A DNA stretch of 64,000 bases from Schmidtea polychroa (lineage: Eukaryota): positions 61,752,001 through 61,816,000 of the forward strand of contig CM097886.1 in NCBI GenBank assembly GCA_044892525.1, given 5' to 3'. Positions 1-64,000 of this stretch are shown here, in pieces. The notes under the pieces were generated by a model, which worked only from the letters and a program-made list of their open reading frames with translations, was not told the DNA's origin and made no database searches. Within the stretch, counting starts at the first letter, position 1. Every line of letters starts with the position of its first letter. A program made the position numbers and the translations under genes.

Positions 1-1553
1 GAATATCCCAACATTTTGAAAAAAATTATTGAAAGAGGTGGGTACCGACCCGAGCAAGTTTTCAATGTAGACGAAACAGGACTCTATTGGAAGCGAATGC
101 CTGAACGCACGTACATTTCAAAAAACGAAAGTCTGCATCTGGCTATAAGGTATCAAAAGAAAGATTAACTTTGCTCCTTGGTGCAAATGCTGTGAGCACG
201 TTTAAACTAAAACCACTTTTAGTATATCTTTCAGAAAATCCGAGACCTTTTAAAAGGCTGGATAAGAAACAGTTGCCCGTCATTTGGAGATCCAACAAGA
301 AAGCTTGGATGACTAAGATTCTTTTTGAAGACTGGTTCAAAAATTACTTTTGTCCAGAAGTAAAAAATTATTTGCGAGACGTTAACTTTAGCATTAAGGC
401 TTTGCTAATTTTGGATAATGCTCCAGGACATCCGGTTAATTTATGCGAATTATCTGAAGATGTGGAGATTGAGTATCTTCCAAAAAATACAGCAGCTCTA
501 ATCCAGCCAATGGATCAAGGTGTAATAGCCACTTTTAAGGCATATTGTTTACGTAGAACATTTCGAAAACTTATAAACGTAACTGATGGTGAATCTTCGA
601 TTAAACAATTTTGGAAAAACTACAACATTAAAGATGCTGTAGACAACATTAGCGAATCGTGGAAGGAATTGAAATCAACCACAATGAACCATGTTTGGAA
701 AAAAATGTGGCCAGAATGCATAAAATCTGAAGATCCTGAAGTTGATTCTCTTTCTGAAATAAGACAAAGCATATTGAACCTAGCGAATGACCTTGGTTTT
801 GAGGATTTGGAAGAAGGTGATGTGCTTGATTTGCTAAATGCTGATAGAGAACCCCTTTCACACGAGGAACTGGTCTATATCGAAGAGGACCGATCACTTG
901 ATGAGGAGCCAGAGCCTGATGTATGTAAACAGCTAACCTTAAAGAACTTGTCCAGTGCGCTTTCTCATTTCGAACAAGGAATAAAAATCCTTCTTCAAAG
1001 TGATCCAGACGTAGAACGCAGCGCTAACGTTTTTCGTGGAATTAACTCAGCGATTAACTGTTATGTAGAACTGCAAAAAGAAGCAAGAACCAAGGCAAGA
1101 CAAACAACGTTGGATAAATTTCTTAAAAAATCATCTAAATCTACAACAGCGGAAAATGATATTGACATTATATTGCAGCTTACCGATTCTTCATGTTCGT
1201 CTTCAGATTAGAACTCTGTCTTTAAAAATTTTAATTTATGTATTTTATTATGTATCAATTTATTAATTTCGATTTTATTAATGAATTTGTTTTTGTTTTT
1301 TTTTATTTCAGTTTATTGTTATATATAATATGTACTTGTTATTTATTTTTATTTTATATGTAAGCATTTTTAAATGAAATAAAAAGAAAAAAATGCATTT
1401 TAAACTAAAAACTACGTTATTTTATAAAAAATTGGAACCAATCCTATTGAATTTATATGGAATTGTATCAAAATATTTGATTCGTTATGCGGCGTTTCGC
1501 TTTGCGGCCAACTTTCCTGGAACGTATCTAGGCCGTAAAGCGAGGTATGAGTG
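1..1553 (+). mobile_element. pogo/Tigger-family DNA transposon, 5'-truncated by the window edge; DD32D transposase (stop at 1211) with one frameshift near 128
   Basis: Frame 1 gives QVFNVDETGLYWK; frame 3 continues with KKAWMT, LLILDNAPGH and LIQPMDQGVI (32 residues between 2nd and 3rd Asp). Right terminus ...AAAGCGAGGTATGAGTG ends at 1553, followed by TA. Confidence 0.92.
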
Positions 1554-4379
1554 TATATCTCATTTTTAATGTGATATCTAAATATTTTATTACTTTATTT
1601 GCTATTATTAATTGTGAATTGATCCGAATAAATAATAAAAGTTAAATCTGCTATTTTTTAAAAATACTTTGCTATTTAGTTTATCGACGAATGAGTTAGT
1701 TCATTCGGTTTGACCGTATAAAAACTGTGGGGTCCGTCAATAACATTATCTGTGTATTATTATCTGTATTAAATTTAAGAACCACTGATATAAATTATTT
1801 CGATTGGAATAAATGCCTAAATTAACTTTAATATATTTCAACTGTTTTTGACTTTAATTATTAAATTATAAAAATATTTCCAAATAAATCATCATAAATG
1901 AAATCGGCGATTTTATTTACAATACCATAATAGTTTTATTTAGGTAGAAGATGAAACTAAACTAAACTCAATATTCATCACTTGTCTTACCAGAGTTTGA
2001 TAATTCAGTCATATTACAAAGATTCATAATTTGTATATTCTATTCTCTTTTATGTGGTAGATAGGTTCCCAAATCATCGCTCAAAAGTTCGATTTTTTGT
2101 AAAAGTAAGAATATCTCCCACACCTTGTTAAACCCGATAAACCATTCATAAAACTTATTGAATCGTTATAATTTCCCTGAAATTGTTTTCTCAAAATAAA
2201 TTGTTTTCACTAAATTTACTTTGACAAAATTTTTATTTATCCAAACGTTTTAATAAAAAAAATTATTAAAAATTTGCACAGAATGAGAATTAGATGTAAG
2301 TTTGATTCAATTGTGACAATTATTTTTAATTTCAAATTATTGAGTAAATGTAATTTGTTTATCAATTTACTATTTCCATTATGTTATGCTTAATTATCTT
2401 AATTTCGACATATTCATTTAGTTGCACACAATTTGAGTGAGTTAGTTGCAGAGCCAACAATGAGGGAGCGAGTCTTTGCTTTGGTAAGTAATTTTTGGAA
2501 ATAATAATTTATAAGTAGCTTATTTGAAATTTCATTTTATATTTACTGTGGTCATTTTATTATTTATCATAAATGCGACTTATGAAAATGGTAAAAATTC
2601 GAGAATAACATAATTAGAAAGGTTATATAAAAGAAAATATAGAATAAAATTTAAAATAGAATCAAGTGAGAAATTTTTTTTAATAACAATACTGTGTTGG
2701 TGTTAATTGTTCTATTTTTAAAATTATTTTGCATAAATGAACTATTTGTAACAGACAATTGCGTTTGGTCGTATTCATTCACAATAATAACAGTTTTATC
2801 CAACAATTCTGAAACTTCTTGTAAAACCATTTTCAAAAACGCTACACTAAATGATTCGAGTGATTCCGACGCCATTTCAAATTAATTTCAGAGATTCAAA
2901 AATTTCTTATTTTTTTTAAATTACAAAATTAACAAGTAAAAGTAAAATAACTTTTACTTAACATAAACAAATTGATTTTCTTATAAATCATTATAAATCA
3001 AAAAGATACCATATTCACTGATCAACAAAAAAATGAATTTAATAGTTCACTACTGATCATAAAAAGTAACAATTAATTATCAATCTTCCAATTTCTTCAG
3101 ATATCCCAATCAAATTATTTGTTCGTTATTTCTTGGATCCATAATTGATTTGTGTAGTGGTTGGATAACAATTCTATTCATGTTCATATTATTGTTAGGA
3201 TTTATTACATCTTTCGCAAATTATAAGCTTATGGAATATCTTTGAAAATACGGAACCATTTCAACAGCTTGGCTCAATTGGAGAGATTTTGGGAATTTAC
3301 ATGTTCATGAATTCCAATGCAAGATTCTACACTACTTGGCTGAATTACTTCTGAAACAGAATTACTTTGCAGAACTAAATTTGACTGTGTCTTTCCCATA
3401 TGAAATTGTGGTGATTGCGAATAGGGAATGGATGAAGGTTTTGGTCTGTGAGAGCTAACACTATTAGGAGCCGAAGACAGTTGATCTTGATAATAATAAC
3501 ATGTTATCGAATTTGCTTTTTTGTCTGAGATTGATCAATAAAGCCTGATTGATAAAAAGAAGTATTAGCTGATTGCATGAATTTCGATTGACTCTAGGAA
3601 TGAGTTAGAGTAGACTGAGATGTTCCAACTAATGTGCTGTTATACGTGATATTCGATTGGCCATAATTGTGTTCTAATTTATCGTTTTTCGCTAATGATC
3701 GCCCATTTAGGCTACGTTACGTTTTTGTATATAATATTTATATAGATTTTGTTAAGGCCGTGTAACGGCTCACTACAAATACATTATAAAAACAAATCCG
3801 AAATAAATAAATTTAAAAAAATAAGGACCAACCGGACATTCGCTCCGGCGGATAATGGGTTTTTTGGAACTTATCGACTAGGCAAATAATTCACACACAA
3901 ATACCTAAAAATTGAAATTTTATTTACCTATTTAATTAAGTCTTTCTGAATGGAAGTTGCACAAGTATTCTTGTTCATATCTTCATTATATAATTAATTA
4001 TAAAATATAAAATATAATTAAAGATGGACAGAAAAATAGACCATAAATTTAATTATATAAACTGAAGTGAACTTGAAGCGTGTAAGTATTTAGTAATATT
4101 TATTTGAGATTTTTTTTTACATGTAAAAAAATTGGTATTCAGTTCGTATCCGGATCTGGCAAATAGTACATCCAAATATTCGGATTTGATACCCGGTAGA
4201 AAATGTCAACTCGGTTGGTCCCTAAAAAACATTTACTTAAATGAAAAATTACTAAAATCAAAATGGCAAATTGATATCTTTCTAAACAATAAACAAAAAA
4301 TTAGAATGTTGATGAAGTTGAGGTTTCACATATGGACATGAATTACTTTCATCGTTATTACTAGCTACCGCGGAAGGAT

Positions 4380-5056
4380 CTGGTTTAAAATATTGGTGCA
4401 ACGTTGATTGTTTGGAGTTTTTTTTATTTCTTTTGTATTTCTTTGTGGCAATTAATTGTTGTGTTCACGCCTGGAGAAACTTTAGTGAAGTAAAATGATC
4501 ATTTCTTGTTCGAAATAAGAAAGCGTTTGATAAATTCTTTGACGTTTATTTCCGACACACATCTGGTTCTACCTCTTCATCAACTGGTCCAACTATTTCT
4601 TATTGTATCAGTTCATCGTTGAAAAGCAGTTATCGATCTTCTTCAAGTAAATTTACTATATCAAGTTTTTCTAAATCGTTAAAACTAGGTTCAGTAAAGA
4701 GGTTTGTTATATTTTTTCGAATTTCGGAAATTGACTCAGCTTCAAAATTATTTTTTCCATGCACCATTCATGGTTGTTAATTTCAACTCCTTCTATAAAC
4801 CATCAATGTTTTCTAAGCATCTTTGATGTCATATTCTATTCAAAATCTGTTAGTGAAGAGGTCAACCGTAACAAGTAGATGTTTTTAGATCAAATTTAAA
4901 TTTGACTAAAACTACATTCCAAAACCACAAAAAATGACAGTTTAAAATACGGTGTTTCTCCCATTTTTATGACTTTTTTTTATCGTATAACGAAATTCTT
5001 GAAACTGTTATACCACAAAGCTATATAAAGAGCGGCCATATAGTGAAGTATGAGTG
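4380..5056 (-). mobile_element. Degenerate internally deleted Tigger-like element of a related subfamily
   Basis: Minus strand around 4390-4510 resembles the transposase C-terminus of 171-1211 (NTTINCHKEIQKK...QSTLHQYF vs NSAINCYVELQKE...QTTLDKF). Terminus GCCATATAGTGAAGTATGAGTG+TA at 5056 resembles the Tigger TIR. Left boundary approximate. Confidence 0.65.
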
Positions 5057-5569
5057 TATATTTATATTTTTATAAATATTATTATCCTTTTCTGATATTT
5101 CAATATCTATTTAGTTGGAATTTATAATTTCCTCCATGATCTGTTAACAGATTTCTATTGAAATTATTTTAAGATCAATAATATGGTATACAACCTTGAA
5201 ATTCAATGATTCGCTGGTGATGACCAACTTCTTTACACATCTAACATCTAAGTATCACTAGTCTTAGTTTGTATTCTCCATTGCTTCATGTTTATTTTTA
5301 TTTTATCTATTTTCTTATTTTTCGTTTTAACTTTATTTTCTACTTTATTCTTGTAATGTTGATGTGTCACAGATCTATTATAAACATTAGGATAGCTATT
5401 ATTCTTTTTATTTTCATGATGTTGTTTTCCCTTTGATTGATTACTTGTGTTTAATTTTGAATTTCGATGATTAAGAGTATATTGATTTAATTTGTATCCG
5501 TACATGATCTACTTTGGCATTTTCCTTTAGCTCTTCTATAACTTATCTATAATGTTTCATTTGAGATTT
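4955..5569 (+). repeat. Segmental duplication copy 1 (near-identical to 16951-17564)
   Basis: Direct sequence match over about 615 bp with a handful of substitutions; also explains the twin ORFs 5248-5505 and 17243-17515. Confidence 0.95.
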
Positions 5570-6060
5570 TATTTGAGATTTCATTTCTTCTAAAGATTTT
5601 TAATTTTGAATCTTCAAATCATTTTTCATTTCTTCATAGTTCAATTTAGGAAATATTAGGAATTTCAAAAAGTTTATTTATCCAGTTAATGTTTTACGAT
5701 ATATTCTATCAAGCTTTCTAACTTTTTCAAGTCTTACACCTTCTCGACTTTTCACATAATTTAACGCTTTATATAGGTCTTCTATTGGCATGTAAAAAGT
5801 TTTAATGATCTTTTATTTATATCCATCTTTCTACTTGACTTTGTCATATATTTATATGACATTTTAAAACAAGAAGGCTCTTACAAAATTATTTTCCAAG
5901 TGTTCTTCAATATTATGAACTTCGAAGAAACGTTCAACTTCTAAAATAAACTTTTATAAATCTTAACTCACTTCTCAGATTTAAGGTTGTTCTAATTATT
6001 TTTTTTTCACTAATTATTATTTTATCACTATTTTTAGTGTTAACATCGTTCATTCTTAAA
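5250..6060 (-). mobile_element. Probable degenerate LTR-retrotransposon gag relic
   Basis: Stop-riddled minus frame (EVERFFEVHNIEEHLENNFVRAFL...) resembles the gag at 39021 (LEKFIRRCEIYFDAKGI). Confidence 0.35.
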
Positions 6061-7179
6061 GCTTTTAAATAATTTGTAATAATATATTTTAATCGACAAT
6101 AATTTTAGAATATTTTTAGAAAAATAAATATATAATTTTATTCAACAAAGATTCAAACATTCAAATCAAACAATATTTAATTTTAAAAGTTGATATTTTT
6201 AAAAATTATCAAAAATATGCTAATTGAATTGTAAAAAAAAAATTTTATTTTATTTAATACAATTAATTTTTTAATATTTTAAGTTTTATTTTTAAAATAT
6301 TATCTAACTATTTGGAGAATATTTTTAATTTTTAAAATTATTCATTATCTAAATTTCATATTTTTTAAATTTTAGAACTCTCCTCCAGCAAGTGGTGTAA
6401 TCAGTGAAGCAGATTTAAATGGTTACGCTAAAGTATTGTTGAGGTTTGCTCATGAAGACTTACCAGTCTTGCCGAAAACTTAATTTACTGATAAATTTGT
6501 TTATTCAGCTGTCTAGCTTTTGAAATATCTTATCTAATGAAATATTTCTCTTATTTGTTTTGTTTTTATATTATTTTCTTGACAGAGATATCGTTTCTTT
6601 AATAATTGATTTTTATTTGGCTTTAACAAATCGTTCTCTTGATCAATAAACGAGGATTTATTTGTGATTAATTCAATATTTAGTTTAAACTCTTTAATTT
6701 TGTTATTTGTCTATAATTAATTAAATAATTCAAGATAAATAATTACAAGTAGATCATTGGAATTTAAAATTAATTGTGATATGTTGATTTTACTCTCCTT
6801 TATCACAATTGTGATGTCGATCTTGAAATGTGGGTTTTTAAGATCATACCATGGGTATATTAGAAAATGTCAACCCGTCAATATAATTGATCAGAAAGGA
6901 TAGAAGTTATCTTCTGAATATTATAGAATGAAATTTTATAATAGTAATAGTGGAATTTAATTGATAAATAATAATTATAAGTTGTTTTGACTTAATTAAA
7001 TAACTGCGAAATAATAGGTATATCATGCTACATAAAGAGAATACATATAAGTCAAGTGAAATTAATTCTAAATAAATGACATCAGATTTAATTTAGAATT
7101 ATCGAAATAAAACAAGTATTCTGAACGTTAACGGAATTTATATGCACATTACTCATTTGTATACTAATAGGTTTTAAGT

Positions 7180-7960
7180 GTCTTCTGAACAGCTTCTTGG
7201 ATCAGTTGAATTCATGGGTCTTAGTCGTTACAGTGATAAGTGAGGATCAGCCTCTGTAAATGATAATATGAAAATAATTTCAAAAATAAAAAATGTTACA
7301 CATACTTTTCTGATTAATTAAAGAATTTATAATTTCATTAAGGGTTTTCAGAGCCCTACTGGGCAACCAAAATTAATGAATGATGACCACAATGTTAATT
7401 TATAAATAATAATATCATGGTAATATGGGGGATGCATTCGGTTAAAGCCAAAGTTTCTTAAAATGTGAAAAATAAAATCCAAAAACCTCAAAATAAAGAT
7501 AAAAAGCTGCTCAAAATTTTGGAAAGTAGTTACACTTATATCCATCCAAAATTTACCAATACGATTTCAATGAATAGCACTCATTAAAGGAATTCTTTAA
7601 TTTGAGATAGCGTAATCCGGAGTTAGAACGTAAAGCTTGAATAGACAAATATTTTAAAGTTGATGAATGTTTAGATTGCTGATGAATTTCTAACTTTTAA
7701 TTCATATTAATTCTATTATTGAATTCACCGTATTTCTTCACAATCAATTTTTAATGTTGGGTTATAAGCAACTCTGTGAAGTACTGATAATATGAAAATA
7801 ATTTCAAAAATATAAAAATGTTACACATACTTTTCTGATTAATTAAAGAATTTATAATTTCATTTGGTTTATTCAAATAATTATATCATTTGAAACAGGC
7901 TGTGCCGAAAATTCATGAATATCAAAACAATCGTCAAAAAATTTCTAATAATTACAATGT
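7180..7960 (-). pseudogene. Possible decayed spliced gene head-to-head with NAT10, with an about 80 bp exon-end/intron unit duplicated (7262-7342 and 7787-7864)
   Basis: Repeated unit reads NEIINSLINQK followed by GTATGT on the minus strand; flanking frames look coding but have several stops; product not recognised. Confidence 0.3.
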
Positions 7961-8206
7961 CAATTGAAAAGAAATTAGAGGTGAAAATTGAAAAAAGTTC
8001 TTATAATAAAATAATTATATATAAATATCTTTAAAATGTCTTACATCTTGCAATTTAAGTGTAAGATTTTTAAAATTTCATTTTTATAGATATATAATTT
8101 AAAGTTTTTCTTCTAAATTTATCAATATTCAATTAAGTTGTTTAAATAATATTTATTTAAAATAAAATTTTTACCGTTACATTACTAAATTAATTTAATC
8201 AATAAA

Positions 8207-11200
8207 ATGAAAACACTTGATGCAGATATATCAAATTTAATAAAGCATTCAAAAAATCTCAATCATAGAGCTGTAATTTTATTAACTGGGGAAGATCGAC
8301 TAAAAAGACTGGGAGTAGCCTGTAATTTTATTGAAAAACTTGGTACAAAAAATATCTTATATTGTTATGTGTATGTTTAAAATTTTAATATAATACATAT
8401 CTCATTATTTTCTTTTAAGCAAAGACAACAGACAGCGGAAGCTTGCTTCTAAAGAGTATTTCTAATCTTTTAAAGTTTATAATTTAATCGATGAAATATT
8501 ATATTTAGGAATGGCCAAAAATCCAATGCAAAGAAGTAAGATAAATTTATTGACAATGTTTATTAAATAAAACCCAGAAAATCCGCATCAATTTGTAATG
8601 TAGTGCAAAAGCTTTTACAAAAGCATTGTCCATCAGAAATCCGGTGGTGCTTATATAAAGATACTCAAAATATTCTTGGAAAAACTTTCGATATTTGTAT
8701 TTTTCAAGATTATGAGTTATTGACACCAAATGTTATTGCTCGAGGTATGGAAACAGTGTCTGGTGGCGGTTTGGTTATTTTTCTTTCGCCTTCATTGAAT
8801 GAATTAGAATTATATTTTAACAGTTCTTTCGTAAGATAATAGTCTACCGAAATTATTACAAATAATGTATATTTTTCTATATCTAGACTGATAGCAAAAA
8901 TCAAATGTGCAACGCACAAAGATTTCTAAAAAGATTCACTGTATCATTATTATCAAGCAAATTTTGTATTTGCATTGATGATCAATTCAAATTATTAAAT
9001 AAGAAAAAGAAACCGATAAAAGTTAATGAAAAATCTTCTGTTAATATCAATAAGGATTTAATTCTATTGAAAGTTATTCAATATTCATCAAATAGTCCGT
9101 TAATTTATATTTTACCAGGAATCTCTCAAATTATCTGACTCTTTATTTTATCCTATGGTGAACATTTGTGCTACCTATGATCAAGCCAAATGTTTGCATA
9201 CATTATGCTCATCTATTCGAATGTTTCACCATCCCTCAAATAGGGATTATAACGATGTTAGATGCGGCGTTATTGCATTGATTACTGCTGCCAGGGGTAG
9301 AGGCAAATCGGCTGCATTGGGTTTGGCATTATGTGCAGCATTAGAAACCGGGTTAACACAAATCTGCGTGACAGCTCCAAGCCCTGAAAATATATCAACA
9401 TTATGGCAATATGTAAAACTCGGTTTGAAAGCATTGAATTACACCGTAATTAGAGTTTGTAAATTTTAGGTTTAATCTTCGGTTTAATTTAAGGAACACA
9501 TCGACTTTACTATTTCAACATCGTACCTCAGTGATGGAGTGAAAGCAATTACGAAAGTAGAGCTAAAGAGGTCCAAATTCACACAAATAATTCGCTACGT
9601 CGTTCCATCTGAAACCGAATCGTTGGATTGTGATCTATTGTGTATCGACGAGGCCGCCGCTATTCCGTTGAATATTCTTCAAATGTATCTTCGATCATTC
9701 AGCGGATTGGTATTTGTTTCCAGTACAATTTCTGGATATGAAGGTTCCGGGATGTTATTGTCAACGAAGCTCTTCCAGGAACTCAGACAGAACTACACTC
9801 CGGTAAATGTTGGAAACGAGATGCAGAGTTTATTTGAAAACACAAAAGGTAATTATTATTTAGCTAGCATTAAATATATCAATAATAAATTTAATTTTAA
9901 TTAATCTAATTAAATTTTAATTAAGTTAATTAAATTATTTATTAAGTTAATTAATTTTATAATTCAAAATTTTAGCACATCAGATTATGAATAATCAGTT
10001 TCATCCTTTTTTATTTAATTTAAAAATATCATTTTAATTCAATTTAATAATTATTTTTATAATTTTAATAATTATTTTTATAATTTAATAATTATTTTTA
10101 TAATTTTTTAATAATTTTATAAATGCTTCTTAGACGTGATAATTAATTTAAATTACAAAAAAAATTATCATATTGGTAATTACAACTTATATAAAATTTA
10201 TTGATTTTTTAAAATTATAACATTTTATCCAATAGAATCAAATTTAATAAATGTTTAACATCATCTATATAAAAATTCATCTATTTAAAATTTTGCTAAT
10301 TTATAAAGTTGAAGTTTTAAAGCAAAATCCATAGGCAAAAGGATTTACATATTTATTCGAAAAGTCGATACATTTTTTTAAAGAAATAATAATTTCAATT
10401 TATTTAAAAATTAATATTTTATTATAAAAACATTTTAAAAAATTATATCGATTCATTTTTAATATGATGAAATTAATATTTTCAGATTAATTCCTTGCTT
10501 GTGTAAATAGATATTTTAATTCTTCTAAAATTGTACGAGAAATCAAAATTCCACATTACCACATTTTTTGGATTTGAAAGATATTTTTTAATGTTACATT
10601 TAATATATACAAAATTTCCAATCGAAAATTAAGATAAATTATAAAATATTTCATAAAAATTTATCGATCTTGATGAAAAGAGAGAATTTTTAAAACTGTG
10701 TTTTGCATCAATAATGTAATTGATCAAATCTTTCTATACAAATGTCCTCGGTAATCGATGAATAAAACATTAACTCAGGGGTTGGCAAACTTTGAGACTT
10801 TGGTGGCCACTTTTTTTTAGAAAAAAATATATTGCGGTTCAGATACCAAATATTAGCACTAAAGTTTTAAAAGAACAGGTAATTATCAATGAGGGATTCT
10901 TTAGTGAATCCACCATCACAAAATGGTTTGCTGTGTTTTGCAATTTTATAGCTAATCATGTAACTAAGTTTAACAGCTGGTTTTACAATCTTAATGAAAT
11001 TGGTTTTTTGCTTTGCCAACGCATTTGCCATCTCTCTACATTTCTTTTTTCTTGCCTCTTCAAAGAAGCCATCACATGTTTGCCCTTATGTTTACTCTCA
11101 TAATGACTCTTCAAATCATAGTCTTTTAACATATCTACTTGTTGCCCACATATTACACAAATGGCCTTTTCATTCTAGGAACATGCAATCATAACAAAAA

Positions 11201-14200
11201 AACAAGAAGAACAAGACTGTCAGTTGTGGCCTTTGCAAGCACAGATATAAAAACATTCAATACTCAAAAAGTTTCGGAATTTAGCGCCAAAACATAAGCC
11301 TGGCCACGGTGTTCACTCGGGTGAAAGGTAAATGGTAAATCAATCAATCACTGCTGCATGCTTATCAAGCAGAAAATTTAGCTTTGTCATTCAGCCACTG
11401 TTTTGGGTGTTTGTATTAGTTGTATATCCATATGGTCATTTTTAACCCGCGGTGTCATACTTTGTCCATCTCTGCATTGACTCGTTACAATTTATACTAT
11501 TAAGGTTTTATATGGTACAAATTTTAACACGTGTTACTGTTATATTTAATAAAAAATTAAATACCTACAATACTGATTGTTTTTTTTAAAAGAAACTCGA
11601 AAAAACAATCATCATCTTCCTCCACTTCAATTTTTAACAAAAAAACTAACCAAAACTAAACACAGTACAACTTATATACACCTTAATTGAATTCTTCAAT
11701 GCTAATTATACTTGCGTATAAGTCGAGAAATTTACGTCAAGTTTTCAAGTCAAAATAGCCACTTCGACTTATACGCGGGTCAAAAAACGTACAAATTAAT
11801 TTTAAATGAAATCATTAAACCTTTTTTTATTTTTGTTACTTCGACTTATACGCGGGTTTCCAATTTAGGACTTAAAAACCTCTTAAAATTTACTCGGCTT
11901 ATACGCGAGTATATATGGTACTATCTAGAATCATTGGAATTTTAAAGGCAAACACACATATAAACATATTTAACTGTGTATATAAGTTTGACCCTTAAAG
12001 ATTCACATTGATGGACACGTTGACGGACACTTGCATCCATAACCGTCCATAATGTAACATGACTGCAATAGTCGTTAAAAAGTGAAAAGGTTATTATGAC
12101 ACACAGAAATTACTTTATATTTATTTATATTTAACTAAAACTATATATTTCATGTAAATCTATAAAAACATAATTAATTACGAGGATGTCTTTAAACAAT
12201 GCTAATTTGAGTCATAATTGATTATTTACGTTCCTAAATTTTGGCTGTAATAGCCGTTATTGTCACATCACACAGCCTGTTGCGTTCGGCTGGCACAATT
12301 ACTGTTATACCCACAATCTTATTTAACAGATTAATCAGTTGAAACTAAGTTCAAAACATGAAGTGTCAATTTTTTTGACTGTACTCTTTGTGAGTGTCCG
12401 TCAACGTGTTTAATTTCTACATTGTGGATATATCCGACATAGGTATAGGGTAGTGATATTGTTTATGGCGAGGTTAAATATAAATATTATCTGTAAATTT
12501 AATTTTATCTGTGTAGTGAAACCGGTTGCGGTACAACTGTTATAGGAACGTGTGATTGTATTAGTTATAAGATTGTTAATTTTAGGCCGATTATATGAAA
12601 TCAACTTAGAAGAGCCAATTCGATATGGCAAAGGCGATCCGGTTGAGACATATTTATATAAGACGTTATGTATGAATTACAAGCAAGACCTTATAAACGT
12701 AATAGATGAATCTTTAACTCCCGACCAATGTCATTTGGTTGTTGTGAATAGAGATGTTTTGCTAGATAGTAACAAGGCATCAGAACAAATGCTCCAGAAA
12801 ATCATGTCGATTTATTCAGCATCTAATCATCAGAATTCACCAGATGATTTAAAACTCTTAGCTGATGATGAATGCTCAAGGATTATTTGCCTGACTAATT
12901 CTTCCATTGATTGTAAAAATCCGAATGTCCTTGTTATCATACAGATAAGTTATGAAGGAAATTCCATTCAAGATTTCATTAACGAATCAATCCGCAACAC
13001 TGGTAAAAGGCCACTAGTTGACATGCTATGTGATACTCTCACGGAAGAAGTAATTTATATTATCATTGTTAATATATTTTATTTTATTATTCAGTTTTTA
13101 GAATCAAATTTCAAACAGTTATCTGGTCTCCGAATCAACATGATTGCAACTGATCCAAATTATGTCAATCGAGGATTTGGAAGCAGAGCTTTGACTTTGT
13201 TGCTTGAATACGCAGCCAATATAAATTCCAGTGAACCAATGGATGAGAGTTCAGTTAGTTTAATTTATATACCTTTTTAACGTTATCACTACATTAAATT
13301 TGTTATAGTTTCTGAGTGGTTTCAAACATCTTTTTTTATACAAAGTGTATTAAGAAAATAAATAAAAGGAAAAATATTTTCATGACCTATATAACAAATA
13401 AATAGTTTTTTATTCGACACATTTATTTTTGAATATATGATACATATTGAATATATATTTGGGATATATTGGATATATAATAGTCTGAAAAATAATTAAA
13501 TTGATTAATATATTATTGAATTGATTATTAAATTAATAAGTCATTATTGTGGTAAAAAATGAAAAACTGTTAGGAAAATAAGATTATTAATATTAACAAT
13601 CAACAAATAACAAAACGAACTGTAATGTTCAGTAATTCAGAACTTCGGATTATTCGAACCTCTAAATAAAAGTCTTGAAAACTAAATTTCAGTATTTTAT
13701 CCTGTATGACATTTGGTTTAATTAAAAGGGTTTAAATATAGAAGTGGAAAAGTTTTTTTTTAATTTTTTAATACTTGTTAATTCGTTAATTTATTTTGAA
13801 AATCGAAATTTTTTGCGACCTATTTGACTAGTAAATATTTTTTATTCAATAAATTTATTTTAGAAATATATCTTTATACCAAATTTTAAATTAGAAAAAA
13901 CAACAGGCAATTAGATATATATTAATCTAAAAAAATTATTAACTTGATTAATAAATTATTGAATTGATTAATAAATTATTGAATTGATTATTAAATTAAT
14001 AAGTCATTATTGATATAAATTATAAAAACAACTACAGTCGAATCCGCTTAATATCACGGGGTCCGGCCGCTATATAAATGTGATATAAACCGAATGTGCT
14101 ATTAAGCGGATTGTACTGTATTTGGAAAATAAGATTATTAATATTAACAATCAACAAATAACAAAACGAACTTTAAAGTAGTTATTTTCAATCTTTGTCT

Positions 14201-15480
14201 TCAATTTTATTTGAATAAGTTTCGATTAGTAACAAATACAATTTAAAAAAAGTAATTTGTTTGAGAATGTCAAACGTTCGTTGTATGCAGCACCGGGACT
14301 AGATTATTTGGCGCCCATGGCAAATTGATAAAGATGACAAATATAGAAGCACTATTACAATTTTATTTTTCTTGCTTTAAGATTGGAAAATTTATCAATT
14401 ACATCGTCAAAACATAGAAATTTTTGATGACTAAAGTTTAAAGTCTTCATTTATAAGTATGATTTCTGAATATCTAAAATTTAAAAAACCTAGTTGAAAT
14501 TATTTAATGTGGGAACAAAATTCACATATTTTATTATAAAATTTGAATTTTTTTCAAAAAAATGCGCCTATCGCGAATGCCATACCAGCCATCCCCTCGT
14601 CACTGGGCTAGTTGTATGTATCGTATTTGGAAAAGTGTACATTCGTGAACCCATTTTGAAAATGGAAATTATTCTTATCTGACTAGTAAATAATTTTTAT
14701 TATTAAAATATATCCAAATAAAAATTGATTAATAAATTATTGAATTGATTATTAAATTTTTAATATTAAAATTGATAAGAAACAAATACTAAGTAGAAAA
14801 AGTAAATTTTTTTGTGAATGTCAAAAGTTTATTAGTAAGTAAAGTTTAAAAATTTTATGTGATGAGTTCGATATTTGAATAATAAAATACATTACAATAA
14901 GTGCGACTGATTTATTGATAATTTTAGATATGCAATTCGCTTTTATTACCGATGTCAGAATTGCCGAAATTTCCAATAAATTATATTGGAGTGTTCACGG
15001 ATCTCAGTGTCAAATTAATCAAGTTTTTTCAGCGTATTGATGATTTTATGATAGTATTTGTGGAATCGGCAATAGTAATTTATTGCAATTGTCAATGATG
15101 ATATCTAATGCCAATATTTCAGAATGAAATCACAGGAGATTGCAGAGGAATCCTGATTAAAAGAGTAGCCAATGATAATGTGTATTCCTTTAATTGGCTG
15201 GCATTATTCGCTAAAAGTGAAATTATAATTTAAATGATATTTTTCTTATTGAGCTCTTTTTTGTAGTATTCAATAAACGTTTCGAACTCATGCGATATGG
15301 ATATTTGAGGGGTCTTGATGAAGAGTTCAAAAAACTGTTGTCAAATTCTTCATTTTCTAAATTCTTTGAAAAAGTGATTTTTTAGAAAAACTTTTTTTTT
15401 GACATTTTATTTTTATAAATTTATATTTTAGGAATTCAAAAATTTGCCAGATGAAAATATAAAATCTTTTTGCATTTGAA
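8207..15480 (+). CDS. NAT10: RNA cytidine acetyltransferase NAT10/Kre33, about 13 exons (approx. 8207-8370, micro-exons in 8420-8535, 8604-8830, 8887-~9072, 9119-9445, 9494-9848, 12586-13049, 13095-13253, ~13309-13346, 14928-~15083, 15124-~15217, ~15267-15379, 15433-15480)
   Basis: Motifs in correct order: N-terminal HRAVILLTG, ILGKTFDICIFQDYELLTPNVIARGMETVSGGGLV, Walker A TAARGRGKSAALGL, IDEAAAIP, STISGYEGSG, LEEPIRYGKGDPVE, NSPDDL, GFGSRAL, INYIGV..LIKFF, NEITGD. GT-AG junctions restore frame (e.g. ALNYT|EHIDF, TLTEE|FLES). Micro-exon and last-exon boundaries uncertain. Confidence 0.93.
10776..11310 (-). mobile_element. Internally deleted hAT (Charlie/GTF2IRD2-like) element in NAT10 intron
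   Basis: TIR CAGGGGTTGGCAAACT at 10776; minus strand carries degenerate C..C...LKSHYESKH and IAKHSKPFCDG..KE segments. Other end not located. Confidence 0.7.
11707..11918. mobile_element. Tc1/mariner-superfamily MITE in NAT10 intron
   Basis: Inverted ends TATACTTGCGTATAAGTCGAG / CTCGGCTTATACGCGAGTATA, right end followed by TA; internal repeats ACTTCGACTTATACGCGGGT x2. Confidence 0.7.
12015..12409. mobile_element. MITE, possibly piggyBac-type
   Basis: Perfect 16 bp inverted repeats ACACGTTGACGGACAC (12015-12030) and GTGTCCGTCAACGTGT (12394-12409); TTAA flanks only the right end. Confidence 0.55.
14035..14118. mobile_element. 84 bp Tigger-like MITE
   Basis: TIRs CAGTCGAATCCGCTTAATA / TATTAAGCGGATTGTACTG, TA on both sides; the paralogous flank near 13570-13620 lacks it. 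Confidence 0.8.
14288..14610. mobile_element. hAT-type MITE
   Basis: Perfect 8 bp TSD GTTGTATG (14280-14287 and 14611-14618); imperfect TIRs CAGCACCGGGAC / GTCACTGGGCTA. Confidence 0.7.
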
Positions 15481-15639
15481 TAAATTTTTTCGAATTTTTT
15501 TGATTTGTTTGATTTTTTTAAATATTTTTTTAAATTAATTAATTTTTTTTTGGTATTATTTCTTTTTTATTATTGGAATAAATATAAAAAGATCGATAAT
15601 TAACATTTGCACGGTAATATTAATGTTTGGTTTAAATAT

Positions 15640-16630
15640 TTAATGAAATCTGAGGTTGACATACAATCCAATATCATAAACTAGGAAGGAATATTCTTGC
15701 ATCGAAGGTAATGTGCTAATTGGTTTATTTTTGACAGAGCTTTCAATACCACCTGTACCGTTATCATAGTGTTATTTTTGGTATAGATTATTTCTGTATA
15801 CAAGATCTACATTTTTTGTTAAGAGTGTTCGACTTATTGTCATAGGAGTAGTCTAAGGGGGAATAATGGGTGTGTAATGCATACTGTTTATACAATGTGT
15901 TTCGGCATAAGGTGCATTCCAGCGAGGTATGGGTAGATACGTAAAATATATGTTCAAACCTATTTTTATTTTCGAATCACTTATTAGTTTTCGAGATTCA
16001 GGCTCCCGAAGAAAATAAATTCCCAGAGCAAACTTTTGATAGCACATTCCGTACATGAGATACTTAAAAACTCGATTTTACAACACTTTCGAGATAGATT
16101 TTTACTAATTTAAAATGCAATTTAGTTTTTTTATATCAACTGCAATGTATAGTTGTTGTAATATTGGTTCGTAAATATAAATTTTGTTTTTATAAAAATG
16201 CACAGTATGACTGATAATTTGATTACAATATTTCATTTTTTTGTTTTTTTGGGTCAATAAAATTTTTCACGAGAAATAATATGACTTACTTTTGCTAATT
16301 GATCAATATCTCGTAAGTACATATTGTACTGAAATATAGATATACGGCTTATCTAACTACGTAAAAAACCATCAACAATAGATATTTATAGGGAATTAAT
16401 TATTAACAGTATTTATTAATTCAAAGTAGCTACAGTTGAATACAGATTTGTTCCCTTAACATTAATGGGAAGACTGAGTTTGAATGTCTCTATCCAAGGA
16501 ATCATAAAAGCTTTGTCTTCTAAAATCCATTCAAAGTTATGGTAGTAAACGGAATTTTTCCCACACATTGCGAGAGATCGACGATCGACCAAAATGGGCC
16601 TCGCGATCGACTTGTTGTTCATCCATGGTA
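15640..16630 (-). mobile_element. Highly degenerate Ty3/gypsy pol relic (RNase H end to integrase)
   Basis: RPILVDRRSL...FEWIL...LSLPIN resembles the RNase H C-terminal block; downstream frame with stops (KYLMYG...ALGIYF, PIPRW, NGTGGIESSVK) follows the integrase layout. Weak by-eye match. Confidence 0.45.
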
Positions 16631-16950
16631 TAAATCATTCATATATACATACTGTGTTGTTTTTGATAAAAAATTTATTGCATGAGTTGGTAGGATTTCA
16701 AAGAAAAATGAATTATAATTGTCAACAAGTTACTGTCAAGATTTTATAAGAAATTATAAAAATTTCACATTTTAAATCATTTATGTTTATTTTATGTTTA
16801 TTAAATCATTTATTTAATGGAAATTTTTTTTCAAAAAAGGTAAGTTTTTTATAATTTCACGGATGATGATCACTAGTCTTAGTTTGTATTCTTCATTACT
16901 TCATGTTTATTTTTATTTTATCTATTTTCTTATTTTTCGTTTAACTTTAT

Positions 16951-17564
16951 TTTCTCCCATTTTTATGACTTTTTTTACCGTATAACGAAATTCTTGAAAC
17001 TGTTATACCACAAAGCTATATAAAGAGCGGCCATATAGTGAAGTATGAGTGTATATTTATATTTTTATAAATATTATTATCCTTTTCTGATATTTCAATA
17101 TCTATTTAGTTGGAATTTATAATTTCCTCCATGATCTGTTAACAGATTTCTATTGAAATTATTTTAATATCAATAATATGGTATACAACCTTGAAATTCA
17201 ATGATTCGCTGGTGATGACCAACTTCTTTACACATCTAACATCTAAGTATCATTAGTCTTAGTTTGTATTCTCCATTGCTTCATGTTTATTTTTATTTTA
17301 TCTATTTTCTTATTTTTCGTTTTAACTTTATTTTCTACTTTATTCTTGTAATGTTGATGTGTCACAGATCTATTATAAACATTAGGATAGCTATTATTCT
17401 TTTTATTTTCATGATGTTGTTTTCCCTTTGATTGATTACTTGTGTTTAATTTTGAATTTCGATGATTAAGAGTATATTGATTTAATTTGTATCCGTACAT
17501 GATCGTCTTTGGCATTTTCCTTTAGCTCTTCTATAACTTATCTATAATGTTTCGTTTGAGATTT
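16951..17564 (+). repeat. Segmental duplication copy 2, preceded by a rearranged sub-copy (16869-16956, matching 5254-5342)
   Basis: Direct sequence comparison. Confidence 0.95.
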
Positions 17565-17599
17565 CTTTTATTATCATTATAAATTTTAGAGTCTGTCTC

Positions 17600-19110
17600 A
17601 AATTATTGAGAGGAAGTCAAATGAACAGGTAGTAGTGAAATAGTGGCGTCGAGCTGAATGAGCCTTCGATTCTATGCTCTAACAATTGCCCTACTGGTCC
17701 AAAATCTGACACCATATGATGGGTAACTAGAAATGTGTCCACGAATGTCCGAGTCGTCTTGGTGACAGGAGCTTTGTTTCGGGTTCAGATAAAATAAACT
17801 GATTGTGAATAACAAATAGAAATGAAATTGTACGAAAAAATTCGGAGTGCTAAACAAGTAAAAATGGACGGAAGTTGCCAATAGTCGTAAATGAGTCTTG
17901 AATAGAAAATGCGTTACTAATGTCTCCTAACTCCAGTAAACCTGATCGCTTAGACACTCAAGCGCCAACAATAGTGATAATAAATCATAATAAAAATATC
18001 AATATTAGAACTAGTAATATTAATGATTTTGACCATGGTGACCAAGCAACAATATCATAATAATGATCAGACTGTTTGGCTTGTTGAACTTCTTGATCTG
18101 AAAAACTTCTTTCCCCACTAACTACAGAGATAGCGATTTTTGTTGAGGATACCTAAATAGTAATAAGTAAATTACCTGGGGAAGATCTGCATGACAATTG
18201 GGACGACCTATGGGAACACGGAGTAGAAATCGGAAGTAAAAAGAAATGAAAAATGAAAAGATAAATCAAAGAAAAGGAAACAAACAAGAAATTAAAACAA
18301 AGGTCATTGTTAATTAAGAAGTACAAACGAGTACGAAACGAAATGGGAACAGTCGGGAAATGCGGGAGAAAGAAAAGTAAAAAACATTTGATTATCTCTA
18401 GTACCACAAATAAAACAAGCTTTATAAAGAGAAACTGTTGGACATAAAATTCAGATAAAACCGAGACAACAAATTAGGCAAAATCAGACGAAAATTTATT
18501 GGAAAACGATTTGTGAAGAATTTTTGAAAATATAATTGTGAAGAATAATTGTTGGAAAAGATTTGCAGAAAAGAATTAATTGAGAAATAAATGACAGTTT
18601 ATAAACCAATCAGTAGTTAGTGATCTTTCAATCCGGTTTTGTACACAAGTGCTATTCCTCACTGAGTATTGCAATCAGCATTGTATAGTCACCGAGCAGA
18701 GTGTTGAATTGATTGTCAGTGTAAAGTGAAAGTTATTTGTGATTATCAATAAAGATTTCTCTCAAGCAGTATTTTACAAAATTCAGATTGCACGAAAAAA
18801 GCATTCCATAATACAGGCATTTAATATCTTCTGGCTGCCCCTGTTACAGCTAACTGGCTTTTAATGAACTTCTGTGATGTTATTTTTGGCTATCTTTAAC
18901 ATATTTTTTGGAAGCTATTGAAACCACACAGACGTTTTATTTGCCAAATCCAAAGCAGTCTCAAATGATGTCGATGTAGGCGGCTCATCTAAACAGACTT
19001 TAGTACTAAATCTATTTTCATAACATAAATTAGCTTTGTCTCTTCTTTTTCTATCTTTAAGCGATTTTTTCCTGTTCTGATCAATATTGTGTGAAAAATA
19101 AAAATTCACT
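17600..19110 (-). mobile_element. Degenerate Ty3/gypsy pol relic (RNase H to integrase core)
   Basis: VSIASKKYVKDSQK, HSAR*LY..LVYKTG (RNase H) then PWSK..IITIVGA*VSK..FRTISF..HN (integrase core layout), many stops. Confidence 0.55.
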
Positions 19111-19499
19111 GTTCCCAATTATTAGAACATAATAATTTTCAATCATATACCTTTTTGTATGGAATAAATGCATTTAAAATTTAATTTACTGGAATTTATT
19201 AGGAAAAAATAACGACAACTTTACTTTGATTTAATAATCAAATAAAGACATGATTTCATAATATTTATCTTGAATAAATTTTATTAAATTTGTTAATACA
19301 TCAATTCTGTTTTTACGCAATAGATACGTTCCCAGAAAACTCACGCAAAAATAGATACGATATCTATATAAAAGTAAAGGATTGGCTATAGGATATAGGA
19401 ACACAAAAAAACATAATTAAAAATACTAATTTAACAAAACAAAAAAAAATTCATTTTAATGAAACAAAAAATGGGAGAATATAACATAAATGTTTTTTG

Positions 19500-22250
19500 A
19501 TATTAAAGAGTCGACCGTTGGCTACTCTGAATCCACGTGTCCCAAAATTTACAAACACAAACTCCCAACGTATATTTGTTTATAGCAAATTTACAATTCT
19601 CAATAAATAATTACAACTTTGAATTTGGAATTTTCTTAATACTCCCATAATCGTTGTAATTGTTCCTTTTTTAACCTAATTGGTTTTGACTTCATTATTT
19701 ATCGTTCTCTAATTAGTTATTTCTGTTGACTCTTTTAGTAATTCCTCTTCTTTTGTTTACCCTCGTTTATCCGACTGTTTGGATAATTGTCCTCTAAATT
19801 TCCAGTTTGTTTATTCTCCCTAATTGCCGCGCTCGGGTTTCCCATTAGCGAATTAATTAATTAATATTTTGTGTTTTTTTCATATTTGCCTGTTTAACGA
19901 CCCTTTCTAAACATTTTCTAACAATTTCTTGCTCACTGTCTTCTTCACCATTCCCTAATCTACACCTTTCCCGTTTTCCAGCTTCATTCTTGATAACATT
20001 TCACTTTATTCCACTTCCTCAGGTTTGCGCATTTTGCCATTTCGTGTCTGATTGTACCCTTTTATAGTTCTGTTTTAGTCATATCTTTCTTTGCCATTAC
20101 TTCTCTGCTTGACCGCCATTCTTTTTCGTTCAATTTCGGTTTTCTTTTTTTCGGAACTATTCAATTTGATATAATTTAATAATTTACTTTTACAATCTCA
20201 ACATGCTATCACTGCTTGATGAAATACGCATTCGTCTATGTAAGACTTGAACGTGACTTTCGTCACTTGAAATATTTTCATTTTCAAGTAGTGCTATTGT
20301 TTCAATAGGTTTAGTAAAAAAAATCCATTATCAATGGTTGTGTTCCTGTTTTGATAAGACTATCACGTTAAATCAAATCAAATTCCGTAAATACAGAATA
20401 AGGTGTACATTTGTTAAAAAATTATTTTAAATTTGATCAAACTCATTTTAAATCGAAATAAATCCAAAATTGAAATAATAAATTTTTAAACATGCTGAAA
20501 GAATTATTGATAAATTAATTATAATTGCAAATGTATAAAAGTAATGCAAACAGGCGTAATAAATAACTACATTTGCTGGATAAAACAATAATTCCCTTCC
20601 CTGAGTGTAATACAAAATTTGTATTATACCGATATATAGTAAAAAATATGTTCATATTTTTAATGTGAAATTGTATTATTATTTTGTTTTCTAACTATGA
20701 TTTATTTGTTTAGCAACTAGAAAATAAGCCATGATCAAAATTAACAAAATTTTATTTAATATTGATATCTGTTGAACTTCATATTCTGTGCTTGGTGCTT
20801 CTTGCAAAGTACTTTCTTCTTCGCAATTTTAATAGTTCTGGTATTCTCATTGCATCTTCTCGTCCATTTTTTTGTTGAAAAATTTAAAAAGTGACTTCTC
20901 TCAATATTAAAACAACATATATATTTATATGTGAATTTGTTGGGTTTTTGATTAATTTAAGTCGGTTACCTCTGACTCCTCGTGTCCTTTAAATCAAAAC
21001 AATAACGACCCAACGTATATTGAAATAACAAAATTCACAATCTTCTCTCAAAACTTTACAATCAATAATCAAAGTTACGTTTGACCGATTCTCAGCACGG
21101 CGTTGATGCTTTGTAAATAGATAATATTCACCTTTTATTTCTTTAGATTCTCTTGACCCACGTTTTCCTCTTTTCTGTTTGATTTGATTCTATTTCACCT
21201 TTTCGTATTCCTATTCTATATCTTCTTTTCCCTAATCTCCTTAATTCGTTTTACCTATTCCTAACTTGGTTTCTTCTAACCCTAGCTGAGGCAAAATGCC
21301 GATTTGCTCTGATTTTCCCTTTCCTTATATACTCCTCGAAATCGGGATGACAAATAGTTATTGCCGAGCCAATCTTTCACTTGACATTTGCTTCCACGTA
21401 TCTGCTTCGGCTGTCACCCGAAGATAATATATAATATTCACCTTTTATTTCTTTAGATTCTCTTGACCCACGTTTTCCTCTTTTTCTGTTTGATTTGATT
21501 CTATTTCACCTTTTCATATTCCTATTCTATATCTTCTTTTCCCTAATCCCCTTAATTCGTTTTACCTATTCCTAACTTGGTTTCTTCTAACCCTAGCTGA
21601 GGCAAAATGCCGATTTGCTCTGATTTTCCCTTTCCTTATATACTCCTCGAAATCGGGATGACAGATAGTTATTGCCGAGCCAATCTTTCACTTGACATTT
21701 GCTTCCACGTATCTGCTTCGGCTGTCACCCATAATGGTCAAACGAACCAAGATAATTAATGGCCCTTCCGGCCTTTCTACACGCACTATCTTCTCCTTGC
21801 TCTTTTCCAATTAATCATTGTGTCAAGCTAATGGGCCCAAATCTTCCTTCTGTTTACTTTTCTTCTTGTTTACCCAGCTCGGGTTTCCTTCATCTCTCGG
21901 GTTCTCATTAGCTCAGGGTTTCTATTAGCCAATTATTTAATTTATTAACGTTTTCTGTTTTTACACATTTGAATGCTTTTCGACCCTTCCTAACCATTTT
22001 CTGATAAATCCCTAACCATCATCTTGTTGACCATTTGCTACTCTATACCTGTCCCGTTTTCCCAATTCGATTTCGATGATTTTACAATTTATTGATTTTT
22101 CTCGGATTTCCGGATTCTTGCCTTTCGTAATTGCTTTTGGTATTTTCTAATACTGCTTCCATCACACTTTCCTTTACTATCAATTCTGTGCATGATCACG
22201 CTTTTATTTGTCTTTTTTCTTCACCTAAATTTCATTTAAATTTATTTTAA
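19500..22250 (-). mobile_element. Two related degenerate LTR-retrotransposon 3' ends with LTR-like segments
   Basis: 19510-19580 resembles 20960-21030 and 19790-20200 resembles 21790-22250; minus-strand LTR-like unit TGACAGCC...TATATAAGG...GGAGTCA. Confidence 0.45.
21121..21730 (+). repeat. Tandem duplication of about 300 bp (21121-21419 and 21431-21730)
   Basis: Two near-identical copies separated by an 11 bp spacer GAAGATAATAT. Confidence 0.95.
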
Positions 22251-22816
22251 TTTAATGACCTCAACAAATTTACAATATAAATATTAAATATAATATATAT
22301 TTTGTTATCAATTCTTTAAAAAGTCTCCCAAATTGCTTTAATTTAAACAATTTCGCCTTTTCGCCTTTTCGTAATTTAAGTTTTTAAAAATGAATAGTAA
22401 AAAGGTTTAAATAACAAACTTTGGTAAAAAATATTTTCACTAAATCTCGATAAAGTTGTGATCATTAGTTCCGTTGAGTTTTTGAACTAATTAGCTCCAT
22501 TCAAAAAGTTTTTCAGTCATTTTTCATTTCTCAAAATAACTTTCTTTGGAATTTTTGAAATGAAAATGTAAAAAATTATTTTAAAATATTTCATCAAAAA
22601 TTCATTTATCATACCATTTGAAATCTTGCCAATAAAAACTATTAAAATTGAATAAACAAATTCACAAAATGCCAAATGATTTAGTAAATATTGTAGATAA
22701 ATAAAATTAAAATATTCAAATACTTTACTCACTACTTATTTATTTAACAGAAAACTTTAACCAAGTGATATTTATTTTCGTTTTACAATTAGTTTTTTAA
22801 GGAAATCGTAAAATTA

Positions 22817-23107
22817 ATGCATCATATTCGAGATCCCATTACTGGGAGAATTGTTGAACAATGCTCGACAAAGCACAATATCAATGAATCAGACCTGAAG
22901 AATCAAAACTTCATATTCATAGAAGTATGTGATAATATTTTGATATCTCTCAGGAGCTTATTCAGGGAAATCACGCTCCAAACTATCAAATTCCTAATCC
23001 AAGAAATAAATCAACAAATAATTTCCTACGACAAAATTTGGACTTTGAATGTCAACATCAAAATAAACGAAATTGCAAGTCAAAATCAAAAGATTTCTCG
23101 GCTTTGA
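22817..23107 (+). CDS. Hypothetical 96 aa protein
   Basis: ATG-initiated open frame with coding-like composition in AT-rich surroundings; no motif recognised. Confidence 0.3.
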   Translation: MHHIRDPITGRIVEQCSTKHNINESDLKNQNFIFIEVCDNILISLRSLFREITLQTIKFLIQEINQQIISYDKIWTLNVNIKINEIASQNQKISRL

Positions 23108-23306
23108 AATCGAATAAAATTCCTTCAGTAATTTTTGTATATTTTGAACTTTATTTGAACTTTCATTTTAGTCAAAATTATCAAACTCTTACAATTCTCA
23201 ACATAAATTAAACTTTTCGACAGGGGAAATTTCAAATATTCATACAGGCTCGCATTCAAATAATAATCATGTCTATTTAGCTAAAAATAATACGGTTAAT
23301 TTTAAT

Positions 23307-23364
<58 letters not shown>

Positions 23365-23368
<4 letters not shown>

Positions 23369-23604
23369 ATTTAAAGTTCATGTTTTATAATCAGAAATCA
23401 AACACGAGAAACCAGTTTCAAAAAGAATATGATGAAGAATATGATACACCTATTCAATCAAGAAATTATTATAATGGATCACATTTTTATTATGATCCTT
23501 TTCTGCGTCAAAATATTCTAATGCAATCAAACAATCAAAAACATTTAGATGCGTATCCACATTATCCTACAAATGTTTATCCTTCTTATTTTCCACCGAG
23601 ATGC
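23365..23604 (+). CDS. Partial Tyr/Pro/Asn-rich hypothetical ORF running into an assembly gap
   Basis: 80 open codons before the N-run; directly preceded by an (AAT)n microsatellite (about 23310-23364). Confidence 0.3.
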
Positions 23605-23945
23605 NNNNNNNNNNNNNNNNNNNNNNNNNNNNNNNNNNNNNNNNNNNNNNNNNNNNNNNNNNNNNNNNNNNNNNNNNNNNNNNNNNNNNNNNNNNNNNNN
23701 NNNNNNNNNNNNNNNNNNNNNNNNNNNNNNNNNNNNNNNNNNNNNNNNNNNNNNNNNNNNNNNNNNNNNNNNNNNNNNNNNNNNNNNNNNNNNNNNNNNN
23801 NNNNNNNNNNNNNNNNNNNNNNNNNNNNNNNNNNNNNNNNTTACGCAGCGGTATTTTAAAATTTAAATATATTTTAAAAATACATTTTGACGCCATTTTC
23901 ATTATTTTCAACATTTTCATTAGTTGCACGATCATTTTCATCAAA

Positions 23946-23976
<31 letters not shown>

Positions 23977-24005
23977 ATTGTTTTTATTATTATTTTTTTT
24001 CAAAA

Positions 24006-24036
<31 letters not shown>

Positions 24037-24558
24037 ATTTAATTTTATTATTATTCACATAAATATTCACATTATAAAGACATGTTCCAGTCAGGCACAT
24101 GTCACGTGTAATTAAACCAAGATGTCTTTATGTGAGTAACAATGACTCATCATTTTAGAACAAAGCATAGAGTATGTGTGCGTATATTTCCCTATCCAAT
24201 CGGTATTCTGATTGGATAGACGTTGCATATACTCTATGCTTCGTAATTAATTTTTGAAAATGCTCGTGGATTGATAAGTAAATTTTAACTATTATGTTTT
24301 TAATTATTATGTTTTTAGGAATTATGAAACCAATTTTGTTATTAAACCAATTTATGAAATAAATTTTGTTGTGAAACCAATATTGTTATGAATTATGAAA
24401 CCAATATCAGAAATGGTTGTTTTTATGTAATTACTTTGAAGATAATATTTTGAAAATAATATGTTAAAAATAACTTGATAATAATAAAAAAATGATAATA
24501 ATAATTATAATAAAATTAATAATAATAGTAATAATAATACATTGTACATAATAATTAT

Positions 24559-25571
24559 CAGCGCCGGATCTAGCCACTTGGGGGCCCAGGTGCAAGAAGC
24601 GATTTTGATTTTGGGGCCCTCTTCCATTCATTTAAAAAAAATTATTCTTCTAATAAAATAAAATAACAATAAGTTTTAATTAATACAATAACATGATTTA
24701 TTTATTTACTTTTAAAAAAATACTTGATTTTTTTTAAATATAATTAGCTTTTAAGAGAAAAAATAATTATTTATTTATATTAATATAATTAAACAACAAA
24801 AAAATATACAACGAAAAAAAAACATAAAAAAAATTGCACTTAAAATTCATTTGCAACTTGTTGAACTTTTGTAAATAGTATAGAAATTTATTTAAGATAA
24901 AAATACGAAAAACATAACTCTTATTTAAGCCTCCTTGCCTTTTCTTCCGCAAAAACAGATATCAATTGACTAAAATTTATTGATTTTGCTTCATCTACTT
25001 CGATCGACAATAACGCCAATGACGATAATCTTTCTTGAGCCATAGTAGAACGAAGGTAAGTTTTAATTAGCTTCAACTTACTGAATGATCTCTCTGCGCT
25101 AGCAACAGTTACAGAAAAGGTTAAAAATATACGCAACGCAATTATAAAATTAGGAAATATATCAGAAAAAAAACAGACGCACATTTACATTTTTGCTTTT
25201 TGCTGTTTGAAAATGGCGGAATAATTTAATTTTGACGTATTTGCAACAAACAGTGATGCTAGATCTAATTTAAAAATTCCCCTACCCATTAAACATTGAA
25301 TCGAAGAATTTTCTTTGCTATATTTTCATACAGCTGCAGAAATATTACATCAACCATTTTCGAAAAAAAGTAATGTCTTTTTTGGAAAAATAATTTTATC
25401 TTTTTTTTATTTTTTGTCAAAAAAAAATTATAAAAAATGGAAAATGAGTGCAATTTTTTTAAAAATATAAATAAAAAAAAGTGGAAAGATAAAAGTGTTT
25501 GACGGGGCCCTTTTGAGAGGGGGCCCGGGTGCATCGCATCCTTTGCACCCCCCCCCATAGATCCGGCTCTG
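24559..25571 (-). mobile_element. Internally deleted hAT (Tip100/ZMYM1-like) element
   Basis: TIRs CAGCGCCGGATCTA / TAGATCCGGCTCTG; perfect 8 bp TSD ATAATTAT; retains the dimerisation domain (VTVASAERSFSKLKLIKTYLRSTMAQERL, 24921-25184). Confidence 0.93.
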
Positions 25572-25576
25572 ATAAT

Positions 25577-25622
<46 letters not shown>

Positions 25623-25959
25623 TAAATGATAAAAATAATATTACTTTGAAAAGATATAATATGATATTGAAAATAATAATAATAACATCTTTGTTCTAGT
25701 GGAGTCCTGTTTTCATGTTCTAAAAATAGATGATAAGTCATGTGATGAGTCATTGTCTTTGTTCCAAAAATGATGAGTCATATGTCCTTGAATGTCCTTC
25801 ATGAGACATCGGATCCAAAATGTTATTAAAAATAGAATGACCTTGATGAGTCTTCGGTGAGTCATATAACCTTGATGAGTCATCACAAAATTGAAACAAT
25901 TTTGATGAGTCATCGGGGAAGGGGTATGTGATGACTCATGGAGCACACATCTATCTACT

Positions 25960-27929
25960 TTGGTACATCAATGATCTGAATCATTATTTATGACTATCTC
26001 CCGATCAACAGAAAAATATTGGATTACCAAATCTTTTGCTAATTTAGATACTGCGAAAATTAATGATACAACAAAAATCTGTTCATAACTATCAAGTCAG
26101 TTATTTGTATCAGATTTAAAATTTTCTGGATTTTGCAGAAACATTGCAACCAAAATCAATTCTTTTAAACGTCTTTCAGATAGTCTTTTCTGCAGAGTTT
26201 CTAACAAGTTTGTTGCTAATGTACCAGGTAAATCTCGAACAGATTTGAAGAGAAACTTTATAATTCCCTCTTAAGTAACAAAATTACAATCTCTTGTACC
26301 AAATGCTTCAACCGCCAATTTTACTGGTTTTAAGACACTTAACAATTCTTCCAACTTTGCAATCTCATTTTCGTGTAATTTAACGGCGGAGTTTAGATTT
26401 ATCAACGCTTTTTAACAGCAAGATTTTAACAATAGATATCGTTCCAACATTGAATCGATACTGTTCGACCTTGTCAGAAAATCCAACATAAGATTGAGTT
26501 CTTTTTCATGCTCGTTTTTAATATATTTTTGAAGCACACAGTTTTTTACGCCTGATTTCTTAAACAACTTCACAATTTTGCCGATATTGTCCAAAGCTAT
26601 CTTAAAATCTCCCTGCTCTTCCAAAATAATTTCAGTATTTTCAGGTAATTCAGCATTAGCATCCTTTTCTACTTGAATAGATTCGTTATCATCACAGTTT
26701 TCTAAGTCTAAATCTTCATCAGATTCTTCTGTAGAGGGAAACTCTACAAAATTATCATCGGAATCGCTTGTTTTGGATTTTGCTATAATATCACAAATTA
26801 CAAGTTGAATGCCATGATTTAAGCATAATTGGTGGACTATAAATGGTAATTCTCTCCCAATTATTTTCTTAATAGATACGCCATCGGTTATTAATTTTAA
26901 AACTGCGAAGTGTTTGCAGAAGTAAATTTTTTAAAACTTCAGCTGAACAATTACGATAAATTCTGATAAGACCTAGATTATCGTAGCTTCCGTTTGAAAA
27001 TTGCACATTTATGTTTAAATAACGACGATTTTTGAAACTTGTCCATTCATCAAGTGTCAAACTTAATAATGAATTCTCTTTTTTGTACCAATTTATTCAT
27101 CTTATGGTTTCCAATTTTACTAATTCATAATAATCGTGTATGAGTTTCAGAACATTGGTTTTATTCTTAGGCAACTGAAAGCCACGGGCATTCAAACTTA
27201 TATATGAACTTTTACACACACCAGAAATTGAAAATCCATCCAAAGCACATAATCTAGCTACTATTTCAGCCATAGATTGTCGTTTAATATTGTTAAAGAT
27301 TGTAGATTGAATTTTAGAAATCTTAGATGCTGGACTTGCTTCCAAGTTGGCTTCATTTTCTTTACGTTTTATCGCCTTTTTTGGATGAACAGCTGAAAGA
27401 TGACGAATTAACTCACTGGTGAATGATCATTTACATCCGATATTTGTTGAGCAGTATTTGAAAACCGCCTTTTCACAACTATCATCCCTTTTGAAATGGT
27501 TCCAAACTTCCAATGAATTCTTTTTAAACATGGTCTGATAAAAAACTTTTAAATATAAATATATAATTAATTAATGAATAAATACAGACTTTATTGCTTA
27601 TCAATCACTTCAAAAGAAAATAAACTGTACAAAATGAATTCACAATAATAAATGAATAACATTAACAAAGCTGTTTTAAAAATATATGCAAAAACTTCTG
27701 TACCTACGCCTACTAAGTAAAAAAATATTCTAGGATTTAACGTTTTTTCATGTTTTCAAATATGATTCCACTAATCACTATGGAAACATTTGGTATTTTA
27801 TCTAAAATGACAAACTTGAGTAAATTATTTTTTTTTAATTCCCTGGTTTTATAATGGTGAAATCCCGGGAATCCGGATTATAAAAATCCAGAAATTTTGC
27901 TCCCGAGAAATCCCGAGAAGGACCCACTA
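25960..27929 (-). mobile_element. Degenerate hAT (Ac/hobo-like) transposon with BED-finger transposase, 3'-truncated
   Basis: ATG at 27531, VWNHF..C..YC...LNRHLSAVH (BED finger), TLDEWTS..RRYLNINV, LTRSNS..MLERYL; terminus TAGTGGGTCC with subterminal TCCCG repeats near 27850-27929. Confidence 0.85.
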
Positions 27930-28399
27930 ATTGTGTTTCAATAGATTAAAAAATATGAATATGTTAATTAACATTAATTATAGAGGTCGATATTCATTAC
28001 CTGATATAAAGTTCCCTTTTGGCAAAACACACAAAGTTGTAGATCGAACAGGAAAATATCCGATCATATTTTTGTCGAGTAATGGGATGTAAGCAAATCA
28101 TTATAACCGGAGAAATATAACTTAAAATATAATTTACATGATTTACAAATTCAATCAATCACTGTAACAATCGATATAGAAAGATTTATAAATTTATATG
28201 AATTACAAAGAAAAGTGTATATCTGAACCAGAAATATGTCCAGCATTGTGCTTTTAGAAATATGATCCGTCATGTGTCAATGTATTTTCTTGTGGGAAAG
28301 TGGTAATACTCGGAATAAAATCTTTTGTGTATTAAAAATTAAACTTTTCAGTTAAAATCAAAAGAGAATGGTCATACTAATAAATTAAAAAATTTGAGA

Positions 28400-30330
28400 A
28401 AATTATTTGGGATCTCTAAATTTAGTGTACAGAATAAGGATGAGTAAAGTTGTTTTATCTGAAGAGGAGGATCGTATTTTGAAATTTGGTCCTAATCATT
28501 ACATTAAGAAAAGAATTGATGAAACAAAATTATGTTTTAAGATTGAAAGTTTATACTTTCATATACTTCGATCGATGAAAGATATTAATACTAATTATGT
28601 GAAGAGTGTGTTGAGTTCGAGTACGATGGAGTGTATTGATAAAAATAAAAAGCAGAATACTAAAGACTTTTCTGTATTAAAAAATGTAGCTAAGAAAGAA
28701 ATCAATATATGTAAGTTTGATAAAGGAAATGAAGTGCTATTCTTGACCATGATGTATATGAGAATAAGTTTAATAATGTTTTGAATGCTTCTCAGTTTGT
28801 GAAAGTAGAGATTTTCCGAAGAATGGGATAATGCCTTCTCTTAAAGAATGAGAATTCGTTAAAAGAGATACTGAATAAATTAATTAATAATAAGCAAATT
28901 GATGAACAGTTGTTCAAATCTATCCACCCAATGGGGACACAACCAGCAAAAATGTATGGGCTTTCAAAATCCATAAAGATGGTGTGCCTACAAGACCTGC
29001 TTTATCTATGATTGGTACTGTCCAGTATAAAATAGCCAAATTTTTGGATGGAGTATTAAAACCAATAATAGTTTGAATGTAAAGGTAGTTTTGAATTTGT
29101 TTTCTGCATTTCACAATATGATAGACAAAGTGTGGATGAAATTATGACTTCGTTTGATGTTTGTAGTCTGTTTACTAATGTACCATTGGTTGAAACTATT
29201 GATTTATGTTGCTTGTTATGGAATGAAAAATCTTTAAACATCATATTTTGGATGTAAGGGCATTTCGTGACTTTCTAGAATTGGCTACTTCAAAACTTAA
29301 TTTTCTTTTCAATAATGAATGGTATAAACAAATGATAGAGTTGCTATGGGCATCACTAATGGCTTCAAATTTTTTGGCAAGCAAGAAAAGAAAATTGCAT
29401 TTTTCCAATTTATAAAACCCACCGTTTATAAACGGTATGTGGATGATATTTTTCTTATATTTGAAAATCAGAGGCATGTTAAGCCGTTTTTGCATTAAAT
29501 AAATAGTCTATATCAGTGTTTCTCAAACTATGGGTCGCGAAAGAATTTTTGGTGGGTCGCGATGACTTATGGAAAGATCTACAAATATACATTTTGGAAG
29601 TTTAAGCCTTTTAAATTTATTTAATCTTTGTCATGTGGGTCGCAATAAAATTTTTGGCATGAAATGTCAAAAATTTGGGTCGTGATCAAAAAAGTTTGAG
29701 AACCACTGGTCTATATAAAAACATTATTTTCACATGTGAAACGGAGAAAACATCAACACTTGCTTTCTTAGATCTGTTAATACAACGCAAAGAGAAACAC
29801 TAAGATACACAGATTTATGAAAAACCAACTAATACTGGTCTTTATACTTCGTCTGAAAGTTTTGGTGAACTCAAGAATAAGAGAAACATGGTGAAGGGAT
29901 TAATTTATCATTCATAGTCTTTTCTTCTACTTAAGTAAATTCAGAAAAAATGTGTTGATAAATTGGCTGAATTTTTAATGAAGAATGGTTATTCAAAATT
30001 CTTTTTATTAATTAAAATAAGAGACTGTTGATAAATTTATTAAAAATCCTAAGGATCCATGTTTGAGATAATCTGGGTGTGATCTTGTTGGTGTGGGTGA
30101 GTTTTATGAGTTAAATAAATTAAATAGCGTGTGTAAGGATGATGAGCCTAAATATGTGTTGGTATTGTCGTACTCAGAATGTTTTAAGGAAAATAAGCAA
30201 GCACTTAGGGAATTTACAGGGATCATCAACATATAAGAGCTTCTCGAGCCACATTACGATATTGTTGAGAGATCAGAAAATATTGTGTTACGAATTACAT
30301 TGTTTGTAAGGATTCAATGAGAATAACATG
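28400..30330 (+). mobile_element. Degenerate Penelope-like retroelement (reverse transcriptase)
   Basis: KFDKGN, PAKMYGLSKIHKDG, MTSFDVCSLFTNVP, VAMG..., YKRYVDDIF, FLDLLI, YEKPTNTGLY, KNGY blocks in order, broken by stops and frameshifts. Confidence 0.85.
29514..29708. mobile_element. 195 bp hAT MITE nested in the Penelope RT
   Basis: TIRs CAGTGTTTCTCAAACT / AGTTTGAGAACCACTG; perfect 8 bp TSD GTCTATAT. Confidence 0.93.
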
Positions 30331-32569
30331 CTCCAATTGATGTCCATGGTGCCATGATTTTTAATGTTTTTTATCTTTATTTTATAAATTTATTTTTATT
30401 GCAGAAAAATAGTTAAATTTTTTTTTATTGCAAAAATATTTTCATTAAGAAATTATTTTAAGGCTTATTTATCCAGAAAAATTACTTGATATTTCTTTTT
30501 ATTACTTTTTATCATGAAAATACAAATTAGTTTTTTCATTGAAAATTTTGGACTTTTAAAATATTACCTGAACTTTTTCATTTAAAAATAAATTTGGTTT
30601 GTATCGAGAAATAATACTCAGGCTATTTTCATTGAAAATTAATTTTTTAGGCTTTTTAATCGATAAAAACTCATTTTTTTATCTAGACTATAAAACCGTC
30701 AAAAAAAACCTTCAAATTGACATTCTACCAAAAATCCTGAGTGCAAAGATACTTGTCGAAAAATAAAAAATAATAAAAAATAAATATTAATTTAAATATT
30801 TAATTTATTAAAAAAGAATAATTTAATTAAAATATTTAATCACTTCTATTAAAAATATTTATGTATATATTTATGTATATATTTATGTATATATTTATGG
30901 TTTATAGACCACAATTTTGAAAATGATTATGATGTGAAGCGACCGAGGAACTTTCAAAACTATGAAAATAAGTTTCAACAAGACCATGCAAATTTGCTGA
31001 GGTAACGATTCATTTCATAATATTTGGTCATATTAAAATAATTTGGATTTATGAAAGATTTTTGAAATTTATAATTAATTTTTAATTTCTGGCTTGGGGC
31101 TCGATTTAGAGAAACCATATTGAATAGAATATTAAACCTAGGTCACTGGATAGGAGTCCCAACTTAAATACAACGTTTGAAATTTATAAATGTTTATTAA
31201 ATATGTTTATGGCTTTTTTAACTTTCCAAAAGAGTTTTGGTATGGATTTTACTTTTGGTTCCAAATATATAAATATGGCATTGAAGATGAACATTCTTGT
31301 TTCTTTAGTTTCATTTTAATTTCTTTTAAACAATCAGTGTTCTTTTTAATAGTGAGCTGGCATCGTTTTCATGACAATTTGCGTTCTCTTGATTCTGTTG
31401 GAGTTCAAAATAACATTATACGTGTGGGGAGGGATCTTTCACATCTGGATTCGTCTTATCCGGTTGCTGCTTTCGCAGTATTGGAATAATTGCTTAAAAC
31501 GGCTATTCGGGTTTTTGATCACTAACACAGAACACGATTATCTGATAATATCGTTTACTGATTGTAATAAAGGTTGTAATTTACGTTATAAATAATAATA
31601 TAAATTTCGTTTTTGAAAGCTTATTGATTGATTAACAATTTGTATAAAATACCAATTAATACCTTTACCAAAGGTGTCACAAAAGCTAAGCAAAAGATTT
31701 CGGTTGTGCCAACGTCCTCAGAGTGTCATTAGCTGGAACAAACAATACCTCAGCTCTGATCTAAAATATGCGGACGAAAGACGATTGAGGGATTTCCCAA
31801 ATTTTGCGCGACTCGAAGCTCAAATTTGAACTCGTCTGCCTAAGTTTAAAACCTCTAGAACTTTTATTTAAGAAGATTAAAGCAGCACAAAAATTGTTGA
31901 TAAATCAATCGTTAACCAATATGATTAATACCTTCGATTTTCGGTCTTAGAAGTAAAGTGCTACACAGAATGCCTTTAGTTTTACGAACAACTTGGTCAA
32001 CTCTTCTTAATTATATTTCTCTACTCTCTTCTAAAATTTCCCTTTCGAAACTGGTGAAAATTCGTCTAGAACTTCTTTCTGACTATTTGTGTTTCTGTAA
32101 TTATTTCTAAGTTCTGTAATCTATATATAGGTTTTCTTTAGCTCAGATGTTCTGTGGCTCAAATTTCACGCACTGTGTAAATAGAATTCACGGAATAGGA
32201 TCTCTCAATTTATTGTCCTCATTAATAGTTAAACAAGACATTTTATACTAAATGAAATTTTCTATATTTATTGCTAAAATTACAAATATTACTTTTTATT
32301 TATTACTATATTTATTATTTATTATTTATATCTATTCTTATTTATTACTATTTATAATTATTATTATTTATTTATTACCATTATCTATTTCATTGTCAAT
32401 TGTTTTAATTAGTCCATATGACGTCGATAGGGATTGACCTCATGGCCAATTGAACCCCAACAAAAAAGTATTAGTTCCTAACTCAAATAACTGAATCATC
32501 ATAAATAAATTATTTATTTCTTCATACAGCACCCGATCAATTGTTTTGCTTAACTTGTGTAAGTGCTTG

Positions 32570-35500
32570 TTTTGATTCAGCACCTAAATTTCTGTATCAA
32601 AAAAGTTCTTGTGAGATGGTTTCTATGCGTTTCTATATCAGATAACCCGATTAGGATATCGTCTATATAAGGGACAGCGAAAGGAAGGTCCATCAAGACT
32701 TGATTAATATATCTTGGAAAAGTCTGTGCAGAGTTCCGAAGCCCAAATGGCATATATACGTACTCCAAAATATCGATTGGAGTTAGTACGACTATTTTTT
32801 CAATATCAGACTCTCGTATGGGTATCTGATGGTACGCCTTAACGAGGTCGATTGTGGAGAAAATCTTTGCCTTTGAAAGACAGTGAAGGATGTCACTAAC
32901 AAGCGGCATGATATAGGAATCATGTACTGTGATAGCATTCAGGTTTCGATAGTCGCCAAAAAGACGGGAAATGACATCTATTTTTGGGAGCAGGTGCATT
33001 GGCGATGACTATGGAGATTTAGATCTCCGAATAGTACCGTCATGTAAGAGATTCATGAATTCGGAAAGTACAAACTCAAGTTTCTCATTAGAAAGTGGCC
33101 TTGTGTGGCTTCGGAACTTCGCTTACCGCAGTTTTTCGCGTGTTAAAACACTTATTAATGATATCTACGGCTATTTTTGGGTGTTAAATTGTTGTAACAG
33201 TTTTCGACGGAGTAGTATTTTGGCAGTTAATTTTTAGCAAGAGTGAATGTTTAAATCGGTTGGTTTCGTTGATGGCGGAGGAAATAGTACTGCAGTTTAA
33301 TGGATTATTTATCCTTAAAGTGCGTGAATGGCAATCAACGAGTAATCCATTAGCACATAAAAAAATATCAAATCCTAATATGGGGATAATAACCTCTGCT
33401 GTGTGGAACTTCTACTGAAATATTTGATCAGACAAAAATGGTAAAGAGAAAGAACCTAACGAACCTAACGCCCCACCGACACTACCGTTTGCAGCCTTCA
33501 AAGAAATATCCATAGTGTTGAGGTCCGGAAGGTACTCTTTAGGTAAGATCACAATCTGGACCCAGTGTCAACAACAAATTCTAGTTTGTTCGAAGGAGAT
33601 GACAATATATTAAAAGAGTGTGATTCAGCCTCTATTAAAAATAAATCCAATTTTGAAGAAAATTTGCCTCCCACCTCTGCCGCTAGAAGTGGTGGCAGTA
33701 TTAGTTTTTTTGATTATTTGGGTGTGTTTTGTGTAATTGGTGCAGCCTTCGAAGCATTTTAAGGCTTTGTCTCAAACCTATCGTTTGTTGGGGTTCAGTA
33801 GGTCCCGGGATAAAAGTATTAGGAAAATTTTCGAATTAAATAAAATAAATTATTATTAGTATTTAATAATTACTGAAAATAGAATTAAAATTACTAAGAT
33901 TGAAATTAAAATAAAAATAATAATTAAAAATTACTACATTTAGAAAACAAACAAAAATAGTATTTTATGTATATTTAGTAATTAAATAATTACTAAAAAT
34001 AAAATAGCTTAAGTTTAAAGTATTTTTTTTTTCAATCACAATAGACCTATAATTGGACCGACAATTTAGACACACATTTGACGTGTAAGATAGACTTAAA
34101 CAACAAATTCAGGATAAAGTGAAATTAGCTCGAGCAGGACACAAGATTATCACCACTACAGATATTGAAGATAACACTACGCTAAAATAACCAATTCGGG
34201 TTCTTAGCAGTTTAATATCGATTTTGTATCAATTCGTTGAGTCGGAATTAAAATTCAACCGGTACGTAACATTTTAATTATTTATAACTTACACCAGTAT
34301 TTGTTTCGTACTGTAGTGTTTGGGAAATAATATTTAGTTAAAACAATCATTAGGAAAAGTCTTCTCCGTTTCTGGGATTAAGACTAAACTTTTGGGAATT
34401 ACCCTCTTCTTGTTCTTGACACCTACATCGGGCTGTTGGCGCATTTAGAGCCAGCCTTGATTCTTATAAATAATATTTAAGGAGGTTTGTATAACCGTTT
34501 TCTATTCTGTAGCGTGCAGCCAGTTTTTCTAAATTGTATTTGAACAATTTTTGTAATATATTTAGTTTAAAATAAATATTTAAAAATATATTTTCTTTAT
34601 TTATATCTAAATTACCTACACGCGTTATAATTAATACTTGTGGAGTGAGATTTACAATTGTGTTAGTTCGAGTACCTACCCATCAAACCTAACACACTTG
34701 TCAAGTATCTGACAAGATGGTGCTTTGTCTCTCCAATTGCAACCTAGATGGCAGAACTGTGCGTTATTACGAAATTTACAATGAAAACGGTGCAGGTTCC
34801 TGGCTGAAGGAAAAAACGAACATTGGTGACTATTTTGCACTACTTGTTGTGATCTTTAAAAATAAGGCCTGTCGTCATTATTACGCCTGGCGGAGATGCT
34901 ATTCTCAAGCTCACTGATTCGGTTAGTGAGGCTTGTTATAGCGCAAAGTAAAGCTTCTTCCGTCGAAGGTTTCAAAGAAGACGAAGGAGAAGATAAAATT
35001 TCCGAATTTGTGCTGCTACTCAGCTGCATAGAGCCAGTTGGTTGTGGACCAAGTGTCACGACTTCATTAATCTTGTCGGCCATCTTTGCTAGCTCTACTA
35101 CATCTGCGGTTGAAGAAAGCGTTAAAATTTGTTGTGTGTGTGGCGGTAAAGCAGACAGAAAAATTTGTTTCAAAAGTTTTTGATCAGCAGCAACCTCAGG
35201 ATGTATTTGAGTCGGTTCTGCCATAGCGTGTTGCAAAAACTGTGAAGGTTTTCTCCTACTCAAAGTTTGCGTCTTAAAGTGTTTAGTAAAGAGGGCAGCT
35301 GTAGGCTCTTTAAAGACGACAAGGATTACCGTACGCAATTCTTCATAAGGGGTTTTGACGCTAGTAGGTGAAGTACGAAGAATCACCGACGAAAGCTTAC
35401 TTGATATAGTTGGGGAAATCAATGGTAAAATGCGACAATATTTGTCGCGCGAACTGGTGACCTCAATTCCCTCAAGTGCTAGTTCGGTAGCAATCAGCCA

Positions 35501-35700
35501 AGTAAGTGGAGAGTTATTCTCATCCAAAAAATACTAACATAAATAAGTCGAACACTGATTATTGGACTTGCGTTTAGTCCTTGTTGGGTTGTGATTGTTG
35601 TCAATGTCATTCTCCAAATCTCAGGAACCGCCAGAAAGTGGCAGCAAACAATGAATGACGCTGTATGGCGTCACTCCGTAGTCACCTAGTGTACGACTAT
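32570..35700 (-). mobile_element. Decayed Ty3/gypsy retrotransposon: gag (34856-35527), aspartic protease (about 33300-33580), RT (32577-32999); about 0.9 kb non-coding block between gag and protease
   Basis: Gag PYEELR...RRKPSQFL...IFLSALP; protease FVVDTGS...LKAANGS...ILGFD; RT IDLVKAYHQIP, MPFGLRNS, YIDDILI. Confidence 0.9.
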
Positions 35701-35799
35701 CGGAAAGTATCGTGCCGTTATACGAAAAAAAGAAACGGCATGTGTGATTAGTCAACATATTATGTAGCGTTTGTGAATGGAACCACTGCGTTTTGTTTT

Positions 35800-36980
35800 G
35801 TTCAAAGTTTGAAACATATTGTGACGTTCGATTACAGAGTCACGGCAGTTTATTAACATTTCCTAAAGATCCCAGCCAACAAAATAGATGTTTAAGTGAA
35901 AGTTATTATTATTCTATAACAGAATATGGTTCAACACCACACTTGTGCCTCTGCTATTCCACTATATTGGATGCTGCCTATTGTGAGCCTTGTTGGCTGT
36001 TCTCAAATATGAATAGTCAATGTCGTTCTGGTATAAAAGATATAAAAGATTTATCCCCACATAGTGTTTCACAGCAACACATTGAAGCATGTGCAATATT
36101 TGAAATGTGGAAACAAAATAAAACCATTGATAAAAATGCTGAAGAGCAAGCATGATATAATGCTTCTTTTAGGAAAATGGTTCTGGAAATGTTTATTCCG
36201 TGTTATGAGCGGTGCGAACAATAGTGTACAAAGAAGAGTTAGGCGGATCCAGTCGAATGCAGAGTATGTGCATTGTGCCGGTCACAATCTGAATTTACTA
36301 ATAAATGACTGAGTTAGTGGTCCCCAAGAAGTATCGTCATATTTTACTACTCTTCAGGATATATATATCCATATTTTGGAAACAGCATAAACAGATGGGA
36401 TCTTCTGTCTTCGTTTACTAGAGTCAGAGATTACTTTAAAAAAGCTCAATCCCACTTGTTGGTCTGGTATATTACAGTCCATGGCAGCTGTTAAAGTTCG
36501 TTATGTTGATATATTAAAAGCTGTGAGAAATCAGTCTTAAATCGAAAAAGAAGGATAGAGATGAGGCGATTCAAATAAAAAAGCATGGCAACAGTTGATT
36601 TTGTTTTTGTCAGTATATTTCTATACAAGGTGATGTGCGAAATTAATTATGCATCCAAAACCCTTCAGAACAAAGACATTGACTTGGCTGAAGCTTCATG
36701 TGTTCTAAATCGTGTCAGTGAAAATATTCAAAACTTTAGAAAATCATATGAACAACTCAAATTAGAAGTTGATGAATAAGCCAAAGTGGGGACTTGATGC
36801 CATGTTTCAAGCAAGAAGACAGCCATGCACTAAACTACATTTCGATGAGTTAGCATCAGATTATAGTTTTGATAACAGGGAACATTTATTCAGAGTTGAA
36901 GTATTTTATTTCGTTTTGGACAAAAACAAATACTCAGATTAAGTAGCATTTCACTGGGATGCAAACAATTACAAACTGTT
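35800..36980 (+). mobile_element. Degenerate internally deleted hAT (ZMYM1/Tip100-like) transposase
   Basis: AAYCEPCWLF zinc-finger, VMSGANNSVQ, YVHCAGHNLNL, LKKLNPT, SKTLQNKDIDL. Confidence 0.8.
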
Positions 36981-37463
36981 TTGGATTTCTTATTTTTTTG
37001 CTATTTTCAGGGCTTGCCACTTTTCATAATAGTTCAAATTTAAGAGTATTGTTAGAAAGTGTGGTAGATATTTGTAGTTAACACAAGTAGTTAAAATAAA
37101 GGTTTCATAAAGCTTTTAAATTAACTCACATTTAATTAATTTTCTAATATTCAATGTGAAAATTTAAGAAAACAATACAAAATTAAGATTTAATACATAA
37201 TACAAATACTTTGTGATAAAAATAAAGTTGCAATCGTGTCTGCTAAAAAATTTATTTTGATTATCTCATATAAATTCAAACTAATGCCCAATTATTAAAT
37301 ACATTACTATATAAAACATTATAATTTTAGTTCAAAACAATTACCAACATTCAACAATCAGGTCCAACAATTAGAAAGAAATAACGTTTATTATGAATAT
37401 CAAAATAATGATTATAAAACATCAAAAATTGAATCTACATCATGTTGTATTATATAAAATAAA

Positions 37464-37796
37464 TTATTTGATCTTCTTGATTGATTGGGGTGAAACCGGA
37501 GATCCAAAAGTTTCCATTATTTTAAGAACAACAGTCAGCATATCAAAAAAGGATGAAATAGACACCCTTAATTTTCGTATTTGCTGACCAAAGTTAGATT
37601 TATCTTTAGAAATCGGAGCTTCAAATCGAGCTATTAGACGATCATTATCAACAGATAATATTTGCTTGACAGTACACCTTGGAGGATCATTATCTGCTAC
37701 TAGACTGTTATAAGCAATTACAGCTTCTGTGTCAGTTTTGAAGGTTATAAAAATTTCTGCAAAATGTTGAAATATGTGAGTTTCAACTTTATTCAT
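37464..37796 (-). CDS. PCC1: KEOPS/EKC complex subunit Pcc1/LAGE3 (t6A tRNA modification), 110 aa, single exon
   Basis: EIFITFKTDTEAVIAYNSLVADNDP...LSVDNDRLIARF...KLRVSISSFFDMLTVVLKIMETFG follows the Pcc1 family pattern (F.+..EA.IA..SL..D.EP...LR++++SF+D.L.+V...M..FG). Confidence 0.88.
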   Translation of the reverse strand: MNKVETHIFQHFAEIFITFKTDTEAVIAYNSLVADNDPPRCTVKQILSVDNDRLIARFEAPISKDKSNFGQQIRKLRVSISSFFDMLTVVLKIMETFGSPVSPQSIKKIK

Positions 37797-39020
37797 TTTA
37801 AAAGATCAATTTTATTACAAAGTATTATTAAAACAAGTTTATAAAAAATACAACAAATTAAAAATGTGAATCTTTTCTCCAATGTTTTCAAAAATAAAAA
37901 AACAATGTTTAGTATATTCATATTCAAAGAAAACAAAATTATAACCAGTAAAGAATCCACCCTATCGTATTATTTTCAACTTGTAATAGAAATAACCAGA
38001 AAAATGCAACTTTTAATAAAATATGTCATTTCATTTAAAGTTCGATATTCAATTAATTATTTTCAGTAGTAAAATTTTTAAAATGCAAAACATATATAAT
38101 TTATATACATTCTTAGGAAATTGACCTTGAAACTAATTTTCGAACGAAAATTGAACTTGTAAAATCTGTATGACATTGTAACAAAACGAATTCAAATTTT
38201 ACAGTTTTTCTAAATAAAAACTTTTTTCTAAAACATTACAATTATCAAATATGTGTCCAACCTTCTATGAAATCACAGTACAGTAAAACTTCGATAAAGG
38301 TGACTAATTGGGGAGGGGTGTCCGTTAAAGCGAAAGGCCGTTCTATAAAATAGGTTAAAAGTAAATCAAAAAATCTTTTTTTTGAAAACATGTACACTGT
38401 ATTTAGATATAAATGAAAAATATGAAACAAACAAAATTCTATTTTATTGTATTCGGACACTCGTCATGAAGCGACGTTGCTGTCTTATATAGAGGCGCTT
38501 GCTTTCGATAATCCTGCTTTAAAAAAGAAATCAAGTTAAGTTTGCACTTTTCAAATACTAGAACGTTGTTGGATGTACCATTTTAAGATTGCTTCTTAAA
38601 GTGAAGTTTCACGAGCCAATGTTATTCGTTTTCTGGGATTGTTATTCTCTCTTACATCACAGATTAACGCAAATTTATTTATTTTGCTTTAATTTTTTTA
38701 TATCTCAAACAGTTTCTTTTTTATGCCATAATGTTAAAATATACGAGACGCAAACTATCAAGACTCCAACGTTTGTATAATCTCTAATTTTGATTGATAG
38801 TTAGTATGAGGAAGTTGAAAGATTCTTAGAGATTTAATTAGAAATTTTGTTAAATTTAAAAAATACTTTATTGAAAAATATTTTAAAATGAAGATTGAAA
38901 TTTAGCATTTATAAAAAATATTTTTATCGAAAAATATTTTAAAAGAAAAATTGAAATTTGTTTAAATAACAAAAATAAGAAAGACAAGTTTTTGAATGTA
39001 AAATTTACTGAATAAAATTT

Positions 39021-40520
39021 ATGGAATTATTTAATGATTTGAAACCAGATATTAATGTTATAACGGATGATAATCCTAATATTGTGGCAGCGGTAAACAC
39101 CGACGCGATCACAGAAAGATTGTTGCCAAAGGTGTTCTGTCAAGATGATGACTTGGAAAAGTTCATTAGAAGATGCGAGATTTATTTCGATGCTAAAGGC
39201 ATCAATAAAAAAGCACAGGAAAGATTGACTGCATGTTTGATCGACAAGAATCTATTGGAGAAATATGCGAAAACAGTTAAAAAAGCAGAAGGATTTCAAG
39301 CCAGATTACGAAAGGCATTTGTTTACGAAAGCGACATAAAAAAAGGATATGGAAAGTTTATTGAATTATAAAAGAAGAGGCGAAGAGATTGAAACATATT
39401 TCAAAAAAGTGGAGGACGTTGTTAGCAGGAGAATAAAGAATTCACCAAAAAAATAACAGCAAAGATTTTGATAGTATGTGTTGAGAATATAGAAGTTGAG
39501 AAAGAAGTAATATTACGGAAGATTAAAAGCACAGAGGAGATAAAGGAAAAAATAATTTTGATGGATAAAGTGGACAAGCAGTGAGATCAGATAAACGCTA
39601 TGAAAAGTTACTCAAGAGTGGTCTATCAGGATCCACAGAGTAGAGAATATTACAGGCAGAAAGATGAAAGAGAAGAAGGCAGGGGACGTGAAAAATCAAA
39701 GTGCTGGATATGCCACAAAATAGGCTACACGAAAATAGACTATCCAGTAAGACGTAAGATAGAGTGCTGGACGTGTTACAGAAGCGGACAGATAAGTAGG
39801 AATTGTCCAGATAAAAAAGTGCCAAGATGTTTTGGTTGTGGGGAAGAAGGTCATATACGAAGATTATTTCAAGAAATGCAGTGTAAAAGATGCAACAGAA
39901 ATGGTCATAGATCTGAAGAATGTCGAGCTACAAGAAAATTATAGAGAAACAAAGACCGACAGAAAATATATACAGTCGGATTAATGGAATCGTAGAAGAA
40001 GAGGAAAGGGAATCGTGCGTAGAGACAAATGAAGATAATTTTAGTAGTTCGAAATTATATTCGTGGATATATGTGGACCAATGGAAGAAACAAAAGGACG
40101 TAAGAAGTATATATTGGGTGTAATAGACCAGTATAGTAAGTATCAAGTCTTGACAGCTATAGCAAGATAGGACGAGAAAACAATAAAGAAAACGACTTTA
40201 GAAAAATGGATTTTAAGATTTGGGTGGCCAAAGGAGATAAGAGTTGATTGTGGGAAGACTTTTGAATCAGGAATGTTGAGAGAATTCATCAAGAAACTTG
40301 ATATTAAGTTATGTTTTTCGAGTCCATATCATCACCAAACAATTGGACAGATAGAAATGCAATTCAGGAAAGTAAAATTCAGAAAGAGCTGGTAAATGCT
40401 ATTTTACGAGACAGAATGAAGACGGATTGGGCAGAGATACTACCAGAAATCGAATTTACATTAAATGCAACCAAACAAAAACGACATGAAAAAGACAGGC
40501 AGAGATTTTTGCTTTTATGA
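39021..40520 (+). mobile_element. Decayed gypsy-like element: gag with four CCHC-type knuckles (39600-39944) followed directly by an integrase fragment
   Basis: CWICHKIG, CWTCYRSG..C, CFGCGEEGH, CKRCNRNGH..C; then IDQYSKY, FGWPKEIRVDCG..F, SPYHHQT.GQIE across shifted frames. Confidence 0.8.
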
Positions 40521-41444
40521 AATTTGAATAAAAAAATAAATATTATATCATATATTAATTAGTGAACTGTGTTGGTCACTTAGGTGGATATTCGTATACT
40601 CATTTCATTCTTTAAGTTTCTTTCGCGACTTACGATTGATCTCCCATACGTATGCCCGTGACGGTGGATCACTTTGGAAATGCATACGCAGTTATTCAAT
40701 TAATTCAATTAATTACAAAGGTTTTGACTTCCTATTTTAGTAGATTTATGTTTATTTTGATAATGATGCTTTGGGCTGGTTCATCCGGTCGTCGTTCAAG
40801 GTATGTTTATTTCAATGTTCGATTTAAGAAAATTGTTAACTATAAACACTACAGTGGCTGATGTAATTCGCTTATCATTGTTTATCTTACAGAATTCTAT
40901 GATTTTCATTATTAGTTCTCAGAGCGTTTATCAGGAATCAAGGCAATTCTACACGATTCGACGCTAACGGATATGACAATGGACCTATCGACCAAAAACT
41001 GTTTATCAGGATGATACGAGAAGTCAGGTCAGTCGGAAAGTTTATGTCAACAAGCGTCTATTGATCGTGGAAGAAGTGATGATTTTTCATGTGAATTTTT
41101 TAATTATGAGAATTCGATCAACAGCATATCGCTATGAATACGTCGTATGTGGATTTACACTGATACTAAAACATGCTGGACGTGAAGTTGTCGCTACTGA
41201 CAACCGATTTGGAATGTTTAAGAAACTACTGCAGAAATATCCAAGCTACTAGTCGAGAGAGCCGCTTGATAATCGACTGCAAATTCGAAAAAATTAATCG
41301 TTGAGAACTCCTATTGACTATTCTAAATGTGAAAGTATACTCGATTCGAAAAGTTACGATTATCATCGGTTAATCACTTGGAATTCTGCCTACAAACACA
41401 TTTGAGTTGCCACTCCTCGAAGATGATACCATGACTTCGTATTA

Positions 41445-42091
41445 CACTCATACCTCGCTTTACGGCCTAGATACGTTGAAAAGTTGGCCGCAAAGCGAAA
41501 CACCGCATAACGAATCAAATATTTTGATATAATTCCATATAAATTCAATAGGATTGGTTCCAATTTTTTATAAAATAACGTAGTTTTTAGTTTAAAATGC
41601 ATTTTTTTCTTTTTATTTCATTTAAAAATGCTTACATATAAAATAAAAATAAATAACAAGTACATATTATATATAACAATAAACTGAAATAAAAAAAAAC
41701 AAAAACAAATTCATTAATAAAATCGAAATTAATAAATTGATACATAATAAAATACATAAATTAAAATTTTTAAAGACAGAGTTCTAATCTGAAGACGAAC
41801 ATGAAGAATCGGTAAGCTGCAATATAATGTCAATATCATTTTCCGCTGTTGTAGATTTAGATGATTTTTTAAGAAATTTATCCAACGTTGTTTGTCTTGC
41901 CTTGGTTCTTGCTTCTTTTTGCAGTTCTAAATAACAGTTAATCGCTGAGTTAATTTCGCACCTTTTTTTCACACTTTTTTTGGCCGTATAACGAAACATT
42001 TTAGGCCGTAAATCGAGAAAGTGCCGTAATTAAAGTAGGCCGTTATAGCGAAAAGCCGTATAAAGAGCAGCCGTATAGCGAGGTATGAGTG
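41445..42091 (-). mobile_element. 647 bp non-autonomous deletion derivative of the Tigger element at 1-1553
   Basis: TIR CACTCATACCTCGCT at both ends, TA on both sides; 41445-~41955 is the near-exact reverse complement of ~1040-1553; 41955-42091 is the 5' subterminal region with repeated GCCGT(A) motifs. Confidence 0.97.
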
Positions 42092-44332
42092 TACTGATTT
42101 TAGAAATTGTCAAATGAACTCTTAGTCTCGCCACCTTTCACGGTTCACCTGCAGACCACCGGTACGAGTACCGACTATCCTCCGACGACCATAATAGACG
42201 GTTCAACTCTCATTTAAATAATTATAATAATTGCAAATAATATGAAATATTAAATAAACAAAATCTTACCAGCGACCCTTTCCTTTGTCTCTACATATGA
42301 TTTTCACAATTTATTCGTCACTCTAGACATTGGTATATAATATTCAACCTATATTTCTCCCACAATATCTCTGGTCGGATCAATTTCACTATGGGTGCTG
42401 TTTACATGTTGTTCAAAATTTCCCAAAGGACTCAAATTTTATGAATACTATTCATCCTCGCCCTCTCAGTGGCTCTAGAAATCATATGCAGACGTCTAAA
42501 CGGTAACGTCGCTGGATCCGTGAAGAGAAAAAACCAAATAATGTGCATATTCATAATATTTTAGTTATAAACAGTACATATGGTATGAAATCGTTATAAA
42601 TGTAATAAAATAAAGGATACAATTTTACTTTTGTTCTAATTCTTCTGCTCGATTGAGTTCTCTGAAATTGAAGCTGTGAAAATATCTGTAGAATCGTTTT
42701 CGAAAATCGTGATATAGTGCTGAACGTTGTTGTAATAGGTCCCTTTCAAAAGTTTTTAGAAGTTTCTGTTTGGAGTATCCTGTGAAAAGTTTTTAGAAGT
42801 TTCTGTTAGGAATTCCCCGTTTAAGATTTGTTAGAAGTTTATTGCTTTCCTGGTTCGTACCTGTCAAAAGTTTATAGAAGTTGAGGGAATTAGCCAAGTG
42901 TTCCCTTATATAGAATTTTTCGTCCAATCAGGACTTAGCTTGTGTGTATCTTTAATATTTTCTTATTTTTTTTAGTTTTTTAAGTTTTTTTCATGCTATT
43001 TATTTGTTTTATTTTATTAATTTATCAAGTAATTTAATTTATATATTTTCTTTTATTTTTGTTAATTTTTATTGGTAATTTCTCTTGTAATTTGCTGTTT
43101 TGCTTTTCCTTTATTTTTTATTTATTGTTTTTATGTTAAATTTTATTTTCTTGTTCAATTTTTTAACTCCCTGTTGTTTTATTGTTATTAATTTCTTATG
43201 GTTGTGTGGTTTATTTGTTATTATTCGTGGTTTCCATACTATGCTTTTAGCTACTTTCTTAATCTCTTGTTTTCTCCTTTTATTATTTAATTTTCCCTCA
43301 CACTTGGCTGATTCGCTCAACTTTACTTAATACGGTATTTAATTTTTAATTAATTTATAAAAGAAGGATTTTTACGATTCACTACCTCTCCCAATTTTCA
43401 CAACTTCAATCTAACTTTCATAACTTCAATTCAACTTTCATAAGCCCAACAACTGTTAATTATTGCTGGTGTCCGCAAACAATTATTATCATAACTCATA
43501 CCTCATTGTAACTGCAATCTATGGTAAAGGGCATTGAAGCATCGATCCCAGACCTTTGTTCAGCCGATCGCAGTTTTAATTTGTTGTTTAGGGTACAAAC
43601 CGGTTTTAATTTAGAAAATATCGATTTTGCTTTTGATGTACGTATAGAATATTAAAAACGAAGCAATGTTCACGGTTGACAAATGACAATTTGACTGCAC
43701 TTTTATTTTATATCTATTGTTATACCTTTATAAGGCAAAGGCTGAAATTGGTTATTGCATCAATCAGTTGCTCTAAAATCCCTATTTCTAATACCTCCTA
43801 TAGAACCTTAACACGTCAACACTTTGTCAAGAACGGTCTTTGGTTAATTTATTGTTCTATCAGAGGGAAGATAAAATAATACTATGTGTACTATTGAAAT
43901 ACCCGCGATCACAACTAGTTGCCCATGATCTATATAACACCAAAAAACTATAAAAGCGAAATAATCAAACTTCTGAAAAAAAATATTTTAGTTCTATTTT
44001 CGCGTATTTAAGATTCTTTTATTAATGGACGTTATCATTTCATCCCTTGAGTAGCCGTCAATACTACAAAGAACGTAGCAAACCGAAATGCTTAATGAAC
44101 CGAGAGCCCTTCTATAAGTGGCCTAGTAAAATTCGAGGGGGTCAGTTGGAGAGAATTCATGGCAACGGAAATCAACTATCCACTCCATCCCCACCGCTAT
44201 ATAAATCCCAATCACGAGTTCATATAAGGTAAATTGTGTTGACATCTATTCCCCCCCCCCGCCCAGCTTACCAAAAAAATATCGAAATAAGCCCAATTAA
44301 AACAGAACACAACGAGAACAAAAGATAACATC

Positions 44333-45971
44333 TCATTCCATATTTACATCATTCGAGAGAAAGCTGGAAATTGCCGTTTGTACAGATTCCCTGATAAAGG
44401 CGAAATATGAGGACATTGCAGTGAATCCTTCCTTCAAAAGCTGCTCCCCTGTAGTTCCTATCAATCATTAATATTAATCACATAGCAATAAATATGCCTA
44501 CCATCAGAATAGCGTAACAACACCTCAATACCCGACTCAACCCTGTGATAGGAACAAGTGGCCTTCCCACCAAACCTGAATGATTGCATCAAGCAGAATT
44601 AATCAACAACACGAATCCTTACAAATAATTCACCAAATACGACAGAGAAACACCTAAAGTATCCGTTTCTCCGTGAAATCGATAGAACGGCGATCCGTTT
44701 CCTACATTCAGATCTTTCTCGATGAAGCAAATTTTACCGCAAACCTTTTTCGCATATGATTTGTAATCGACCTTGCGATTGGTATTTTTCACTTGCTCCG
44801 TTTGCTGTTCCATATATTCAAGGTTGCCTTGGTAGAATCGGCACTTTTCAATCATTGCACTCAACGCACTGACTAGAATGTGCGCTGCTGGTTGATGCTT
44901 TGGTCGATCTGATTCCACCAGCCAAATGAAAACATTTTCATCCAATCCAATTTCAACTTTGCCTCTCAGTTCTTCATATTCATAAAAATTTTTATTCGTT
45001 CTTTCAATGAGCCTTGTATCAGCAACTCTGGCGACTCCTTTCTCAATCTAATTACAAATGATTATCAAAACTGAATTCATATAATATTTTATTGTTACAA
45101 GAACATTTATTAAATAATAATTATAAATGATTATTATACCTTAATTACACCTTCTGGGAATAAACTCTGTAATGTTAGAGCGCTTTTTCCAGTAATTGGA
45201 GATAATAACTTGAGAGTGGGAGCTCTGCGACCATGTGCTGCACTGACCGGAATGAATTTTGCATGATCATGCCCGTAATTCTTCACTGCCATAGCAACAA
45301 TAAATATTTCCTCACCTGGCATCAATCTATCTAATACAACGTCTTCAGTTAATTTGACATCGCAAAATTTCAATTTCTGATCTCCTATTGGACGCCATAT
45401 TAAATGATCACTAAAATTTAACTTTATATTGAAACTTGCAAATTAGTATAATTTACCTGTATACTGTACGATCTCGACGTTCTTTATAAGTCTCCAAAAA
45501 TTTCTCTACTACATTCTTATTAAGAGGATCTATAAATTTATGAAATCGACTGGTATCAATACTTTTCAGTTTATTGTAATTAACATCTAAATCAAATATC
45601 AAACAAGCGTTTGAATCAAATCCTGATTTGTCATCAGCAGGTAATTCTGATGAATAAAATTCTAACAAATCTGGATTAACATCAACTGGAGTAAGACCTA
45701 TACGTAGTTGCAAATCAGAATCATCAATACAACTTGTATTATTGTATAAATAAATTCGATCAATTGCAACTGATGGTACCTCATTGATAATTAGCCTTCT
45801 CAGAGTACAATGAAAATCACTAGGTAAATTGTGAATCTCAAATCTAAGTTTTTCGTTTTCATAACTTAGAATATTTATATTAAAATTTTCTTTTAGACTA
45901 TTTAAACTGCCCACACAATGTTTTGAAGGCTTATATTGGTTGCAGTGTTCCTCAATAATATATTTAGACAT
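44333..45971 (-). CDS. POLR1C-POLR1D: RNA polymerase I/III AC40-AC19 (RPAC1-RPAC2 / POLR1C-POLR1D) fusion, predicted 469 aa; exons 45971-45457, 45410-45140, 45047-44623, 44575-44502, 44457-44333
   Basis: AC40 motifs LRRLIINEVP, YNNTS, RIGLTPV, GHDHAKF, VFIWLVES...ALSAMIEKCRF (340 aa). Same frame continues MEQQ...YRFHGETDTLGVSLSYLV (AC19 pattern FVLHEEDHTLGNSLRYMI) and, through two more GT-AG introns (47 and 44 nt), an amphipathic helix ending at TGA (129 aa). Exon lengths 515+271+425+74+125 = 1410 nt. Confidence 0.88.
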
Positions 45972-46399
45972 AAATTTTAACTAATATTAAATAATTAATA
46001 TTTTTTTTTAATTGCAATATTAAAACAACATATAATTCATTTTCATGAAGAGGGTTTAAATTTATTTATGAATTTCTAAAATATCAGTTATTTCTATTTA
46101 TCATTTGGAAATGTTTTTATGTCATAGATTTTCTTCATAAATTGAGACTTCGAACAGATCAAAATGACGTGCATGATTTTAATTATTAAATTTTTTGAAA
46201 TAATGACAAATTTTCAATCAATAAGAAATATAATATAATATTTTATATTAAAATTAAAATAAAAAATCTTAAAATTTAATTTAAATTTATAATTAGAAAG
46301 AATTAAATGAAATTAGATGACAAAAATTGTGATAATGAATCGTAATTGAAATAGGTTTGATTAAAAATATTAAAAAATGTTAAATTTAAACTTGTAAGT

Positions 46400-48408
46400 G
46401 GACAATTGTATGTGACGGTTGACAAAGAAAGGTTTTTGTTTCCACTATTTTTAATGTTCTAACTTTCAGATGGGTTCATGGGCTTATTATCGAACGTGAT
46501 ATGTCCAAATTCTAGTCTTCTTATTGTTTGACTTTTTGGCAATTACAGCTTGTGTTGTTAAGTTATTTTAAGTTCACTGATATATTTGTCATCAACTTTT
46601 TCTTCAAGTGCCTCTCACAAGTGAGAGAAACTATATTGTTTGATAAAGTATTATGAGTAAGTTTTAACTAGTTTTCTCGTAATTGTGTCACCCAAACTGT
46701 ATGCAATAACTTGGACAAGTTGAAATATGGTTACTCCGTAATTATTAAGATTAAGTTTATTTGACAAATTTACTTGATTAAATATCCTAGTTTCACTTGC
46801 CTTTTGACATAACCATGCCGATGAGAACAAAATCTTTTATTCAATCTTCCTTTTCTTTGAAGCAGAAGTTTAATCTTAAGCTTCACTATTCTGTTTCAGT
46901 TGAATAAGTTTATCTTATTTGGAAGCAATACAAATCTCATGTCGCCTGCACAACTCGTACACTTTGATGGGTTATTAGAATGGGTCCATCACAAGGCTGA
47001 CACATTGTTGGTCAGCTATCTTTCGAAAATTCTCAAAAACTGATAGACAATTTTAAAAATTTCTGAAAGAATTAGAAATTTGATAACCATTCTAATGAGT
47101 TGCTATTCTATTCTATTGTTAGATAGTTATCAACATAAATTGTATTAAGTCGTTTTTGTGATTTAATTGGCCCAATCAAGGATTTTCTTAATAAAAAGCT
47201 AAACTTTTATCCACAGTTAGAAGAAACCTACTGGCTACAAGATTTAATGTTCTTAACTGATATTATGGAATATATACAATCACTATATTTAAAATTACAA
47301 GAAAAGGAAAAAAACTCGTTGATCTCTCGCATGTGATTTTTTGCCTTGAAAGAAAATTAAAACTGTTCGAAAACGATTTGATTTCTAAAAATTTCAGTTA
47401 TTTTCCCAGATTGATAAATTTGTCTTCACAAATCGAAGATACAAAACCTGAAGAGTATATAGATAAATTACAAGAATTAATAGATGATTTTGCATTGATA
47501 TTTGAAGATTTAAGAAAATTCAAATTATGCATCGATTTTTTGGTGAATCTAATTGAAATTGATGTAATCAACAAAGAATTTTCAATTATACAAAGTATTT
47601 ACCTATAATAATTACTGCAGAATTGAATTGATTGACAAGCAGGAAGATCTTGGATTAAAAATGCATCATAAATCGATAGTGTCTCCAATAAAATTTTGGA
47701 AACTTGTTGCTGAATCTAAATACCCACATTTCTAAAAGGCAGCCTTAAAGTTAATCTCAATGCTTGGAACGACCTACTGTTGTGAATCTTTGTATTCTGT
47801 AAAGAAATATATTAAGTCTAAACATTAAAAGCAGGATTTTAAGAAATTTGCAGAGAAAATGCAATTCGACAAAAGAAACATTTGATGGTGAATAATAAAT
47901 AAATCTTGAAATGAATGTTCAAAATGAATGTTGTTAAAAACATTTTTATATAAAAATAAATTTTGTTGTCTTTATTTTTGCCAAGTTGTGGCTCTCCATT
48001 ATTTAGGTCAGTGGTTCTCAATTAATATAAAAGCGCGGAACACCATTCACATGATTTTTTTTACGCGGAACACTGACAAAAAAATACTTCCCCACAATGA
48101 GTGACCAATCACAAATTACTATATATCTGTCGTAAACGTAAACAATGCCTTCTTATAAGCAAAGAAAATACCACACGCAACAATAACAAGCAATAAAAAC
48201 TCTTTTATATTTGTATATTTATATATCTGTGTAGCGGCTTTCTTATTGAATCATCTTATAAAAAAATTAATTGAGGTTTTTGATGATATGTATCTTAGAT
48301 GCAAATCTAAAGATAAAATGTCATTTTTTTCGCGGAACACGGGTTGAAAACCTCTGATTTAAGTTTATGGTTTTTGGCTCTTATGGAAGAAAAGTTTGGC
48401 CACCCCTG
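46400..48408 (+). mobile_element. Degenerate hAT Charlie (GTF2IRD2-like) element
   Basis: YPQLEET.WLQDLMFLTDI, RKLKLFENDL...YFP, YPHF.KAALKLISMLGTTYCCESL; right TIR AGTTTGGCCACCCCTG ends at 48408. Left boundary approximate. Confidence 0.85.
48009..48356. mobile_element. hAT MITE nested in the Charlie 3' end
   Basis: TIRs CAGTGGTTCTCAA / TTGAAAACCTCTG; 8 bp TSD ATTTAGGT / ATTTAAGT (one mismatch); subterminal CGCGGAACAC repeats. Confidence 0.8.
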
Positions 48409-49572
48409 GTATATATATTTGAGCTTTTATCTTGATTTGTGTTCTGAATTGACAGAAGTGAAAGCATGCCTTCTCAGTTGGATTTATTTTAATATGATTT
48501 TTTCTAAGACCTAATTCAGTTTGATTTACTTATTCTTTGTGTTTATTTGGCATTCTTTTTTATTTACTAATTTTAGTCGATTTTTCTCTTTACTTTCACT
48601 TGGTGTGTCTCATCATCGAAATTTCCCTTTGTCCGGACACCTTTGGGTAATCATCATTTTTTTTTGATAATTTTTTTGATTAGCCCGATTCAATATATAT
48701 CGTTTGTAACTGCTTGTGTTTTTTATTTTATTCAATGTATATTTATATTTCGATTAATTGATTTTGTTGATTAAATATGTTTTATTTAGTGTTTTCTCAT
48801 TTTTTGAATTGACTGCTTGTGGTTTTCATGATTTTCAGCTGGGTCTCGACACATTTTTTACGCCATGGGTTTTTTTATTTCGTTTGTTTTAATCAATTTA
48901 TTTAATTTCATTATCTAATGATTAGATTCGAATCTATTTCGACCAAGCCCAAAATTACTTTAATTTCTGAGATTATTGCTCTTACTGCACAATTCTTATT
49001 GTATATTATTCGTAGTTTTATAATAGTGTTATTAATTATAGTCAAATTATACGTTCAATTTACATTGTTTAAATTTCGACCTCTCCTTTGCAAGGCCATC
49101 CCATGTCTTGAGGCCCGGCAGGTGGAAAATAGTTTAGTGAAGAAATATTAATTTTCCAATCTTTATTACGTTCATTATGGTTTAAACTTACTACTTATTA
49201 ATTAAATAGGTAGCACTTGTATGTATATTATACATTTATGTACTTAAATAAATATTACAAAAAATACCTCATAGTATTAGAGTTAGCAATATCATAATAA
49301 CTTGGCTAATATTAAAGTATTTTCTTTGATCTATAAAACAAATAAGGGGCTTATGGTCTTTTTAATTTATGAAAAAAAATCTTCGTGCTTTCTTTCAATG
49401 GATATCATCATTTATTAATCTGTGAAATCTATTTACAAATAAAGTAATTTGTCTGTTTGTTCTTCCCATATAAATGTTTCCGGTGTTCAGCAATTAAAAC
49501 AAAGTATTTGCTCTTTACAAGTATTTATAGCGGACTGATCAAATGTTTGATAATTTAATGTTACATTTAAAA

Positions 49573-50259
49573 ATGATTAAATACATTTTCATTTTGTTAT
49601 ATTTTCTGTTGGGAATAAAATCTGTGAGAAGGGAAATTGTTGATAAGCTTAATGATATTAAATATGCAATTAGTTCTGACCCAAGACAACTCGATAGAGC
49701 TCTGTCTGACCTTGTAGAAGTTGGGCCTGAGTTATACGAAGCTTGTTCAAAACTTAAAGTTGGAAAGTCAAAGATTCCTATTCTTGTAGACATAAACGAG
49801 TTTTTGGTAAATTTAAATAAAAAATTACCGATAATTACAAATTCGGATTTGAAAAAGCTTCCATCATATATTGAAAGAGATTTTATGGTAGAAGAGGGGC
49901 TATTATTAAATAAGGTTAAAATAATTTTTGAAGAATTTCAATCAACAGCTAAAGACGGAAGTTGGGAAATTTTCAATCGAAATTATGGAAAAGCTTACAA
50001 AATGTCTGCTTTATCTATATTGCAATTTTTAATGATAGACAGTTTGTCAATTGTAAAAAAGTTGACGAATTGCAACAAAGAAATTATGGGAATTCACTGT
50101 GCTAGATCTATTCTTCGAATTGATCAAGGTTTACTGATTGAAGGATGCTCTCTTGGATATAATAAAATGTCAAGTCTCGCTCCACGGATAATTGAAAACT
50201 GGAAAATTAGATTAGGGAAACTATTACTATTCTGTAAAAAACAAATATCAGAATGTTGA
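49573..50259 (+). CDS. Intronless hypothetical protein (228 aa) with predicted signal peptide
   Basis: Long clean ORF in AT-rich DNA; N-terminus MIKYIFILLYFLLGIKS has a basic n-region and hydrophobic h-region; no family recognised. Confidence 0.65.
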   Translation: MIKYIFILLYFLLGIKSVRREIVDKLNDIKYAISSDPRQLDRALSDLVEVGPELYEACSKLKVGKSKIPILVDINEFLVNLNKKLPIITNSDLKKLPSYIERDFMVEEGLLLNKVKIIFEEFQSTAKDGSWEIFNRNYGKAYKMSALSILQFLMIDSLSIVKKLTNCNKEIMGIHCARSILRIDQGLLIEGCSLGYNKMSSLAPRIIENWKIRLGKLLLFCKKQISEC

Positions 50260-52729
50260 TAATTTATAATTTTAATACATTCTTGATTTAAACAAATTTT
50301 ATAGAATCATTTTGAATTGAAATTTACTGAATGAATTCATATTTTAAATAATAATAATAATGAAAAAAATATAGCGATAATTTAATTATTAGAAAGTTAA
50401 TTATTTCGGCATTTCCACTGTCATTATTAGGGGTGGCTATTAGGTGTACTCTAATATTATCTATGCTCTTAAATAAAAAAAAGTGAGCTATAAAATATAT
50501 TAAAAAATTAATTTATGATTAAGATTAATAAGTTTAAGATTTCATTTAATTTATTTAAGCTTTCGATTATCTATTTTAGGATCTTATCTAATTAAAATTA
50601 TAGCTCATATAATTACAATTATAGCTCATTTTAAACAACAACTCTATTAAAAAAATTATGTGATCTTTTATTCCTTTTAGAGCACAACCTTTAGTTTTTA
50701 GTTTCCAAAATAAATATATTTTAGAGCATGACTAATATTTCCCCATTATTAGGTAGGACAGACAAAATATAGACATAATAGTTGTAAGATGTATTTATAT
50801 AAACTTTTCATATTTATAGTATCTATATTTTATTATTTGAATGTTGTGGTATGTTGAAATTGAATGTTGAAATTGTTCGAAATATTATTTGGATTTGAAT
50901 TAATTCCCCAGAAATGAATTAAGAAAATACGTTGTTTCAATAATATATAATTATTCACGACTTTGAATTCATTAATGTCTAAAATTAAGACGAATCCTAA
51001 CAATAGTTATCTCAAACAATTTATAAAATTATTATCATTTTAAATTTTAATCAAACTTAAATAAAACATTTTTAAACTAAATATTATTTTTAAAATATAT
51101 TTAAAGTTTTTCAATTATTTTTATTTCACTTTTCAACATAATTTTAATATTAATGAACAATAAATAAATTTGAATATTTTAAAAATCAAAGTTATTACAC
51201 TTACAAATTTAATCATGAAACATGACTTTTTAGTGTTAGGTGGAAAAAGTGGTCCATCGCATTTTTATGTGGGTAATTTTGGTCTTTATGAAACACTAAG
51301 ATTTTTGTGGTTTAAGTATTTCGTACAGACTAAAGTGGTCTCAGTTCTATTGAACAGAGAATTTGAATCGAATAAAATTTCAATTGGAATTTCATAGTCT
51401 TGATATAGAACACTAGGAAATTTGTAATTTAAGTAAGTAATTTTTGTACAATCGGTTTTGACAAATGGTAGAATCGGTCTAGTTGCTTTCCTGGCTTTAA
51501 CTTGAAATTTCTTGATACAAGCTTTAATTGTTTTAGATTGCTTCTTCAATATGAAAATGTTTTCTACGGTAATTTCGTAGGTTATTATGCTTATCGTTTT
51601 AATTCTGTTTGCCAAGCTGTCTTCTTTTAAAATTGTGTTTCTCTTTTTCTTTTCAACTTACATCTTTTTTTCTCTTTTTAAAATCTGTCTATGAATTTAA
51701 GTTTTGTTTTGGCCATTCTATAACACATACAGATAAATATTTTTACTTCCATCACATTCTATTGGATTCCAGTTTTCCATTGTTTTTGACAAGCTATCGA
51801 GATATCATAATTTAATTTCGATTTTATTATTGTTTTCTTATGTTGGACTGGAAACTAAAATCAAATAAATTTCTAATTTTTTTTACTTTCTTGTAGTAAA
51901 AAAGTAAAAAAGAAATGCAGTGAAAAGGTCAGTTGAGATACCCAAATAACACATAAAAAGCAAGAAGTGAATTTAAATAAAATAATAACATCAATTAAAC
52001 AAATATAAAGAAAATAACAAAAAATATTAAATAAAACAAAAATAAGCTAAATTCAAAACCACAAGAAGCATACAAAACAAAGTAGGAGGCACAAAAAATA
52101 AAAAGGTTGCTAAGAAAAGAGACGTAAAACCGCAGATAACACCCAAATAAGAACGGTGTGCAAGAGCCGACAAACGATCAGGATTGAGCAAAAAAGAAAA
52201 TAATTACAACCAAAAATCAACGATTTCAATTAAAAACGAAAAACAACCAATCAAATATCGATAATTAAAATCGAAAAATAAATTAAAAATATAAACCTAC
52301 ACATATAGCCGATCATGATTGGTCGAAAATTACAGAGAAAAACTATATATGGGTCCCTCTCAAAGGAAATTTTCACTGTTTACTTCTATAAAATTTAGAT
52401 TTTAAGCCGTAATCACTATTTATCATCAACTTCAACTATAAATTCCATAAATCACAAACCGAAGTATTCCAACGTTTACACCATTCAGGAGTACATAGTA
52501 AATTTGTAATTGTTTTCTTTACGTATGTATTTATACGAATCTGTAATTTGATGGAACTTGATTAAATAACTTTAACTTAAATCGTTCACCTTTTTCTTTC
52601 ACCTTTTTCAGTAGATAGTGTAAGTGCACCAGTGTAGAAAGTCGATAACGAGGATTAGAATAGGGAAGTAGAACGAACTTCCTACCAGTAACGGTTCATA
52701 ATCACCAACGAGAGAAATGTGCGGAAATC

Positions 52730-53760
52730 TAATCAATGAGAGGACCACAATGATTGAGGCTTCCAGCGTCTAGAAACCGACAACAGCACTGAAACACTCG
52801 AAAAAAAATTGATACAATTGGCTTTATTATATGACTCTCTTCCACTTAGTACATCCTGAATCTTGACGAATAGGTTTATTGCCAAAGCTGAATCCAACCG
52901 CGAGTAAAGCACATAGGAATTTAGGTTCCACCATCGAAACAGAAGTAAAATTTGAGGTATATACACTGACATTTTCCATAAGAATCATTCGTACAACACT
53001 TATTTTCAAGACTATTTACGAACATCTATTAATTTCAACAAATAACACTATCGTAATCAGCTAACTACATGATAAGGTCAACGTCGTAAACTTTTAACTG
53101 AATAATCCGTACGATCATAGTACGTAGATGTGAGCCCCATTAATCAGTATGAGCTATCGCGCATATATACCCTCTCCCCTACTGATGAGTTATTGCGCGT
53201 TTGATCGATGAGTTGTTGCGCATATAGTTTTTTTATGTGTATATTGATTAAAAAGTTCTATTGCTGAATTTTAAGTGCAAAGTGAAAAATGTGCAAAATT
53301 TAGTCAGAGGTGCTTTTCTTAGATTTTAAGATTTCACCCAGATATGTTCCACGAAAAAGACTTGTTATTTGTCGACACAGATTATTTATTTGTAAATCAA
53401 CGAAAAGATATCTTTTCGATATAAATTCGCATTTTTAAGGAATAATTTTTGTAACATTGGGAACCAAGTATATTTAGTCAAGACATCCTTAACAAAAAGT
53501 TGCGTCTTGATTCAACTAAGAGGATTCTTATATAAAGTTCTCGAAAGGTTTCTTGGTACTCCCAGGAATTAAGACAAGGTAAAACCAATCGATAATTCAC
53601 AAAAATTCCACATTTAGACTGCAGTATAATATTCTGACAAAAGCACGAATAAATAATAAAAACGAGGGAAAAAAGGAAAGCCAACAGATGGCCATAGTCC
53701 ATACAAAATATATGAATTTTACAGGTGGTTAATACCTCGTTTCTACTAGACATCACTGAT
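52730..53760 (-). mobile_element. Degenerate gypsy fragments (integrase zinc-binding-like segment about 53400-53760; gag-start-like segment about 52730-53010)
   Basis: GIFVNYRLVLP... layout resembles the gypsy H2C2 region; weak by-eye match with stops. Confidence 0.35.
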
Positions 53761-54048
53761 TACATTAAATTTTTAATAAAATAAAATAATAAATAACATT
53801 TAAAAAATTTATTAATGTCATCATCAAAGCCGACTACCCATGACTCTTCGTTTTCACTCAATTTCTCTTCTTGTTAGTGTGCGCACACAGACGCGAGAAG
53901 TAGATTTTTCTATTTTTTATATTGTGGTTTATATTAATTGGTAGATTTAGAATTGATTTTAATTCTGGTAATTTGGGTTTGGTTCGAGGAATTTTTGTTT
54001 GAACGGGTTATTTATGTGAATTTTTTGAATTTTCGGCTTTATTTAAAT

Positions 54049-54546
54049 ATGGAAAATGAAAATGTTATTAAATCATCTGGTGAATATTATGACACTTCTA
54101 TTAGACCAAGTATCGACAGAATGATTGCTGCAAAAGATAGTGCTATAAATGATGCTGGAACCTCGTTTAAATTTACCAGTCAAACCATAGATTTTTGGTC
54201 AAATGCCACTAGTGGTTTTGTTCGTCGTTTCATGTCAAGGAATAATAAAGCAGAATATGGAACTGCCGAAAAGAAGGAATATGATATTCTATTTAATCGA
54301 GCTCTTAAAAGGATAATCACATCTCAAATGTTTACTAGCAAAAGTGTTGAACAATTATCTAATGTTTTGAATTCAATAGACGATCAATCAGTGACCAAAA
54401 TCAAAGAATGGTTGCAACAATATTATGATGACTTCACAGATGAAATGATAACAGTTGTGTTTTCTAATGTTAATAAAGAATACCAGTTTCTTAGTCGTAA
54501 TGTTTTCTGGAAACAATTATTATTATTATTATTATTAATATTTTAA
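54049..54546 (+). CDS. Hypothetical 165 aa protein at the edge of the Polinton; host or element origin unclear
   Basis: Clean ATG-initiated ORF, helical composition; C-terminus runs into a TTA microsatellite, so the true end is uncertain. Confidence 0.55.
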   Translation: MENENVIKSSGEYYDTSIRPSIDRMIAAKDSAINDAGTSFKFTSQTIDFWSNATSGFVRRFMSRNNKAEYGTAEKKEYDILFNRALKRIITSQMFTSKSVEQLSNVLNSIDDQSVTKIKEWLQQYYDDFTDEMITVVFSNVNKEYQFLSRNVFWKQLLLLLLLIF

Positions 54547-54593
54547 AATTATTTTCAAAGTTATTTTGAAAATTCTTCTTCTTCTTCTTCTTC

Positions 54594-54630
<37 letters not shown>

Positions 54631-54639
54631 TATTATTAT

Positions 54640-54966
54640 TATTATCATTATTATTATAATTTGCAAATATTCATAAAACCTAATTTCTACGTCAATTTCA
54701 TGATTTTCAACATTTTCATCATTTGCATGAATATTTTAATAATTTTCAATATTTTCATGATTTTCATAATTATTAATATTTTCATGGATTTTTAACATTT
54801 TCATAATTTTCTACATTTTCAATATTTTCATTATTATTTCAGGAACATTTTCATTAGTTGCATGAACATTTTCATGAAATATTTTTCAAAGTAATATTGT
54901 CAAAGAATTATTTTCAAAGAGTTTTTCAAAGTTCTTATTATTACTATTATTATTATTTACAAAGTT

Positions 54967-55013
<47 letters not shown>

Positions 55014-55166
55014 TGCAAATATTCATAAAACTTAATTTCTACGTCAATTTCATGATTTTCAACATTTTTATCATTTGCATGAATATTTTAATTATTTTCA
55101 ATATTTTTCATTATTTCTTTACTATTATTATTTTTTTAAATTATTATTTTTAAAGTTATTTTGAAA

Positions 55167-55199
<33 letters not shown>

Positions 55200-55390
55200 T
55201 GCGAAGTTCTTATTATTTTATTTTCGATGTTTCATTATTATTTACTTAAATATTCATAAAACTTAATTTCAACGTCAATTTCATTATTTTCAAATTTTTT
55301 ATCATTTGCATGAATATTTTAATTTTTTTCAATATTTTACATTATTTCTTTACTATTATTATTTTTTTAAATTATTATTTTTAAAGTTAT
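54640..55390. repeat. Three imperfect copies of an AT-rich 130-150 bp unit interspersed with (TTA)n
   Basis: Unit AAATATTCATAAAAC(C/T)TAATTTC(T/A)ACGTCAATTTCAT...TCATTTGCATGAATATTTTAAT near 54665, 55017 and 55248. Confidence 0.85.
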
Positions 55391-55502
55391 TTTGAAAGTT
55401 CTTCTTCTTATTATTATTATTAATATTTTAAAGGTTGTTCAAAGGGTTTATACACACGCAGGGAAATATTACTAATATTATTTTTATTACTATTATTACT
55501 TA

Positions 55503-55545
<43 letters not shown>

Positions 55546-55583
55546 ATTATTATTATTATTATTATATATGATTAAAAGAATAT

Positions 55584-58096
55584 TTAAAAATATAAAGTAA
55601 CATATAATCTAAACATATAATCTAACAAATTATTACAGTTATGCTGACTCCAAATTAGTTGAGCCTCAGCGTACTGATCTTCTGTAACATCAGACCAAAT
55701 AGGAGGTAATTCTAAAGTCGATTCAAGAACATCCAAAGAAGTAGCGAAATCATATGGAAAGATACCTTTAGAGTGAATCATCTACCCTTGAAAGACAGAC
55801 GAAGTTAACGGAAAAGTAGTAAGTGTTTTCACAGCTTTTGCTAAAGAACAATTAACAAATTGCATGCTGTCAATAAAACGAACAGGCAATTTGTTAATAT
55901 ATGCAATTAAAGATATAAATTTTTCTGTAGAGGTAGGTATAATATTAAGTTCCCAAAGGTGAAAATCACTGAGACCATGTTTTAAAATATGGTGGAGGTC
56001 ATAGCCTCGTAAATTATGAAAGACTACAGGTAACAACTTATTAATCCTGCGAGAGACATTGCATTTCCTACATGCCGCTCCGACATATCTACCTGTAAAA
56101 TGGCAATGATCTCTCACAGGATTAATAATAGATTTTTTACACAAGTAACAAATAGTGGTAGATCGAAAGGCACGCTCCTGAGCAAAAGACAAAGTAGACA
56201 TACCTTTACGACCTTCAAGTTCATAATATGGCAGGACAATTGTGACAGCAATTTCCTCCACTTTCCTCAAAAAATCCAAAATACAATTAGGTCCAAAAAA
56301 ATAATAATAAAATTTAGTGTTTGTATAATTATTAATTAATAAAAGACCTGCTGATATGGGTAAATGTATTTGATGATATGTTTCATGTTCTGGTAAAACC
56401 GATTCAAAATCGGCATAAATTACGAAGGGAGGTGTAACGGTTTTTGCGTAATCTGTGAATAATAAATCCTTATTTTTAGGAAGTGTATACAAGGTTGTGC
56501 CAGTCTGATTTTTACAGCATAGAGCAACATGCTGATCGAAAGCATTCTTATATCTAAAGCCATTTAAACAATGTGGGCACCAGTTACACCTTATTTGAAC
56601 GTTAACATTTTCATTTAAATGACAATTCATTAATTTGTCCAAGTCTGTCACGGCCGTATAATGATATTTATCTTTATTACTCAAAAGTAATAAATAAATT
56701 GGCCTACCATCTATAACCTTGGAGCGATGTACAATATTAAGATGAGGGTGGTGAGCTACATAATCCTCAGAAATATCACAATCAGAACTGGCTGGATTAT
56801 AAGACAGAACGTTTATGCTTAAATTTAAATCTGGATTTTTCCTTTCAAATTTGGGGATGTTACATAGCCTCATCGGGCAATCTGTGTTTTCATCATAATT
56901 TAATAGATGTAAATATTCTATATATTTGGCGGCTCTTTGATGATTACGACCTATTTCTTCTCTTTTTAAAAGTGCAAGAATGCTATACAAGAAACACTTA
57001 TGGTCGTTGTTTTTAACATTAATTATTGCGTGTTTTAATTTTAATGCAGATGGGGTTTTTATATAACTATGTCCGGATAATCTACTAACGGGTGCGTATT
57101 TCGTTAAAATAAAATCTATCTCTAAAATATTCATTACTCGCCACCCGCTTCCTAAATAAGTGAATTGCTCAATCTTTTTTTATTTAATTTGCTCACCCCC
57201 TCGTTTATAAAGTTTGATGTAAAAACTTGCGCATTGTTAGAAAAATAATTATCCCGGATCTCCCCATCTTTTTCAAATTTAATTAAAATTGTAAATTGAA
57301 TTTTTACATTGCCCATCTTTTCTATTTCCTCTATTAATCTTTCTTCAATTTTTGATGTTAGGGCTATTTTTACTAAGTTTTGATTTCTTATGTCAAACTT
57401 TTAATGTTTTTCGTGATCCGTTCAAATCGGATTCTACCATAGGTTCAAACAAAGAGCCGCCTATTTGACATATGTTGAAAGACGTTGAAGCTACACATTC
57501 ATCATTGATGACTATCACTTCTTGTTGTGTAGAGGGTGCTTGTTGTGTAAAGGGTGCTTGCTGTGTGAACGATGTTGAAGCTTCACATTCATCTTTGCTG
57601 ATGACTATCACTTCAGGTCGCGATAATTTATTAGGAATATAATTTTTAATTAAACCAGCAGGTCTTTTAATAGAATCTTTTTTAATAATAATAGGATCTT
57701 TTTTAATAATAATAGGATCTTTTTTAATAATAATAGTATCTTTTTTAATAGTATCTGTTTTTTCTTTCATAATATTTTTTTTAATATTTTTTTTAATATT
57801 TTTTAAATCTTTTTTAATAATATTTTTTTGTAAATTTTTTTCTAAATTTTTTTTTAATTTTTTTTTATTTTTATTTATTTTTTTAAATAAAACAATTTTT
57901 GAAATCGAAAATTGCCCTAAGTGACTATGATGTTTATTAAAAAATGTCATATATTTTATTTTTTCGCTAGTCACGCATTTGGGGCATATTAAAAAGTTGA
58001 CTGAATTAAACTTTTTTCGGTAATATTTTCTCATTGTATCATGACATTTGTCGTTATGGCCAATTGAGGATTGGCAATAATTTGGGTATAGTCTAC
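55584..58096 (-). pseudogene. Protein-primed family B DNA polymerase, disrupted and 3'-truncated
   Basis: GSGW...GHSYIKTP..AIINVKNNDHKCF, IYADFES, endonuclease-VII-like CYLC..VRDHCHFTGRYVGAAC..CN, VVFHNLRGYDLH, RFIDS, KGIFPYD. In-frame TAG at 55782-55784, frameshifts near 57180 and 57340-57400; polymerase motifs absent after about 55600. Confidence 0.9.
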
Positions 58097-58154
58097 CTGT
58101 TAAATAATAAAATTAAAGTTTTATTCTTTTCTATATTGAAAACTAATTGTTACA

Positions 58155-58228
58155 TCTATAAGGATTTATCATCATTTGTTATTTAATTCAAATGAACTTT
58201 ATAACAAATGATGATAAATCCTTATAGA
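58155..58228. other. Perfect 28 bp inverted repeat with 18 nt loop
   Basis: TCTATAAGGATTTATCATCATTTGTTAT (58155-58182) is the exact reverse complement of 58201-58228. Confidence 0.95.
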
Positions 58229-58329
58229 AAATAGGTTAATATATTCGAGAGAATATTAGAGAGATTTTAGTAGATAGGTCAGATTATTATTATTATTATT
58301 ATATGAATATGTTAAATATTAGAGAGACT

Positions 58330-58554
58330 ATAGTAGCTACATGCTCACTGTAGACTACAGTAAATGGGTCAGATTATATTATTATTTATATTATTATCAT
58401 TATTATTTATATTATTATTATTAAAGACAAGTAGCTGCATGCTCACTGCAGACTACTATATAGCTACATGCTTACTGTAGACTATATTATTATTTATATT
58501 AAAGAGAAGTAGCTGCATGCTCACTGCAGACTACTATGTAGCTACATGCTTACT
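58330..58554. repeat. Minisatellite of TAGCT(A/G)CATGCT(C/T)ACTG(T/C)AGACTA units abutting a gap
   Basis: About five copies (last partial), irregularly spaced by AT-rich linkers. Confidence 0.85.
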
Positions 58555-59321
58555 NNNNNNNNNNNNNNNNNNNNNNNNNNNNNNNNNNNNNNNNNNNNNN
58601 NNNNNNNNNNNNNNNNNNNNNNNNNNNNNNNNNNNNNNNNNNNNNNNNNNNNNNNNNNNNNNNNNNNNNNNNNNNNNNNNNNNNNNTGCAAACTACAAGG
58701 ATTTTATAACTATAATTTCGTAATAACTTTTTTAAATATTTTCATAATAATTTCAAAAACGTAGTATTTACTTCATATAATCATTTTCATCATAAATCAT
58801 AAATCATTTTCTTCATAATTTTCGTCATAAGTTTCATCATAATTTTGGTCATAAATCATTTTCATTTTCTTCATAAATTTTCGTCATTATTTCATAATAA
58901 ATCATTTTCATCATAATTTCATAATAAATCATTTTCATCATAATTTTGGTCATAAATCATAAAGCATTTTCATCATAATTTTGGTCATAATTTCATAATA
59001 AATCATTTTCATCATAATTTCATAATAAATCATTTTCATCATAATTTTGGTCATAAATCATAAATCATTTTCATCATAAATTTTCTTCATATTTTCATCA
59101 TAATCATTTTCTTCATAAATCATTTTTTCATCATAATTTTTTTTTTGGCATATTTTCATCAAAAAATCATTTTCTTCAAGAGTTTCATTATAATTTTTAT
59201 CCAAATATTTAAAAAATTTTTATCAAAATGTTTTTATGAAAATATTTAAAAAAGTTATTACGAAATTTTAAATATATGTAAAAAAAAATATATATATATA
59301 TAAAAAATAAATAATTCTTAC

Positions 59322-60075
59322 ATTGGGATTCCATGTCGGAATCATCCTCAGACAGGATATTACCAATTTCATCATCATCTTCAGAGAGGGCATTGATATT
59401 ATTACCAATTTCATCATCATCATCATCTTCAGAGATGACATTGACATTATTACCAATTTCATCTTCAGAGAGGACATTGACATTATTATTATTAATTTCA
59501 TCATCAGAGAGGACATTGACATTATTATTATTATTTTCAGAGAGGGCATTGACATTATTATTATTAATTTCATCTGCATCAATGTCAACATTGAAAACTG
59601 GGGCAATTGAAACATTTCCTAAAATGAAAAAAAAAATTAATTTAATAAAAATTAAAATTATAAATTTACCAAAGATCTTATTAGGAGCATCAGTTTGCCC
59701 AAGAAAGACGACATCATCGTCGCTATTTTCATTATCATTTTCTGTAATGAAAAAATTAATTTAATAACAATTAAAATTATAAATTTACCAAAGATCTTAT
59801 TAGGAGCATCAGTTTGCCCAAGAAAGACGACATCATCGTCGTCGCTATTTAAAACCTTTTCTAAAATGCAAAAATTAATTTAATAAAAATAAAAATTATA
59901 AATTTACCAAAGATATTTTCCACATTTAAAATCGAATCGTCTTCGGTAACCTCATACCAGTCGAATGGTTCTAAAAGAATAAAATAAAATATAATAAAAT
60001 AGAATAAAATAAATTACCATTCGTCAAAAGACTTCTCAAAACGCGATTGTTAATAGGTAAATTGTTATTTTGCAT
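59322..60075 (-). CDS. Spliced acidic low-complexity ORF inside the Polinton (exons 60075-60018, 59970-59908, 59860-59789, 59741-59670, 59618-59322; 3' end unresolved)
   Basis: Four GT-AG phase-1 introns (47, 47, 47, 51 nt) join 187 stop-free codons: MQNNNLPINNRVLRSLLTN-EPFDWYEV...-SDDDDVVFLGQTDAPNKIF x2 -...(NNVNVLSEDDEIG)n; a further GTAAG donor at 59321. Confidence 0.72.
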
Positions 60076-60638
60076 TTTAGTTAGTTAAAGTGATTTTTGA
60101 AAAATTTAGAAAAATTGTGACAAATTTTAGATTTGTCAATGTTTATAAAGAGAATGAATATTTTCCTGTCCCAGCATATGAGAATATAGACACACACACA
60201 TATACACTGAATATTTTACTCTCTCAACCAATACACGCATGCATGTATGTAATGTAAATCACTCAGAATTACATGTGACTGCCTTTGTTAGTCATGCCTT
60301 TGTTAACTTGCACTGTGCATGCTTCAGGCATAGGTAGTCTTTATGTTACAAATAATAATANNNNNNNNNNNNNNNNNNNNNNNNNNNNNNNNNNNNNNNN
60401 NNNNNNNNNNNNNNNNNNNNNNNNNNNNNNNNNNNNNNNNNNNNNNNNNNNNNNNNNNNNNNNNNNNNNNNNNNNNNNNNNNNNNNNNNNNNNNNNNNNN
60501 NNNNNNNNNNNNNNNNNNNNNNNNNNNNNNNNNNNNNNNNNNNNNNNNNNNNNNNNNNNNNNNNNNNNNNNNNNNNNNNNNNAACAACAAAGGAAAGGAT
60601 ACATTTATTAAACATCAAATTTTATTAAACATTTTTCT

Positions 60639-61024
60639 TTAAACATCAATTTTTTTGTACAATAACCAAGCTAAACAATGTTGACCACATGTTTGGGTCA
60701 AGGGATTTTGAAACATAGTTTTATTATACACAATAGGTTTCCCCATTGTTTGTAGTTTTGATATCAACAAAGCTGGGTAATAAAAACCCATAGGATCGAA
60801 CACGAATATATTACCAGGTTTCACATATATAGCTATCCAATGTTCTCCACCAAGATGAGACGATTGAGTATTGACGATTATTGCTTGATTATTGCTCAAA
60901 TATGGAATTTTATCAAGAGGAAAAACTCCAACAAATTCATTTCCCAATATCTGTTTTCCGATTTTATTGACCTGAACAGAACTACTTAAATAAATCCAGA
61001 GTATAAAAAAACAACTTACTCCAT
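60639..61024 (-). CDS. Adenain-like cysteine protease, 116 aa, with a predicted 35 nt intron (61019-60985)
   Basis: GVFPLD, IVNT..GGEHW, VFDPMG, QNPLTQTCGQHC. No in-frame ATG in the main exon; ATG GA|GTAAGT...TTTAAG|T AGT restores an MDSSVQ start. Confidence 0.85.
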
Positions 61025-61051
61025 GATAACTTTTTGTGTTTCAATATACAT

Positions 61052-62272
61052 TTATACCAACACAGTTCTATTTGCAGTAATTTGAACTTCATTTTCAAAT
61101 ACTCCATATATTATAACATGTACTGGTTCAGTAATAGCTTTTGCAAACTTTATATCCAGTCGTAAATTTCCATTTTGAGGTAATTGACTTTGATTTAAAT
61201 CAAAATCAGGGGCTAAAACAAATGTAAAAAATGGGTATTTGCTTTTAAAATCTTCTAGAGTTATTCCGCAATTCAAATTTTTATCTAAATAACCCAGATT
61301 TCTAACAATACTCTGCATATATGTCGCACAGAAATTGTCATTCTCGAAATCTTGAATATATGTTTCTCGATAATCAGTATTTTTCGACAAAGTCAATGAA
61401 GTAACATTAAAGTTTTTGAAAATTGAGCTGGACGCAGTATATGATCCATTATATTGTGTTTCACTTTGAAATGTTATCAGAATAAAATTAGGCATTCTTC
61501 TGTCACCAAATATTTGTTCTTTATAGAATGATGAAGCACCTTTAGCAATAGCAAATTGTACAATTTCCTTTGTTTTTAATGGATAAATTGCATGTTTTGA
61601 ATTAAGACCCAATTGATGACCTGCTAATACTGAGGGGTCTACTCGTACTCTTCTCACCAATAATTTAGCATCAACTAATTGACATATTGGTGTAGTAGTT
61701 GCACTAGTAAGAGATAATGCAGAATCAGACCTTTTCAGTCTAATATGTACATTAACTCCCGGTAGTAAATATTTCGGTTGATCCATAAAATCAAGTTTTA
61801 ATGATGAGCACATGGTGAAAACCTTTGAGCCTTTTACCCACTTTTTTCTTTCATCATCATTGCCATAACCCATAGGAGTAAGACATGTATTTTTAGTATC
61901 GGAATTGTAATTTAAAATAGTTTCTATTAATGCCTTGTGAATGAATGTATTATTTCCGCCCTCAATCTTGATATTATTAAATCCTAACACTGCATCTTTA
62001 AAAAGAGTATGAAACAGGAAATTGTTCGGTATTACATCTGCATTGGCATCCAAAACGTTTCTATCTTTATCTACAACCTTAATCTGAACAGTCAATAAAG
62101 TATCGTTCAAATCTAAATATTCGGTTTGCGAACCATTAATATAAAACTCGATATCATTTCTACTATCGGTAATTGAATTCATAGGAAAAACTTCCTCAAA
62201 TGCCCCAAATTCTATTACAGCCTGGGGCGATGGTCTATCAAATATACATAATTCAGATTTACCACAAATCAT
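61052..62272 (-). CDS. Polinton major capsid protein (double jelly-roll, hexon-like), 406 aa, intact ORF
   Basis: CGKSELCIF..P...IE...EEVFP...IEFYI.G....YLDLNDTLL N-terminus and GNLRLDIKFAKAI...IIYGVFEN C-terminus typical of Polinton MCP. Confidence 0.92.
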   Translation of the reverse strand: MICGKSELCIFDRPSPQAVIEFGAFEEVFPMNSITDSRNDIEFYINGSQTEYLDLNDTLLTVQIKVVDKDRNVLDANADVIPNNFLFHTLFKDAVLGFNNIKIEGGNNTFIHKALIETILNYNSDTKNTCLTPMGYGNDDERKKWVKGSKVFTMCSSLKLDFMDQPKYLLPGVNVHIRLKRSDSALSLTSATTTPICQLVDAKLLVRRVRVDPSVLAGHQLGLNSKHAIYPLKTKEIVQFAIAKGASSFYKEQIFGDRRMPNFILITFQSETQYNGSYTASSSIFKNFNVTSLTLSKNTDYRETYIQDFENDNFCATYMQSIVRNLGYLDKNLNCGITLEDFKSKYPFFTFVLAPDFDLNQSQLPQNGNLRLDIKFAKAITEPVHVIIYGVFENEVQITANRTVLV

Positions 62273-62643
62273 TTTGCAAATATAGTTCCATGACCTTTCA
62301 TTCGTTTGTTTATACGTGATATTCCATGTCTTTTACGTTTTGGAGCATGAGCTGGAGCTGGAGCTGGAGGTTTTTCTTTTTGAAACATACCTGCAACCCC
62401 TGGTAAAACTTTCCCTAATTCTGCTAAAGCATTTGTTTTTAGAGATGGTAATATTTTCTGTTCATTCATAATAACATCTTTTGCAGTTTTCATACCAAAA
62501 CTACCAATACGTTTAAGAATAGGCAGGGCAAATCTACCAATTGTTCTCAACCATCCTGATCCGTACTGTTTACCAATAAAATATGGTAAATCACCACCAG
62601 ATTGGCTACCGCTATACATACTAATAATATCAGAATTAGCCAT
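62269..62643 (-). CDS. Small Gly-rich, basic-tailed virion core-like protein, 124 aa
   Basis: QSGG and QYGSGW motifs resembling adenain cleavage sites, amphipathic segment WLRTIGRFALPILKRIG, basic C-terminus; sits between minor and major capsid genes. Confidence 0.7.
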   Translation of the reverse strand: MANSDIISMYSGSQSGGDLPYFIGKQYGSGWLRTIGRFALPILKRIGSFGMKTAKDVIMNEQKILPSLKTNALAELGKVLPGVAGMFQKEKPPAPAPAHAPKRKRHGISRINKRMKGHGTIFAK

Positions 62644-63702
62644 TTATTTTACGAAAATGTAATGTCAAATGAGTTTTTGAACCTTTTGGAAATTCGATTA
62701 ATTGACCAGAATCATCTCTTATATTTATTTCTATATTGTTTATACAAGATGTTGAAACAGGTAGATACATGGGATTTTCTACATTGATTTGTACAACTTC
62801 ATCTTGATCATGTTTTTCAATCCATATAGATTTCATTAAAGGAACACTAGAATCACCAACAATAACTGGTTCCACGATATTACTGTAAATGAACATTTGC
62901 TGATGATGTTTAAGGATTTTCGGGTTGTTGTTCCTTCACAAATTTGTTCATTTTGTGTACATACTGGTTTAGTCAATCCTAATGTTTTTGTCAAATTTGA
63001 GTCAAATTTAACTTGACTAAGATTAGAATTTATACTAAATCTAAATACTTTATCTTTTTGAAGCTCGAAAACTGTTAAAATATCGCTACAATTATCACCT
63101 AAATAAGATTGTAATTGTTCGAGGTCTGTAATATATAAATTATCTTTAAAAGTATATGCATGCTCTGTTATTTCAATGTATGATAGCTTAAATTTGAATT
63201 TAACTAAATTATTAGTTTTTGGAAGTGTAGAGAGATTTATTTTGACTGTATCATTAAATACATTACGTAAATCAGTAAATCCAAGACGTTTAACATCAGC
63301 CACTGTAGAAAATAAAATTTCGAAAGGCTTATTCAAACAATTCATGTATAAATATTGACCATCATCATAAATTATAGGTTTCCTTGATTTCGATGAACTC
63401 GTCAAGTTATAACTATCTTTATCAATAAGAACACTAATATATTCCGTTACTGCTACTTTCTTATTATATTCAATAACTGATTTGCTATAGATTGGGAATA
63501 AATTGTATACAAATGTAAAATCCAACAGAGCAACTTCCCAGTCATTATCCAAATAGATAGGGTTTTGGAGTTCGATGATGAATTTGCTTGCTTGATTTTC
63601 TGGATGAATTAATGGACAACTATTGCTCGGCAAAATAGTATAAAAATTCACTTTACTAGTTCTTTTGCTGATATCCATGACGGGTTTTGATAACCATGCC
63701 AT
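62636..63702 (-). pseudogene. Minor capsid (penton-like) protein split by one frameshift near 62910
   Basis: FYTILPSNS..NQASKFIIEL..WEVAL (N-part) and IYSNIVEPVIVGDSSVPL..YLPV..IEINIRDDSG..LTLHF (C-part) in different frames. Confidence 0.85.
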
Positions 63703-64000
63703 TTGACATAGTATTGTTTATCCTTACCGACCTTTTTAGTTTTCAATATTTTTTGAATTCTAAATACTTTTGGGGGAGGAATGACTTGTAATTCCTGCTC
63801 ATAAAATTTCAATTGTACAATATTATTATCATTGTCTTTGATGACATACATTACAGGATTCTGTTTAGTATTTATTTTTGAAATTACAAAGACTTCATCA
63901 CTCCAATTTGTATCAAAATTTTTAATAAATGGTGATGCACTAATTTTACTAATTCTAACATGGTCACCGACTTTATATTTAGGTTTTGCAATTTTTACAG
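63648..64000 (-). CDS. C-terminal end of retroviral-type integrase with chromodomain-like tail (partial)
   Basis: KYKVGDHVRISK...NWSDEVFVI...KFYEQELQ...KILK...YYVKWHGY..SWI, typical of Polinton integrases. Confidence 0.88.
   Translation of the reverse strand, partial: VKIAKPKYKVGDHVRISKISASPFIKNFDTNWSDEVFVISKINTKQNPVMYVIKDNDNNIVQLKFYEQELQVIPPPKVFRIQKILKTKKVGKDKQYYVKWHGYQNPSWISAKELVK

Follow-up and report, generated by a model that had tools for sequence, protein, structure and literature searches.

The dimerization of AC40 and AC19 (RPAC1/RPAC2, POLR1C/POLR1D) is treated as the first, possibly rate-limiting, step in the assembly of RNA polymerase (Pol) I and of Pol III, and mutations at the AC40/AC19 interface cause Treacher Collins syndrome and leukodystrophy. 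Alpha-like heterodimers form first, are then joined by Rpb10 and Rpb12, and later by the second-largest and largest subunits, as described in the assembly portion of a July 2026 review (PMC13374769). POLR1C and POLR1D stabilize each other, according to a section of PMC11339298. Single-chain versions of such dimers are described for viruses. The African swine fever virus (ASFV) RPB3-11 fusion keeps the Pol II domain orientation, as stated in part of the text of PMC10881513, and the main text of the July 2026 review uses "single polypeptide" once, for vaccinia, while the words "fusion," "fused," "flatworm," and "Platyhelminth" are absent from it. A cellular AC40/AC19 fusion goes unmentioned in the portions covered of PMC9438803, PMC10881513, PMC2919709, PMC11339298, and PMC7204028, and the four supplement files of PMC9438803 hold no flatworm names. 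A literature search, with most subscription papers and many genome-paper supplements outside its coverage, returned viral fusions only and no paper on a cellular one.

The window analyzed here, a 64,000-nucleotide stretch of the Schmidtea polychroa genome, carries a minus-strand gene in which AC40 and AC19 are joined in one open frame. The spliced model has five exons and four GT-AG introns and codes for 469 amino acids (calculated mass 53.7 kDa), with the stop ending at 44333. Exon 1 (45457–45971, aa 1–171) covers the AC40 N-terminal part with the first alpha-motif and the start of the insert domain. Intron 1 (45411–45456, 46 nt, phase 2) separates it from exon 2 (45140–45410, aa 172–262), which is AC40 including the HAKF motif, and intron 2 (45048–45139, 92 nt, phase 0) leads to exon 3 (44623–45047, aa 263–403). 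The fusion point lies inside exon 3, where the end of AC40, a linker, and the first half of AC19 share one open frame; a stop codon is absent over the stretch that joins the AC40 C-terminal helix to HGETDTLG. The linker (about aa 341–361, 44751–44813) starts at a non-conserved methionine, Met341, at 44813; 14 of its 21 residues are identical in P0001, a relative described below. By a transitive reading of alignments to human RPAC2, the start of the AC19 alpha-motif (G388–Y399) falls at 44637–44672. The gene is completed by intron 3 (44576–44622, 47 nt, phase 2), exon 4 (44502–44575, aa 404–428), which codes for AC19 strands and a shortened and altered His-Pro loop, intron 4 (44458–44501, 44 nt, phase 1), and exon 5 (44333–44457, aa 429–469 and the stop), which codes for the AC19 C-terminal dimerization helix, with G439 in the place of RPAC2 G99. 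Re-splicing reproduced the coordinates and counts that had been predicted originally, including the 469-aa length, the split of 340 + 129 aa, the four frame-restoring introns, and the methionine at 44813. We consider this to be, with a probability of roughly 85%, the organism's one functional gene for the Pol I/III alpha-like platform, predicted to be made as one 54-kDa chain.

Elsewhere in the window, exons of NAT10, an RNA cytidine acetyltransferase (PF05127, PF13718), occupy 9488–13280 (+). A DDE_1 transposase ORF (PF03184) is located at 105–1211 (+), with a second piece at 41784–42029 (−) that has nearly the same C-terminal residues, and a retroelement with a reverse transcriptase fragment (PF00078) and a gag-like ORF (weak DUF7041) is located at 32577–35533 (−). 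A Polinton/Maverick-like element at 55782–63717 (−) includes a polymerase B-like ORF (PF03175, weak), an adenain-type protease (PF00770), and two ORFs of 426 and 293 aa that have no Pfam match and may code for capsid proteins. Open frames of 242 and 202 codons at 49531–50259 (+) and 53938–54546 (+), also with no Pfam match, are possibly exons of a neighboring gene.

Twelve sequencing runs were listed, none recorded as RNA, and contigs from four were compared; for three of these the RNA type is a guess. All four introns are spliced out at the modeled sites in contigs of all three RNA-guess runs, which come from two studies. Run X1 has a single 1,418-nt contig from 45972 to 44326, and runs X2 and X3 (one sample, second study) have contigs of 970 and 983 nt. 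These contigs span the AC40/AC19 junction and the four splice sites, both of which the original prediction had marked for checking along with the codons near 44816. Five differences from the genome were listed (T345M, N33S, S25T, and two silent changes), none of them a stop. No stop occurs near 44816 in any run, including X6 (type unrecorded, possibly the assembly's own sample), whose unspliced contigs cross 44000–46220 with no differing letters near 44813–44820.

Contigs are not molecules and by themselves are no proof of a single transcript, so an independent second line of evidence matters. This is an intronless retrocopy (G000:C1:201.83 Mb, L012:2159–3792) that matches the spliced model at 92%–95% identity, crosses each of the four junctions, and extends from just ahead of the start codon to just past the stop. 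Stops and frameshifts interrupt it, as does an insertion of 244 nt, and a poly(A) tail is not seen. We read it as a processed pseudogene and as a record of one mRNA with both halves. The insertion has short inverted repeats at its edges and an apparent 8-bp target duplication, and resembles a hAT-type MITE. RNA-type contigs differ from the window gene by 0–2 letters per exon, fewer than the up to 8–9 per 140 that separate the retrocopy from it, and therefore derive from the fusion gene itself. Values of pN/pS between gene and retrocopy are 0.54 for the AC40 half and 0.45 for the AC19 half, on changes too few to weigh. The open frame, the spliced contigs, the retrocopy, and the AC19-family C terminus described below bear out the prediction of AC40 and AC19 as one polypeptide, and the fusion is confirmed in S. 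polychroa.

Searches with exon 1 found one longer relative among 363 candidates, an unnamed gene model (P0001). It is 84% identical to the fusion protein over aa 1–397, has an unrelated tail past residue 399, and reads through the AC40/AC19 junction with neither a stop nor a methionine. P0001 matches solved RPAC1 chains with E values of 6e-40 to 1e-29 (yeast RPAC1, 5.7e-40), compared to 3e-7 or weaker for Rpo3/RPB3 chains (RPB3, about 4e-7). A tunicate AC40 query matches window exons 1 and 2 at 36%–41% identity. PF01193 (RNA_pol_L) scores, from scans of pieces and the relative rather than the spliced product, were 17.1 bits for exon 1 alone and 23.6 bits for P0001, with a cut-off of 24. By the comparisons with RPAC1 chains and tunicate AC40, the N-terminal part is AC40/RPAC1, with RPB3 and Rpo3 more distant in sequence. 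A lineage-specific insertion in the AC40 insert domain at aa 135–165 (about 45480–45570, −) is common to P0001 and is predicted to form a helix (pLDDT about 60–67); relative to the AC40 of the two-chain heterodimer, the AC40 of the fusion has about 15–20 extra residues, predicted to be helical.

Nucleocytoviricota Rpb3/11 fusion clusters were the three best Atlas feature matches for the fluke protein (0.91), and 12 of 106 metagenome stretches were confirmed as distant, uninterrupted fusions of 22%–38% identity, which are probably viral. All 12 of these loci are intronless, and together with the Atlas result they could be taken to mean that the gene was acquired from a giant virus. The N-terminal part nevertheless groups with AC40s of eukaryotes, to which it is much closer than to any viral match, and the gene has four host-type introns; viral transfer is rejected on the AC40-type sequence and the introns. 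The assembled sequence is borne out by contigs of DNA and RNA type and by the retrocopy, and this excludes an artefact of assembly or gene modeling. The combined probability of a viral or artefactual origin is negligible.

The C-terminal part is, as judged by alignment, a very divergent AC19/RPAC2 domain of the Rpb11/AC19 family. The last 129 residues (aa 341–469) score 35.4 bits against a profile of six neodermatan fusion C termini, compared to 9.7 bits for the best of 1,000 shuffles, and the C-terminal domains behind that profile pass PF13656 at 73–80 bits. PF13656 itself had no match on the three exon pieces over which the domain is split, on P0001, or at the locus in the genome search, and the Atlas had no usable match for aa 341–404. 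The HMM hit anticipated for this domain was thus obtained with an Rpb11-family profile and not with Pfam on exon pieces. One Rpb11 exon from the same genome reaches 29.6 bits on the neodermatan profile, about as high as the 31–35 bits of the whole fusion domain; the assignment to AC19 is therefore based on collinear orthology and diagnostic residues. The whole 469-aa product aligns collinearly with neodermatan fusions (aa 1–461) at 30%–32% identity (E values of 1e-55 to 1e-60), and aa 362–469 score 75–100 against five neodermatan AC19 domains, compared to 49 against Rpb11 of the same genome. A fluke C-terminal domain has E values of 7e-16 to 1e-12 with RPAC2 chains, and of 9e-7 or weaker with RPB11. 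Neodermatan domains favor RPAC2 by 6–9 orders of E value, and in the S. polychroa domain SL.Y agrees with RPAC2, as does the last helix's Gly. The initial preference for AC40/AC19 (Pol I/III type) over Rpb3/Rpb11 is upheld by the RPAC1 E values and these AC19 domain scores.

In the AC19 alpha-motif, equivalents of human RPAC2 E47, T50, L51, G52, L55, and Y57 are kept, and those of D48, H49, N53, and R56 are changed. The canonical EDHTLGN and GY...HP are replaced by ETDTLGV and CSYHRVE, with loss of the DH and HP pairs, and the alpha-motif Tyr and the loop His lie two residues closer together. Eight RPAC2 positions linked to Treacher Collins syndrome sit at intra-subunit and RPAC1 contacts, according to part of the text of PMC9438803; six of the eight are identical in the fusion (E47, T50, L51, G52, L55, and G99), with Val at L82 and Ser at R56. 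Conservation to P0001 is 30 of 36 residues for the AC19 part that it covers and 290 of 340 for AC40, so the covered AC19 part is as conserved as AC40. From sequence, the lost motifs make a canonical AC19 less probable, and not a domain that works like AC19.

The genome searched comprises 781 Mb in 1,012 contigs. Queries with tunicate AC40 (7 matches) and a monogenean fusion (9 matches) returned only the fusion gene, the broken retrocopy, two Rpb3 genes, and Rpb11, so that no intact AC40 gene was found besides the fusion gene. The matches inspected include one RPC1 and one RPA1, the largest subunits of Pol III and Pol I, so an AC40/AC19 platform is needed. A free AC19 was not found, which is distinct from absent, in weak, exon-by-exon searches with PF13656, P0011, P0153, and exon 3. 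The PF13656 search listed Rpb11 and one match with an E value of 6.7 that contains stops. Another match, with an E value of 4.7 (C4:81.3 Mb, L065), was rejected as a free AC19 and attributed to chance: it has no TLG motif, scores 6.1 bits on the profile, and has no Pfam match. A P0156 query had zero genome matches, missed the fusion gene itself, and is uninformative. PF01000 and PF01193 listed the two Rpb3 genes and also missed the fusion gene, indicating that Pfam family searches are insensitive in this genome.

The two Rpb3 genes are diverged (L010 and L011, G000:C3:136.88 and 140.77 Mb), and the one Rpb11 found (L001, C4:58.25 Mb) is canonical. The Pol II largest subunit has six matches with open frames of 1,787–1,928 codons (L037–L042; G000:C1:68.04 Mb, C1:206.93–207.05 Mb, and C2:186.20 Mb). 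Four of these are clustered in alternating orientation, and the three that were inspected all end in heptad-like repeats. The six matches represent either an unusual Rpb1 expansion or, in part, assembly duplication; the two Rpb3 genes and the Rpb1 copies hint at specialized Pol II forms.

If the C-terminal domain of the fusion were a decaying passenger, AC40 could have as its true partner Rpb11 or a free AC19 encoded at another locus. The alpha-motif His and Arg and the Pro of the His-Pro loop are lost, PF13656 is blind to the domain, and searches that proceed exon by exon are insensitive in an intron-rich genome, all of which fit such decay. We consider it improbable, because exons 4 and 5 are intact in frame and splicing and are expressed in the RNA-guess contigs, the domain, where covered, matches P0001 as closely as AC40 does, dimer-interface residues are kept, and no AC19 candidate was listed other than the motif-less match with an E value of 4.7. 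A working AC19 half remains the preferred reading.

The Cichlidogyrus casuarinus fusion (P0011) was folded with AlphaFold using a 47-row alignment. The model has a pTM of 0.87 and a mean pLDDT of 91, with the linker (about residues 321–337) at pLDDT 78. Residues 6–324 superpose on RPAC1 chains (Z 27–28, rmsd 2.2–3.1, about 300 aligned), and residues 26–438 superpose on ASFV RPB3-11 chains (Z 23.0–23.5, rmsd 3.5–3.7, 307–310 aligned). Likeness to solved structures aids predictions of this kind, and the model is a sign of feasibility and not proof. In the P0001 model, the AC40 part is mostly at pLDDT 85–98, and the AC19 part, of which only the first third is present, is at about 50, with a low-confidence start of the AC19 strand-strand-helix order. 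This low confidence is explained by the rest of the domain missing from that gene model. The orthologue models make it feasible that a single chain forms the AC40/AC19 pseudo-dimer.

One gene could also give two products, either through cleavage of the linker or through an internal start that yields free AC19. Met341 lies directly past the AC40 helix, the parts on either side of it have the usual sizes, and the RNA contigs have an additional Met at 345. In P0001, P0015, P0152, P0097, and P0176, however, the stretch that leads from the helix to the first hairpin of AC19 lacks a Met, the linker sequence is unconserved between lineages and thus offers no common cleavage signal, and a linker of about 17 residues suffices in the Cichlidogyrus model. 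Two products are improbable, and a single chain is favored.

A HMMER search of representatives returned 861 proteins at an E value of 0.001; 150 were listed, and 20 of them match only the unrelated tail of P0001. An AC19-like domain is present behind AC40 in 5 of the about 130 AC40-like proteins listed (P0001, P0011, P0015, P0022, and P0097). The four named carriers among these are all flatworms: Cichlidogyrus casuarinus, Calicophoron daubneyi, Paragonimus skrjabini (a model without a middle part), and Protopolystoma xenopodis (a partial model). With a fluke AC19 domain as query among proteins of 266–847 aa, the fusion was identified in 5 of 19 candidates, all flukes, and Fasciola hepatica, Opisthorchis felineus, and a full Clonorchis model came in through cluster look-ups. 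The fused architecture is thus found in records of nine neodermatan (fluke and monogenean) species; schistosome and tapeworm records, which were among the matches of no search, are outside this count. The records are named RPAC1, RPA-type domain protein, hypothetical, or unnamed, and never as a fusion (for example, KAL3317501.1 from Cichlidogyrus casuarinus, CAL8086527.1 from Calicophoron daubneyi, TPP64632.1 from Fasciola gigantica, and GAA27694.1 from Clonorchis sinensis). The condition set originally, that many annotated fusions would remove the novelty, applies in part: the architecture stands in these records, and no paper found describes it. A partial Dicrocoelium model, one of six shorter-protein candidates for the fluke AC19 domain, was rejected as a free AC19; it starts inside a linker-like region. 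Two gene models (P0072, and P0157 from Nippostrongylus brasiliensis) join a family-2 glycosyltransferase-like part to AC40 and are probably merged neighboring genes.

The fusion is ancient, shared with flukes and monogeneans, and neither local nor recent. The original prediction held that two adjacent genes had lost the DNA between them, a picture in which Met341 would be the former start of AC19. A recent local fusion is rejected by the same architecture in nine neodermatan species. Met341 as a relic start is rejected as well: the 84%-identical P0001 lacks a Met where the halves join, and the Met residues of neodermatan linkers fall at positions that do not align with Met341. In Macrostomum lignano, two AC40 models of 321 and 322 aa, both flagged partial and without a start Met, are unfused, have no AC19 domain, and end 10 residues past the KC motif; unfused AC40s end 10–17 residues past this motif. 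All fusions have a short hairpin (VCGK, VCGR, or LNGR) 24–25 residues ahead of the alpha-motif, and the distance from KC in AC40 to GE in AC19 is 58 residues in S. polychroa and 53–76 in other fusions. In an AC40-only tree of 67 of 135 rows, seven fusion rows fall on one side of a branch without Macrostomum (SH 96). In a second AC40-only tree of 24 chosen rows without partial models, the fusion branch has an ultrafast bootstrap of 90 and SH-aLRT of 95, support that is below the tool's bar; both trees are unrooted. The branch to the S. polychroa gene and P0001 is very long (1.5 and 2.4 changes per site), and long-branch attraction may possibly be behind the grouping of the fusions.

One origin, in the common ancestor of the S. 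polychroa lineage and Neodermata after the Macrostomum split, is the better reading and one that we hold with good confidence. Very fast evolution in the S. polychroa lineage would have followed, most visibly in the AC19 half. The same mechanism with a different history, in which the S. polychroa and neodermatan fusions arose independently, is rather unlikely. Linkers are unalignable and differ in length (53–76 residues from KC to GE), the grouping is on a long branch with a bootstrap of 90, and viruses reached the same design separately; against this, the domain order and the short hairpin ahead of the alpha-motif are the same, and no fusion is present in the other 125 of about 130 listed AC40-like representatives, which makes fusion a rare event.

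With a single chain as the preferred product, we propose that it folds in cis into the usual AC40/AC19 pseudo-dimer, with the AC40 C-terminal helix leading through a linker of about 20 residues to the first AC19 strands. The tether would turn the first assembly step from intermolecular to intramolecular, with 1:1 stoichiometry by construction and no orphan subunits, and the platform would then bind Rpb10/Rpb12 and the second-largest subunit as usual. More speculatively, the tether may prevent mispairing of the halves with products of the duplicated Rpb3 genes, and it may have let AC19 motifs erode. A fuller reading is of an undescribed cellular single-chain platform with one origin and value as a rare clade marker, in which the tether relaxed selection on AC19 and otherwise near-invariant motif residues (His49, Arg56, and the His-Pro loop) were dropped while Pol I and III still run; we put this at slightly below even odds. 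One of the dropped residues, R56, is a human Treacher Collins position.

If the single-chain reading is true, this natural animal fusion implies that free AC19 and AC40 pools and separate dosage are dispensable. It would provide a ready tethered-dimer design to separate AC19 residues needed for dimerization from those for large-subunit binding, a binary character for flatworm phylogeny, and an explanation of why AC19 would be scored missing in genomes that carry the fusion. How transcription works is left unchanged, and the design is known from viruses.

Compared to the AC40/AC19 heterodimer, the fusion keeps both domains, the alpha-motif, the C-terminal helices, and most disease-linked RPAC2 interface residues, but it is one gene and one chain instead of two, and its AC19 half has diverged much further than the AC19 of flukes or humans. 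Bacterial alpha-2 and archaeal Rpo3/Rpo11 have the same assembly role and dimerization fold in separate chains, as described in part of the July 2026 review (PMC13374769). Neodermatan fused RPAC1, which carries PF01193 and PF13656, has the same fused architecture, and the S. polychroa gene is orthologous to it by collinear alignment and tree. Overall identity is about 31%, and the neodermatan AC19 keeps EDHTLG and FCGY..PHP, which are largely lost in S. polychroa. ASFV vRPB3-11 (H359L), vaccinia Rpo35, and Nucleocytoviricota Rpb3/11 have the same order of a large and then a small alpha-like domain in one chain, and the likeness to viral Rpb3-11 fusions that was drawn at the outset is matched by the predicted structure of the Cichlidogyrus orthologue, which superposes on ASFV RPB3-11 across both halves. 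The viral fusions are described as Pol II-like and are 345–380 aa in length, whereas the flatworm fusion is nuclear, intron-bearing, of Pol I/III type, and 440–490 aa, from which we infer an independent origin. The flatworm gene is a new, cellular variant of a design so far described, in the papers found, only for viruses.
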